In this document: one piece after another, positions 1 through 64,000 of the stretch | Layout of the letters: each line of letters starts with the position of its first letter | Numbering within the stretch: position 1 is the stretch's first letter | Assembly (NCBI GenBank): GCA_000182565.2 | Contig: KQ257463.1 | Direction: 5' to 3' (one strand) | Length of the DNA stretch: 64,000 nucleotides | Source of the DNA: Spizellomyces punctatus DAOM BR117 | Lineage: Eukaryota | The notes under the pieces: generated by a model | Told to the model about the DNA's origin: nothing | Seen by the model: only the letters and a program-made list of their open reading frames with translations | The model's database searches: none | Translations under genes and position numbers: made by a program

Positions 1-562
1 TCATTATAATAGCGATTTAGCAGATCATGCTAGCCGGCGGAGTGACAAGCGATAGCTAGCTGATTGCCGAGTCCGATAACCGACGCCATTGGTGCCATAT
101 ATATATATACGGGCGTTTTTCCCCGTCCGCCTTTGGTATGATACAATGAAACTGGTAATCGTACAGAACAGGAGATTCTGGAATCGAGGGTTCTGAGGAT
201 TTGTTTATATTCATTTCTTATTGCCATGGCAACAAACTAAGCCTTGTCTGCGCGCACGTTGTCTATTTATCCATTTTTGAATGGCCGCTGAAGTACTGCT
301 AATAAGGTTTGGGGTTTGAAGCCCCCGTCGGTTTTCCTTTGCCGTTTTTTTTCATCTTTCATTTTGGGAGATTTGCATTGCGAGACGATTTCGAGATCAA
401 GTCCTAGAGGGTTGTTCACCCTTCTTCTCCTTGCTCTCTTTTGAAGAGGTACCCCTCGCCTATGACGTAGAACGCGTCACACCGTGTCCATCGTCTAAAA
501 ACGGTTTGTAGGTTTGTCCAGCTTTTGTCCCTCCCCAGGAATCCTTCTCCTCCCCGCATACC

Positions 563-2162
563 ATGTGCCATACAGGCAAGACGGCGACAGCCACGGCTGT
601 AAGGCGGCACGCCATCTTTACTCGAAAGGAGATTGAGGACCGCGTTAAGCAGGGAGAGATTTTGGTCATTATCAACAGCAAGGTGTACAACTTGACCAAG
701 TTTATCAACCACCATCCGGGTGGTGACTTGGCGATTTGGCATATGGCGGGTAAGTGCTGACGATACGCATAATGGTCTCTAGGGATCAATAAAGCTGTAT
801 GATTGAATCAATGTGGTCACTTGCCTGACATGCTTTGACACTAGGCAAAGACGCAACGGACGCGGTCCTTGCGTACCATCCTGAACCAGTGATAGAGAAG
901 CGTATGCCACATTTTTGCATCGGGGAGTTAGCACCGAATACTCAACATGCCAGCAAACTTTCTCTGGCGTATCGAAGACTGGATGCAAAGTTGAAAGCCG
1001 AAGGAATGTATGAAACAAATTACTGGTTTTACGTTCGTGAAGCCGTCAAAATGTTGGCAATCTGGTTTGCGATGATCGGACTAGTTGTCTGGGGTCCGCA
1101 GCACTGGATGACATACGCGGCGAGTGCATTGTTGGGTTCGACCTTGTGGCATCAAGCAGCGTTTGTAGCGCACGATGGTATGTTCTTCACTCAGACCAGA
1201 CACGGTATTGAATGGTAATAACATTCTCTTTGTGTTTCCAGCCGGCCACAGCGGAATAACACACGATGCCAAAACCGACATGATCCTTGGAATTTGCCTA
1301 GGAAACTTCCTTGGTGGACTCAGTCTTGGATGGTGGAAACACAACCACAATGTCCACCATATTGTCACAAACGACCCTTCACACGATCCCGACATTCAAC
1401 ACATGCCATTCTTTGCCATCTCTACCAAATTCTTTCAAAACCTCTATTCCACCTACTACAAACGCGTACTGAACTTTGACGCTGCCGCGCAATTCTTCAT
1501 ATCCATCCAACATCATCTCTTCTACCTTATCCTGTGCTTTGGCAGATTCAATCTCTACGTTCTCGGATGGTCATATGTCCTTCGCAAAGGCCCGGTTCCC
1601 CACCGAAAACTGGAAATTACATGCATGTCCCTATTCTGGGCATGGTTCATCCCGCTGCTGTCTTATTTACCTAATTGGAAATATCGCGTAGCCTACATTC
1701 TCTTGTCACACATGATGACCGTCTTTTTACACCTGCAAATTACGTTGAGCCATTTTGGAATGGAGGCTCAAGAGAATCCTCAGGACGATTTTGCGGCGAT
1801 GGCCTTGAAAACCACGATGGATGTCGAGTGTCCTATCTGGATGGATTGGTTCCATGGGGGATTACAAGTATGTTTTTTGTTTGCCTGGCATAAACTTATT
1901 TGTGTGTTTGAAATTGGTTTGACATTACATCTATCGATAGTTCCAAGTCGAGCATCACCTGTTTCCCCGCCTCCCTCGCCACAATCTCCGGAAGATCCGT
2001 CCGCACGTTCTAAAGTTAGCCAAGGACCATAATCTACCGTTCCATAGCTACGGCTTTATCAAGAGCAATCAAGTCGTTTTGGCTGTTTTACAAAGTGTAG
2101 CTCATCAAGTACGAGCCGTGTTACGGGTGGATCCGAGGACGGCGCATGCCCATGCCCTCTGA
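563..2162 (+). CDS. SLD1: Cytochrome b5-fused front-end desaturase, probably sphingolipid delta-8 desaturase (4 exons: ~563-749, 845-1177, 1242-1867, 1941-2162)
   Basis: Cyt-b5 HPGG motif. His boxes HDAGH (across intron 2), WWKHNHNVHH and FQVEHHLFP. GT-AG introns restore the frame, ending at TGA 2160-2162. Confidence 0.85.
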
Positions 2163-2554
2163 GCACTTTGTGTTGGTTAATGTTTGTGGTTTTTGTGATT
2201 TGTATGCTGCTAGGAATGGACCCGCTACAATATTTTGTAATCCTTTTCAATGTTATCGATAATTATTTTTTTATGTAACATGTCTGAAAGACAGAAAGTG
2301 TACACAAGTCCTGCACTAAGTGACATCATTTCAAAACACCTATCATCAACCAAGAAAAATGCAATTTTCTGTCACAGCACAGAACTAGAGGAATACGAAA
2401 AGGAATGGATACAGGAAAAATAAAAAAAGTGGCTGACTCCCCTCCGAAATTTGTATTTCGCATCCAGAGCGTAAAGGGGTCGTCCGTCTAACTCCAAAAC
2501 CAGGTTCAAGTGGCTCGCCGAGTGTCCCCCGTTGACCAAGATTATCCATCATCA

Positions 2555-5500
2555 TCATCGACGATAAGGATTATATCGATCCCCCTTCCTCTCCCGGTCC
2601 CTATCACCCCTTCCTCGCTCCCTTTCCCTTCCCTTATCCCGCTCTCTGTCCCTCTCATCTCGTCCGCGCTCTCTTTTCCTATCGCGCTCCCAGGAGCGAT
2701 CCCGCCGAGAGTTATCGCGAGTCCGACTGTGGCTTCGGCTTCTACTCCGGCTTCGGCTGGGGCTCCGACTGGGACTTTTGCTCTTTCGGGGTTTTACAAT
2801 ATCTTGTTTTTTTGGTATCTTGTACTTTTCGCCGAGATTCGCCAAAATCCCGTTTCGACCGTTTTCATGACGTTTGGGGGGTGGAGCACCCGAAGGTGAC
2901 AATACGTCTTCTCGCTCCCGTTTTCGCCTATGCGTTGACGGTGTGTTTTCTGAGGCTAAATCCTCTTTGAGGGGAGAATGACGCTTAGAATGTGCGGTAG
3001 GTGTATCACCGTCGCGATCGCCACGCTTGCGTTTGGCGGCCGCCGGAGCAGGCGACTCCAATTTCGCATCGCCATGTTGTCCATTTTGCTGCTCTTTTTC
3101 ATCACTCTTTTCTTTCCCAGCATGGGCTATTTCCCACAACTTTCGTAGTGTTTCCCAGTCCTCGCATGTCCCATCCGCTTTCGTCCAAAAGAAGTTATCG
3201 GCAATAAACCTAAACAGATGCGCTTGAATACGTTGTTTTTTGATTGGCGTCCTCTCTTTTGCTACGTAATCCTCAATCAGTGAGCACACCGCCAAAAACT
3301 CATTCTTGGCACGATCTAGCTTCCATTGGGTTTGCTTCCGTTCCCTGACGTCTGGATCGTCTTCCTCAAAGGCAGGAGGGCCACGCAGTCTGAGCATTTG
3401 GTCTTTGACAGGACGCAGCATCTGTTTATACTTTGACTCGTCATAGTCCGTGAAGAGATCCGACTCTGCACGGTCCTTCTTTTCAGCTACTTCGCTAGTT
3501 CTGCTCTTCTTTTTCGGTCGTGGCGACTTGTCTGCAGGCTCCGCCTCCGTTTTGCTGTTTTTCACCCGGACGACCCCATTTCCGCTCTTTGCACTTTCCC
3601 TGGCACGTTTCTTTGAATTCGTCTTTTCGCGGGCCAACCGAATATTATTCTGCCGCGTTTGCAGTTCTTTAAGCAGATACATGGCGCGTCGATCGAGATG
3701 GAGCTTTTTGGGCAGTAACTTGTCCTTCTGGTCTGAACTCCGCTCGCCTCCGAGATGAAACTTTTTGGCAAAGCCTAGCTCTGCATCTGCCTGTATTGCT
3801 CTCCAATTTCCAAAACCGTGTCGGTACACACCAACTAGGAGCATGGCATCGTCTTTGGTGTTCCATGGAGGTTTCGAGTCCCATTTGCCAGTAAAGCCGA
3901 GATCCGTTTGTTCCAAACGGAACGACAACTGGTTTTTGTGCGATTCCATCTCATCTGTCAGGGCGTTCAGAAGCGGGATTCGCTCAATCATCTTCTTTGC
4001 ATTAATGTCCTTGGTTCCCTTGTAGTCAGCATAAATGGCCTTCTCTTTGTCTGCTTTGGAAGTCTTCTGTCCTTGCGTTGCCTCTTCATTCACGCGCACA
4101 GCCTCCTCACAGGCGGCCATAATCTCTCTGGCGTGCGTCTTAACCGCATCCGCGCTCTTATCTCCAAGGTTGGCATGACTGATAATCTCATCAAATCGTC
4201 TGTCAAGGTCACCCCACGTCATCAAAGCATTCGCCAAATCCCCGATGGCCTTCTTATCGAGTTGGTTGGCTTGGCCGCCCTTTTTTCCTTTACCTTTTGT
4301 AGCCTTCGCGCTCCGCTTACGGGTTCCGATTTCCTCCTCCTCACCCTCCCCTTCGGCATACGAGATTTGAGGTAGCCGCTTCCGAGGTGCTGGCACTTTT
4401 GGTTGGGATTCTTTCAATAGTTCCTCAGCTTCCGCCACTTTGTCTCGATCATTAGCGGGAACAAGCGAGTCCCATTCTAACTGATCCATTTGTACATTCA
4501 TTGTCTTCCACCGTTCCATGAACTCATCACTGCCTCCGGCCACTGGTTGCGCCTGTGCAAGCTCAGTCTTCTCGGCGCGCGCCAAGATATCATCCAGGTC
4601 GAGTTTTTCCACTTTATTGTCATTCGTCTCGCCGTTGGCCCCTGCTTGCTCCGCAGCATCCTGTTCAAATAATTTCTTCGCACCAAACTTCAAAATTGTG
4701 GCCAGCTCATCTCTGGTCGGCTTCTGCAGCTCCTCCGAAAGCTGCTTCTCTTTCTCAATCTTCTCGTACACTTGTCCATTATTTTCCATTTGCTGAATGA
4801 TGGCGTACTCGAGAACCATCTTTCTTTTAGCCCGTTCAATGATATCCTCCTCAATTGATCCAGCAGTGATGAAGCGGTACACATTTACATGTTTCTTTTG
4901 GCCTACAATCACGAACATACATTAGCGTCATTGGATTCAGAGACCGCAAGTTAATTTACAAACGTACCAATCCGATGGGCACGTGCAATAGCTTGCAGAT
5001 CTAAAAAGTAGAATAACGGAAATGTTAGATGCATTAGTGCGATAGTTAGTCAAGTCTAGTTACACGCACCATTTTGCGGGTTCCAATCTAGGTCAAATAA
5101 AATAACAGTGTCGGCAGTCTCCAAATTCAAACCGAGTCCCCCAGCCCTGGTTGACAACAAAAATGCAAAGTCGGTAGACCCGGGGGCATTGAAGTGATCC
5201 ATAGCTCGTTTCCTCGCTTCCGACTGCACGGTACCATCCAAGCGTTGAAATTGTAGTCCCCGAAGCGTCAAATACTCAGCCAAGATATTGAGCATGTTCA
5301 CCATTTGGGAAAAAATAAGCACACGTCGCCCTTCTGCTTTCATACGGGTCAACAACTTATCCAATAAAACCATCTTCCCTGAACTGCTGAGAATATCCAC
5401 AAATGAATCATTCCTGGATGTGGTAAAGTTACGGGCATTCGGGAACAAGAACGGGTGATTGCTAGCCTTCTTCAACTCCATCACCACGTTCTGGAGACTG

Positions 5501-7916
5501 ATTCGTACTTCGTCCTTTGATCCATTCTTCAACCCTGCGAAATTCTTTGTAAAAATAGCGGTGTAATACTTCTTCTGAAGCTCTGACATTGGTATTCGAA
5601 GAATCAGCTCCGTCTTGCCGGGGAGGGAGGTCTCAACATCCTTCTTTAGTCGTCGAAGCATAAGCTTCGTAAGCAGATTGTGCAAGTACTGGATCTTTCC
5701 CTTTTGCTCCTCATTATCTGTCGCGTCGAGGTCAATCTCCAGGTCCATGTCGATACTAGCACCGGGCATCAGGAACTGGATTAAAGCCATAAGCTCCTGT
5801 ACGTTGTTTTGCAGGGGCGTTCCAGTGATCAGCAAGCGGTTGGCAACCATATATTCTTTCGCAAGCGACTGGTGAAGTTTGGAGTCCTCGTTTTTCAATC
5901 GGTGCGCTTCATCTACTGCTAGAAATGCCCATTTGATTTTGTTCAAATGTGCCTTATCTTGTATGATCATCTCATACGTCGTTAAGAGGACATTGAACCG
6001 CAATATCCGCTTTGCAGGACGACCCTTTTTGGCGGTATACGAGTAAAACTCGTATTCTCGAATGATGCTGCGTCCCTTTGCGTTTCCTTGATATAGAACA
6101 ACGTTCATATCTGGTGCCCATCTTGCAAACTCGCGCTGCCATGCGGAGATGGTACCAAGGGGTACGACGACTAGGAATGGCCCGTATACTTTCATAATAT
6201 GGAAGAGATATGAGAGGAACGAAACAGTTTGCACGGTCTTTCCTAAACCCATTTCATCTGCCAAGATCCCGTTTTCGTTCCTATGCCACAGATCCGCCAT
6301 CCAGTTGACTCCAATCAACTGGAACTCTCGGAGTTCACCTCCCACCAAAAAGTCCGCTTCCCGGAAAGGCTTATATGGTGGGCGATGGTCAGGCTTGTAT
6401 TGCTCGCTTCGACTTGGCACTTGCTGACTGTTGGACCGATCCAGGAACGAATCGATCTCGGCCTGATCGTCGGCCAATGACGTTGCTGACTCCCAGGTAC
6501 CTTCCTCGTATCCTAATCCCCGCCACTTACAGTAATACTGCGTGCCGCTCGGGTTGTCCTCATCGGGGCTTACCACGCGACTGGCAATGATACGATCCAC
6601 CTTCTTGTGTTCCTCAAGGAGATCCTTCTTATCGTTGATCTCCATCAATACACGTTCTCTATCTTCTTCAGTGAGATAGGGGTCTTCGAGAATGGCCTGT
6701 CGTTCATTGAACTCTTTGATGAACTTGTCAATCTTTTTGAACCCCTTAAGAGTCTCCAGGTACTGGACGTCACACCACTGCAGTTCCCGATACGAACGAC
6801 CTAGCCACTTGACCAGATATTGACTTTGCTCCACAGCGTTGCCATCTACCATATGTAGCATTTAGAAGGTGTCTTGCTAAGATGAGAAAAAGAGAGACAA
6901 TTGAGGGACATACCTTCGTCTTCAACCTCCACCGTACGTTGGTCGAAAAACCCATCTATCACATCACCTAAGCCAATGCGTCCTGGGTCAGCCAAGTGTT
7001 TACATCGTCACGGCACACGGTTTCCTTACCTTCTTCTTCTGGCGGATATGCTTCCGCATAGACTTCAGGCCCCCTCTCTTCCAAATCAAGCTCTTCGTCC
7101 GCAGCATTTTCATTGTAGTCCAAAGCGGGGTTTCGCTGTCGGGTGGAGTATCGCGGAAAATCATCATCCCACAGGTAAAGGTTCTGCTTTTGTCGCTTCT
7201 TCTTGGCATTTTCTGATTCGAAATCAGAGCCAGACACCTCTTCCTCTTCTGAAAAGTCTCCGATGAAATCGTCTGGGTCCTCTGAAAACAGGATCATCTT
7301 TAGGACCCAGGCGATTAAAACAACTCCATCTGCCGCCTATGCACCTTTGCGGCGATTCATTTGTGCCCGCGATCGTAGCTTGCCTTTGCGTTGTTTGCTC
7401 TTACGCCGTGATCCATAGTCGTCGTCATCCTCCTCATCATCACTCGGACTGCCCTCTTTACCAGCCTAATATAGAGCAGAAAGTTATAACGAAATGCCGA
7501 GTGGTTGTTAGTCCATGCAATAAGAACGACTCACAGCAGTGAAGCGATTCGGTTGCGTCCGCGCTCTGCCCGATCGTCGAAGGCCATACAAATCTGGGTT
7601 TTCTTCAGCGTATGAAAATTCAGATTTACTGGACCGTATTGTACGTTTTCTGTTCCTTGCCGATGGCTTGTCGTCCGCCGAGCTTTCACCTTCAGTGATG
7701 ATCTCATCTTGCTCTGGCTCACTTTCACCTTGAACGTAGTCATCGTCTTCGCTCTTGTGTCCATTCTCGTGGTTATCGCCAGGCTCGCTAAAATCACTTA
7801 GATCATCATCAACATCAATGTCGCCATCCGAACCGGTAGTGGGCCGCCCCGGGATTAGGTCGGCCTCGGGTATCTGTACATCCTCATCGGAGTCGAATAT
7901 GTGATCTGTATCCGAG
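2555..7916 (-). CDS. CHD1: Chromodomain-helicase-DNA-binding protein CHD1/Hrp1-like (multi-exon; first exon/start upstream of 7916 not located)
   Basis: NPDLYGLRRSGR N-terminal motif and two chromodomains (YLVKWLGRSY, YYCKWRGLGYEEGTWE). SNF2 ATPase motifs [16 protein letters not shown] and [18 protein letters not shown]-like WNTKDDAMLLVGVYRHGFGNW. Confidence 0.92.
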
Positions 7917-9093
7917 CTATAGTTACTGTTATGCCGGGCTATATAGAGAGCAATGCAAATGTAGAGGCATCGGTTAGGAAAAGAGTTTCAAAGGACCGCA
8001 CAATAGGGTCTTTAATGGTAATCGGCAATAGATCGCAAACAATGATCATGAAAACCCCTAACCAAGATACGCCCCACCCTAGTCTGCCGAACAGCCAAGC
8101 AGCCTTTCGCCATGAAAACGTCGTCAAAGAGACACCGTACTAAACATCTCGTAAAGCCCTTGCTCGCTTTTCCCCGTACAGTCACCATCGTGCAATGACG
8201 GTGATGCACTGAACAACAACGCTGAAATTCCGCGCAGTAAAAACCGAGCGAAGCCATATAGCCTGTTACCCCAGTAACCATATATCTCTATCTGAAGCTC
8301 CTGCATCGACAAAGTGTCTCTACTAGTGGAACTCCGAACTTTGTCTCACCCATGGCCGATGCCGATGAGTACGCGAGACATGATTGGCAAAAGCCACAAA
8401 CATTTCTTTGCATTTCGCACCTCGTTCGAAAGAGGTTCTCTTGTACTGTCAAGGTGGACTTGGCGCAATACATCGCAAGTGATATCTGCTTGAGCACCAA
8501 CCGCGCAAGACGATGCATATCTGGAGGTTTTTGTGCCAAGGCTACCACGGCCACCGTCTGACACGTTCTCATATGGGCTATGCCAACCTTAGTACCCCGG
8601 TACCATCACCCACCTGTAGGACCCGTTGTGTGTACGTCTGTATTAGTCTGTGGGATGCGTTCTATCGGAGGGGGATCCCCGCTGTTGCTCATGGTGTGGC
8701 TGTGCAGTAAGACCGGGAACGTAAGCGAGTGCTTTGCAAAAAGCGTTCAAAAGGCCGGAAAGGCGACCAGCAAACGGAACGCACAACAAAACGATTGTAA
8801 CACAAAGACTTACTAACACCAATGGGATCTTATAAGGGTTGTATCCTTATATTAGGTAATCAGTTGCACGTGAGCTTATTGTCGGGCATCTAACATGATG
8901 GATGCGATGAAGTATTCTCGACGACAGCAACATCAGAGGAATCTTGTCAAGAAGAGTGTATTTATCAATGAAAAATAAAAAAAGAACAATCGACAGCAAC
9001 ATCTAAAAAGTCTAGTTACAAAAAAATAAGAAAAAGAATAATCTATCAAATTCCCTTTATGCCCCCGCAAGCACGTCCACAAACGCTACTTCT

Positions 9094-10551
9094 TTACCAC
9101 ATTCCAGCAAACGAACCCTTTAGGTTAAGTTGCAGCGGACCACCAGCCGCAAACAACCCGGAGCGTGATGGGTTGTACTTGAGGGTATATATTGCATTCC
9201 GAACATCCGCTCCCTGAAAATGCGCTTCGTACATTGCATCGCGCAAAAGCCACCCTTCACCCGTCTGCAACCAGGCGGTCATGTCAGAAGGGATGCCAGC
9301 CAAGATGGCAGTTGATCCACGGCGGATCCGAGATCGTCTCGCATATCCAGGCGAGAGAGGGGAGGACGCAGACCGAGACAAGGGTGAGGGAGACGATGGG
9401 GTTGACAATGCCGACTGTGATCTGTGCGAGCTTGGCCAAGCAAGATATTTTCCACCGCGCATGTCGTAAAATGATACTCTGCCCTTGCCACCACCTACTG
9501 CAAGGACTGCATTGTCGAAAGCCAGCGATCGCACGCCCCATCCATCATCACAGCTCTCGAATGTGTGGACAACTTGGCCCGCTCGCGGATCAACAAGAGA
9601 AACATGATTCGCGGAACCGATCGCGTAAATGTGCTCACTATCATCGAACGCCAAACAGCAAGTCTCCTCGGTATAACGCAAAGGCACATTAGTGGATGGT
9701 TTAAACTTGTTGGCGTCCCAAATTTTGACAAAACCATCCGTAGAGAGAGTGGCGATGTTGCTTTTTGCAGTATTGTAGAGCATATCCCGTACTTTGCCTC
9801 GGTGTTCACAAGCCGAAACGGTGGCGGAGAGAAGGGATATACGCGGACCATTCAACGGAGAGAGGAACTCTGTCCCACTCTCGGAACAAATCATCCACTT
9901 TTTGACGGTCATATCGCGAGCTCCAGAGACCAGAACGTTATCACTCATCCAGGCCACGGAAAATACCATATCAGTGTGCCCTTGGAGAACTGCAAGAGGT
10001 TCAAATGACGGCAACTTGAAGATTTCAATCGAACCAAGAGGTCTTCCAACCCCGACAGCAATCAACGTTCGTGACGGATTGACGGCCATGCATCGAATTC
10101 CTGTTCCCAAATCTGGCAGCACCTGCCGCTGCATCAGACCCTTTTCTCCGACAGCTTGCTCAGAGCCCCATCCAGGTACGTGAGCTTCCACCAATGGTAT
10201 TTGCACTCTTTTCCCGTTTCCAACATTCAACACGACCAACGCGTTGCATTTTGTTCCCATTACAACGTGATCATCAGATAACCAAGTCGCCGCAAACACC
10301 TTGTCGAGACCCGCGGTATCAAATTCGTGCTCGTCTGTCAATGAGCCTGCCAATTTTCGCGACACATATCTTGCCATATCCGCCTCCAACGAATTGCGAT
10401 GCGTTCTAATCCGCTGTGCCCGTCCTCGTCGAGCCACGCCATTGCACTCGCGAGAATTTAGACATGCGGCAATATTAGAAGGTTCGCTATGCGGGTATGT
10501 CCAGGTGGGTTCAAAGGGTTTCCCCATAAACGGGAGCTTGAAGACGACCAT
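9094..10551 (-). CDS. DCAF12: WD40-repeat DDB1-CUL4-associated factor 12-like protein (intronless, 485 aa)
   Basis: VFAATWL..VMGTKCN, MAVNPSRTL, GHTDMVFSVAW, TGEGWL and the C-terminal LFAAGGPLQLNLKGSFAGMW match DCAF12 signatures as I recall them. Confidence 0.75.
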   Translation of the reverse strand: MVVFKLPFMGKPFEPTWTYPHSEPSNIAACLNSRECNGVARRGRAQRIRTHRNSLEADMARYVSRKLAGSLTDEHEFDTAGLDKVFAATWLSDDHVVMGTKCNALVVLNVGNGKRVQIPLVEAHVPGWGSEQAVGEKGLMQRQVLPDLGTGIRCMAVNPSRTLIAVGVGRPLGSIEIFKLPSFEPLAVLQGHTDMVFSVAWMSDNVLVSGARDMTVKKWMICSESGTEFLSPLNGPRISLLSATVSACEHRGKVRDMLYNTAKSNIATLSTDGFVKIWDANKFKPSTNVPLRYTEETCCLAFDDSEHIYAIGSANHVSLVDPRAGQVVHTFESCDDGWGVRSLAFDNAVLAVGGGKGRVSFYDMRGGKYLAWPSSHRSQSALSTPSSPSPLSRSASSPLSPGYARRSRIRRGSTAILAGIPSDMTAWLQTGEGWLLRDAMYEAHFQGADVRNAIYTLKYNPSRSGLFAAGGPLQLNLKGSFAGMW

Positions 10552-11102
10552 AGTAGTGTGCCAGACCAGACGGGCTATGACCAGCGGACAGCAGGCGATG
10601 CAGTTCCAGAGCGAAAAGGAAATGCACGGAGGGGTATCCTAAATAAATAAATCTTTCTCCACCCGGGCCTTCCGGACAAAACGCCCAACCGGTTGATTCC
10701 AACCCACACCTCCGAAGTTTCAGCGGGGGTTCTGGACTGCGACCCAAAACGAACTCCGACTCAACAAAAAAAATCTGCAATCTCCCCCCATCGCCACCCA
10801 TCCGCTCATGTATCAAATCTGCCTGATAAGTTTCTAAAAATGGAACTTTTTCATTACATATTTGTAGTTGTAACTGCAAATTTTAGTGAGACACGTCAAG
10901 GGTTCGACGCTCGCTCGGTGCAGGCTTCAAGGGGCACCCGAACCCTTTTTTTTTCGGTCCAATATCGCACCATCATTGCAGTCGCTCTGTATTCCACGCA
11001 ATGTCTTTATGAAATCCAAATGGGTATACTAGGCACAGCGATTCTACCACTCACTCTAAGCACTACATATATCATGGTAGGGAAATATGAATAAATTGAC
11101 AA

Positions 11103-13811
11103 CTATAAACTGTGGGGTGATTCCGTCGGCATATTGACAACAGGAGATTGCCCATCATCTTCCAAAATATGTTTTATCATGTGGTACATTACGTTCTTGT
11201 TGCTCCTATAGACTCGAATTAGTTGAAAGCGTGAGCAAAGGACAAGTGTCCGCGACTCACCAGTACGAAAAATGTGCTTTTAGCCCAATTAGATACTGTC
11301 AATATCCTGTTAGGTAAAGTCATAGCACGTTCAATTCAAAAGTGGGGATGCTACCTGCTGAACCACATTGTCAATGATGTTATCCTGCACGTAATAATCC
11401 AATCTCTCGGCTGGCGGCTCGGGAACAGGTAATGATGCGTTTTCACTCGTTTCTGAATCATCAATGTGAGTGGTATTCACGCCTGATCGTGCCTCCGCGT
11501 CTTGGTGAATAAGACGTTTTGCTTCGTCTTTTCCAAGCAATTCTGACATGACCGTCTCGCCCACATCCAGGACCGTTTGTTCCTGATTTGATGGGTCATG
11601 CAAAGTACGCGGTACCGCAGAGCTTCCCTGCCCGACTCGATCTCCAGAGCCCAAATCCGGCGTAGTTGAGCGTGAAACCAACCGATTCTGATCATCTTGG
11701 CTTGTATCTATTTCGCCTCCCTGATATACTTCATCTTCCGCTCCGCCGGCAATCATTTCCAGTGCCTTGACGACTGGTTCAAATAAACTCCGCTTAAATA
11801 CCTCCGCCATGGCGCTCATAGATTCAGTGACGGTTGCAGTATACGAGGACGATCGAGCACGTTCAAAGGCAACGGACTCAGTTGTGGTCTGAACCACAGT
11901 TGACGACTGCTCGTAACCTGCGTGTCTCTCCACAAATTCACCGCGACCTATAGATGTCAGGTCTACAGATGCTCGACGCGACAAAAGTTTCGAAACGGGT
12001 CTTCGTATTCGACGATTGGTACATACTCCCTCAATACTTTGGCTTGAACCAGGCTGCTGAATTGAAGACTTGTCGTGATTGCTGACACTACACGCTCTTT
12101 TCCGTTTGGAGCCTCGTTGCCCTGACTGACGACTTTCATCGGGAACGGTTGCTTCACACAATGTCACCAAGTCGTCTTCGCTTTCCAATTCTGGTCCTTT
12201 CTCCGGTTCTCCTGCTCCACCCTTTATACGCATTCTCTTATTCGGCACCCAACCATTAATTCCGTCATCGGCTGCTCTGGGCTCCTCTCCGCCTTCTTCG
12301 TCTTCTTCATCATCAAATCCACCAGCCCAAACCGAACTGTACATGCTCTCCATCACGGCAAACATTTGCTCTCGCAGTGCGGCGAACTGGGAGAGACTGG
12401 GCACTCCCATACTCCGCGGTAAACTGGGTATCTGGAGCTGAGGCATGGATGGCATTGCAGGCATCATGGGCATAGCCATCGAGGACGGAACGGTAGGTAG
12501 TTGGACGCGGACGGAGGATGCCATGGAGGAAAGGTCCGGGAGGTAGGATGAAATCAATTCTTTATAGTAGTTGAAATTTGAATTTCGTGCGCTTGGGCGT
12601 TGCAGGAGGACTGGTGGAATCTCTGCGTATTGATAATTTAAGAGCGGCTCGATTCGATAAGACTAGATGGAAAGAATTTAGTTGCTTGAACAGTTTTTAG
12701 CATTCACATCAAGATAAATCACTACCAGAGGATCGTACAAATGAAATATATTGTGAAACAGAATGTCTGGTGGTGGTCGGTACGTATGGATTGATTGCCC
12801 TCGCATAATCAGAGTGGCAGGTACAGGAGAGCCCAAGCTAAACAAGGCTGCGGGTCGGAATACCAACTTTGGATAGGAAATGGCAAAATAAGGGCGGGCG
12901 GGTGGTGGTGGCGGTCTTTCCATTGACGGCTCTCGGCTGTTCCCGTTGGAAGCCACCCCGTCCCTCCCTTTCGTGTCCTCCATATTTGAAAGCAAATCGT
13001 AGCAAATGATGCCCCCGAGAGAATGTCCGACCAGGATGACTTTACCATCAAAATCTGGGTGGTCTTGGCAAAACTTTGTATAAGCTTCATTCAACCGCTT
13101 TGCAACAATTTTTAGAATCGTTTGCCCGTGAAATGACGAAAAGTAGTACAATACGTCGGCAAGAATGTCATTATTAATGGTTCGCAGAATGGAGCAGGTG
13201 GGAAGCGTCACAGTCTTCATACGCCTAATGTATATAAGATGAATAAGAGAAAAGGAATCGGCTGCCACCTTTCACTGACACCCACCTGTCAACTGAATCC
13301 ATCTGATGCAGTTCCTGATGCCATTCTAGTTGTCACACACAAGGTTTATCATATCAGTACAAAAATTCAATCGGTCGTAACAGTGAGGACGAACCTATTG
13401 GAACCCATGCTACATGCGTGCGGCGATGTGGGAACTCTTCTTTTACGACCTCCTTACATGCACGACGAAGGGATTCGACTAGAACGAAGACAAGTTTTGA
13501 ACAAGGTACTCCTCGACCTAGTTCACAGCAAACTCTCGACTTACGGTTTTGAACGTAACGCCGTTGCCGGCCCATCCCATGGACAACGAAACAGACATGG
13601 TCGACTGCCATAACAATAAAGGTGAAAGAGAAGAAATACTCGCCATTAGCGACACGCAAGTATGGCAAGCTTCAGCACAACAAACACCCATACCCTTGCT
13701 GGGTTCAGGACCTTGACTCAAACCCGTTGACTCACCACTACCCGATGGTGGCGGTGAAGACGAAATGCTTGGCACTTGCGGTCCAGTGTCCTGTCTACTA
13801 GGTGACCGCAT
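11103..13811 (-). CDS. DDHD-domain phosphatidic-acid-preferring phospholipase A1-like protein (multi-exon; start 13811 or 13611 uncertain)
   Basis: DHVCFVVHGMG, lipase motif GHSLG, FSLGSP, FHNIFHLYDP, RLDY and the terminal AHFSYWSNKNV, with a long low-complexity insert. Confidence 0.8.
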
Positions 13812-15535
13812 CTGGGTAGCCAAACAAAATGTTTAAAAGAAAACCTCCCGCAAAGGAGTGTCAAATGGGACAGTTACTTGTGCATAGCGCTAAGCCGCGT
13901 GCAAATGAACGCGGGTTTTTCATGGCCTTTTGACATATTTTGCCGAGTTGCAGGCCAGAGATCTTGCACGAGATACATCAACATGCTGACTATATCCGAA
14001 TGCCAGTTAACAGACCACAGGATACATCTCTATATGTGAGGTCTTTCGCACACTTGCCTTTCCGCCAACGGGCTCATTCATTCAAATCCATCTCCTTTTC
14101 AATTTTCCAGACGTCAACGAACGTAACCTGTAGTGATGTATATTTCTTTCCTCCCTATATGCTACCTTTGAGGAAGGTTCAGAAGGTTGATGCGTCCGTT
14201 GCGCTTTCAGTGGTCACCTACGCCTAGTTTCCCCCCTTTAGAAACAGTCTCCACAAGTCAAAACCATCAAGGTTTTTATGATATTCATTCCACTGCAATA
14301 AAGTCTGTTCAAAAACAGCTGAAAGATCTCTTGGATGTAGAGAGGAGGAATCCACCATAAACTTTTGCCTATCACCGAGCCCGCAAATGACGATCCATGG
14401 ACTTGACCTTCGGTCTTGTTGAGCACAAAATTGCCTATAATCTCGGTGGACGGGAAGTCTCCAAAAAGAGATCAAGCTGACTATGACTCTGACCTGCTGG
14501 TCCTTTCATGAAAGAGTAGATGTTATTTTCCGAATGGTACGCAACGGCAAGTTGCCCGCTGGTACAATATCATATCTCACAGATGTATACCTAATGAGGA
14601 TGACACTGTCATCAGTTATGGAGCCGCCATTTCTAGGATGGCCATTTTCATCATCAGAGACCAAACGGGAAACTATACATCTTTGCAAATGACATGCGAC
14701 ATTCATTCGTAAAAGATCCCAACATCAGTGCCAATTCTTACCGCTGCACTTTATCAGATATGCGACAAGCGGCTGTACGCGCTGATATGGACAAAATCCA
14801 ATTTGAACACCCACGAGCAGAAAGCTCTATTGGCATGCTAGGAACAAAAAGTAAAACACTCACATTGCTCCTTCCTACTCAAACGACATGGACGTTCCAT
14901 CATGAACTCTTTCCAAATGGTATGAGCTGTAACTGCGCCCTCCGATCGCTTACCATACCAGACGTAAGCGTCTGCACGTGAGCATAAATCAGTTGAAGCG
15001 CTTGTACAAGCACCAAAGGTTGGATTGAACAATATCGCCTTTACTGAAAAATACCCAGCAAAATCTGAGTATAAGAGAAATACATTGAATTGTGTGATTG
15101 CATAAAGTGTCAAAAGCAAATGTACAGAAAATGTTATCGACACGGTCCAAAAATGGCGTTATATCAAGTTAAATGATAAGGAGAAGGCATGAATATATGG
15201 AGTCGTATGTGTGCACCTGGATCTGAGAAATGTTGAGTGCGACCCAATAGTGGAACAAGAAAAACAAAAGACTGCAAAAGTTTCCTGATGACCAGAAGAG
15301 GATGAAGGGTTATCTCGGTCATTGAATTAGCTATCTTTGCATGGTATTAAATACTGTATCAGCCCAAGAGATTACTGGTCAATGTATGTCAAGCTGTCGC
15401 TGGCAGAAGCTGCCGACAGTTTATCGTATCGGAAATACAAGAGCAATCCGTTTGAATTGCTAGTGTGTGATTACGTAATCTCGGAGTGTTTGTTCACCAG
15501 CCCACCCTTACAGTTGATCAGGAAGACTTTATCAA

Positions 15536-17440
15536 ATGGCTGATCAGAATATACAACCAGAGGAAGACAGCGTGGTGCGTAAATCAGTATATTTAAGACT
15601 CGGATGTGGATTCTGATTTTCTGCTCTGCAGAATGGGGAGTTGCGGGAGAATGTGGACGCAGTCGAACCGAGCGCAGAGTCACAAGCACAGCAAGTTCCC
15701 GCTCAAGGAGAGAGTGATGAACCAGGGCAAGGGGAGCAAGCGCAGGCGGAACCCACACAGGATCAGCAAGGACAGGCAGAACAGACCGAATTGCAGACTG
15801 AACATGCGCAGGACGAGGTGATCCAAGAAGATCAATTGCAAGGCGAGCCAACACCAACAGACCAACTTGGTGCACAAGATAATGAAATACCCACCGAAGA
15901 GGAACAAAGTATTCCTCTGACAACTGATGCCACTGAAGCCGACGCACTGCACACGCCAGCAAGATCACCGACTCCAACAGCGCCCCTCCCTTTGTCACCA
16001 GAGCCATCCCAACAAGATACTCAGTTCGTTCCTCCCACAGCTCGCACACTCCAATCCCCACCCCCTTCAACACCCACCTACACATTTCAAAACACGGATC
16101 CATCTACGCTCGATGCCCCAATAACATTGACGACTCCGCTCTCCCGCGTCGGATCGGGCGCCAGTACTCCAGTGGAGGTTGGGTACATCCCACCTACAAC
16201 GCCAACACAAGAAGAGAGTGTACAAGAGGAGGAGCAAGTTGTGCCTGAGCCGATTCCACAGGGATTGGATAGAGAAGAGTTGGTGGCAAAGATTCGGGCC
16301 GAACTAGATGGAAAGGATAAATTGCAGGTGAGGAATGTGGCTCTACAGAATCGGTTAGGAGAATATTTCAGAAAGAAACGAGTGAGTGTTTTTCTTTTGA
16401 TGGCGTTGACGGTGTGAGTATTGGGTATTAAGCGATTCTGTAGACGGACGAAACGCGCGAAACGGATCCAAAGCCGCCGACCGACCTGACAACGCGTTAC
16501 ACTACCTCACTCTCCACCCTCCTCACATTGAACCAAACGCTTCAAGCCTTGCATCAAACCCACACCAAGCTCTCTACCGACTATTTGACCAAACTCACTC
16601 AAAAACAGGAAGAAGCTGCGGCGAAAGCAGCCGAATTCTCCACCTACAAACGTGCCATTGCCCAAGCGGCTGAGAATAGCCGGACTGGCCGAAAAATTGC
16701 TCCAAAGGTTTTGGAAGGGCTAGAGATCAATGAGGAAAGAAAGGAAGCCGAAGTCATTGAGGTTCGATTGGAGAATATAAAGTTACGGAATAGGCTGCGG
16801 AGAAGCGAAGGATTGTTGAGGCAAAAGGTTTGTTTAGGTAAACTTTTGGCCACCTCTTAAAATTGCTGACCGTTTCCCAATAGGAAGAGCTAGCGGATGG
16901 TCTGCACCTGATCGACTTTGAACAACTTAAAATTGAGAATGCGACCTATAACGAAAAAATCGAAGATCGCAATGAGGATCTCCTTAAACTCCGAAAGAAG
17001 ATCACTACCATCGTCCAGGTTCTTACGCATGTCAAGGAAAAGCTGCATCATCTTTCCCACGAGACCCGGGTGTTACAGGACACATTAGGGGGATTGGATG
17101 AGCAAGTCATGAGGAAACGGGATGAGCTGCCGGTCAAAAAAGGAGAGAGGGATAAATTGAGGAATGAGAATGCAGAATTGCGAAAACGGGCTGGATTGCT
17201 CGGATCGGTTGGGCTGTTGCGGGATTTTGAGAAACATGCTGTATGTTTCAATTTTCAGTTTGGCATTGTAGCATCTTGCTGCAGGTGTGATTCATTTTTT
17301 TTTTGTTCATAATGCAGGACGAAGCACAGGCCTTGCACGGCCAGATTAATGCTCTACGAACACGCCATGCAGAGCTCTCTGCGGAAATGCTTGGTGTCAA
17401 AAGAAAAATTCAAAAGGCACAGATTGTAGGAGCAATATGA
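15536..17440 (+). CDS. CCDC96: Cilia-associated coiled-coil protein CCDC96/CFAP184-like (DUF4201), multi-exon
   Basis: Acidic Q/E-rich N-terminus, then coiled coil with EELADGLHLIDFEQLKIENATYNEKIEDRNEDLLKLRKK and LLRDFE. Confidence 0.8.
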
Positions 17441-17698
17441 TTGCCACAAAGTACGTTTATATTTGGAAAAACTAGGAGAGAGGAAGAAAAACACAAGGGA
17501 AAAATATAGGGAGGGGATATACTAGTAGAAACCAAAGAGTAGGATATACACAAGAAGAGACACACACAAGTGGAGGCTTTGCAGAAAAGCAACAATAGAA
17601 TGCATTTGTGCAGGTTAACGGTCGGTCAAAAAGAATATGAGGTTCATTGAGGAAAGAGCTTTTTGTGCCTGTGCATACGAGAGAGAGATGTCTAAGTC

Positions 17699-18428
17699 CT
17701 ATGTACGATTGGCGAAATGCGCGACATTGGCGAGAATCATATCATACCCCAGTTTAATGATAATGTAGCCGCCGACACCAGCAGCGACAAACGCGCCAAA
17801 GAGTTTGATAATGAATCGACTAGCGTTGATCAATTTTAGCTCTACCGATATTCAAGAGGAGCAAACAAAAGGGCAAGATACGCTACCATCCGTCGTTGCC
17901 TTCCCAAATCTCAACGCCCCATACCCACCATTTCCATGTTGCCTTTCCCTCCAATCTTTTCCTGTTTTTTGTTTTTCTCCTTTTTCTCAATCCCGGTTCC
18001 GATGAGGTATCCGACCCACACACTGCGGCGCTGCTGCTGCTGCAAGTTTTGTATCCGTCCTGGTCTTCTGGTGGAGTGGGATTGGGAGGGACGTCGACAA
18101 TGGGCAAGGGAAGAGTGCAGTTTGCCGTGTTTACAAAAGGCAGCGGCGTGAGACTTCTCCCACTCGACAGAGAAATGATTTCCAAGTCTGAAAAGTCCCT
18201 TTTAGTAATTTCGACCCAGGACCAGTCTGTCCATGCAGGAGGCGGGGTTGGAGGCGGGCGAAGGAGAGCTGTGATGTGAGGAGAGAGAGGTGTGGCCGTC
18301 ATTCCATTGTCCAACGTGGCAGAGTGCTTTGTAAACGTTTCTTCTTCTGTCGTTGCCAATGTCCCTGTGGAGGCAAGGTCTTCGAGTCGTTCAATCAGCG
18401 TAGGTCGATACGGCGGCGGCGTATGCAT
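17699..18428 (-). CDS. Hypothetical protein with a basic patch and C-terminal hydrophobic segment (2 exons)
   Basis: ORF from MHTPPPYRPT. A downstream open frame FIIKLFGAFVAAGVGGYIIIKLG ends at TAG 17699-17701. The splice junction is not firmly resolved and no family was recognised. Confidence 0.4.
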
Positions 18429-18805
18429 GTGTGTGTTTTTGTGTGTGTGTAAATGTGTATATATGTGTGTTTGGGAAAAACAGTCAAAAAACACAAGAAT
18501 AACGACGATGATGACGGGAACGAGTGGCATATGTCACATTACAAGTCACATTATCCAGCCCTCCTGTACGACCGTATCATGAGATAAGATTCAATTTCAT
18601 ATTAAAAATAGATGCAGCCACTGGATCGAATGAGATGAAATGCAAGATGCCTCCCTTGATTTTCAAATGAATGGTTTGCATTATATGCAGCCATGAACGG
18701 ATTGCAATTACTATCCCTTGCGGCCATCTATGAGAGGAACTACTCTCCTGTAGCAGTTGCCACCTGCATGACGCTCCATGACTCAATATATCGACTCAGT
18801 TTTTC

Positions 18806-18813
18806 TATATAAA
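18806..18813 (+). promoter_or_regulatory. TATA-box-like element upstream of the stand-alone omegaRNA
   Basis: TATATAAA followed by a pyrimidine-rich tract, the same layout as the putative Fanzor promoter at 19708. Confidence 0.35.
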
Positions 18814-19192
18814 CCCCCCTCTTCCCCCATCTTGTTTCTTCCTCCCTCGACTCTCGAAGCATCTGCCCAATGCTCAAGTCCCATCATGAGAATGCCGCTC
18901 TGGTGCCGAGGACCTCGTCCGCCCGACAAATACAACATAACCCCTTGCAAACGCTGCTATATTGCTACGATCGCAGGTATATCTTGCTGATTTTTCCCAC
19001 GTGCATATTCCCAGTCCAATTCTGATTTGACTAGTATCTGAAACGTCCTCCGACTAAGAATTTCGGAATCAAAGGGCTAGTAGGATTTCTCTCGTGGTGG
19101 TGGGCGCTAGTTACCCGGTTGACCAACCGTTATCGCATGTGTAATTGTTAGCGATAGTTTTTTTACTTGTAAGGACTTGGTTAGCTAGTTGG

Positions 19193-19281
19193 CTTTTCCG
19201 AACCGGTTCTCGCCGGTTCATTCCCTGGTGTGCGCGGCACGACATCGGTTTTTTGCTCGCACACTATTCAATCCGTTAAGC
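19193..19281 (+). ncRNA. Stand-alone Fanzor omegaRNA-like RNA (74-nt scaffold 19193-19266 plus putative ~15-nt guide TTCAATCCGTTAAGC)
   Basis: First 38 nt are 36/38 identical to the element's omegaRNA (21678-21715). Same 74-nt length, ending in CACTA. Stems GAACCGG/CCGGTTC and TGGTGTGCG/CGCACACTA are kept, with compensatory changes. Confidence 0.8.
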
Positions 19282-19505
19282 GTCATTCCCTTTTCAAATG
19301 CAAACGTTCAATTGAAGGGAGATAAAAGTCTTGTGATGACTATGATTGAGTAAGCAATATCTCCATTTTAGGAAGGCTTTCACGTGAACACTATTGAGTG
19401 GTTCCTTTTTGGAACGGAGATCCCTGCACATGTGTAGGATCCTTTTTGTAGTTTTTAGGTAGGAGTCGTAGCTGGCAGTAGCGGTAGTAATGTCTCTGCT
19501 TCCCC

Positions 19506-19603
19506 AATGGCTGCCTAGAGGCTGCCTAATGGCTCCCTGATGGCTGCCTAATGGCCGTCTATCATAGTCTATACGAGTCCATCCTAGTCTATCCTAGTCC
19601 ATA
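19506..19603 (+). repeat. Degenerate minisatellite: 5 x 11-bp (AATGGCTGCCT) then 4 x 10-bp (ATCCTAGTCY), resuming after the transposon at 21751-21770
   Basis: aatggctgcct/agaggctgcct/aatggctccct/gatggctgcct/aatggccgtct, then atcatagtct/atacgagtcc/atcctagtct/atcctagtcc. Right flank reads acgatagtct/acgctcgtcc. Confidence 0.8.
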
Positions 19604-19631
19604 GTGCGGAGCCGATGGGTATTGGCACTAG
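19602..19631 (+). repeat. Left terminal inverted repeat (includes terminal TA / probable target-site duplication)
   Basis: 30/30 reverse-complement match to 21722-21751. Confidence 0.95.
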
Positions 19632-19707
19632 TACATAGATTCCAACCAATTTAATCATAATTTTACTCGATTTAGACTCATGAACTATGGTTTGATCCAA
19701 AAAATCC

Positions 19708-19715
19708 TATATAAG
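19708..19715 (+). promoter_or_regulatory. TATA-like box of the Fanzor gene
   Basis: TATATAAG about 50 nt upstream of the ATG at 19765, followed by a pyrimidine-rich leader. Confidence 0.45.
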
Positions 19716-19764
19716 TTGTCGTGCCCATTTTCCCAGGCTTTCATCTTTTCCCACAGATATCATC

Positions 19765-21663
19765 ATGCCGCCAAAGAAAAAGCAAAAGCTTGAAAAACTC
19801 GACAAACCTACTTGCTTACATACCTGCAACAAGACTTCCTTTGCAAAAGCTTTCTTGCCAAACGAGACCTACCGGCAGCGTCTTCTAGATTACATCGCCA
19901 TCATCCATCAACTCGCTGACCACGCTTCCCACGCTCTCAAATTCTACATCCTATCTGCACCAACCTTTCCCACGGTAAATGAAGATACAATCGAAGCAAT
20001 TCTCTATCTTCTCAACAAAGGAGAGGCTTGGCATCCAAGAAAGGAAGCAAAGAAGGCATGGCGGGATTGTTTGCTGCCATATGTTCAACGGTACTGCCAA
20101 ATCGTCGGCTTTGTTCACCCAAATCTACGAGGCGAGCAGCAATCAGTCAATTACCTGACAGCGAGTATGATGACGAACCTGAAAGTCAACGTTCAAGAGC
20201 ATTTCATGCAGATGCTCCTTCGGTATATCAATCTGCGGCTCGACGTGAAGGGACAGAAGCAGCGACTGCCACTGAAAAGCGATGCGCGGCAAGCTTTCTT
20301 TACTCGGCTACGCTACTTGAAGTCGGTTTTCCTTTTCGAAACTATGCCAGAATCACTGGATGACTTGAGCATTCTTGAAAACGAGATTTTAGAAGAGATC
20401 TGGACACTTAACCTGCCATTTCCTGATCAAGACAAGCCGCTTGCCTACCTCATTGCCATCGACGCGATGTCCTTCTTTCCTGCATACTGCCGACTGTCAA
20501 AGTTGTTCGAGCAGCAAGGTTTTCAACAGTTCAGCGCGATACCTCTGCGCCGCTCTCTCATCCAAAGCCATATTCGCATCGACACGGTCATTCTCTACGC
20601 CCACATCCTCTGCATCACCCGCCAAGAAGCAGAAGCCGTAGAGAAGGTCGATTTATGGTTGCGCGTCTGTAATCTACGTACCAAAGCTTTTCGGTCTCGC
20701 TGTGGTATGCATTTTGAAGGCTCGATCACGACGGACGGAACCTCGGTGTCTGTATACCTAAAGCACCCAGAAGCTGACAAGTACGGAAAGCGCGGAGCGA
20801 GAAAGTCAGCAAAGGCTCTAGCAGCTGAGGTGAAGGCGCTGTATGTGGAAAACAACTTACCTGCTTGTCGAGCAGCAGAGAATGTCGTCGTTATCGACCC
20901 AAACAAACGCGACATTCTCTACTGCCAAGACAGTAATGGTACAACGTTTCGCTACACCGCCAATCAACGCTGCAAGGAGACTGGAAGCCGTCGATTTGCA
21001 AAAGAACGGCAGCGGATGAAAGCTGGCGGTATTGACCTCATAGAATCACGTATCCCAAGCCACAAGACGATGAACCTCATAGACTTCATGCGTTACCTTC
21101 TCGTTCGCCGCGCTGATTGGGATCGTCGAAAGGAGTTCTACTCCCACCCTGCTCATACTCGATGGAAATGGCACGCATTCATAAACCGTCAGAAGAGCGA
21201 ATCAGACCTCATATCCAACATGCGCAACAAGTACGGCGAAAACTTCACCATTGTGATGGGTGATTGGAGCGACGCCGGTCGAACTGCGAGATTTCAGACC
21301 TCATCAAAGACGAAAGGTTGGCGCACCCTCTTAAAGCGGAACAGGATCAACTGCTTCCTTCTCGACGAGTACAAGACCTCATCTGTCTGCCCTCGCTGTT
21401 TGGCCTCATCTGATGACTTCCTTGAAAAGGACTTCAAAACACGACCTCATTCAAGACCTTGGCGCCGTCGCGAAGGCAAGATTGAAAAAGTCCATGGATT
21501 GCTGGGTTGTACCAACCCTAACTGTCAGCAAGCCTGGACGATGCGCTACTGGAACAGGGACACGCTGAGCACCTGCAACATGCTGATGATCGTGCAATCA
21601 ATGTTGGATGGACACGGTAGACCAGAGGTGTTCAGTCGGAGGAGTGTTCCAGCCGTAGCGTAG
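19765..21663 (+). CDS. Fz1: Fanzor1 RNA-guided DNA endonuclease (TnpB/Cas12-like RuvC, SpuFz1-like), 632 aa, intronless
   Basis: N-terminal NLS PPKKKQK. RuvC-I VVIDPNKRDIL (D378), RuvC-II LLDEYKTS (E535), Zn finger CPRC...CTNPNC (C542, C545, C582, C587), RuvC-III WNRD (D599). The sequence closely resembles Spizellomyces SpuFz1 as I recall it. Confidence 0.95.
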   Translation: MPPKKKQKLEKLDKPTCLHTCNKTSFAKAFLPNETYRQRLLDYIAIIHQLADHASHALKFYILSAPTFPTVNEDTIEAILYLLNKGEAWHPRKEAKKAWRDCLLPYVQRYCQIVGFVHPNLRGEQQSVNYLTASMMTNLKVNVQEHFMQMLLRYINLRLDVKGQKQRLPLKSDARQAFFTRLRYLKSVFLFETMPESLDDLSILENEILEEIWTLNLPFPDQDKPLAYLIAIDAMSFFPAYCRLSKLFEQQGFQQFSAIPLRRSLIQSHIRIDTVILYAHILCITRQEAEAVEKVDLWLRVCNLRTKAFRSRCGMHFEGSITTDGTSVSVYLKHPEADKYGKRGARKSAKALAAEVKALYVENNLPACRAAENVVVIDPNKRDILYCQDSNGTTFRYTANQRCKETGSRRFAKERQRMKAGGIDLIESRIPSHKTMNLIDFMRYLLVRRADWDRRKEFYSHPAHTRWKWHAFINRQKSESDLISNMRNKYGENFTIVMGDWSDAGRTARFQTSSKTKGWRTLLKRNRINCFLLDEYKTSSVCPRCLASSDDFLEKDFKTRPHSRPWRRREGKIEKVHGLLGCTNPNCQQAWTMRYWNRDTLSTCNMLMIVQSMLDGHGRPEVFSRRSVPAVA

Positions 21664-21677
21664 ATTAGTTAGATTAC

Positions 21678-21766
21678 CTTTTCCGAACCGGTTGTCGCCG
21701 GTTCAATCCCTGGTGCGGGTGCTAGTGCCAATACCCATCGGCTCCGCACTACGATAGTCTACGCTC
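21678..21766 (+). ncRNA. Fanzor omegaRNA (scaffold 21678-21751 overlapping the right TIR, plus ~15-nt flank-derived guide CGATAGTCTACGCTC)
   Basis: Starts just after the Fanzor stop codon. Hairpins GAACCGG-ttgtcg-CCGGTTC and TGGTGCGG...CCGCACTA. The layout is that of known Fanzor/TnpB right-end RNAs. Confidence 0.88.
21722..21751 (-). repeat. Right terminal inverted repeat
   Basis: CTAGTGCCAATACCCATCGGCTCCGCACTA, the reverse complement of 19602-19631. Confidence 0.95.
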
Positions 21767-22014
21767 GTCCATGGCTGTGTGTCCATTCAATCTTGTAGTG
21801 TAGAAAGAGCCGCTGGTTTTGGGGGGCTGACGTCTGTGGCTGTGCCATGCTGTGGGATGGCGCAGGTTGCTAAACTCATGTGACACGCGTATGAATCAAT
21901 TTTTAACTTTAAGGAAAGAGCGACAAAAAGTAGAAGGACCGTTTCCCGTTATCTTTCCCGCTATTTGACGTTCGAGCGCCATTTCCCAACTTTCAAGCAT
22001 CTCGAGGGCAGGCA

Positions 22015-23643
22015 ATGATGAAGGCACTGCTTTTCATCGCCTTGGTCTCTGGTGGAGCGTGGGCTCAAAGTATGTACTGGGTGATGCAGCGAGCAGTCTT
22101 GTTTGAATTTGTATACTGACAAATTCACCCACTTTTCAGGCCCATGCGAGCTTACGGACAGAATATGTCTGACTCAAACCACTCTGCAAATCGGATCGCC
22201 TTTCTCCCTTTACCTCTATTTCGCTGGATTTCAACAAAAGGATCCGGCCAAATGGACAATATCCCTTTTTAAGGGAGACTTGCGGGCAAACCCTCAAACC
22301 GATCCTTGCCGTCCCGGCCAACAATTGATTTACAAGTGGGAAGCACCCCCGTTTACCGTCGTATCGACAAATGTTGCCAAAGGGGATTTGGTAATTGATC
22401 CAAAGGTTGTGAATACCATTGCTGGCGACAATCAGTACTTTTTTCAAGCCACGGATGGGACGCAAGGAGTTTGTCCCATGGGGCCCTTTGCAGGGGTGAC
22501 GCACGTCCAACTGGGTGAGTACATTTAGACTGGAAAAAGTTGGCACACGACGCTAGGCAAGCATTGCCAGCCTTCTAGTAGGAAAACAATGCTGCATAAG
22601 AGTACGGTGACACGAGTGCAAACCTCTTATGTTCAGGTTTTCTCACGCGGGAACGAAAGGATCGCATGTTTTTGCAAGACATTGAATTTTATCGTGATGG
22701 CTATCGCTGTATATTTCCGCCTGCATAGCTAGGCGCTATTTTATACAAGGTACTAACGTACTGGCTGTGGTTGATAGCTCTTGCGACTACCTCCTCCACA
22801 ACAGCACCAGCAACATCGACCACGTCGACCGCCGCACCCACCACCGTTAAGGAAGCTCCAGCCCAAACACCGCCAGCAGGTGTCTTCCCGACTGGGCCTA
22901 CTGCTCCCGCCACTGCAAGCAGCTCCTCGTCGTCATCACCAAACGTTGGATTAATTGTGGGTGTCATTTTCGTCGCATTGATAATATTATCCGCTGGCGG
23001 ACTCTTCTTCTTTCGACGAAAACGAAAGAACAAGCGAAACTGGGGAATGGAGGGCGGCGCAGGTGCTGCTGCTGCGTCTGCCGCAGTTGTGGGATCGTCC
23101 AAGCCAAACATGTCAGAACGAAAGGAGACTATTGGATCATTGGCTCCATCCGAAAGTGCCTCGCTTGCCAGGCTCGTTTCTATACACCCAGATCCAGAAG
23201 ACGAAATTTTTGTTGGACCGCCAATACCTGCCTCATTGGCTAGACCGCAATCAGCAGCAGCTTTGGCAGCCGAATCAACAGCCACCGCTCCTCTCCTTCC
23301 ATCTTTGACCACTCAACCAGAAATCGCCACACCCCGCCTCAGCTCCGCAACCGACCCATTCTCGGATGTTCATGCAGATCCCTTCTCCGATCCCATTCCA
23401 CCACCACAACCTCCACCATCGTCATCACACCGCCGTTCCATTCTGGCGTCGCTCCACTTGGACCGTGACTTGGTCTCTAAAACTCCTGTGTCTTCCAGCA
23501 GCACGTCTGCAAACGATCGACATGCCTTTGCTCTGATGGTTGCACAGGCGTTCCGAAAGGAGCTTAACGATCCACAGATGGAGTGGGATCGAAAAAGTGG
23601 TGATTCAACAGAGAGTGACAGGGATCAACCGTCTGCCTCGTAG
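22015..23643 (+). CDS. Single-pass type I membrane protein (signal peptide, Cys-containing ectodomain, S/T stalk, TM, basic stop-transfer); Mid2/Wsc-like topology
   Basis: MMKALLFIALVSGGAWAQ signal peptide, then an intron. T/S/A-rich stalk, then VGLIVGVIFVALIILSAGGLFFF followed by RRKRKNKR. Confidence 0.7.
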
Positions 23644-23998
23644 CATGTGACCTGGTCGGTTTTTGTATAGATTCTGAATGTAGATGGGTCGACCGAGTAA
23701 TGATAGTGAGCGTAAGGACGTTTAGGACATTGGTACCCTCCGTAGCATGTTTGTTTTCTTCTTCTTGAGAACCCTCATTCACATATGTGCATTTGGGTAG
23801 TGGCTGCTGTCATGCAGTGTTCTAGTAGTTTGTAACTGTTACATTTTGTCTTTCTTTTGTATCTAATTTCACTTTGTGTTCTATTGATGAAAAAGATGAA
23901 CTATGCACTTTTGCTGAGAAAATGTTCCTTTTTGAACAACATACAAAGTATGTACTATGACCAGCACTATGCACGTTTACAACCAAAACGACCACAGC

Positions 23999-24717
23999 TT
24001 AAGCCTGCTTTTGAATCGGCAGGAAAAGCTTGAATTCCGGCGGCAGCTCCTCTTCGGAATATAACCGATCCGAGAAATAAATTCTCCTGATTCTGCAATT
24101 CGCATGAATTTGCACACGGAGAGTCTCAATGTAGTTTGTTCCGTAGGCTCTGCGTGTAAAGTCGGACAGATTGAACTGGATTTGGTTCCACCCATCATCG
24201 AGACGCATAGGCATTGTGCAGATAAAGGGCTTCACACGCGTTGTTGACTAAGAATAAAGACATCATATAAGAGTAAGCATGTGCATCCCATCTGGAAACT
24301 TTGTGAACCTGTTGATGAGAACGGTTACCTGATAATTGCTTGCCCTGAACCTCCTCCGAACATTCTTATCATCCAACACTTGGACTTCAAACGTAAAGTA
24401 CTTTTTCAGGTTTTTGATGATCATCACTAAAAACGGCAATTTGATTCCCAAGGTTCTGTTCTGCTGGGCGGGGCAAGTAATAAAGTTGGTGGAGACATTG
24501 GTGCCGATGATTTCGAGAACAGAGGATTGAATGTCATTGTCCGTGATGCGCTTGATGTGCCCATTACGAACTTTTTTATCCCAAATTTGAAGCGGCTTTG
24601 AGCCAATGCTGTAGAGAATGGATAGGAAGCCCGACTGTTTTTTGTAATCGGTGTTAGATGGTTGAATGGAAAGATGAGAATGAGAGTTTGCCATACCTGA
24701 AACGTGTTGCGGAACAT
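23999..24717 (-). CDS. CFAP20: Cilia- and flagella-associated protein 20 (BUG22), 3 exons
   Basis: [36 protein letters not shown]...[62 protein letters not shown]. Confidence 0.97.
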
Positions 24718-25162
24718 GCTGCGAATACGTTCCTAGAGGTAATAAAAAAGGGGGGTATATGTTTTCTATGCCGAAAATGTTTCTATGCGTTTTCTCTTGG
24801 ACGGCTTCAGGCGACCGCCGATGTCTCGTAGCGGAATCCTCTTTTGCCAAAATGTCTCCCTGACTCTCGGGGCAAAAGAGCTCGCTGCTCCTCTCTCGAA
24901 TCGCTTTCTTATCTGCCTTGTCTCTGAAAGCCAAACACTAAATAGCCTGCTCCAAGCAACAAAATCAGACGTTGAAATCTCGCTTGTCAAGAAGAAAGCC
25001 GAGGGAAAAACACTCCGCTACGTGTCCCCCTTCCAACTCACCTCATCAAATAGACTCCGATCTACACGTGACATGCATGACTCATCGTTCAAAACCATCT
25101 TCCTGCCCCCCCAGAAACCCAGGGCGACTACACGCGAGTCGCACTTGCCAATTACCACGATC

Positions 25163-26962
25163 ATGACGACCCTGCATTACACGCCCACCAGTCCAGAAGT
25201 GGGTGTGTATCTGTTCATTGGCGAACGCGGACTACTCTCCTCGACCCTTCGTGGTTCATTCTCTGTCCCGCATGACATTTTGGAAGTACTTCAAGAGGGG
25301 AAGATCGACGTTGTGTCGACCTGGGAGAAAGCTCGCGACAAACGTGTTCAATATGTTGTAGCGCATTTGGCCAAGGAGCGGAGCAGAAACATGGGGTTCG
25401 TGAGATCTGATTTGGTTCACGAGATTGTCGCGGCACAGACACCGAAAGAGGGCGATGGTATGTCCAAAGTTGTCGGCATGTTCAGGAGCGCGTGATCTTC
25501 TGATAACCAACATGACATCCAGTAAAGATTACTTTGGTACTTGAATCTGGAGAGCAAGTATTTCCTGCAGCGTGGTATGTGGTTTTTTACGCTTGGAGTG
25601 CTATGAAAGAAAGCGAATCTGAACAATTTTGGCATTGTGCTCTATCTAGTGCGGTGGCCAGAGCCTTCCCTCTCTACTCCCGTAAAGCCAGCGTCGCCAA
25701 ACTCAAGCCCCGGAATGTTTATGTGGATTTCACAGTACCCGGTGGAGTGGAGGACGCAACATATAAACGATTGAATGTTGTCACCAATGCCATCCGCACA
25801 GCTGCGAGATTGGTTGATACCCCTTGCGGAGATCTGAACGTTACCACTTATGTATCTGAGATTCGTTCCCTGGTGTCTCCTTTCCCATCCGTTACAACCA
25901 CTGTCATCAGTGGGGAGGAGCTGCAGCAAAAGGGACTGAACGGAGTTTACTCTGTCGGCAAAGCAGCCGTGAACCCTCCTGCTCTTGTCATTCTTACGCA
26001 TACGCCAAAGACCGCTACAATCGCAGCACGTCCAGTGTTTGTTGGTAAAGGCATTGTATACGATACCGGCGGTTTGAGTCTCAAATCTGGCCCGGGTATG
26101 GTGGGGATGAAGGAAGACATGGCTGGCAGTGCAGCGTGTTTAGGGGCCTTTTTGACCGCGGTAGAACTCGGTCATGAAGGTACTTTCAGCGTTGTGCTTT
26201 GTCTAGCAGAGAACGCAATTGGGTCAAGAGCGCAGAGACCCGACGATATCATTCCCATGTTGTCTGGTAAAACGGTCGAGGTAAACAATACCGACGCGGA
26301 GGGGCGGTTGGTCCTTGGAGGTAAGAAGCGTCCATTGCAATGGCCGCTTGGTTACTCTGCTGACGTCTACATCTCACCGTCCACAGATGGGGTCGCATAC
26401 GCGACAAAGTATCTTGATCCAACTCACGTTGTCGATATTGCGACATTGACTGGGGCTCAACTGATCACGACGGGCAAGAAGCACGCGGGTGTCTTATCCC
26501 GCAACGCCGATTTCGAAAAGATCGTTTTGGACGCTGGACAAAAAACCGGAGATTGGTGTTTCCCGCTATTGGTTCGTCATGTCATATTTTGTATCAATGC
26601 TGTGCATTACACGGACTCATCCCACTTTTGCTATTCGCTCCAGTATGCGCCAGAGATTCTAAAAAAGGAGTTTGATAGTAAAATTGCCGACATGCGGAAC
26701 AGTGTGGCGGATCGGATGAATGCCCAATCGTCTTGTGCTGGGCATTTCATTGAGGAGCATCTTGCAGCGGAATGGGACGGTCGTTGGGCGCATGTCGATA
26801 TGGGTGAGTTTTTGGTTTTCAATTTTACTTTGGTGGGAGCTGTGATGTTGAGTACGGTTTGTTTTGTCGTTACTAGCTGGGCCGGGTGCAAAAGATCAAC
26901 GTGCAACTGGATTTGGTGTCGCCTTATTGGTCGGTATCTTGGACGAGATCAAAAAGAACTAA
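25163..26962 (+). CDS. NPEPL1: M17 leucyl aminopeptidase, NPEPL1-like (multi-exon)
   Basis: VGKGIVYDTGGLSLK, MKEDMAG, NTDAEGRL, DIATLTGAQ, ARAFPLYSRK, DMRNSVADRMNAQSSCAG. Confidence 0.85.
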
Positions 26963-27151
26963 ACTTGTGTATACATGTCTGGACACTTTGGACGAGGAGG
27001 ACATGTGTGCTTCCTTGATAAAGTAAAAACTGAAATATATATCTTTCTTGACTTTATATTGAATCAATTGTTCATTCCAAGTGTGTTGTCTAAACCCACA
27101 AAATCCAAAAAAAAACAACGAACCCAATGCAATACCAACTTTTCCACATGT

Positions 27152-29489
27152 TCAAGCACCCAACTTTTCGATGGCTCCAACCAACCGTCCCAAATCGCCT
27201 CTGATCCCATTAGCATATCTCACCACTTTATCTCTTGTATCCAACAGCTCCACCGTCTCTGTCAGCGCGTTATAACGTACCACGAACGGCCGGCGCATGT
27301 ATTTGAGTGCGTATTCTCTGACTTGCTCCTTCATGTCCTGATGCACCGAATGAGATGCTGTGTGGTGACACCCTGCCAAAAGTGACGCTCACCTTGAAAC
27401 TCTCTGCGACAAAGTAGAGGGGCTGGTATTCTGTTATTCTGTTACCAATAGAATGAATATTAAAACGACCAAAAAGGTTAACCAAGGCTAACTCCGTCAC
27501 GGTAATACGTACGGGTACGTGGTGTTGGCAGCTTTGTGAGGGTCGAATGGAACTTTTTGTGGTTTGGACGATAATGCATACTATTAACAAATGAAACAAA
27601 CCGAACATTTCAGTAAGGTCCCTCATCAAAAGGAGCGGGTATGCGCGTACCTCCAATTCGCCGAAACTACTTAAAAGCCCCGCCCCGTACGCTTTGATTT
27701 CTTTTCCTTGTCGGCAGAGACCAAACTCGACTATTTGGTTCCAGCATGGGTTAGGTTTGAGATCATGGTGGCCTTTTCGAGCTGTGAAATGATTATACCT
27801 GTAAACCAATAAATCTATGCATAGATAAAACGGGAAAGATTTTAGCTTGACTTGCATTTTTGAGCGCGAAAGAGTAGTACATACCGTGGCAAGTTTCTCA
27901 ATGTCCTAAACACGACGGAAAATATAAAATCAGATCATTTCATGATAGCTCGGAAAGAGACAGCGAAATACCTCATCAGAAGCACCAAGAGAAGCCAAGC
28001 CGATTTCCTGCGAAAAGTCTGCAAAGTCTACAAAGAAGAAGATAACCACAGGTAAATGCCTTGATATCACACGAAAAATAAATCGGTTGGTTCGGATACT
28101 AACCAGGATCCGCATACAAAGGCACATGGCCCAATAGTTCATGACACACATCCGGTTCTGGCGTGTAAAGTGGTTTGGAATGATGTCGAATGTACTGCGT
28201 TGAATGGAAAACTCTAAAGGCCAACGCGTTCAGGAAATCACGGGAGGAGAGCAAACCCATGACGGGTCTGAGTGTCCACCCAGTTGATTCCTTTAGAAAG
28301 CGGGAAACATCTTCGAGTTGAGGAATATTGTTGGGGTGGTAGCCGCAGTTATGTTCTAGGAGCTGCAGATGATGGTTGGCAAGGCGAAAAACAACGTGAT
28401 GCGCTTCAAGTGGAAACGTACGGGGAGCACATAGCGATGTTCACGGCAGGCGTGAGTTTTGTACAGGGATGTGAGCTGATTATAGACGATTCCCCTGTGA
28501 TGGCCAATCAATTAGCTCGTTAGTCCTAGATTCACATACTCAACGCTAGGCGTACCAAGTCTCGATTTCTTGCGGTGTATACTCAATATGGGGTAACGGG
28601 GATCCGCTGGTACACTCCGTGAATGGCAGTTCAGACTGAAAGTTTATTACAGATTATAACTTACTATCGATAGGTCTTTGCAATCTCCGTGATTTGTGCT
28701 CGTCGTTCGCGGTACGCAGGGTCCTTGAATCCAGGATGATCCGCGTCCAGTTCCTATTGGAAAGTTGGAAAAACATTCAGATCACAAACAGATCCTTTCA
28801 TAACCAATACTGATAACGTACCTCTCCATATTCCATAACTTTGTCTGCAAATGTATCCATGTCCGACTTTTTACGCGGGAACCAAGGTACAGTCTGCATC
28901 GCCACTGTTCAAACTCATTGTCAGCTCAAATGTCATCTAGCCTTTTCGAGTTTACAGACTTACCCAAGTCTGTACTGCCTGAACTAACAACCTGTAGTTC
29001 AAGAACAACCTCCCTCAACTGCTCGCATATATTGTCAATTTGCGCTTCATCCCGCGCTCCAAAATCCACGAAAAAATCATAAAATCCTTTTGTGCGGCAT
29101 GGACGGGATTCAATGCGTGAAAGGGACACATTGAGCTTCCTCAATTCGGAAAGCACTGTATCGAGGGATCCAACTTTATCTACTATTTTGAAGCTGTATA
29201 TCAAGCGTCCTGATTAGTGAGCGCATGTATCTTGTAGGACATTAACGTCAGCAACGTACTATATTGTCGTCCGCAAAGGAGCGCTTCCCGATGCTCGATT
29301 TACGTCATGAAGTGCAGCGGCTTGCGAGGAATGAAATCGACTCGTCAGAACAGCGGGAGGACGAGGAAGTATAGGTAGGGACAGAAGCGGTCTTGAGACT
29401 ATCCGGACGTTGGCAGCATGGCACACGACCCTTGCAGGCCGACACGAGAGGACGGACAATGCCGAGCGGGGAAGACAGCGTAGTGACAT
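27152..29489 (-). CDS. PAH: Biopterin-dependent aromatic amino acid hydroxylase (phenylalanine-4-hydroxylase-like) with ACT domain; many short exons
   Basis: ACT domain (SLSRIESRP...YDFFVD), [75 protein letters not shown]. Confidence 0.92.
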
Positions 29490-29871
29490 GACGCTACGAT
29501 AGTTCCTCGACAAAAGTGTGGTTGAATAAAGAGTGGAAAAGAGTCGAGGGTTTTGACGGAATGGTTTTAAGCAAAATGGTACACGTTGGGCTGGGTGGGG
29601 TCAGCAGGATAATGCCTTATACAACTTGTGTTACAGAGCGTCCGATATGGTATCACTTGCCCGCGCTCACGTGGGCGCAACAAGAGTTTGAGGAACTTTA
29701 GCGAATATACATTTGCAGGTGGGGATTCTTCTATCAGACTCAAAACCTCCCGGATTAACATCGCATCACAGACAGCAAAGGAAGACATGAGGGAAAAATA
29801 GAAAGGAAATTGGTCCAGTTATATATAATTACTATTTGCAAGAAGAACAAAGGAGGTGAGTTGCCATCACC

Positions 29872-31742
29872 TTAAACACGAGCACCCACAACGCCCCAAA
29901 CACCCACAACAATCACCAGCACACCCACGCCAACTCCCATCCCTAACACAGCTCGTCCAAGTACCCCCAGAGAACCACCAAACAGTTTCCAATAACAGAG
30001 CAAAGGAAACACAATCGCGACCGTCCCCGAGAACGCCGAGCCAAGTAGGCCCATCAAACGGTGGAATTGAGGAAAGAGGAGCGATGTGAGGAGAATAAGG
30101 ATCGATAAAACTGTACGTGCAAGGAGATGGAACGGAGGCGATAGATGAAGGGTGTTTTCTGTCGACATGCGTGATCGTTAGCCCCGGTTCAATGGGTTTG
30201 ATATACTCAGACTGAACCTACCGATGGCCATATGAACCGGTCGAACTGCCAGCGCATACTTGGTGACAGGGTTTATGGCAATCAGCCATAGTGTCAGCTT
30301 ATTTAAAACGGGATTATATGAGGGTATGCTAGCAAGATTCAAGGTGATCTATGTCCCAAAAGGCCACATTAATAAAATACATCGTGTGTTACTGTGTTGC
30401 CAAAAGGACTTACCTCTGGTAGTACATCATTGCCAAACATCAAATATCCGCACGCAGCGATTGCTATGTAGAACGCTGACACGACCAGATATGTTACGTT
30501 GATGCATCTTGCAAAGCGAACCGGGGATTTCATGTCGCGGTATATGTTGGGAAAAACGGCATGGCCTAACACAAATGGTTAGGACGGCTCATTGATTCAG
30601 GTACAACCATAGTGCTGACAACATACCATCATACCCAACAAACATTATGCCAACTGCCAGCGCAACTCGATCGAAACTCTTTGGCCACAGCCTTGTTTCT
30701 GCGGGTTGTAGCAAACTTCCGGGCGGATCCGCCTTCGTCACACCATCCACAACCACAATCGTCAAAAGGTTCAGTATAGCAACGACCCCTACCAAGCTTG
30801 CATACGACAGGCCCCGTACGCTCCTCGGCCATGTGGTCAATATCAGGAGGGCCACCACCCCTAGCTTGATGTGGAGAAGTTTCCAGTGCGGAAATAGCGC
30901 ATGTATGGAATCCGCAGCGAGGATGAGCAGCGCCGTCGAGGCTGCATATAGCTCGGCCAGATACACGATCGCAATGAAGTTCTTTGCCCTTCTTCCAAAA
31001 GCAGCCTGCCCTACGTCACCGTACGACATGGATTTAGGACGCGGGGGCAGGTTGCTTGTTGTTGTGGGTAGATCAATGGGGGTGACATCCATGCATTTCG
31101 CGAGAAGTTTGGCAGTAGTGGACGCGATGAGAGCAAATAAGAGAACAAGGGTTATACCGACAATCCAGCCGGTCAGAGAAAGGGCAAAGGGAAAAGACAG
31201 GATACCCATCCCCATGAGGAGGTTAATGGAGTTGAGCGTTGTTTGGATGGCAGTCGAGCTCGGTGTGTGATATGTAACTGGAGACTATGGTAGGAAGAAT
31301 GAATGATGTGTATACATGACCGAATGTGTAATTATGACAGACGTACCTTTGGCAGCAATGCAGTCTGCTCGTTGACAAGTTCGCCATCTTCTTCAACAGG
31401 CACATGATCCGATCCACCTATATACGACGGCGTACTCCGTCCCGATCTAACCGATCCAATAGCCTCTTCCTGTTCCTCGTCACTGCCCTCACCGATAGGG
31501 TCAACAAATACCTCCTCGCCCAACACTGTCTGATGACTTTCTTGCTTTCCAAGAACCGAGGACCAGCTGCCTAGCCACGACAGACGAGATCTCTGGCTGT
31601 TCGACTCTCCCCGACCTCCAAAAGAGTGGGTATCGTCATATTCTTCTGGTGTAGAGACAAAGACATGGGTTGTGCGACGACGGGGAGATATGGAGGTTGG
31701 TCGTGGGCGAGAGGGTGGAGGAGCCTGGCCGGACGTCGCCAT
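29872..31742 (-). CDS. Vacuolar amino acid transporter, AAAP/AVT1-like (multi-exon)
   Basis: NLLMGMGILSFPFAL, SYGDVGQAAFG, GHAVFPNIYRDMK, GYLMFG, MGLLGSAF, plus many TM segments. Confidence 0.85.
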
Positions 31743-34165
31743 GCAAAATGGATGGAAGGGGTCGGGGACCGGAGATACTGGGTATTGGAGGCGTGTGGGC
31801 AGTTACTGGATATGTGTCTGTGCGTTTTTCCTTTGTATCGAGGGTCATCAAGTCATTTTGGACAGTTGCTGGAGCCCTTTGGATGTGACAAAAAACCGAT
31901 TTGACGCGGTGTGATTCATCACATCGTATCGGACTTTAAAACTCGAACGAGTTGCCAGGCGTTTTCCTTCTTGGCCTTTTGAATTTGCTGGTTTACATCC
32001 TTATTTGCATCGGGTTGGTTGTAATATCTTTCAGAACATCTTGGGTCCCATCTGGAAATCGTGCCCGTTTTGCTGAAAAGTGCCGCTGTATGGTCCTCTT
32101 TGGATGCGTGGGATCACTGTCGTCCGACTTTTAGGTTCAAATATAGCACTGTTCGCACTTTGCTGGTGGATTTCTGTGGAAAGGAAGGCTCTCCCGCTCT
32201 GCTAGCCGAGAGCCAATGTGCGCATGTAGTGAATAAACCCAATAACTTTGCAAATGTATATCGCGGGGAGACCCATGGAATCCTCTAATGCGGATGGTAC
32301 CATAACCCTGCTGGAACCCTATCCTCCAAAATCGCTCACTCATCTCTCGTAGTTGCTCCAAATGAGCGTTGGCTTCCGAATTCCATACCTGCCGGGACAT
32401 TAAGGGCAGAGACTTCGTCCCATGGTAATGTCATTGGTGGAGAGTCCATTGATGACTGCTAGTAATATTACCCTGTCGGATGTAATGTGATTTTTTGTCA
32501 TCGGTCCGGTCTTGGTGCTCGATATATGTGTCTGACTAGTGTGTTAAATCTCTCATCGCAATGTCATTAGCAAGACCACACTTGGCTCCCCTGAGTTCCT
32601 AGGAATATGATAGCAATTTGCTTAGAGGTCAGAACCTGTCTCGCACATTGTGATGTTTGTGTGGTTTTCATGTACCCATCCAGGTCTGCATGGCCCAATA
32701 CTGGCACGTTATTCTCTTTATCAGAGAGGGTTGCATATGGCGATGTTATCTCCACCTTGCCCCAGCCCGCCGAAAACCGTGCTTTGGGGCATTTCACGTT
32801 CACGCTGGACTGACCGAGAACCTTTAAGACCCGTATGACGCTCGTACTCTGCCCGTGCTATAAATCTATCCGACAGAGGACTGTATCGGATTAGGTGTGC
32901 GGTCAATTGAAGGGCGAGGATTTAATAGTTTGAGGCGGTTGCTCTGTATGCGCAGTGTTCTCTACGGGAGAGTGGAGGTTTGCTACAATCAGAACATGGG
33001 CTCTCTATTGTTTTGTACATAAACTATTGACTTGCAGTACTATTTTGGAAGAAAGAGTTCTAAACTGCCTTTGTCAGATGGCCTGTGCTGCAAGCTCCCA
33101 ATGGTACTACACAATGCTATATGCTTTAGTTTCCTACGAACTATGGTAAATTTCGTTGACAAATGGTACTCTTCCGAACAACTTTGGAAATAAACTCACA
33201 AATCAATTCCCATCCATGCAATCTACTTCTCTGCACACGGAGCGTAATGGCTGGAAACAGATTAAGCAATGAAAGTGTCATTCCTTCTTCCTGGATGTCG
33301 GCCTTGATAACTACAACTTGCCCCTTACTCACATGAATTACGAGAAAATAATGTGTCCTGATGACGAACGCTGATCTTTTACAACGTTAAGACATCCGAT
33401 GAGGGCCACTCGATGCTCAGGAATGGGTGTTTAGGAATAAAGTGTCTGGCTAGAGACGAGAGAGGTGTGCAATTTTCAGATATCAACTGGATATCGTTGG
33501 AGGCAGGGCCAATGCCTTGCTGTATGTGATATGAAACTCTTGCGGTGATAAAAGTGGAGATCTTTAGATAAACTATATTCCAGACTTTTGATCCTCGAAG
33601 AATGGGAAGTGAAATTCAAAAACCCATTGGATTTGCTGGTATGGAAAAACGTTTGGGCAGGAAGAAAGTTCCTCACGTCCACCCGACCTATTGCTATTTG
33701 CACAAGACGTCTGCCTTGCCAACAGAGAGTAAAGTTCCATTTTCACATTGCGCTCTGATGGTTCCGGTCGGAAAAAATCTGGTGCACATTTAGTCAGGAT
33801 GGTCCTTACATACGCTAGTAGTGCACTATTGCTGTTGTCCCCAACAACACTTGACCATTATTGGATAGACCGAAAGCCCCATGGCACTCATAACCCATTC
33901 TTACAAGAAAGGTACATCCTCAAACATGAGCACGCAAGAGGAAGAGGAGAGATAACAAGATACTAGAAGGAGCCGGGACTCTTCGGCTTTATCCATGTTT
34001 GAATCAATGGCGCCGTGGTCATTTAGCATTAATGCTACCTTACAATTCAAGCCAAATAGAGTCAGTTTTGCATGTACATGAACCGTTCACACCAGGTGTA
34101 GCGGTCCTATTTCATTCCAAAAGTCTTTTGAGCACAGCAACGTTCCTCCAACAGCAGTTTGTCCA

Positions 34166-35863
34166 CTACATATACGAATTAGGTCTCCTTCCAACCCGGC
34201 CCCAACCCCGTCCATTCCGCTCATATCGCATTTCTTCCTCAGATTGATGCATAGCGTGATAAGGTATCGGCCATGAATTAATGTAGGTTTTTGAGTAAAA
34301 CGACGTCAAGTCTTCGGGTGGTGAATATGGCTCGTTGTCCGACGGGTAATTGCATAGGAGATCATGTGGAAGACTCAGGTTGGTCGACATAATGTCCGAC
34401 TCTCCATGCGCTGGTGCAGATGGGGGTACAGGGGCAGGAGCCAGTGCAGGGGCCGGTGGTGGTGGACTGGGCGGTTGTTGTGAATTTTCTGCAGGGATTT
34501 GCTGTGCCTGGTGTTCTGACGACTCTTCTTCCCGATTATCCGCTTTGCTTCCCTGCTTGGGCTTTGCCCCTCCTTTCCCATTCGGAACGTGACATCCAGC
34601 TGCATCATTTCCAACATGCCTCTTCAAAGCATCACTTCTGGCGAATCCCTTCGAGCAGTTCGGGCATATGTAGGGCCTTTCGTTGTTATGCAGCCGCATG
34701 TGCCGTTTCAGGTCATGATTGCGACGAAAAGATAATTCGCAGTAGGTGCATTTGTGGGGCTTGACTGAGCAATGGGTTTTTGCATGAGCTCGAAGGTTTT
34801 GCGGACGCGCAAAGACTTTTGTGCAGTTTGTGATGGGGCAGGGGTATACGGGGGCTGAAGGTGCAGTGGGAATCGAGGGAGCAGGTGATTCTGGCTCAGA
34901 AATTGTGGTAATCACCGATACCTCCCTTGTATCCTCCAGTAGCCACCCAGGTATGTCCTTTTCTATTTCTTCCACATCCTCCCTAGCCAGGATCTCTTCG
35001 GTACTGATTGTCATATTCGGATTCTGCGATGGATGTCCAGATTGTTCGTCCATCAATCCCGGGTGAGACACAATCAAGTCAGGACTGTGCGATCGTGATA
35101 GCGACAAGGCTGAAACTCCATTCTCGACAGCTGATATTGGCCAGGCAATACTGACATTGTCACTCATTATCGGTTCAGGTCTTATCCCCGCCATTTCTCC
35201 TCCAAATTCGTTAAAATCTAGCAGTCCCGCCGTTTCAGGTGGCCCTATATTAATCGCTTCTCTGCTGGCTGTGGCGGTTGGGTAGACCGTGGCATTTTCA
35301 TACAGCGTAGGAGCGGTAGGGGTGTGCATAGGGCGTGGTGGCAGAGTCTCATAGTGAGGAACATGATATTCCGGACGCCCGTCTTGATTTATTGAATAGT
35401 TGAAATTTGGTTCATTTGGCGACAGGACGTCGGGCTTGGGCGCAAAGGTGTTCACGTACTCCATCTCCTGTATTGGGATGTATGGCTCCGCATATGGAGC
35501 AAAAGGGTCGAATGGAGATTGCGGTAGCAATGATGATGGGGTTATGGAGACAGAGTGGGTTTGCGCCGTCGACAGTATCGACGATGACCGAGAACCATCA
35601 TATTGGTATGCTGGTGTTGGGTAAGCTTGTGAGTTAGGTAGCAGCAGTGGTTGGAGAGGCAGTAGATGATGCTGTTGATAAGGTTGCTGCTGATGCTGCT
35701 GCTGATGCTGTTGATGATGTTGATGGTAAGGTTGATGATCTTGTCCGAAAGTTTGTGGCCCATGGGCATGTGCGAACGGATACACGCCTTGCATATCAAA
35801 TGTATGATGTTTATGCGGCGCAAAATGCGGTGGTTGTGGCGACAATACTTCAAGCGACGGCAT
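34166..35863 (-). CDS. C2H2 zinc-finger transcription factor (three fingers, poly-Q/H activation-like region)
   Basis: CPITNC..FARPQNLRAHAKTH, CTYC..FRRNHDLKRHMRLH, NERPYICPNC..FARSDALKRH. Start taken at MPSLEV. Confidence 0.85.
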   Translation of the reverse strand: MPSLEVLSPQPPHFAPHKHHTFDMQGVYPFAHAHGPQTFGQDHQPYHQHHQQHQQQHQQQPYQQHHLLPLQPLLLPNSQAYPTPAYQYDGSRSSSILSTAQTHSVSITPSSLLPQSPFDPFAPYAEPYIPIQEMEYVNTFAPKPDVLSPNEPNFNYSINQDGRPEYHVPHYETLPPRPMHTPTAPTLYENATVYPTATASREAINIGPPETAGLLDFNEFGGEMAGIRPEPIMSDNVSIAWPISAVENGVSALSLSRSHSPDLIVSHPGLMDEQSGHPSQNPNMTISTEEILAREDVEEIEKDIPGWLLEDTREVSVITTISEPESPAPSIPTAPSAPVYPCPITNCTKVFARPQNLRAHAKTHCSVKPHKCTYCELSFRRNHDLKRHMRLHNNERPYICPNCSKGFARSDALKRHVGNDAAGCHVPNGKGGAKPKQGSKADNREEESSEHQAQQIPAENSQQPPSPPPPAPALAPAPVPPSAPAHGESDIMSTNLSLPHDLLCNYPSDNEPYSPPEDLTSFYSKTYINSWPIPYHAMHQSEEEMRYERNGRGWGRVGRRPNSYM

Positions 35864-37994
35864 TTCACAGAAGCTGAACAGTTCTAAGCGACAGATCTTC
35901 CGTCCTCGGTTGGTGTATGCTTGGTGTGATTGCCGGGGAAGTCCGTTACGCGTACAACAACTTTCGTAAGGGGCAATCCACAAAGTCCAGCAATCCTGAG
36001 CTTACGGGGACAACGTAACCGAGATGGCCGAAAACGGCAGCAAGGTGGAGGAAGACGACACCACAGTCGGTAAGTTGGCTGGAAGGGCAGTCGAAAAGCG
36101 TTCAGACCACAGGAATATGAACAGTACCACCCAAGGGCAAACTAAAGGCGCCAAAGCATGGACGTAGTAGGTAAGGCAGAAAAGACGATTGAAGAGCAGC
36201 TTGTTGAGGAATAAACAGAAAGCGACATGGATCCTGTCGATATTCAGCAAACGCACATCCACAAGTGCGTAATATGCGAGGGAACACGTTGTGAACAACC
36301 AAAGCCACAGTTCTCCACGACTTGATTTTTTCTCGGTCACCTCACGGAGATGAAAGCACTTGCAGGGCCTATTTGACCTTTGATACCAACACTCTCGACA
36401 CAGTCTCAACACACAAGGCTTCGAACTACTCGCACGATGATACGGTAACGATGTTAGAGGGTGAGACGACTGAATACATGGCTTTTCTACCGGTCAAGCC
36501 GACAAATGACATACCTACCCAACCCTTGCCACGCCAATCTCGCGGCTTTTGAATAATGGCGGTCAAAAACTCTTCCCTTGAATACGTCGCCTATTCCATC
36601 CTTGGGGGAACGCACAAGCCCTTGGGGTGAAAACGTTGATAAACACTTCACGTGTAAACAATTGTCTGACCCACGGCTGCTCACGTGATCTTCAGGGAGC
36701 TCCGAGGCTCGGAAGGGCAAATGGGGGGTTTTGTTTTTTTCAAGGCATGGAGCAGGGCTTGCATCTCAAATAATCCGGAACAAGAACAAAGGTAAATTGA
36801 ATAAGGGGAGGTTGAATTGTCGTCATTGGCATCGAAGCGCCCACAATTGGCTGAGTGGTCCCAGGGGCCAGAAATGCCACCGCAAAGGATGTTTTCTTTT
36901 GGGAAATGCAGACCAATGGTGGAGAAACGGATGATCAAGACAATTATCTCATTTACCAGTTCTTTGAGAGATTTGCATAAACACTGGAAACCTGTGGCCA
37001 CTGCGTATTATTCCATCACGGCAATGCATTCAATGACATTGCTCATGGATGCAACAAGGATGTGTTACGACACTCGGGATGATCACCCGTCGACAGAGAT
37101 TGCTGTCCCTCCCTCATCATCCCGTAGCCTTGGATTATCAACCATCACAAATGACGTTGTGTGTGCCAAGCTGTTACAGTCCCTTGCAGACTGCCTCCTC
37201 GCGTGCACTTGCGCGTCCTTCTTCTTGCCATAGCATAGGAGTCCGCGTAAATCCCATAAAGCCACTCAAAAGACGCTTGGACGACCACCCGATTATGGTC
37301 TGATCATGGCAACACTCAACCTCCGGCAGTGGGACTGACAAAGGTTCAGCCTCTCTCTGGCCGTACAGTTACAAAAGAACGAGTTTGCAAAAACCAACAA
37401 CTGCATCCAATCAGATACATAGATTCTCCTCATTCACATTTCGGAAGAACGAAAGTTAATGTATTTTTTTTGTCTCATCATATTGGATACAGGAGTCGCC
37501 AGACACTCATTGAAAAGAGACATGCGCTTGCGCGCACAAAAAGTACGACCTCTCCCCCATCATCGTCGCACCTGCCAGACGGCGTCGCAAAGGACGGAAA
37601 TGCTCGACGCGGTTCAGCAAGCGAGAGACAGTAGGAGACAGATCCTAGGGCAAGCTCAGTTCCGACAAAACCTAGGGTTTTTATACTCAAGAAAATTGCC
37701 AATGCGCCACGCACGTGATGTATAAACGTTGAATTGCGGGAGTTTGCCTTGCAGTTTCTTGGACAGAGAGCTAAAGAAACGCATTTACAATTTGTGCAAT
37801 ATATTTTCATATCAACATATGGAATGAGAAAAGGCGGCCAAAGGGCACCGCTCCTCCACATCCCACTAGCAGCATCCATCACATTGAAAGAAAAGACTAG
37901 AAAACTACCAAATTGCCAGATTTGCGGCTCATCAGGAACACGCGCAATGTGTTATCAGCTCGGTTTACAAATGTTGAGCAATTCCGAGTGTTCT

Positions 37995-39229
37995 TTAAGC
38001 ATCAGCAGAGCCTTCACCTTCACTCTCACGAGCAGGAGGAGTTTGGTAAGCCATGGCCACTTTGATGACCAGTTCCCGGCCATCAACCACAACGTTTTTC
38101 AACTCGGAAAGAACCTTTTCCTGCTCTTTCTCGTCCGCTACCTCGACAAAGCCAAAGCCTTTGCTGCGACCACTGCGGAGTTTAACAACGTGGGACGAAG
38201 TCACGTTATAGTCCTTGAAGATGGAGGACAGATCCTCATCCGTGACTTTGAAGGGGAGATTGGCAACGAAGATGGTGGTCTTGGATGTCTCCCCAGATGT
38301 GTCCCGCGCTGGACGAGGAGCACGGAAGCGGCGGAGACCGCGACCACGTCCACGTCCACGTCCGCGCCCACGCCCGCGACCGTTAACTTCCTCGCCCTCC
38401 TCAGCAGCAGCATCCTCGGCGTACTCTTCCTGAGCGTGAGCTTCATCTTCATCCACACGTGCGCCTTCCTCAGAGCGGCCACCCTATATAGTACAAAAGT
38501 CAAGAATCAGTCGAACTCCTCATTACCTTTTGGTCCCAACTAAACCTTGCGACTTACGTAACCGCCACGGCCTCTGCCTCGTCCACGGAAACCACCCCGG
38601 AAGCCGCCCCTTCCTCTGAAGCCACGGGAGAAACCGCGCCTAAATCTACCGCGTCCGCGGAAGCCGCCTCGACCGCCTTTGGCACGAACTTCACCAGGCT
38701 CCTTGTCCTGAGCCCTCTCCACATTGATCTGCCGTCCACCAAGCTCAGACTTATCCAACAACTCCACGGCTTTGTCTGCTTCCGCGTCGGTGTCGAAGGA
38801 AATGAACCCGTAACCAAGAGAGCGCTGGCCGCGGGTGATGATGTTCACATTGGCGCTGGAGAGTAATATCCATCAGATGTCTTGCATAACTAAGGATGAG
38901 TCTGACCAAGCATGGAATACAAACATCTTGCCGGCCTTGCCAAAGTATTCTTCCAGCTCTTCCTTTGTGGTGGTGAAGGCGAGGTTACCCACAAAGACCT
39001 TGGCAGTGTTATCAAACTCTTGCGCGGCTTCATCGCTCCGTTCGCCCTCCTCCGCAGGGGCAGCAGCTGCATCCTGTTCCGTCTGTTCCTTCTTCTTGTG
39101 GTTCCTCCTCCTGGGCTTTTTCTCTTCAGTCTTCTTGTCCTCAGCCGCAGAAGCTCCCTCGTTCAAAGAGAGGTTCTGTACACCTTCGGCGAGCTGGTCA
39201 GCAGTGGTAGTCTCGTTCTTTTCGGCCAT
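37995..39229 (-). CDS. RNA-binding protein with two RRM domains and RGG/RG repeats (multi-exon)
   Basis: RNP2 VFVGNL and IFVANL, RNP1 LGYGFISF and KGFGFVEV, with GGFRGRG and (RG)n tracts between them. Confidence 0.85.
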
Positions 39230-40413
39230 GCTGATTTCCCACAACGTGTGATTCAAGATGGTTGCGGACAAGGCAAATGACGCGTCAAGGATTGCGGAGC
39301 GAAAGGAAAAAACATGGTGAGACAGCATGTCCAAAGAGTCCACCACGAAACAGTAGCATGGCTGATGTGCAATCTTGACATGATCATCGGCTGATCTGAC
39401 GCCATTGTGCACAACACTCACACTGAGAGGGGATGTTATTGTCGTCTTCTTTCTGCTATATTTCAATGAGCTGGACGGGGAGCGCTGCCTCCTCAATATG
39501 AGCAGGAGGATGGATGGATTGATCTTTTGCTTTCTTGGGATGGATGGATGTGATTTGGGACAACAGCTTGTCTCTTGGCTCCTCCACTTATTACATGACA
39601 GAGTCGCGTAACGTAACGGCAGTGCCGGTTTCCCGTTTCGGACAAAGTAACACAAATGACTCATCCAAGTATGGACGGAATGTTAGTCCCACCAATTTGC
39701 TTTTGTGGTGCAGTTGATAACGACGCTTTCCTACAACAACCAACCGCTTGCCAGTTCGACCCTGGCCAGGAGCAGTACGATTATTGGGTTGCACCTTTTT
39801 TTCGAGAGGCGTTTTTGGGGCTAGAGCTTTGCCGGGGGGAAGGAGCGGGAAGCCCGTGCAAATCCAGCCCACAAGTACAAACAATACTTGTTTATTTTGC
39901 TATTGCTATGCCAAAATGCTAGGTTGCGGATCTGCGCGGATCTGCGTATTGTTGCGTGTGTTTTGTTAAGGTTTTTGGAACTTTTCCATCTATTTTTATC
40001 CAAAAGATCCTTTTGAAAAACGAACGCGATGATTCTTCTCAATAATCCATCTCTTTGAACGCCCCCGACCATCTCCGATTTTTATTTGTTGATAAGCCTA
40101 CGCCACAGTCCGATAAGAATATGATAATTGGATCCACACTTGTCCACATGCAAATGGATTGGATACTTGGAGGGAATGTGTGGCGCTCTCGGTGCATATT
40201 CAAGAATGCATTACATCCGGATACAGTTTCTAATGCATGACTCTCAGCAAAAGAGGCGTAGCACTGTGGCTGGTAAGTCTCTTCAAAAGGGGCTGCAATT
40301 TCCTTCTGGGAAAATAACTGCGCTCCCATCCTCTCCATCTGCCATCTGCTGCTCCTCGTCCCCGTCCTCATTTACCTGCATCCCATACCCCTCCATCACT
40401 AGCATTTCGAACC

Positions 40414-42969
40414 ATGAGTCAGCAAGCTCGCATCAACGCTGTTCAGGACACTGTCCAGCGCCCTGGTCGCAGTGTTGACTGGCCTCAGACTGGAAACCGT
40501 CCCGCCTACGTTTCCGAAATCTATGGCACCAACGTCTTCTCCCTCAAGAACCTTCAACAAACTCTTCCCAAACCTGTCTACGCGCGCTTCATCCAGCAAA
40601 TCAAGGTGGGTACTCGGGAATGGAAATCCAGATGTGAAACGATCAGATCATCTAGGAACGCGGGGGAAATGGGATTGGAGACCTATGTGGAATGTGCCTC
40701 CATTGCTGTCTCTATTCATGATACACGTGAAAGAGTATCGACAATGACTGATGACTGTCCTTTTTTTCTCTAGGGTCGTCAGACACTTGACAGGCCAACT
40801 GCCGATGCTGTCGCCCACGCCGTCAAGGTCTGGGCCATGGACCGGTATGTACAGATACTTTCATTATTGAGAGATCAGCGGTGAAATAGCAAATGCTAAC
40901 TCGCTCCATTTACAGTGGTGCAACTCACTTCACTCACTGGTTCCAGCCCCAAACCGGCACAACCGCTGAGAAGCACGACAGTTTCTTGACTTTGAAGACT
41001 GTCATTTCTGGTGGAATTGAAGAGACCACTGCCATCGACGCGTTCTCCGGCTCTCAACTTCTTCAGTCTGAACCTGATGCGTCTTCATTCCCCAACGGTG
41101 GTATGCGTTCCACCTTCGAAGCTCGTGGTTACACTATCTGGGACACCACCAGGTAATTATTATCGCGTGTGACAAACGTTCACAGAGAAATCTGTGTACT
41201 GACATCTCTTCCGCCGCAGCCCCATGTTCATTCGCAAAGGTCCTCACGGTACCGCTATCCTCTACGTTCCCTCTGTTTTCATCTCCTACAACGGAGAGGC
41301 TCTTGATGAGAAGACTATCCTTCTCCGCTCATCTGAAGTTCTTTCGAACGCGGCTGTCAAATTGCTCAACCTTCTCGGCGACAAGGAGACGAAGCGTGTG
41401 TACGCCACCTTGGGTACCGAACAAGAATTCTTCCTTATTGACCGTGCTCTTTACAACCTTCGTCCTGATCTTAAGATCACTGGCCGTACTCTTGTCGGTA
41501 CTGTTCCTCCCAAGCACCAGCAGCTGGACGACCACTACTTTGGTCAAATCCCCAGCCGTGTCCTTGCTGCCATCAGCGAAGCCGAGCTCGAGCTCTACAA
41601 GCTTGGTGTGCCAATCAAGACTCGCCACAACGAAGTCGCCCCCAACCAGTTTGAGATGGCTCCCATTTTCGAGGAGGCTTCCGTCGCTGTTGACCACAAC
41701 CTTGTCTTGATGGAGACCCTTCACCAGGTTGCTCACCGCCACAAGTTGAAGGTTCTCTTCCACGAGAAGCCTTTCAAGGGTGTGAACGGTAGCGGAAAGC
41801 ACTGCAACTGGGCCATGTCTACTGACTCTGGCGACAACTTGCTCGACCCTACTCTCAAGCCTGAGACCAACTACCGCTTCCTTCTCTTCCTTGTCGCTGT
41901 CCTTGACGCTGTTCACAAGCACGGTGGTTTACTCCGCGCGTCTATTGCTAGCGCCAGTAACGAGCACCGTCTTGGTGCTAACGAAGCTCCCCCCGGTATT
42001 GTGTCCGCGTTCTTGGGTGAGCACCTTACTGAGGTGTTGAACTCCATTGAAGAGAACCGCGATGTTCGCAACTTCTCCCAACCCCACCTTCAGGTTGTCA
42101 AGGTTGGAGGCACTGTCCTTGACCTCAAGGTTTCCACCCTTCCTCAGATCGCCCGTGATCTTACGGACCGTAACCGTACTTCTCCTTTCGCTTTCACTGG
42201 AAACAAGTTTGAATTCCGTGCTGTTGGTTCCAAGCAATCCCCATCTTTCCCCGTCGTTCTCCTCAACTCTGCTGTCGCTCAGTCGATTACGGAGGTTACA
42301 GAGGCGCTTGTGAAACAGAAGGGTAACAAGCCTGAGCCATCAATTGACGACATCCTTGCCGTTGTCCGCAAGTTCATTGCTGCCAGCAGGAACATCCGCT
42401 TTGAGGGTAACAACTACTCTGATGAGTGGGTCAAGGAGGCTGAGAAGCGTGGTCTTCCCAACATCAAGTCTTGCCCTGTTGCCTTCCGTCAGTTGCTTGA
42501 ACCTGAGCACGCCAAGCTCTTGACCTCCCTTGGTATCTTCACCGAGGGCGAGTTGCACTCTCGTTTCCACATTCTCATGGAAAAGTACGCCAAGGACCTT
42601 GTCATTGAGGGCAACACTCTCAAGAACATGATACTGCAGGGTGTCCTCCCTGCCGCCTACAACTTCAAGAAGGAGTTGGCAGATTCTTTGAATTCGCAAA
42701 AGAACCTTGGCCTGGACATTGAGGGCTCACCCGAGCTGAGCACTCTCAAGAAGGTCAGCAAGCTTACTGCCGAGTTGCAGCAAGCTGTTGATAAGCTCTC
42801 TGGCATCATTGACAAGGTCAATGGATTGGAGGACGAGAAGCAAGGTGACGTTGCTGGTACCGAATTGACTGTTTCATTGGACGAGGTCCGTCAAGCCGCG
42901 GATGCATTGGAAGTATATATCGCTGACAAGCAGTGGCCATACCCCAAGTATACCGAGCTTCTGTTCTAG
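40414..42969 (+). CDS. glnN: Glutamine synthetase type III (GSIII/GlnN), 4 exons
   Basis: GSIII signatures [113 protein letters not shown] and the terminal [11 protein letters not shown]. Confidence 0.93.
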
Positions 42970-43204
42970 AGTTTCATGGGTTAATGTAGAAGAGCATGCA
43001 GACAATAGTATGTTAGGATGAGGCTAGATGCGTATGTTTGCTTTAAACAAAATTTTGTGTTATTTTTTCTCGAGTCTTTTGTTATTTCCATAAATGAATA
43101 CATTATCATGCTGTATTTGGGAGTGGACCGAGATGCATTTAAAAGTCCAATGTATTTGCTAGCGATGATACTCAATCCTGATGAGGTAAATGCCATTTGC
43201 AACC

Positions 43205-44052
43205 TCAAAGATGGGCGAGAACGGCTTCGGCAGTAGAGTTCTCCAGACCTTTCAAATCTACGCCAACCCACTTGACGGTACCGTCGTTGGCAATGATGGC
43301 AGAGCGACGGGTGCGCGGCCCCATTTCAAGAGCTCCTGTTAAGGTTATCGCTTATGAGGATCCCCACTATAAAAATACTTGACATGTATGGGAAACCTAC
43401 CGCCACGGGTCTCAAATGCGAGACCAAGTTTCTTGGATAATTCAACATATGGGTCCGACAACATGATCTAACAAAACCATGAACCATCAATACCTCAACC
43501 ACTCTCTCCAGAAAACAAACTCCAAAAGCCCACTTACAATATCCTTGCCGACTTTGAGATGCTTTCCCCAGGCGTCCATAGCAAACACGGTATCAGCCGC
43601 AAGAACCGCGACAGTGTCTACACCCTTGGCCTTCAAATCAGCGAGTTTTTCAATAAAACCTGGAATATGGGATCCTTGACAGGTAGGAGAAAACGCCGCA
43701 GGAACAGAGACGAGAACGACATTTTTGTTCTTGAATACTTGTAGATTTGCAAAAAAATCAAATATATTATCAAATCACCATCAATACCACAAACACACAA
43801 AAACACAAAAACAAACTCACATTCAGTGGTTGAAATCTTTTGCGGAATAGCACAAACACCCTCCTCTTCCGGGTTGTTTGAATAAAAGAGTGTTGCTTCG
43901 GGTATCTTGTCTCCGGGCTGGATTTGGGCTTGTGCCTGTGACCGTAGGCAAGCGGCAGGGGAGAACCAGCGGGTGTGAGGTACAAGTGATGGGAGGAGGG
44001 TCTTGTGTGGGCTGATGCGTGTTGCGCGAAGGAGGGTACTTACGTTGCTCAT
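43205..44052 (-). CDS. Peroxiredoxin, Prx5/Ahp1 type, with mitochondrial-like presequence (multi-exon)
   Basis: IQPGDKIPEATL, VPAAFSPTCQGSHIPGF (peroxidatic Cys), DTVFAMDAWGK, MGPRTRRSAIIANDGTVKWV. Confidence 0.85.
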
Positions 44053-44376
44053 TGTTTGTGAGTTGTAGATGCGAGTGTGAAAAGTGATGAATGTCGGTGG
44101 ATGATGCCAAGATGAGGGAAAACGGTGGAATGTCATCCCCCCGATCGATCACGGTATCACGTGCGTAACGCTTGATAATCAGCATGACAGTTGCTAAATG
44201 GCGAGAAACACGGCCATTGTGCAGATAGCAAGCTTGACACCCCAGTTTTGATTAGGAATCATCGTGCAATTACAATACAAAGGAACACACTAGGTCCATC
44301 CACACAACAGCAAAACTGAATTAAAAACGTCCCTGTTTTCCTCCGCATGCATTGCTATCCACAAAGTTAACGCCAT

Positions 44377-47176
44377 CTACTCAACAATCATAGTACGCTC
44401 GTCATTTTGGAGAACAAGAGGTGACTGATCAGGCAGTTGTTGCTGGTCATCCTCTTGTTCCATCTCATCGATCCACTCATCCAGCTCCGGTTCATTGTCT
44501 AGCGACTCTGCAGTAATGTGTTGTCCGCTTCCCACCCACCTATCCAACCATCCCAGGACTTCCGCATGCCATTTCAGGGAATTGCCAGGTTTGAGCACCC
44601 AGTGGTTCTCATCTGGGAAATACACAAGGCGAGAGGGCACACCTCGTCTCTGTAACGCAGTAAAGGTAGATAATCCTTCCGTAACGGGAAGCCGATAGTC
44701 TTTTTCGCCGTGGATGACCAAAGTGGGTGTGGACCATTTGTGGACAAACGCGGCTGGGTTCCATTTTTCGTAGATACGGTTCGGTTTGGATTTTCGACCT
44801 TGTGGGAAGGGTGGTCCTCCGAATTCACTTTCCATAAAGTAAAGTTCGTCTGTGGCATAGTAGCTGGAAAGCGTATTAAAGGTCCCGTCATGATTGACGA
44901 GGCATTTAAATCGGTTGGTGTGGCCGTTAATCCAGTTGATCATGTATCCACCATAGGACGCGCCCAAAGCAGCGACACGCTTGCTGTCAATGAAAGGAAA
45001 GTTTTCAAGAGCAAAATCCAGGCCTCTCATCAAGTCTGTGGCCACCGAATGGTAAGTGCCGTGCAGTTATTCAAGTATAGCCGTCAGCCAAACATACCAT
45101 GGTAAGGGCGGCCTCCCCAATGTTTCAAAATGGATTTCGTGAAATCGGGTCCGTAACCAGTGGAACCGTGAAAGTTGATCACCACCACTAAACATGACGA
45201 TGGTTAATCTTACGAAAAAAGAAATTACACGGTAAGGATTGCAAACAGTACCGGCATATCCCGCGCCTGTGAAAATCTGTGGGTTCCACCTACCACATAT
45301 GTCAACGTTGCCCATAGTCAGAATGGACCGACTGAAATAAGCAGGTTACCTGTAAGACCACCCATCATTCCATGCACCCTCAGGTCCACCATGAATCAAG
45401 AATGCCAGAGGGTAGCGTGCCTGAGAATGGAATGTGACAGGTTTGAACAGCCATCCCATCACAGAATCGCCAGTGGCTCCCCTGAACCAGAATTCCTAGG
45501 GCAAGGACTTAATCAGAGCCGGCGTTGAATAGACATCAACAGCACATACCTCTGGATCGCTCAAAAGAGTTTGGAGCAAGAGATCGTTATTGAACCATGT
45601 CCGCTGCGTCGGCTGTGCACTTTTTTCAGAAAGATCCAGGGTATAAATCTCAGCGGGGGCTACGGCACTGTTCTGCTCAAAGAAGAGCGTATCTCCAACG
45701 ACGGACAGCCCTTCGTTTGTATGCTGTTCAACAATGGGTTTGACCTTGCGCGACTTGATGCTTAATTTGAAAATCTTGACGTGGCCGTGATCTTGGGCTG
45801 TGAGGATGAGGTGATGCGAGTCGGCTGTCCATGCCAAGGATTCTGCACTGCGATCCCATTTGCTTGCTAGGTTTCGGACCTTTCCGGTTTCCCGGTCGTA
45901 AAGAACAATTTGGTTCTTATCGGCTTCGTATTGGGGTGTCTGTTAAGGGATAGTCAGATACTCCGAAGTGGATGCGGCAATACAATACGTCCGAGGATTG
46001 ATATGTACCCGCATCTGAAGCCACACAAGATATTTCCCATCAGGAGAATACACGGGGAACGTGTCGGCTCCCTTGTTCTTTCCGGAGAGACTCATAGGCT
46101 TTTCGCTGCCGTCCGTTGGCACAGTGTAAATATCGACATTGGTGTTCCAGGCGACGCTCCTTTTGGGAGCGCGCGTGGCAAAAGCGATCTGTTTGCCTGG
46201 AACAAAACAACACAATGGTTAGCTCACGTAGGCCCAGAACCGCCCTCATGTTGATACCCACCATCATGAGAGAATGCAAAGTTACTGGCGTCGCCAAAAG
46301 GAGGAACGGGGGTCTCCAAACCCTCCCCTGCCATTAAATTCGTAGCGTTCCCATCAAGAGAAACAGAGGACCCATCGACTTTGAGCTTGACGACAAACAA
46401 GTTGTTATGGCGCTCAGGGTGGACGTAGACATCCCAGTGTCTGACAAATAACTGGTCTGATTGTTTATCAGCGACTCGACTATGAGCAAACATTCATACT
46501 AACAACAAATACCATAAACAACAGCCGAATAATGCCTGTTCTTTTCTTCTTCTATCTTCTTACGTGCTGTTTCCAATGAGCCATCTTCGTAAACCTCGGC
46601 TGTGAAAGCCAACGTAGATGTGTTTACGTGGAATTTGAGATTAGCGATGTCAATGGGGTAATCAGTGAGTTGGTGGAATTCCGGCTTGTCTCTCAGAGAA
46701 GTGTCGTTGAGAAGTTGAGACACATCGGCGAACCAAACCTGTAATTGCACGAACATGACTTTAGGAGAACGTTTGGGATAAATATAAATATGACACACCA
46801 CAAACCTGCTGGGATCCACTCCCACTTCCAATCCCGGCAATTACTCCGTTCCCCAACCAGATCGGATCACCAACAACATTTCCACCGAGATTGACCACAC
46901 TATTATCCTCGAGATTCAGCAACCACAGAGCCTTTTTGGTCTCATTCTCGGTCGGGTTGTATCGTGAAGCGGTAAACAGCGCATGTCGGCCATCAAGAGA
47001 CGGAACAGGTGATGAAACCTTATGAAAAGATACGAGGTCCTATGTACAAAAGGTTTTTAATGGTAGTGCCAATCGTGCTAAAGTGCACACGGAAGACCTA
47101 CGATGGGTCGTAGTGGGTGAACTTCCGCTAGAACCAAGCTGACAAACACCGCCAGCAGAGCGAGTGCAGCACGCAT
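44377..47176 (-). CDS. DPP5: Secreted S9 peptidase, dipeptidyl-peptidase 5-like (multi-exon)
   Basis: Signal peptide MRAALALLAVFVSLVLA, FVRHWDVY, IHGGPEGAW, GASYGG nucleophile, HGEKDYR, FPDENHW. Confidence 0.88.
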
Positions 47177-48021
47177 GACAAACGCAAAACTCGAGAGATA
47201 ACTGCCGTAAGGATGGAAAGATGGCAGAAAGTTGGAACACCCGATGCGTCTTATCACTTGAAGCGATCTTGGCCACTGAGAAGTGTGACTCATTGGCCTT
47301 TGATGAGTAAGCAACGTGATCAGTCGACCCTTTCTCCTCATCTGCTCGAACAACAGTCTGCTGGAAACAAGTAGAAACGGCTGGTAGCAAAGGGTGGGCT
47401 TCAAAAAGGGAAAAGAAAACGGATGGTCTTGTCAAGATAGGAAGCTGTGTAGACTCGGACATCTTAAATATTGGGGAGCATATGGACGATGGAGTTAACA
47501 AGGTCGACATGTCCGACCACGAGCAGGAGAGAAGGATTTGAACCCACATCTGCCAATTGGCTGTCCAGGACTGCTAGTTACAGCATAACCAAGATGATAG
47601 GAATTTGCCACACGGCAGAATCACTCAAGAGACAAATGACCTACATGGATAAGCAGGAGCCATTGACTGGCGAGTATTTGCTTTTGCTGTAATCGATGTA
47701 AGTATGAACAAGATAAAGTCATGTTTAATCCATAAAGTCCCATTCAGCAAATTACAAAGATCTGATGACACAGAACACGATCTATTGAGGATAAACCAGA
47801 CGATGCTACATATTGTCCAATTGTCCACAAGCTCCGAGGGTCAAAAAAAACAAAAACAGCCGCAGCCAAAGGGTTCGAAAACCTCATTTCCCATCATACT
47901 CTCTTTGCATGCAAACAAGACTTGGTAATACGTGCGATACATGGCCAAATGACGGGACACACCGAGCTCTGAATTAAACGCGACGCCCCAGCACTGACGC
48001 GTTTTTGTCCTCTGGAGCATC

Positions 48022-50260
48022 ATGTCCGTCTCCCGCTCCTCTTCCACCGACTCGCTCAACATCCCATTAACCCTCCTCGCACGCACGGATCCCTTCCCGC
48101 AAACTGCCATTTCACCCGCAACAAAACCCAATGTCCAACCCATGAATACGAAACAAGAACCGAGCGCTGATCTATCTCGCATGGATCCCGACAAGAGTGG
48201 GGAGGGTGTACAGGACGGCCCCTTGCGCCTAGACACGAGTGAGGGTGTGCATGGACAGGATATGGAGGAGATCATCGAAAAGATTGCTGCTGTGGAACTT
48301 GTTGAGCAGGGTGTTAGGGATCATGCTATGTCAGAAAAGCGCGAGGAAGCGCGTGAGCATGGGCAGCACGGCGAGAATACGTTTGGTACGTACTTTTTCG
48401 GTGCCTAAAGAAAATGACGCAGAGAACATATACTAATGATATTGTTTTTTTGGATAGGTCAAGGTATGGGGTTAGGTGACAGCACATGGGAGAGTTGTAG
48501 GCGTGCTGCTGACAGTGTTCAACTCCAGCTTTACCCGAGTCGCAATTGAAGCGGTCCGCAGGCCATCCAGCTCCCAAGTCCCTCAAAAGCTCTGTCAAAT
48601 CAGGGCTATCACGGCCGAAATCATCGACAAATGTTGTCAACGCCGATCAACCACCAAAATCAAAACGGTCGTCACCGAAAAAGACGGCGGGAAGCACCGG
48701 GCCAATACGGTCTCAAACGTCATCTCCCGTACGTGTAAGTCGGTCTAGGAATCCGTCACAGGCCTTTGCACAGTCTTCCGTTCATGAGAGCAAGGTGGAA
48801 AAAGTGGGAACTGAGCCCGAGGCGGTGACAGCTCCCCTGCTGCCAATGCATGACGACCTCATGGCCGACTCTGTCCACATGGATATAGATCCCGATGCCT
48901 TGAAATTCGGGGAATCGGTAGACAAATGGACAGGTCTGATGCGTCGAGCAATTCTGGTGGGTGACTATTTCACTTTTGTCTTCGACTGCCCTTTTGTTTA
49001 CGCCATTTTATTATCATAGGCTGATTTCATTACTGCTAAAAGCGATCTATTACGTCGTCAACATCAGTTGGTCGAAAGCGCGCGGCAAGGCTTTGCGGGC
49101 GAGGTTGATTCGCTCTCTGATCAGCTTCGTCATGTGAGGTCCCAAATTGCATTCTACGAAAAGAAGGCGGAAAAGAGGGAGAAATTGGTCGATGCAGCCT
49201 TGCTCTATTTGACGAGAAAAGTGAGATAGCTACATTTAGACAGTTGATTATTACCAACTGCTCATGTTTTGCTTCTGGTTTGAATCATTAGCGGGAAAAG
49301 GCGACAGCAGCCCTCCTCTTTGGTCGCTGGCGGTCAAAGCATGCGGAATCACGTCGGCTACGACTCGCGTTCAAGCTCACACAGCAATACGCTACCAAAA
49401 ACCTGCAGCGTAAGATGTTACTAGGGTGGCAGAGAGCCGCTGGGACAACCTGGCGACGAACGGTGGAGCGCAAAATCAAGGTTGGTTGCTCCCAGAGTAA
49501 TATGTTGCTGATGAGGACATTTGAATATTGAGCACTACTTGAAAATGTCTAGATGGAAGCCGAAAAGGCAATGGAAAACCTTGCTAGCGAGTATGAGAAG
49601 CGCATTGCAGTGGTAAGTTCCCATTAGCATTCAAGCGGCGGAGCAGCATGCTCATGTTTTACGTGTTAGATTAAAGAAGAACTTGCGGATGTTCATGCCC
49701 GACTGGACGAGTCTGAACGAGCGCGATCCCTCCAGCAGGAAGACATGAAGAAGGCTTTTATGCGGGGTGTATGTGCTTTAAACATGGAAGCCATGTCCAT
49801 GTTTCGCGGGGCCATGGCAAATGGGGAAATGATGGATGGGATGGGGGGATACGGTGTGGATCCGCCGACACAACCTTCCCATCTCAACGCGGGGTATCGG
49901 AGCGATATCCAACCGCAACAACGAACAACAGATTGGGATGACCCATCCAGACGAGATCGTCAAGGCGGCATGGCAGGTCCCAACAGCGTTCCATTGCCAC
50001 CACGCCGTACCACAACCTTTCCGTCCAAACCAGACTCACTAAAAGCGACGATAGAAAGTGTCACCAACCAGATTGCATCAAAATCGTATTCTTCACCGTA
50101 TCAGCCAACGTCGTACCAAGGACGCGGATCTGCGTTTGTGACGCGGCATGCTCAACAGTCTGCTGCTGGTTGGGCCGGGGAAGCTGGGGAATGGTCTGCG
50201 GGGGAACGTGGGAACCTACGACTGGGAGCCGTGCCAGTTCCTCAGAGATATCCCAGTTGA
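48022..50260 (+). CDS. POC5: Centrosomal protein POC5-like (multi-exon)
   Basis: Coiled coil ending in the POC5 hallmark EDMKKAFMRGVCALNMEAMSMF, with W-containing centrin-binding-like repeats upstream. Confidence 0.8.
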
Positions 50261-51645
50261 TACAATGAAAATAGTTGTGAAGCGAGTACCGCTCTGGAGG
50301 CTCTCATGATGCTTGTAGATTGTTGAACGTTGTATGTTTTGTCCCTAATTTATTACCTGGTCGAGATTCCTCTACCGTCCTTTGTTAGCGTGCGCATGAG
50401 ACTTTCCATATGTGCGTGTAGAGACGCGAATGCATGATCGTCACGCAATCATCTCTGTCAAGTCCGTTCGTACTTGCACGTTGTTGCTTGCATCTAACTT
50501 GGGCTTAATGGCCCAAGATGGACACGGTTCTTGTTCTGCCTTGCTCTCGGTTCATGAACTCTGCATGGGAAACTTCCCACATACCACAGTGTGACAGTTT
50601 TGCCCGAAGAGTTCGATTCTGGGCAGGAACGTTAAGCCAATCATTTTTTGTCCGTCCGGATGACGCGCTCATTTGTTCATCATCATCCGAGTCTCTTCCA
50701 TCTAAATGCGAGTTTTTCTCTATTAGAAACCTTTCAGACCATGGGTCGTTTTTCCGCTTGTTTCCAGCAGCTGCTATTTCAGTGTTTGCACAAGCTGCCT
50801 CATTTTGTGATGGTGTCATGCATATTTCTTTCATGGAATGACGATGGACCATGCTGGGAGGGTTGTGTGTGTTTATGTACGTATTTGCTATCTCGCATAG
50901 CCTTGGTTTCACACGTTTCTTCTGCAATCAGTACCTTGTCTTTGTTGATGATACTTGTACCTGTTGATGATACAAGTACTTGTACCAAGCACGTCTCCGC
51001 CGTCATGGTAAAATACCTGTCAAGAGACACGCGAACCCAGCAGGACTCGCCCCCGTCAGAATGACCCAAATATTACTGTCCATACGATGCCTTACAACCG
51101 TTTGCTTCCCACACTGTAGCTAAAGGGTCCTTTTTGACATTGATGGCTGTGTGCGTTTTCAATGTCTTGTTCATTCCTTGTCACTCTTGTCGTCGTCGTT
51201 GTCGTCGTCGCAACATTGTCGAACTGCTCATCCAATAAATATCACCCATGGCACAGTTTTGCCACAAGTTTTTCTATTGGATTACGTTAAGCTTAAAATA
51301 CTTCATTTAGAATTTTCTCTGTCTTGTGTCTCAAATCCAGGATCCAACAAAGAAGGGTACGAGGCTGTGCCGTCAATGTCATTGAAAATTCATTTTCCCC
51401 TTTGACAAAAAGAAGATCCCGTGCCTTGGACCGTGTCCCGACGCGCCGCCACTCCCGACGCCTGATGTTCGCAACCAGAAAAAACTGTACAAGAGATTCC
51501 ACGTCATCATGGCTTACGAAAGAAGGTTCGGAAGGACGATGGGAGGAAACGTCACAACCGTCGTTTGCCTTCCTTATAAAAGCGACTTGACCCGACACAA
51601 TTCCTCCCGTCCCAATTTTCCTTGTCTTGCTTTGCTACAATAAGA

Positions 51646-53860
51646 ATGGCCGCACTGGCAGCAGCAGCTGTCCTTTCCCTCGCCGCGTTTTCGGCTGGTG
51701 TTGCTGCGCAAAATCCATCGGGAGTCACCAATGGAGGAGATCCAGCAACGGTAGGGCAGTGGAAAGTCGTTTCGACAAATTCCGGCGTTGTTCCAAGTAA
51801 GTCGCTTTGGGACATGCAATTTACACGCGTCAATGCCTTATTCTGACGCGTTTTGAATTTCCTAGTCCATGTCGCATACCTTCCCGGCGACAAGCTCTAC
51901 ATGAGCGAACGCATTCACATTCCACCAAGAACCGCTGACGGAGTTTCAGAGGCGGACATACAAACGCGCCTCGCGACCGGATGGTACACTCAGAACCAGA
52001 ACTTGAAAAACAACGCGTTCTTCACCGATGCAGCAGAGTTTGATCTCGGCACCAACCAATACACGCTTATCGATCACATTCCCGCTCAAACGGACACGGC
52101 CAAGAATCAGGGATACGCCTTCTGTTCGGGTCATTCTCAGTTGCCTGACGGGCGAATTATCGTGGTCGGCGGTGATCAGTACTGGGATACGCCGTGGAAT
52201 GGACAAAACAGGACTTCGTACGTATGGTTGAAATCACAAAGCGCATTCCCAGATGTCATTCATGTTGATGGAATTGATGATTCGACAGTGACGGACGTCG
52301 TGATATTCGCATCTACACAAACTCCACGTCATTTGCAAAGGTCGCGGACATTTACAATGTTGACAACCTAGGTCCCAATGATCCTCGACGCGAGCTTTGG
52401 GGCCGCTGGTATCCGAGTGTCTTGACATTACCGGACGAGCAAAAGTATGATATCCATCCACTGTTGCATCTTTCCCACTGTTACCGTTGATACTTATCGA
52501 ACCTTGTTCCTCTCGCAGCGTACTGATTATGGGTGGTCAACGAGCCTTTTACAGCCCGGACAATGCTACCATGGATAACCCCACATATGAAATCTTCAAC
52601 GTTAATACGCTGACCTCCACCAAACCGGTCCAATCCAACCTATTGTCCGCAAACTTTCCCGTCAACATGTATCCGATACTTTATGTACTTCCTCAGAGCG
52701 GCAAGATTTGGGCATTTGCCAACAATGCATCTGCAGTTTTGGATCTCGCCGCGGGTACAGAGACACCCGGTCCTTCGTTACCAAACGATGGCGTTCTCGG
52801 CAGAAGCTTTCCGTTTGCTGGCACCAACTTTATACCGATGATTTCGTACAAGGATAATTACCAGATGGTTTCGTGGCTCTGCGGCGGTGTCAATGGCACG
52901 GGTCCGGACGGTAACCCCACTCCGCGTGAAGGTAATTCACCCAAATGGTACGCCAACTGTCCCAACTGTCTGCCGACGGCATCCTGCCACTCCTTGCCAC
53001 TGGAAAAGAATGGCGCTCAGTGGAGTCGCGAAGATATGCCACTTGCGCGGTCCCAGCCAGCTGCCGTGAACCTTCCTGATGGAACAATAGCCATTGTCAG
53101 CGGTTCCGGGAAAGGTCACCAGGGCGGAGTCTTTGGTCAAGCTGTTGCCAGCAATGGTGTCAAGAAGGTTGTCATATTCGACCCATCCAAAAAGGTTGGT
53201 GACGCCAACCGATGGAGGGTAGGAGCAGAAGCCGCAATTGCTCGACATTACCACAACACTGCTCTCCTTCGGGTCGATGGAACCATTGTCACTGGAGGAG
53301 GTGACGCTCAGAACGGCGACAACATTGCGGACCGTCCCGATGATATGAATCTCGAAGTCTACTCTCCTCCCTACATGTTCATGTCAAACCGCCTCGAGCT
53401 GGACCAGGTTCCCACACAAATCAAATATGGCCAGCAATTCATTGTCACCTTTAAGGGCGATGTTGCCCAGCAAGTTAAACAAGTCAGCATGATCCGATAT
53501 GCTACCATGACCCATACCATGAACTTGGACCAACGCCACGTGGAGCTCGAGATTATCAAATACGGAAAAAATAAGCTCTTGGTCAAGGCTCCTACCAATC
53601 CCAATGCCGCTATTGCCGGTAACTGGATGCTGTGGGCCGTCGACTCGCGCGGCGCACCCGTGGTCAAGGCCGCTACGGTCAGTCTTCGGAACAGTAACCC
53701 TGGCGGAGACGCTCAGTGGAACGATGCAGAAACCGTTTCTACGCCTCAATTCAGTAGTCAATCATCTTCAGCCGCAGTGCGGTTTGCGGGAATGTCAGTG
53801 CCGAGCATGACGTTTTTCATTGTTGTGAGTTGCCTTGTCACCGTTGGGGGTTTCTGGTAG
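51646..53860 (+). CDS. Copper radical oxidase (AA5, glyoxal/galactose oxidase family), secreted, possibly GPI-anchored (multi-exon)
   Basis: Signal peptide, AFCSGH, RWYPS, NMYP, RHYHN, THTMNLDQR, C-terminal Ig-like domain and hydrophobic tail. Confidence 0.88.
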
Positions 53861-54272
53861 GTGTGAAAACATTGTAAAGACGAGAAGGACACTTGGGGTG
53901 AAATTGTTCTTTTGTATTGTAGCGCTCCCTTATCACACGTAATTGTAATTTGTGCATTAATAGATATTTTACATAGTAGAATAGTGTGACTGTGCCATCA
54001 CGCAATTTATCCTTTTGTGTTCACCGATACTTGCTTCACCTCTCTGCTTGCTGGTGTTGTTTCCTTCTGTAGAGTTCAAGTTTTGCTCTCATCTGCCTGA
54101 TCAACGCAAAGGGATTTTCACCCGAGGACAACGACGTAAGGTGGACTGGGATCTGATTTAGCTTACAAACCACCTCGCCACACGCCGCAGCACGAGCTAC
54201 CTCCCCCTGGTGACAATTGGAGCCGCACGTGTTTGAAAGCCTTGCGGGTGCTTTTTTGACCTATTCCCAACA

Positions 54273-55791
54273 ATGAGCACAACCGACAGCGCACCGCCGT
54301 CAACAGCCGCCGACCTCCTTTCGTCTGCGGAGAACGACGGCGCGTCATGGGAGGATCCTCCAGATTTTAATGGCGAGGAATTTGATGCATCGTGGCAGGG
54401 AGAAGAAGAATTTGAAGGGGAAGATTGGGGTTTCTATGAGGAGGGTCTGGAGGAGTATGACGGAAAGCAAGAGACTTTATATGATAGCATATTGGATACA
54501 AGAGAGGATGAGAAAGTAGATGATGACTCTAGCAAGGAGGCGAGTGGGACTGCCGCCATTGACGCGAAGGGTCCAACAGAGCAACAAGAAGGAATACCAA
54601 AAGTGGCGGCTACAGAACCATCTTCTGTTCCAGCTGATTCCACTGCTGCAGTATCGGCCACTGATCGCTCGCGCGGTGTGCAAGATTCCTCAAGGGGAGC
54701 ATGGCGAGGTCGAGGTGGAGGCATGCGAGGACGGGGAACAGGATTCCAACGAGGTCAAATGTACGGCGGTTACCGAATGTACAATGGAAGGTTCTGTATC
54801 TGTCTCTGGTCTTTATCCTTGTGAAAGATGCCTGCAGAGCTAATATCTTTTGGCATTGATAGACCAGATATGCCAATGTACATGCCGCAGTCTCCTGTGG
54901 GACATAAAATCTACATCAATCCTGCTAAATTCATGTCCTTGCCACCTGGGTTCCATCCCTATGCACATCCCAATATGATGAGGGGCCGGGGAATGCCTTA
55001 TGCGCAGAGGATGGGGATGCGAGGGTTTGGCTATGGGAATGTAGGGAATGTGCGGGGAAGAGGGAGAGGCGGGTTTATGGTATGTTGCCTGTTAGCCCGT
55101 ATTGAAGGAATTGGAGTTGTGTTGATTGATGGGGTGCAAAAATCTAGCAACAGAATCTTCCTCGGGACCGTGGTCCAGATGCTATAGCCCAACCACACAC
55201 ATACCGTCCAGCAGCCCGTCCTACACCCCCAATGGGCTCACCAGCACCGGATAGCCCTTCCCCCCGCAAAAGAGCTATAGAACCCTCAGTATCCACTCCA
55301 GAAGCAAAAAAGGCGCGCGCGGAGGGTGGCAATCAACCGCAGAGTCAGTCACCAGCACCGAATCCGAATCCGAAGAGCACTAATAACAATATGAGTGGAG
55401 TGCCCGCACCACAAGGAAATGCACCACCTCCCACAACAACGGTCAATGCACTGCCGGGTACTGTGGCGATTGTGAGGCAGTTGGGTCCTGGCACAGCACG
55501 AGGGGATGTGGAGAAATTTGCTAGACCGTTCAAGGTTCGCAAGAAAATGACATTTTAGACTTTTTATCGTCAGCAAACACCTAACCGCCATTTGGGGAAT
55601 AGTTTCTCCAATTTGATGATAAAGCGCTTGAAGCAAGGATCGGATTTGCGACACCGGAACTGGCTACCATTTTTCGACGAAAGTTTAACAAGTAAGCATC
55701 TTTATGCAAATCTTTTTCTTTTTCTCGCATGTACTCATTCTTGCGTAGGATTGAAGTGAATGGGAGTCGGATTACGATATCTATTGAGTGA
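54273..55791 (+). CDS. Low-complexity acidic/RGG protein with a probable C-terminal RRM-like domain (multi-exon)
   Basis: Acidic N-terminus, RGRGG repeats and KIYINPAKF. Spliced C-terminus VAIVRQLGPG...ARIGFATPELA...IEVNGSRITISIE*. Confidence 0.55.
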
Positions 55792-56153
55792 GTCTTGCAC
55801 ATCAAAGGTAGGAGTGCAGGGCGAGGGTGCTGAGACTTGTAAACATGACGGTGTCTGTTCGTTTTCAAAGGGGAATACAAAGTTGCGTTTGGGTGATTGT
55901 ACCCTTTATTTATATTTGTGAGTCTGTATTTGGTGATATGAACATGAGGCGGGGATGCTTTCAAGCAAATGTCATCTTTGAAAGATGTGCATATTGGAAA
56001 TAAGACTGGAGCTATTTTATTGTATACATTGTTGCCCTCGTCTCCAAAGTCGCTGCCTGGAAGCGACAAATCACGCATGTTGAATGACTCATGCGCCAAT
56101 CAAGATGCAATCCGCAACTGTTCAAACCTTTCTGAACTGCATCTCATCCAACC

Positions 56154-56537
56154 ATGGCCGCCCGATATACCCTTTACCATCACCCAACCTGCAGTAAATC
56201 CATCAACGCCCTCACACACCTCCAAACCCGGCTCCAGCCTACCAGTTTCAATGCAGTCATCTACACCACCACCCCACCCACAGCGCAAACGCTAAAAGAG
56301 GTATTCGCTTTACTCCCCAAAACCCAATTACCAACCGCTGTACGTCCCGACGAGTGCTCTGAAGCAGAGCGTGCCCAAGTACAAAACGGAAGTGTTGACG
56401 ATGTGGTCGACGTTGTGATGGTTGACATTGTCAAGAGATTGCAGCGACCTATTCTCGTAGACTGGATCGCTGGAAAGGCTGCTGTTGGGCGACCTATGGA
56501 TCAGATTTTAGAGTTGCTTGAGGAGAATAAGGAATGA
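56154..56537 (+). CDS. arsC: ArsC/Spx-family thioredoxin-fold protein (arsenate reductase-like), intronless, 127 aa
   Basis: TLYHHPTCSKS N-terminal motif, LQRPILV and AVGRP C-terminal motifs. Confidence 0.8.
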   Translation: MAARYTLYHHPTCSKSINALTHLQTRLQPTSFNAVIYTTTPPTAQTLKEVFALLPKTQLPTAVRPDECSEAERAQVQNGSVDDVVDVVMVDIVKRLQRPILVDWIAGKAAVGRPMDQILELLEENKE

Positions 56538-57196
56538 TGATGGCGGGTTTTGTCAACGCCATTTTTTGTGGTATTTCACAGCTTGGATAGAATCAAGGGA
56601 TGCGAGTGATCTGATGCAGTTGGAAGCCGCGAAAAAAGAACATTAGAAGGATAACAAATACTCTGATGGATCCGAACAGTAATGTGAATGTAATAGAGAC
56701 TTGAACTTGGGTATATGCGAGGACCGTTGGGTCGCTAATACATCAGATAACCGCGAAATTCGCTGTAGATATGCGGCCCTTTTTCCTCATGTTCATTATG
56801 CCCGTCACTGGTACTTGTCCTTCTAACTCATCCATGAGCAGCGCCTGGGCAACTTGCAAAATCAGCCTCACTTTTGCGGCTTTTGGCAGTTACGCAGCAA
56901 CACTTAAGTCGTCCACAGGCGAAAACAAAAGCAAAAACCGTCACGTTCGGACGTAAATCACGTGATTCGGACGAGATCTGACAATTTTGTCCACCGATCG
57001 TTTGGAGGGGTCGCTGACAATTTACTGCGCAAAAAGCCTAGCAAGTCCCCCCAGACCTCCATTGTTTTTCCGTCATTGGCGTTTGTCCCGCTCTAGTTGG
57101 GAAGCTACCCAAAAGTTTAGAGCAGGTGCACAAGGGACGAACTTTACGGTTAACAGTGTTTAAAAGCTGCCCAGAAAGTCAAAGGCACATTTCAAA

Positions 57197-60100
57197 ATGA
57201 CGTCCAAGAGGGCATTGCCTGCCGGTGAAGACGAAGAGACTGAAAACCAAGTCCCGGAGACAGCTACCAAGCGCCAACGATTAGAGACTGCCCAAGTAAG
57301 TCAACCGAAAATCATGAAGGCGCTGCCCGCTTCCTAAAACTTGCTCCATAAGCGTGTGCGAAACGCAACTGTTCGCTCCGCGGACTCTAGTTTTCACGAA
57401 AAGCGTATACAATGGTTCTGGGAGCACCGAGACCTTTTTGAACCCCTATTACCCGAAAAGAGCTTTTTCACAAAGCTGGCTGAATGTCCGCCCCTTGGTG
57501 AGACTATCCCTCGAAGGGAGGTGCCGACGCCTGCGAGTGTGCAAGCTACTTTGAAGGATTATCAGATGAGGGGGGTGAGTAGAGATGGTGAAGGCTGTCT
57601 TGGTATATTCCGAAAATTGACTGTCGGCTTCATAGTTGAGCTTTTTGGTACATATGTACGAAAATGGGGTGAACGCCATTTTGGGGGACGAAATGGGACT
57701 TGGAAAAACTCTTCAGACCCTCAGTCTCTTTGCCCACATCAAAGAGCACAGCAACGGAGGTCCCTTCTTGGTTGTTTGTCCTCTCTCTGTTCTCGGCAGC
57801 TGGGCGACGGTAGGTGCCGCAATTATTTTCCCTTCGTTGGAAACCGGAACTGATCGTCCCATAGGAGATCAGCCGCTGGACACCCTCTTTGACCTCCATC
57901 ACCATCCACGGGGCTCAATCGGAACGCGCGAGAATCAAATCACTATGCTTGACCAATCAGTATGATATTTATGTTACGACATATGAGCAGTATGTGGCAG
58001 AGCAAGGGTGGTTCAAGAGTTTTCGATGGAAGATTGTGGTGTTGGATGAAGGTGTGCTAAAAGATCTGACGGCTTTGATTTTACGTTTGGTTGGAAATAA
58101 GATGCTGACGGGATCTTTCGTTGATAGGACACAAGATTAAGAATGAGAATACGAATGTGTCCGTTTCGTTGAGAGGATTAAATGCACAATTTCGATTGCT
58201 TTTGACGGGAACCCCTTTGCAAAATAACTTGCACGAATGTACGTTCGATCATTAAAGATCCAACTTATTTGGCATTGTGTTCTGATGGTCTATATGATAG
58301 TGTGGGCTTTGCTTCATTGGTTGTTTCCGGAAGGTAACTGATTAAGCATGAACTCATTCGCCCCGTACTATTGCAAAATAATTGATCTCAAACAGTCTTC
58401 ACACCCAAAACTGTCAAGAAGTTTGACGAAAGTTTTGATCTTAATAAAGGTCAATATGATTTGGCTGTGCTGGATTATTCCCGCCGATTGTTGGAACGAA
58501 TCATGTTGCGGAGGTTGAAGAACCAAGTTGATTTTCAGATTCCACCAAAAGAAGAGATGACTCGTACGTTTTTCTCTCCCTTGTGCCCTTCTTGTAATAT
58601 TTGTAGGGCCTGACTTGTGCGGCTATTTTGCTAGTGTACGTTCCCCTATCACCCATGCAACGCTTTTGGTACAAGCGCCTCCTGACCGGTCTGGATACCA
58701 TGACCCTTCAAGAAGTATTTTCAGCGACTCATAAGGAGAGCTCAGAGGAAGTGCATTCGGCGAGTGAGATGAAACAGTTTGAAGAGACAAAGGCGGCAAT
58801 GGAGTATTCAATGAAGGCCGGAGGCAACGAATGGAAGAAACTGATGAATTTATTGATGCAGTTGAGAAAATGTTGCAATCAGTGAGTCATTCACATGTGC
58901 ACATTTAAGTGTTGGGGGTAGTGAGCTGACATGAGCGCTCCGCTAGTCCGTATATGTTACCGAACTCGGAGCCGGAGCCGGTGAGTCTTATACTCCCTGG
59001 CATATGAAGTATGGTTCTTTGATTTCTAAAAGTGATTCCAACTTTATAGTTCCTGCCAGGAGAACACTTGGTTCTCGCGTCGTCCAAAATGGTTCTCCTC
59101 GACAAACTCCTCAAACACCTCAAAGCAGGTGGTCATAGATCTCTCCTTTTCAGCAGCTTCACCGGCATGCTAGATATTCTTGAAGACTATTTAATTTACC
59201 GCGGTGTCTCATACTGTCGTCTCGATGGATCTACAGCCCGACCGCGGCGGAATCTGGATATCCGATTATTTAACCACAAGGATTCTCCTTATGAAGTATT
59301 TCTAATTTCGACGCGGGCGGGTGGATTGGGCATCAACCTCACAGCGGCGGACACGGTCATCTTCTTTGACAATGAGTGGAACCCGCAGGTGGATCTTCAA
59401 GCTCTTGCACGAGCCCACCGGATTGGGCAAAAGAAAACGGTCCGAGTGTACCGTATTGTCTGTCAAGACACGGTTGAAGAGCAAATGCAGAGTCGTTTAC
59501 AAAAGAAATTGTTCCTTAGCGCCAAAGTCACTGAAGACATGCAAGATCCTACCGCGGTCAATGAACCGCGCTTCACCAAGGGTGAACTCATGTCCATGTT
59601 ACGACGAGGTGCGAGGGCTATAACCAGGATATTCGAGTCCCCGGAGGAATTTATTGCTGCTAGTATGAATGATATTTTGCAAAAGAGTAGAGAGTATCAA
59701 AAGAGGGTTGATGGGGAGGCGGCAATAGAAGATCAGGAAGAGTTCACATTAGAGGGAATGGAAATTGTTCAGTCACGGGTATTTGAAGGGCGGGTGGTAC
59801 ATAAGACCGCGAAGGATATCGGGAATGGTGGGTATTTTCCGCGCGTTTCCATTGATTTGCCAAGCATTAAATTCTTGTTGTAGAGTGGAACGAACTGGCC
59901 AAGCGAGTCCGCGAAGACCGTGTCGTCATGGTCGATGGCCACGCGGTTTTGAAGGAAACTGTCGGATGCGACATGTGGGAGGCGAGATCGACTTTTTCGA
60001 AAAATGCGGTTATAGAGAAGAAGCGACGCAGAAGAAAATTTGCCCACGAAGAGGTATTGCTTCAACGTTCGGCATCACACTCAACAATATTGGTGACCAC

Positions 60101-60969
60101 TCATATTGTCTTTTTAGGTCTGCCATGCATGTAGCGATGAAGACGATCAGAGCAAACTTCTTGGATGCACCTTATGTCCCCGCTCTTACCACCCTAAATG
60201 TGTCGGCATGACCAAAGCGTCTGCGAAACAATTGGTGACGTGGAGCTGTCCTCAACATCTTTGTGTGGAATGTCTGCGCAAAACTGGGGATGCCGGGGGG
60301 ATGCTGTTTAGATGTCAGAGCTGTTCGAATGCTTTTTGGTGAGTAGTGTTGTTACCTATTCTTTGTGGAGTTCTGGCCTGTTTTATCACTCATTGCGATA
60401 TCTTTCCTTTCACCAGCGAGGATTGCCTTGATTTTGACGAAATTTTCCCCGTCGGGGATGTTCTCCCTGAATTCCTCCTCCTCGGTTTCCCCAAAGTCGG
60501 CCAAGCATATTACATTCGATGCACAGAGTGTCTAGACCATTATAAAACACATCCGGATGCTTTGAAGGATTTGGAGGAGCAGATGGAACGAGACTGGAAG
60601 GAAGTCGAGAAGCAGGAGACTGAGATAGAGGAGGTGAAAGAGGTGAAAGAGGAGGTGAAGGTGGAAAAGCAAGAAACGAAAAAAGTAGAGAGAAAGTCGC
60701 GACAGGCCCTATCGCCCCGCAATGAGGGAACTACGTCGAGCTCGCTCTGGCCCGCTGACTTTTGCGAACGAGTACGAAAGAAGATGCGAGCTTCTGGATT
60801 GTATACCCTAGGTCTCGTGGACGAGATTAGACAGTTGGACCCTTCGGTGCATGTAACAAAAATGGGGCTGGAGAAAATTTTGGACAGGTCCGTGAATGCT
60901 CCGGCATATTTGCTGGGGAGTCAGCGGTTGAAGAGGGCTGTGGAGGTTTGGGTTGGGGGTGTGAATTGA
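57197..60969 (+). CDS. SNF2-family chromatin remodelling ATPase with C-terminal PHD-like Cys/His fingers (multi-exon)
   Basis: [66 protein letters not shown]-terminal C..C...CPRSYHPKC...[11 protein letters not shown]. Confidence 0.88.
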
Positions 60970-61264
60970 GAGTAATTTTGGGTGTCGGTGATTTCGTAAA
61001 GGTTACCTATCCTTTTTTTCGCTAGTTAGAATGCGAATTATTTTATTGTGATGGATATTCTGCAGTATTTTTGCAAGACAATTGCGTTGGATCACGCCAA
61101 ATTGGCACGCCATTTGAGATGCCCTCCCATGTCCGAGCCATATCCTCATTGTGGCCCAGCTTCATCTAATGATCAAACAGCACACATCGTTGAAAAGAGC
61201 AAGACAAAATAATATTACGTTCAGGGAAAAGAGGTTTTGGATAAAATATTGGGGAGTGGTTTCT

Positions 61265-62735
61265 TTATTTGAGGTTGGAGATCACATTCTCCGTGAATTG
61301 GGTGTTGGTCGCCTTGCCTCCAAGGTCTCCCGTACGTGCCTGAGTATTACAAATAGATGAGAAATCAGAAAATGACTCAAAAGGCCCAAAAATGACATAC
61401 CTTGCCCTCCGCAATAGTCTTCAGAACCGCCTGTTGAATGTTATCCGCGTGATTATCCATCTTCATGTGCCTCAACATCATCACAGCCGACAACAAAAGC
61501 GCGGTGGGGTTTGCCAGGTCCTTGCCCGCAATATCAGGAGCCGTTCCGTGGACGGATTCAAAAATGGAGGCTTTTTGACCGATATTGCCTGACGGTGTTA
61601 GACCCAATCCACCAATCAAGCCAGCGCAGAGGTCGGAGAGAATATCGCCGTAGAGGTTTGGCATGACCATAACGGTGTGCTTCCACTTGGTGGGGTCTTG
61701 GACGATTTGGAGGCAAACTCGGTCGAGGAGGACATCATCGAGTTTGATGTCGGGGTAGTCCCGGGAGACTTCCTGAGCAGCGGAGAGGAACAGGCCGTCT
61801 GCGAGTTTTCTATTTTTGGGAGATTAGATATGGCCAGAAATAATAGCGGAAAGAGCTACATACTGGATGTTTGCCTTGTGGACAACGGTCACACGGTCCC
61901 GGCCAATGGCTCGAGCATATTCAAAAGCATACGTGGCGCATCTCCTGGACGCTTCCTCTGTGATCAGCTTGATGGATTGCACAACACCGTCGACCACAAC
62001 ATGTTCAATGCCAGAATATTCTCCCTCGGTATTTTCACGGATAAGAACCGTGTCAACATCGTCAAAGGGGGTTTTGTAGCCGATGATGGATTTGCAGGGA
62101 CGAACGTTGGCAAAGAGGTCAAAAGTCCTGTTGTTGTTTTTCTATTTAGCTTGAATCATCAGAGTGTATACGATAGATACCTACCTGCGGAGAGTCAAGT
62201 TCATGGAGACGTGGCCCTTTCCAACGGGAGTGGCAAGAGGCCCCTTCAAAGCGACCTTGTTTTTGTTAATGGAGGTCAGAGCATCATCGGGGATGGTAGT
62301 CCGGCCATCCTTCAAAATAGGGTATACATCGACAGATTCCCACACAACAGGAACCTACGGCAAAATTCAAAAGACATGAGGAAACTGTGATAACAAAAAT
62401 TACCGTGAGCGGAAAACGTACGCCCTCAGCCTCGAAGATGTTGACGACCGATTTTGAAATTTCGGGACCGATACCGTCGCCAGGGATTAAAGTCACAATC
62501 CGCTTTCCATCCTACAAGAATCATAGCATCAATTTGCGCTCATCATGTAAACCCCGGTCTTTGCATACCTGAGTATACGCCCCCTCACCAGCAACAGAGG
62601 CAAATCCTCGACGACACAGAGGTGTTGCCTATTTTCATGTTGACATGTTAGCTCTCCGGATAAAAAGCAGATGGCGCATCACCAACGCGCAACTCGTACC
62701 TGGCGAGCAGCACGAGCAAAAGCCGTTCTAAACAT
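61265..62735 (-). CDS. IDH2: Mitochondrial NAD-dependent isocitrate dehydrogenase catalytic subunit (multi-exon)
   Basis: Presequence [88 protein letters not shown]. Confidence 0.92.
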
Positions 62736-63801
62736 CTTTGCAACGGTACGTTATATATGGATATAGAAACACGGAGGGAAAACGAGGTCGGAGAAAGTAA
62801 TGAAATGACAAAGACAAAAAAAAAACCAGTTCCTTCCGTTATCAAAAGCTGCCAGACGGTCCGCAAAGACGAACTTTTGTAAATTCGCGGAAAATGGTGG
62901 CAATGGTGATTGGAATGGGTTGGAATGCATCCACAATGAGATGAGGCTCATCCAAAGTTGGGGTGTTCCATAGCACATTACTTACGGAGAAGATGACGCT
63001 GACTCTCCAGATTTGAACGCTGTACTTTCTTAATGTCTAAAGCCATATTCCGCAACTTGTCCGAATCTGTGTTTTCAGTTTCGGGTCGCGGACACGCAGG
63101 TAGTTGACGATCTGAACTAGGAACTTTCATCACGGACTGTTTGGTGCTGCAAACATTTTCCTTCTCAACTTCATTGAATGGGTCTTCCTCAAAAAGGGAA
63201 AAAAGACCAAACACATTGGCAGCCGCTCCTGACCATCAACTCACATTGAAATCACCGCGTTGCCGCTTCGCTATCGTCAGAGTGTCCAAGATATAACGCA
63301 TTTGCGGCTTCCGCTCATGTACCACTTTGTGGCTTTGATTTTTCAAACGCTTGTCCTGTCAACAATTTCGTTATTAGTCCTTGGCTCCCTTTAGCCCAAA
63401 AGGAGACCATATGTACGAGCGATACCACCAAGAGAGGTATGATGTGTAGGGGCCTTCACTGAAATCCCAAAGTCTCAAAGATGCTTTTTGGTTTATTACC
63501 AATTCATCATGCATAATAGAATGCGCAATGCTGACCAAGGGAGTTGGAATATGTTGCAATGCAACCTAGGCAAAAGAAGTATTGTGCAATCTACAGTGCT
63601 ATGGTTCCAGTTTGATGAAGACAGGATAGTGTACAACGCGCACTTGCTATGAGCATTCTTGAGAGTGGTAGTCAGGAGACATGTCATGGCCGGGTCAAAG
63701 CCCATCCGCCGGTATAACTGTCCAAGCCATTCAACAATAGCATCTTGAAACGATGAGCACATTCCAGTATATACAAGAGCAGAGGGGAACATTCCCGTCC
63801 C

Positions 63802-64000
63802 CTAGTCCCGCAAAATAGCCACCCTTTCATCCACGAGGTCCTCCAGTTTCACATCACGCTTTCTATCCGCAATGACTCCAGCCTTTTTCAATACTCGTAC
63901 ACAGTCCAGGATGACTTTCCGGCTCAATTCGCGTGAATTGCGGGGGTACTCTACCGAAGCGAACCACGTCTTGACGTCCTCCTCCGGGAGTTTAAACCGA
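63802..64000 (-). CDS. 3' end of a gene running off the window (possibly a periplasmic-binding-fold protein)
   Basis: Open frame RFKLPEEDVKTWFASVEYPRNSRELSRKVILDCVRVLKKAGVI...ILRD* ending at TAG 63802-63804. The family guess is weak. Confidence 0.45.
   Translation of the reverse strand, partial: RFKLPEEDVKTWFASVEYPRNSRELSRKVILDCVRVLKKAGVIADRKRDVKLEDLVDERVAILRD

Follow-up and report, generated by a model that had tools for sequence, protein, structure and literature searches.

Bacterial IS200/IS605 TnpB elements have ORF-less derivatives that bear an omegaRNA. The locus described here would resemble them in being non-autonomous, in keeping the guide-RNA end and in relying on a nuclease encoded elsewhere; it differs in lying in a eukaryote and in having a Pol II-like transcript with a spliceosomal intron. 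Its closest described relatives are the ghost Spu-1 loci of Spizellomyces punctatus (n=134), which lack a Fanzor ORF (Saito et al., 2023, PMC10432273). As the main text of that paper describes them, these elements have a conserved body of about 550 nt, an inverted repeat of 30 nt at either end, the left one preceded by CA, a right end of which about 75 nt are similar to the Fanzor omegaRNA region, and a variable flank as guide. Ghost and Fanzor (Fz) repeats differ at seven positions, the ghost omegaRNA has a 3-nt bulge in stem 2 in place of an 8-nt loop, and ghost scaffolds of 75 nt, taken from four loci, support editing by SpuFz1 in human cells. Passages of a 2026 paper (PMC13434818) sort 126 unique ghost scaffolds, each 74-76 nt long, into several clades and report lower editing for those distant from the canonical scaffold. 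The initial annotation of the present DNA had stated that ORF-less ghost omegaRNA loci were reported in Spizellomyces, which PMC10432273 bears out.

The window, a 64,000-nt stretch of contig KQ257463.1 (assembly GCA_000182565.2) from S. punctatus DAOM BR117, holds an intact Fanzor element and a second 74-nt scaffold of the SpuFz1 omegaRNA type at 19193-19266, on the same strand and ending 335 bp before the left inverted repeat of that element, which starts at 19602. With a probability of roughly 80%, this orphan scaffold is the right end of an ORF-less copy of the ghost Spu-1 family of S. punctatus. The copy is largely ordinary; atypical are the lack of a detectable left inverted repeat and a private outer stem 2. 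Ghost omegaRNA loci have already been described and tested in S. punctatus, and finding such a scaffold adds little, being a rediscovery of published loci. The features on which the comparison rests are as follows.

19181..19192, + strand: lead-in, homologous to 21665-21677, directly after the Fanzor stop codon (blastn, alignment).
19193..19266, + strand: ghost-type omegaRNA scaffold, probable right end of a ghost-family copy (alignment, fold, a covariance-model score of 96.2 bits and the published stem-2 shape).
Parts of this scaffold: hairpin 1 at 19200-19219, a 6-nt linker, hairpin 2 at 19226-19266 with a 3-nt bulge, and the CACTA end.
19267..19281, + strand: putative 15-nt guide TTCAATCCGTTAAGC in single-copy flanking DNA, its length taken from the main text of PMC10432273.
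19602..21751, + strand: intact Spu-1 Fanzor element, with which the orphan was compared, with its inverted repeats, ORF, scaffold (21678-21751) and guide (21752-21766).

A repeat search of the window matched 19193-19230 to 21678-21715 (38 nt, 95%), and blastn lengthened this match to 19181-19230 against 21665-21715 (51 nt, 88%, E 2e-11). Homology to the Fanzor element thus begins at 19181, just past the position of the Fanzor stop codon. In an ungapped 74-nt alignment of the orphan with the Fz scaffold, 49/74 columns are identical. Columns 1-38 agree at 36/38, the two exceptions being column 17 in the loop of hairpin 1 and column 29 in the linker; columns 39-69 hold 23 of the 25 differences, and columns 70-74 (CACTA) hold none. 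Counted on the same alignment, the last 30 nt of the orphan differ from the Fz repeat at 20/30 positions. The shared-core pattern occurs twice in the 64-kb window against 0 expected occurrences. A covariance model built from the two scaffolds, as the initial annotation had suggested, recovered only these two when run on the window (96.2 and 95.2 bits), the next best match scoring 10.2 bits (E 0.48). The description given there of a second 74-nt scaffold, 36/38 identical in its 5' half with both changes outside the stems, ending in CACTA 335 bp from the Fanzor element, lacking a Fanzor ORF and followed by a different flank, agrees in every part with the alignment and the sequence.

Blastn found no further copy of 18500-19330 in the window, and tblastn found no Fanzor coding remnant upstream of the orphan: the intact ORF was the only significant match, and hits outside 19765-21660 were at chance level. 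A Rfam search of 17000-24000 with E up to 1 returned only a chance Flavivirus-5'UTR row (E 0.95), the conserved 33-nt core had no exact match in metagenome contigs, and a literature search with the scaffold sequence as the query word retrieved unrelated papers only. Since no tRNAs were found in the window, the idea that the GGTTCA..TCC motif derives from a tRNA was given up, and a sigma-70 and terminator scan was set aside as not meaningful for a eukaryote.

Both scaffolds were predicted to adopt the same two-hairpin fold, the orphan at -31.0 kcal/mol (z -4.73; 0/200 shuffles as good) and the Fz copy at -31.2 kcal/mol (z -3.98; 1/200 shuffles as good). On the common structure of the two, 34/34 cells are paired, and the orphan keeps 9/9 closing pairs as well as the inner helices. 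In the predicted folds, stem 2 of the orphan has a 3-nt bulge at the place where the Fz copy has an 8-nt loop. The orphan shares with the canonical SpuFz1 omegaRNA (8GKH; main text of PMC10432273) the two stems, the 6-nt linker, a 15-nt guide position after CACTA, and columns 1-38 and 70-74 save columns 17 and 29; it differs in not standing behind a Fanzor gene and in the changes G17 to C and A29 to U, which are ghost-family letters.

Two pairs have changed on both sides, 39-69 (C-G to U-A) and 41-67 (G-C to C-G), and one, 42-66, on one side only (G-U to G-C). The two double and one single compensatory changes that the initial annotation had seen in the closing stem are therefore present in the pair count, for which a shuffle control is powerless with two sequences (117/500). 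In the main text of PMC10432273, C40-G70 of the SpuFz1 omegaRNA makes no contact with SpuFz1 and is dispensable, and G17 is one of the loop nucleotides listed as contacting the protein. Carried over via the 6-nt linker, C40-G70 of the paper, whose scaffold is 1 nt longer, probably corresponds to columns 39-69. All three compensating pairs and 23/25 of the differences fall in these columns. The protein-contacting parts (the 5' UCC, stem-loop 1, the linker and the base of stem 2) are identical at 36/38 plus 5/5 columns, and the exceptions, G17 to C (a listed contact) and A29 to U, are both letters typical of the family: C was read at 19209 in 19599/32648 RNA reads, and the orphan's letter T at position 21706 of the Fz copy in 3717/4294. 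Both differences in the 5' half are ghost-family letters, not private mutations.

Because the compensating pairs lie in a protein-free, dispensable part of stem 2, they are no evidence for selection on 19193-19266 itself. What they do is set the ghost type apart from the Fz type as families, both RNAs needing stem 2. The earlier argument that covariation points to selection on the RNA at this locus does not hold, since the changes separate the ghost type from the Fz type in a stretch that the protein does not touch; covariation is silent on domestication and on selection after ORF loss at 19193-19266.

To describe the surroundings of the scaffold, two raw-read runs and two contig runs were mapped on 18300-21900, and reads at least 80% alike were counted; depths are therefore sums over paralogs, and only 7935/130352 mapped RNA reads were at least 99% alike. 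DNA depth per direction in a ChIP run (X18) was 73-80 at 18542-18662, 101-119 at 18663-18783, 181-188 at 18784-18904, 316-364 at 18905-19146, 104-122 at 19147-19267 and 2.5-5.4 at 19268-19509. Between 19267 and 19268 the depth per direction drops from about 113 to about 4, which gives the repeat a sharp right edge at 19266/19267, which is the end of the scaffold. The left edge is gradual, ChIP coverage being uneven and the far left flank (18300-18420) standing at 37-46. At 19045, 538/569 DNA reads had a letter other than that of the window, so most reads come from other copies. Family homology extends down to at least about 18720, with deletions at 18740-18745 in 94/110 DNA reads, depths again being paralog sums. 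The multi-copy repeat spans at least 18784-19266, and probably about 18.6 kb to 19266. A TG-rich microsatellite lies at 18423-18470, where reads were skipped or cut.

The scaffold is thus the 3' end of a repeat unit of 480-660 nt that is transcribed and spliced as a unit. It had been called a stand-alone omegaRNA, with many copies named as the mark of an ordinary ghost element; DNA and RNA reads show that it ends a longer, transcribed repeat, and the many copies seen in the DNA reads probably place it among the published ghost Spu-1 elements. The published unit of about 550 nt, as given in the main text of PMC10432273, compares with 558-564 nt between two inverted-repeat arms that bracket the segment here.

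The single-copy flanks of the window showed 0 differences over 18300-18493 and 19247-19628 against contigs from a public S. punctatus run. The dominant expressed ghost type departs from the orphan after 19240 (4028 RNA reads and 3 contigs, 0.99 agreement); beyond that point its sequence can be aligned by eye to that of the orphan, with the same helices kept. DNA depth at 19235 was only 23 reads, and the contig over 19247-19628 had a single-copy depth of 30.8, which indicates that the outer stem 2 (about 19241-19266) is private or low-copy.

Transcription of the family could be followed in an RNA run (X17) and gave these features.

18806..18813, + strand: TATA-box-like TATATAAA, about 58-65 nt upstream of where family RNA coverage begins, a putative promoter.
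18871..18976, + strand: exon 1 of the ghost-family transcript (RNA reads; start approximate).
18977..19034, + strand: 58-nt GT..AG intron, spliced in RNA reads and never in DNA reads.
19035..19192, + strand: exon 2 upstream of the scaffold, with the deepest RNA and DNA coverage of the unit.

RNA depth on the + direction rose from 6 in the bin 18663-18783 to 3012 in the bin 18784-18904, and over the four bins of 18784-19267 it was 3012, 5312, 20195 and 12925, against 14-80 on the - direction. Family coverage starts near 18871, and 5708 reads had loose ends before 18881. The intron joint 18974>19033 (cut +2) was crossed by 412 RNA reads on + and 1 on -, and by 0 reads in the DNA run X18; a further 7297 RNA reads had the end of exon 1 as a loose end at 19033. 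From the GT..AG orientation, the RNA is + sense. Another run (X3), whose label DNA is a guess, holds the spliced form in one contig at depth 4510, and presumably contains cDNA. A short ORF at 18871 (about 40 aa when spliced) was rejected as coding: the dominant paralogs have ACG where the window copy has ATG.

The orphan copy itself probably yields transcripts, amounting to a few percent of those of the whole family. The window's own letters were found in 185/2914 RNA reads at 19162, 198/5317 at 19176 and 266/5378 at 19179, and in the single-copy bins 19268-19388 and 19389-19509 RNA depth was 69.7 and 22.1 on + versus 0.92 and 2.92 on -. The ghost scaffold contains a run of six T at 19248-19253, which is five in the dominant type. 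Such a T run would stop RNA polymerase III, here before the guide; together with the TATA motif and the intron, it points to Pol II-type transcription. In X17 reads a run of C stood ahead of the family sequence at 18881 (5708), 19189 (10086) and 21670 (5889); these C runs may be a library tag that shows where RNAs begin, some 16-20 nt ahead of each scaffold.

In X17 the ghost scaffold had a family RNA depth about 10 times that of the Fanzor-linked scaffold, and in this one public RNA run ghost-family RNA lay far above both the Fanzor mRNA and the Fanzor-linked omegaRNA. The ghost family appears to form an independent transcription unit that comprises a TATA-like motif, a spliced 58-nt intron and a 3' omegaRNA; this bears on the biogenesis of eukaryotic omegaRNAs. 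Neither "intron" nor "spliced" occurs in the main text of PMC10432273, and a spliced ghost precursor may not have been described before.

On its left side the copy departs from the published elements, in which the main text of PMC10432273 places a left inverted repeat preceded by CA; neither is detectable at the orphan. An inverted copy of the orphan's own end gave chance matches only in the 64 kb, a search with the Fz left end scored 19 and 18 where shuffles averaged 22.1, and with the 23-nt end of the dominant family, reversed, the score at 18468 did not exceed those obtained elsewhere in the window. There is no CATAGTG upstream of the orphan, no left inverted repeat with a preceding CA was found there, and the candidate left junction GCAATTACTATCC lacks CATA. 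The matching left end that the initial annotation had failed to find upstream is thus missing in these searches too, all of which stayed at chance level. That no left inverted repeat could be detected makes it probable that the copy is immobile; no transposase is known for ghost elements. A different inverted repeat brackets the ghost segment.

18643..18704, + strand: left arm of the flanking inverted repeat, with raised read depth.
19269..19333, - strand: right arm, taking in most of the putative guide, at single-copy depth.

Its score of 43.5 was reached by 3/1000 shuffles and 0/600 geometry-matched controls. It could stem from insertion into a palindromic site or into a small foldback element; alternatively, the right side could contain an old ghost fragment in inverted orientation. 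Within it, the 9-mer AACGGATTG of the left flank is the reverse complement of CAATCCGTT in the putative guide. The missing left end and this bracketing repeat may inform how ghost elements insert or decay.

The assignment to the ghost family suggests how the orphan could function. Ghost Spu-1 copies would be non-autonomous and related to the Fanzor transposon, of which they would retain no more than the omegaRNA scaffold, about 86 nt from the stop codon to the right terminus, the rest of the unit being apparently unrelated to Fanzor. The TATA-type promoter at 18806-18813 may drive a precursor, which may be trimmed to the scaffold and a 15-nt guide. Any intact SpuFz1 paralog, among them the one encoded 335 bp further downstream, could take up this RNA in trans, and the loaded SpuFz1 could then cut CATA+TTCAATCCGTTAAGC sites. 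The flank TTCAATCCGTTAAGC is unlike that of the Fz copy. In the window it had 1 other match at 3 mismatches versus 2.0 expected, and CATA+TTCAATCCGTTAAGC is absent from the viral contigs; the search for CATA+guide sites proposed earlier therefore yielded none in the 64-kb window or the viral contigs. Several points count against the ghost-family assignment and its functional reading: the copy has no detectable left repeat, the read depths are paralog sums under uneven ChIP coverage and leave the left edge of the repeat blurred, its last 30 nt differ from the Fz repeat at 20/30 positions where the main text of PMC10432273 gives seven, the contact nucleotide G17 is C, and passages of PMC13434818 report lower editing for distant ghost scaffolds.

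In the strongest of the other readings, the locus is a decayed relic: the left end of a former ghost copy is gone, and transcription persists only because the family promoter still fires, giving an RNA with no target or role. We regard this as unlikely, though a serious possibility. It fits the lack of a detectable left repeat, the candidate junction GCAATTACTATCC without CATA, a guide with no match above chance in the window, and the small share of RNA reads with the orphan's letters, only about 4-6% at 19162-19179. The scaffold itself, however, is undecayed, with its 9/9 closing pairs, inner helices and a fold (-31.0 kcal/mol) that 0/200 shuffles equalled, and its nucleotides outside the dispensable region all match the family type. 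The relic reading differs from the ghost-family reading that we prefer only in whether the RNA is used.

A more speculative and rather improbable extension takes the locus as an early step from a selfish to a host-kept Fanzor guide, an immobilised, transcribed cassette with its own promoter, intron and private, paired stem 2. On a broader version of this view, each ghost element may be a complete omegaRNA expression unit, spliced and of Pol II type, and such elements may provide the larger part of the omegaRNA pool in the cell.

It is very unlikely that the scaffold is a solo right-end fragment of about 86 nt that came by chance to lie beside an unrelated repeat. Fanzor homology is indeed limited to 19181-19230 and DNA depth is uneven across 18.5-19.27 kb, but family RNA coverage runs unbroken from about 18871 into the scaffold, paralog reads join 19098 or 19100 straight to 19180 (4 and 10 reads), and the loose ends of paralogs (19096, 19189 and 19240) lie inside the unit rather than at a boundary between two repeats.

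Least credible is a fixed, host-domesticated trans-guide for defence or regulation, an immobilised ghost cassette beside an intact Fanzor gene: the absent left end makes the copy probably immobile, its outer stem 2 is private yet perfectly paired (at a DNA depth of only 23 reads at 19235), an intact Fanzor gene of 632 aa follows on the same strand after 335 bp, and the locus is transcribed past its own end, but it is one member of a large mobile family with the same architecture and much higher expression, its compensating changes fall where the protein does not touch the RNA, and no target was found in the window or viral contigs.

The domesticated guide proposed in the initial annotation has nothing in its favour beyond the missing left end, and domestication is not supported. 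What stands of that proposal is an ORF-less omegaRNA scaffold with its own flank, of a kind able to act in trans with SpuFz1; its stand-alone nature, the selection and the domestication do not.

The intact element downstream has inverted repeats at 19602-19634 and 21719-21751 (33 nt, 97% complementary). Its ORF at 19765-21663 encodes 632 aa, 97% identical (616/632) to SPPG_09423 of S. punctatus DAOM BR117, and matches the SpuFz1 structure PDB 8gkh with 1267 bits; 17 named S. punctatus paralogs were among the 53 proteins found with it. Pfam, in the library version used, gave no family for this ORF, and its identity comes from the SPPG_09423 and 8gkh matches. In X17, as family sums, sense RNA was 0-4 over 19752-21445 and 1185-1550 over 21567-21808, which includes the scaffold; the omegaRNA region thus accumulates far above the Fanzor mRNA. 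Reads in the opposite direction numbered 221, 125, 98 and 20 versus 77, 4, 2.4 and 2.7 sense over 19631-20114, which suggests antisense transcripts over the left end of the element and the start of its ORF.

Over the 5' two-thirds of the Fanzor ORF, DNA depth per direction was about 60-230, and it climbed to 580-1225 at 20841-21566. Such a rise would be expected if the genome contained many Fanzor copies truncated at the 5' end; the main text of PMC10432273 counts 19 full-length Fanzor copies among 42 loci. The left junction of the element is CA|TA, as published there. The element stands within a short tandem array, with 11-nt units at 19506-19555 and 10/20-nt units at 19557-19602, and its right flank (21752-21775), which is its guide, resembles a further, diverged 20-nt unit. 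About 4 kb downstream of the element, an ordinary host gene at 25603-27018 has a 471-aa ORF with a Peptidase_M17 catalytic domain (E 1e-74).

What the first reader, a model, noticed from the sequence alone, without database searches (positions are those of the whole stretch)
19602..21766. Complete eukaryotic RNA-guided nuclease system: intact Fanzor1 plus omegaRNA inside a TIR transposon
Seen: a 632-aa intronless ORF with an SV40-like NLS, a complete RuvC triad (D378, E535, D599) and a C4 zinc finger, bounded by perfect 30-bp inverted repeats, with a two-hairpin scaffold running from just after the stop codon into the right end. Known: Fanzors are eukaryotic TnpB/Cas12 relatives (OMEGA systems), and Spizellomyces SpuFz1 cuts dsDNA next to a CATA TAM using a right-end omegaRNA. 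Inference: this is a probably active SpuFz1-family copy. The system class is published, but this variant may differ from the characterised enzyme.
Basis: partly seen in the sequence, partly recalled or inferred. Interest (0 to 1): 0.9.

Follow-up and report, generated by a model that had tools for sequence, protein, structure and literature searches.

The report
Known SpuFz1-family Fanzor transposon copy
This is an intact copy of the SPu-1 transposon of the chytrid fungus Spizellomyces punctatus, carrying a close paralogue of the already characterised RNA-guided nuclease SpuFz1 and its guide RNA, so the reading is correct but the system is already published.

Summary
It comprises a 632-aa uninterrupted ORF (19765-21663, +) and perfect 30-nt inverted repeats (19602-31 and 21722-51). 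CATA lies at the left end. A two-hairpin RNA scaffold (21678-21751) is followed by a 15-nt flank-derived guide.

The protein matches the solved SpuFz1 structure (8GKH) over its full length (E=0). It is 87% identical to SpuFz1 (SPPG_07727) and 97% identical to SPPG_09423 of S. punctatus DAOM BR117. Its exact sequence is already in NCBI/UniRef.

D378/E535/D599 map onto SpuFz1 D383/E541/D606. All 6 TAM-reading residues, the 4 zinc-finger cysteines and the N-terminal basic peptide are kept.

Bao & Jurka (2013) described SPu-1 as the prototype Fanzor element. Saito et al. (2023) catalogued 19 full-length and 134 "ghost" loci in this genome and showed the ωRNA, the CATA TAM, cleavage and the structure. 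The verdict is therefore: interpretation supported, novelty nil ("already known").

Two small extras were found. This copy naturally has Arg at the site of the engineered activity-raising C310R change. A ghost-type ωRNA right end without a left repeat lies at 19193-19266.

In the one RNA run laid, the ORF body had almost no reads. Scaffold reads cannot be assigned to this copy.

The parts
19600..19603 (+). CATA: two flank bases (CA) plus the first two bases (TA) of the left repeat; this is the TAM of SpuFz1
   Evidence: Read directly. The paper reports a conserved CA upstream of the 5' IR and a 5'-CATA-3' TAM.
19602..19631 (+). Left-end inverted repeat (30 nt perfect; 33 nt to 19634 at 97%)
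19708..19715 (+). TATATAAG, a TATA-like box 50 nt before the ATG, with CCAAT at about 19649 (inference only)
   Evidence: Read directly. Function was not tested.
19765..21663 (+). Fanzor1 gene, 632 aa, a paralogue of SpuFz1. Features: basic N-terminus at residues 2-9; RuvC D378/E535/D599; zinc finger C542/C545/C582/C587
21678..21751 (+). ωRNA scaffold of 74 nt. Layout: 5' UUUUCC, stem-loop 1 (8 bp), linker, and stem 2 with an 8-nt loop whose 3' side is the right repeat
   Evidence: fold, z = -3.98 for the 74-nt stretch; compensatory changes; description
21722..21751 (-). Right-end inverted repeat (30 nt perfect)
21752..21766 (+). Presumed 15-nt guide, made of right-flank DNA; unique in the window
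   Evidence: One search found no other match beyond chance. Guide length of 14-15 nt is from the paper.
19193..19266 (+). Second, ghost-type ωRNA scaffold and right end. It has the same stem-loop 1, a stem 2 with a 3-nt bulge, and no partner left repeat
   Evidence: The paper describes ghost ωRNAs as having a 3-nt bulge instead of an 8-nt loop.
19267..19281 (+). Presumed guide of the ghost-type scaffold
   Evidence: Inferred by position. One search found no other match beyond chance in the window.

Best explanation
The stretch 19602-21751 is one full-length, apparently intact copy of the SPu-1 (Spu-1) transposable element of Spizellomyces punctatus.

Its single gene encodes a Fanzor1 RNA-guided DNA endonuclease that is a close paralogue of the characterised SpuFz1.

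By analogy with SpuFz1 (shown for that enzyme, inferred for this one), a roughly 90-nt ωRNA is made from the right end. It consists of the 74-75-nt two-hairpin scaffold plus 14-15 nt of flanking DNA as guide. The protein binds it, enters the nucleus through its basic N-terminus, and reads a 5'-CATA TAM with R92/Q125/Q126/N129/R286/Y340. It then cuts double-stranded DNA that matches the guide, using the RuvC site D378/E535/D599.

The left junction reads CA|TA and the guide is the right flank. The natural target is therefore the empty insertion site (CATA followed by the right flank), as in the TnpB homing model.

The element carries no transposase, so its mobility must depend on one supplied in trans.
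For: - Protein identity:
  - Full-length match to 8GKH SpuFz1, E=0.
  - 87% BLASTP identity, or 89.5% over 627 aligned columns, to P0003.
  - P0003 is identical to the 8GKH Fanzor part.
  - 97% identity to SPPG_09423 of S. punctatus DAOM BR117.
  - The exact 632-aa sequence is on record in NCBI, UniRef, nr and eukprot.
- Residue conservation (residue lists from the paper):
  - 4 of 4 Mg/catalytic residues are the same.
  - 6 of 6 TAM residues are the same.
  - 3 of 3 residues contacting the first ordered ωRNA nucleotides are the same.
  - 9 of 10 backbone-contact residues are the same.
- Element ends: perfect 30-nt IRs and CATA at the left junction.
- RNA scaffold:
  - It folds as two hairpins with an 8-nt loop in stem 2, as published.
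  - Across this scaffold, the ghost-type copy and metagenome relative L007, 9 of 25 predicted pairs keep pairing through double changes.
- RNA reads: run X8 has depth 66 over 21626-21726 in one direction against 3.5 in the other.
- Literature:
  - Section 7 of PMC10432273 was read in full, other parts as passages.
  - PMC3627910 was read as passages. It gives SPu-1 as about 2,100 bp with 33-bp TIRs, TA TSDs, and 17 full-length copies of which 9 are intact.
Against: - Activity of this particular copy is untested.
- In RNA run X8 the ORF body (20111-21300) had a depth of about 0 to 1. This was at 98% likeness, with about 6% of the run read. No full-length mRNA was seen there.
- Only the first roughly 350 nt of the gene had reads, and these ran in the direction opposite to the scaffold reads.
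- The library's strandedness could not be calibrated.
- The scaffold is shared by many copies, so the scaffold reads cannot be assigned to this locus.
- One DNA-backbone contact is changed (SpuFz1 R260 to Q255).
- The local Pfam copy gave no family at E <= 1, so kinship to TnpB rests on the solved structure and the literature.
- No transposase lies in the element.
Confidence: 0.9

Rival explanations
1. It is a structurally intact but transcriptionally silent or otherwise inactive relic. The sequence is preserved only because the copy is young, and no nuclease is made from this locus.
For: RNA run X8 shows a depth of about 0 over most of the ORF. The family has many copies. In one search, only 5 of the 18 S. 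punctatus protein entries in the table keep all 14 checked sites. The 18 are P0001 plus the 17 named entries among the 47 proteins examined, so decay is common in the family. No transposase lies in the element.
Against: - There are no stops or frameshifts in 632 codons.
- Every catalytic, TAM and zinc residue is kept.
- The IRs are perfect.
- Only one RNA run was laid, only about 6% of it was read, and the growth stage is unknown, so this is weak evidence of silence.
- Gaps in other entries may be gene-model errors.
Confidence: 0.25
2. The right-end hairpins are only a by-product of the terminal repeat (transposase-binding DNA structure) and do not form a functional guide RNA at this copy.
For: The 3' side of stem 2 is the inverted repeat itself, so part of the fold is imposed by the repeat. 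Two of three metagenome relatives' downstream regions did not fold better than shuffles: L002 z = 0.11 and L005 z = -1.35.
Against: - Stem-loop 1 lies outside the repeat. It is conserved in the ghost-type copy and keeps pairing through 2 double changes in L007.
- For the family, small RNA-seq, RNP pull-down and cryo-EM show the 75-nt scaffold plus guide.
- If numbering starts at 21678, the nucleotides the paper names as contacts (U5, C6, C7, G20) are present.
Confidence: 0.05

Closest known systems
SpuFz1 (SPPG_07727; PDB 8GKH and 9CEU-9CEZ), Saito et al. 2023, PMC10432273
   Same: Same genome family and same domain order. It shares the catalytic D/E/D plus N, the TAM-reading residues, the zinc-finger cysteines and the basic N-terminus. 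It also shares the 30-nt IRs, CA before the left IR, and a two-hairpin scaffold with an 8-nt loop in stem 2.
   Different: - Length is 632 aa against 638 aa.
- There are 66 substitutions and small indels, giving 87% BLASTP identity.
- Arg305 sits where SpuFz1 has C310, and C310R is one of the engineered activity-raising changes.
- V295 sits where SpuFz1 has D300, and Q255 where it has R260.
- The guide differs because it is locus-specific.
SPu-1 element / SPu-1-1p, the prototype Fanzor1 (Bao & Jurka 2013, PMC3627910)
   Same: About 2,100 bp (2150 bp here), a single ORF (633 aa for the consensus protein, 632 here), 33-bp TIRs and putative TA duplications.
   Different: None detected at the level I could test.
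SPPG_09423 (P0002), the closest annotated paralogue
   Same: 97% identical, 616 of 632.
   Different: 16 differences including a 2-residue gap, clustered in residues 366-404 around the first RuvC motif. In that stretch the window copy agrees with SpuFz1 instead.
Bacterial TnpB of IS200/IS605 (OMEGA system)
   Same: It works alike: a RuvC nuclease guided by a right-end RNA whose guide is flank DNA, with the TAM at the left end (paper discussion).
   Different: - It is eukaryotic and has a nuclear-localisation peptide.
- The REC and RuvC domains are enlarged, and the ωRNA has no pseudoknot.
- It has TIRs with a putative TA duplication instead of the hairpin ends of IS200/IS605, and no TnpA.
- Pfam OrfB_Zn_ribbon was not detected here.
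Ghost Spu-1 elements (134 loci in Saito 2023; 126 unique scaffolds in PMC13434818)
   Same: The scaffold at 19193-19266 has the ghost-type stem 2 with a 3-nt bulge.
   Different: Published ghosts have two IRs about 550 nt apart. Here no left IR was found in 16001-19192: best local score 18, against a shuffled mean of 17.9 and maximum of 22.

Membership tests
Fanzor1, SpuFz1 / SPu-1 family | Full-length sequence similarity to SpuFz1 | tested here: met
   E=0 and 1267 bits, query 2-632; 87% identity; P0003 equals the 8GKH Fanzor part
Fanzor1, SpuFz1 / SPu-1 family | RuvC catalytic D-E-D (plus the Mg-binding N) | tested here: met
   D378, N380, E535 and D599 align with D383, N385, E541 and D606. 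D378, N380, E535 and D599 are invariant in 19 relatives.
Fanzor1, SpuFz1 / SPu-1 family | Zinc finger in the NUC domain (CxxC ... CxxxxC) | tested here: met
   C542, C545, C582 and C587 are aligned and conserved. Metal binding itself was not tested.
Fanzor1, SpuFz1 / SPu-1 family | CATA TAM: reading residues present and motif at the left junction | tested here: met
   6 of 6 residues are the same. CATA lies at 19600-19603. TAM dependence of cleavage is not testable here.
Fanzor1, SpuFz1 / SPu-1 family | Element of about 2.1 kb with 30/33-nt terminal inverted repeats and TA at both junctions | tested here: met
   compared
Fanzor1, SpuFz1 / SPu-1 family | Right-end ωRNA: scaffold of about 75 nt with two stems, then a 14-15-nt guide | tested here: met
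   Fold and shuffles; compensatory pairs in 3 sequences. This is in silico only.
Fanzor1, SpuFz1 / SPu-1 family | The ωRNA is expressed from this copy | tested here: inconclusive
   Run X8 has depth 66 over the scaffold bin, but the scaffold is multi-copy and the strandedness is uncalibrated.
Fanzor1, SpuFz1 / SPu-1 family | RNA-guided, TAM-dependent dsDNA cleavage | not testable with these tools
   Shown for SpuFz1 only
Bacterial TnpB (IS200/IS605, IS607) | Match to the OrfB_Zn_ribbon / TnpB profiles | tested here: not met
   0 Pfam families at E <= 1. Only distant relatives P0051-P0053 carry PF07282 in the precomputed list.
Bacterial TnpB (IS200/IS605, IS607) | Association with a TnpA (HUH or serine) transposase | tested here: not met
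   No other gene lies between the IRs. The paper also found none in Spu-1 elements.
Tc1/mariner DNA transposon (autonomous) | DDE transposase between TIRs flanked by TA | tested here: not met
   TA lies at both junctions, but the only gene is the Fanzor. At most it is a non-autonomous element.

The most novel reading that the evidence does not exclude
This paralogue may be functionally distinct from SpuFz1. It naturally carries Arg at the position of the engineered activity-raising C310R change, plus 65 other substitutions, and could be a more active natural enzyme.

The ghost-type right end 335 bp upstream of its left repeat has no left repeat of its own. It could be an orphan, transcribed guide-RNA gene that directs Fanzor proteins in trans to a site unrelated to any transposon copy.
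Probability: 0.12. Interest if true: 0.4.

Novelty: already known. Interest (0 to 1): 0.15.

Why it matters
Fanzors are the eukaryotic RNA-guided nucleases now being developed as compact genome editors, and SPu-1 of S. punctatus is where they were first seen. This locus adds nothing new in kind.

It is one of the full-length copies of a family whose loci, RNA, TAM, cleavage and structure are published. Its practical value is small.

It is a natural variant that could be compared with SpuFz1. Examples are the natural Arg at the C310 position, and the identical TAM-reading residues, which predict the same CATA TAM.

The finding does show that the first-stage reader can recognise such a system from raw sequence with base-level accuracy.

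Tried and rejected
- **Own genome search:** not possible, because no genome is held for this window. Copy number in the genome therefore comes from the papers only.
- **tRNA origin of the scaffold:** I suspected one because of a T-arm-like motif. ARAGORN found 0 genes in the window.
- **Rfam:** over 18800-22200 at E <= 1 there was only one chance-level match (Flavivirus 5' UTR, 20.7 bits against a gathering score of 80, E = 0.46).
- **Left repeat for the ghost-type right end:** pattern searches, an inverted-repeat scan of 15000-19300 and a local alignment over 16001-19192 found nothing above chance.
- **Other copies in the window:** tblastn and blastn of the element against the window found only the element itself, plus the 51-nt scaffold similarity.
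- **Targets of the two guides in the window:** nothing beyond chance.
- **Bacterial promoter and terminator scan:** at chance level and irrelevant to a eukaryote.
- **Published ωRNA letters:** I searched PMC13434818 for a scaffold word and found none in the main text. I could not compare the scaffold with the published one letter by letter.
- **RNA holders:** no RNA holder was listed for the stretch. X8 came in by species label only.
- **Metagenome relatives L002 and L005:** their downstream regions did not fold better than shuffles, and no IRs were found around them or around L006.
- **Earlier notes of this scan:** none exist for this genome.
- **Supplementary Data 1 and 2 of Saito 2023 and Supplementary Data 1 of PMC13434818:** Whether this exact locus and this ghost-type scaffold are listed could not be checked.
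Full report
**Observation**

The window holds an uninterrupted ATG-to-TAG frame of 632 codons at 19765-21663 on the + strand. The only other ORFs of at least 60 aa in 19000-22500 are 101 and 106 aa long. Both lie inside the main frame in other reading frames.

The 30 bases at 19602-19631 recur as a perfect reverse complement at 21722-21751. None of 100 shuffles of the window gave a match. The pairing extends to 33 nt with one mismatch.

The element from repeat to repeat is 2150 bp. The left junction reads CA|TA and the right junction reads TA|CG.

The RNA from 21678 to 21766 folds into two hairpins (-32.6 kcal/mol, z = -3.39, 0 of 200 shuffles as good). The 74-nt part up to the end of the repeat gives z = -3.98.

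**Identity of the protein**

- phmmer against all PDB chains gives the MBP-SpuFz1 fusion of 8GKH at E=0 and 1267 bits. It covers query residues 2-632.
- Parasitella parasitica Fanzor1 is the only other hit, at 8.8e-47.
- In the 5.8-billion-protein search, 53 proteins passed E <= 0.001. Of these, 17 are named as proteins of Spizellomyces punctatus DAOM BR117.
- The closest is SPPG_09423, with 616 of 632 residues identical.
- SPPG_07727 (P0003, 638 aa) is 87% identical. Over residues 2-638 it is letter for letter the Fanzor part of 8GKH.
- The window's exact 632-aa sequence is itself on record in NCBI, UniRef, nr and eukprot, on a contig of 636,814 bases. It is therefore an annotated single-exon gene of a public assembly. 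By the company it keeps, that assembly is the S. punctatus reference.
- The local Pfam copy returned no family at E <= 1. The database's precomputed label for the whole family is PF26935, which that copy seems to lack.

**Functional residues**

I aligned the window protein with P0003. I then looked up every residue that Saito et al. name in the text I read.

| Residue group | Conserved | Mapping (SpuFz1 to window) |
|---|---|---|
| Mg/catalytic | 4 of 4 | D383/N385/E541/D606 to D378/N380/E535/D599 |
| TAM-reading | 6 of 6 | R96, Q129, Q130, N133, R291, Y345 to R92, Q125, Q126, N129, R286, Y340 |
| Contacts to the first ordered ωRNA nucleotides | 3 of 3 | W570, R414, R387 |
| Backbone contacts | 9 of 10 | R260 is Q255 here |
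| Zinc-finger cysteines | 4 of 4 | aligned |

- In total there are 66 substitutions over 627 aligned columns (89.5% identity), plus small indels.
- Of the five sites whose mutation raised editing in human cells (D300R, C310R, D487K, E498R, T513K), two differ here. V295 replaces D300, and R305 replaces C310. This copy therefore naturally has the C310R state.
- In a table of 47 relatives, 18 are S. punctatus entries: P0001 plus the 17 named ones. Five of the 18 (P0001-P0005) keep all 14 checked sites. The others lack parts, either through real truncation or through gene-model error.

**The RNA**

[quoted passage not shown] It is followed by a 14-15-nt variable guide, is transcribed across the right repeat, and has an 8-nt loop in stem 2 of canonical ωRNAs. 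The window's fold has exactly this shape, including the 8-nt loop.

If numbering starts at 21678, the nucleotides the paper singles out (U5, C6, C7, G20) are in place.

For independent support I fetched relatives from metagenome contigs. Of 86 pattern matches, 21 loci encode relatives.

- L007 is an internally deleted relative. It has terminal repeats beginning GTGCGTAGCC, CATA at its left junction, and a two-hairpin right end (z = -4.06, 0 of 200 shuffles).
- I aligned the window scaffold, the second window scaffold and L007. In this alignment 9 of 25 predicted pairs keep pairing through changes on both sides in at least one sequence, two of them in stem-loop 1. Three sequences make a thin sample.
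- The downstream regions of L002 (z = 0.11) and L005 (z = -1.35) gave no support.

**Mechanism**

Shown for SpuFz1, inferred here: the protein binds the right-end RNA, recognises 5'-CATA, and cuts matching double-stranded DNA.

The left junction supplies CA plus TA, and the guide is the right flank. The site the RNP would recognise is therefore the unoccupied insertion site. This fits the TnpB-style homing idea that the authors discuss.

Bao & Jurka read the TA at both ends as a target-site duplication. No transposase lies between the repeats, as the authors also report for all Spu-1 elements.

**Expression**

No RNA run was listed as holding the stretch. One RNA run of the same species label (X8, raw reads) and three contig runs were laid at 98% likeness.

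| Region | Depth in X8 | Direction of first mate |
|---|---|---|
| ORF body, 20111-21300 | about 0 to 1 | not applicable |
| First part of the gene, 19707-20110 | 8-57 | on the minus strand |
| Scaffold bin, 21626-21726 | 66 (3.5 the other way) | on the plus strand |

- Only about 6% of the run was read, and reads were at most 60 nt.
- 10,763 of 11,322 laid reads fitted only in part.
- The library's strand rule is unknown.
- The scaffold is shared by many copies.
- The run therefore shows that scaffold-like RNA exists in the organism. It does not show that this copy is expressed or silent.

**A second right end**

At 19193-19266 (+) there is a second scaffold.

- It is 95% identical to the first over the first 38 nt and has the same stem-loop 1.
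- Its stem 2 has a 3-nt bulge (z = -5.05). The paper describes this shape for 'ghost' ωRNAs.
- Published ghosts have two repeats about 550 nt apart. Here I found no left repeat in 3.2 kb upstream.
- RNA depth over 19000-19300 in X8 was 425-3092.
- Most of these reads carry variants of other copies (for example A instead of G at 19045 in 778 of 875 reads, and T instead of C at 19203 in 889 of 1117 reads). They speak for the family, not for this locus.

**Comparison and novelty**

SPu-1 of S. punctatus is the element in which Fanzor was first described. Bao & Jurka 2013 give it as about 2,100 bp with 33-bp TIRs, TA duplications, and 17 full-length copies of which 9 are intact (passages).

Saito et al. 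2023 counted 42 Fz loci (19 full length) and 134 ghost loci in this genome. They also showed the ωRNA, the TAM, cleavage, human-cell editing and the structure (section 7 in full, other passages).

A 2026 paper analysed 126 unique ghost scaffolds (passages). PMC11423790 was seen only as a search listing and abstract.

This locus is a member of that catalogued set in all tested respects. I could not open the supplements to tick it off by coordinate.

It works like bacterial TnpB. It is not a member of the IS200/IS605 family, since there is no profile match, no TnpA and different ends.

**Verdict**

The finding is already known. Interest is low.

Noticed in passing
window 19193-19281 (+): A ghost-type ωRNA scaffold plus presumed guide lies 335 bp upstream of the Fanzor element's left repeat. 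It has no partner left repeat within 3.2 kb. It may be a 5'-truncated or solo ghost Spu-1 right end.
   Followed up: partly
window 19000-19300: RNA depth in run X8 is very high (425-3092, peaking above 6000 near 19074-19078) over the sequence just upstream of, and including, the ghost-type scaffold. Most reads carry variants of other copies, so an abundant RNA of the ghost family exists. Its ends and strand are not determined.
   Followed up: partly
window 19707-20110: RNA reads cover only the 5' roughly 350 nt of the Fanzor gene, in the direction opposite to the scaffold reads. They could be antisense or short 5' transcripts. The library's strandedness is unknown.
   Followed up: no
window 19506-19602 and 21752-21775: The element sits in short tandem repeats (an 11-nt unit at 19506-19555 and a 10/20-nt unit at 19557-19602). 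The right flank resembles the same TAGTCTA-type unit.
   Followed up: no
protein residues 366-404 (window about 20860-20976): The 16 differences from the closest paralogue SPPG_09423 cluster around the first RuvC motif. In that stretch this copy agrees with SpuFz1 instead, which suggests exchange between copies.
   Followed up: no
L007 2849-3417: A metagenome contig carries an internally deleted relative. Only the last 157 codons of a Fanzor1 gene remain between 26-nt inverted repeats. It has CATA at the left junction and a two-hairpin right end whose start overlaps the stop codon.
   Followed up: partly
window 2555-6861 (-), 9094-10638 (-), 25516-27018 (+), 34166-36001 (-), 41203-42969 (+), 52451-53860 (+): The neighbourhood is ordinary gene-dense eukaryotic DNA. 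It holds a CHD1-type remodeller, a DCAF12-like WD40 protein, an M17 aminopeptidase, a C2H2 zinc-finger protein, a type III glutamine synthetase and a glyoxal-oxidase-like protein. The element lies between genes. A signal-peptide-like start follows at 22016.
   Followed up: no
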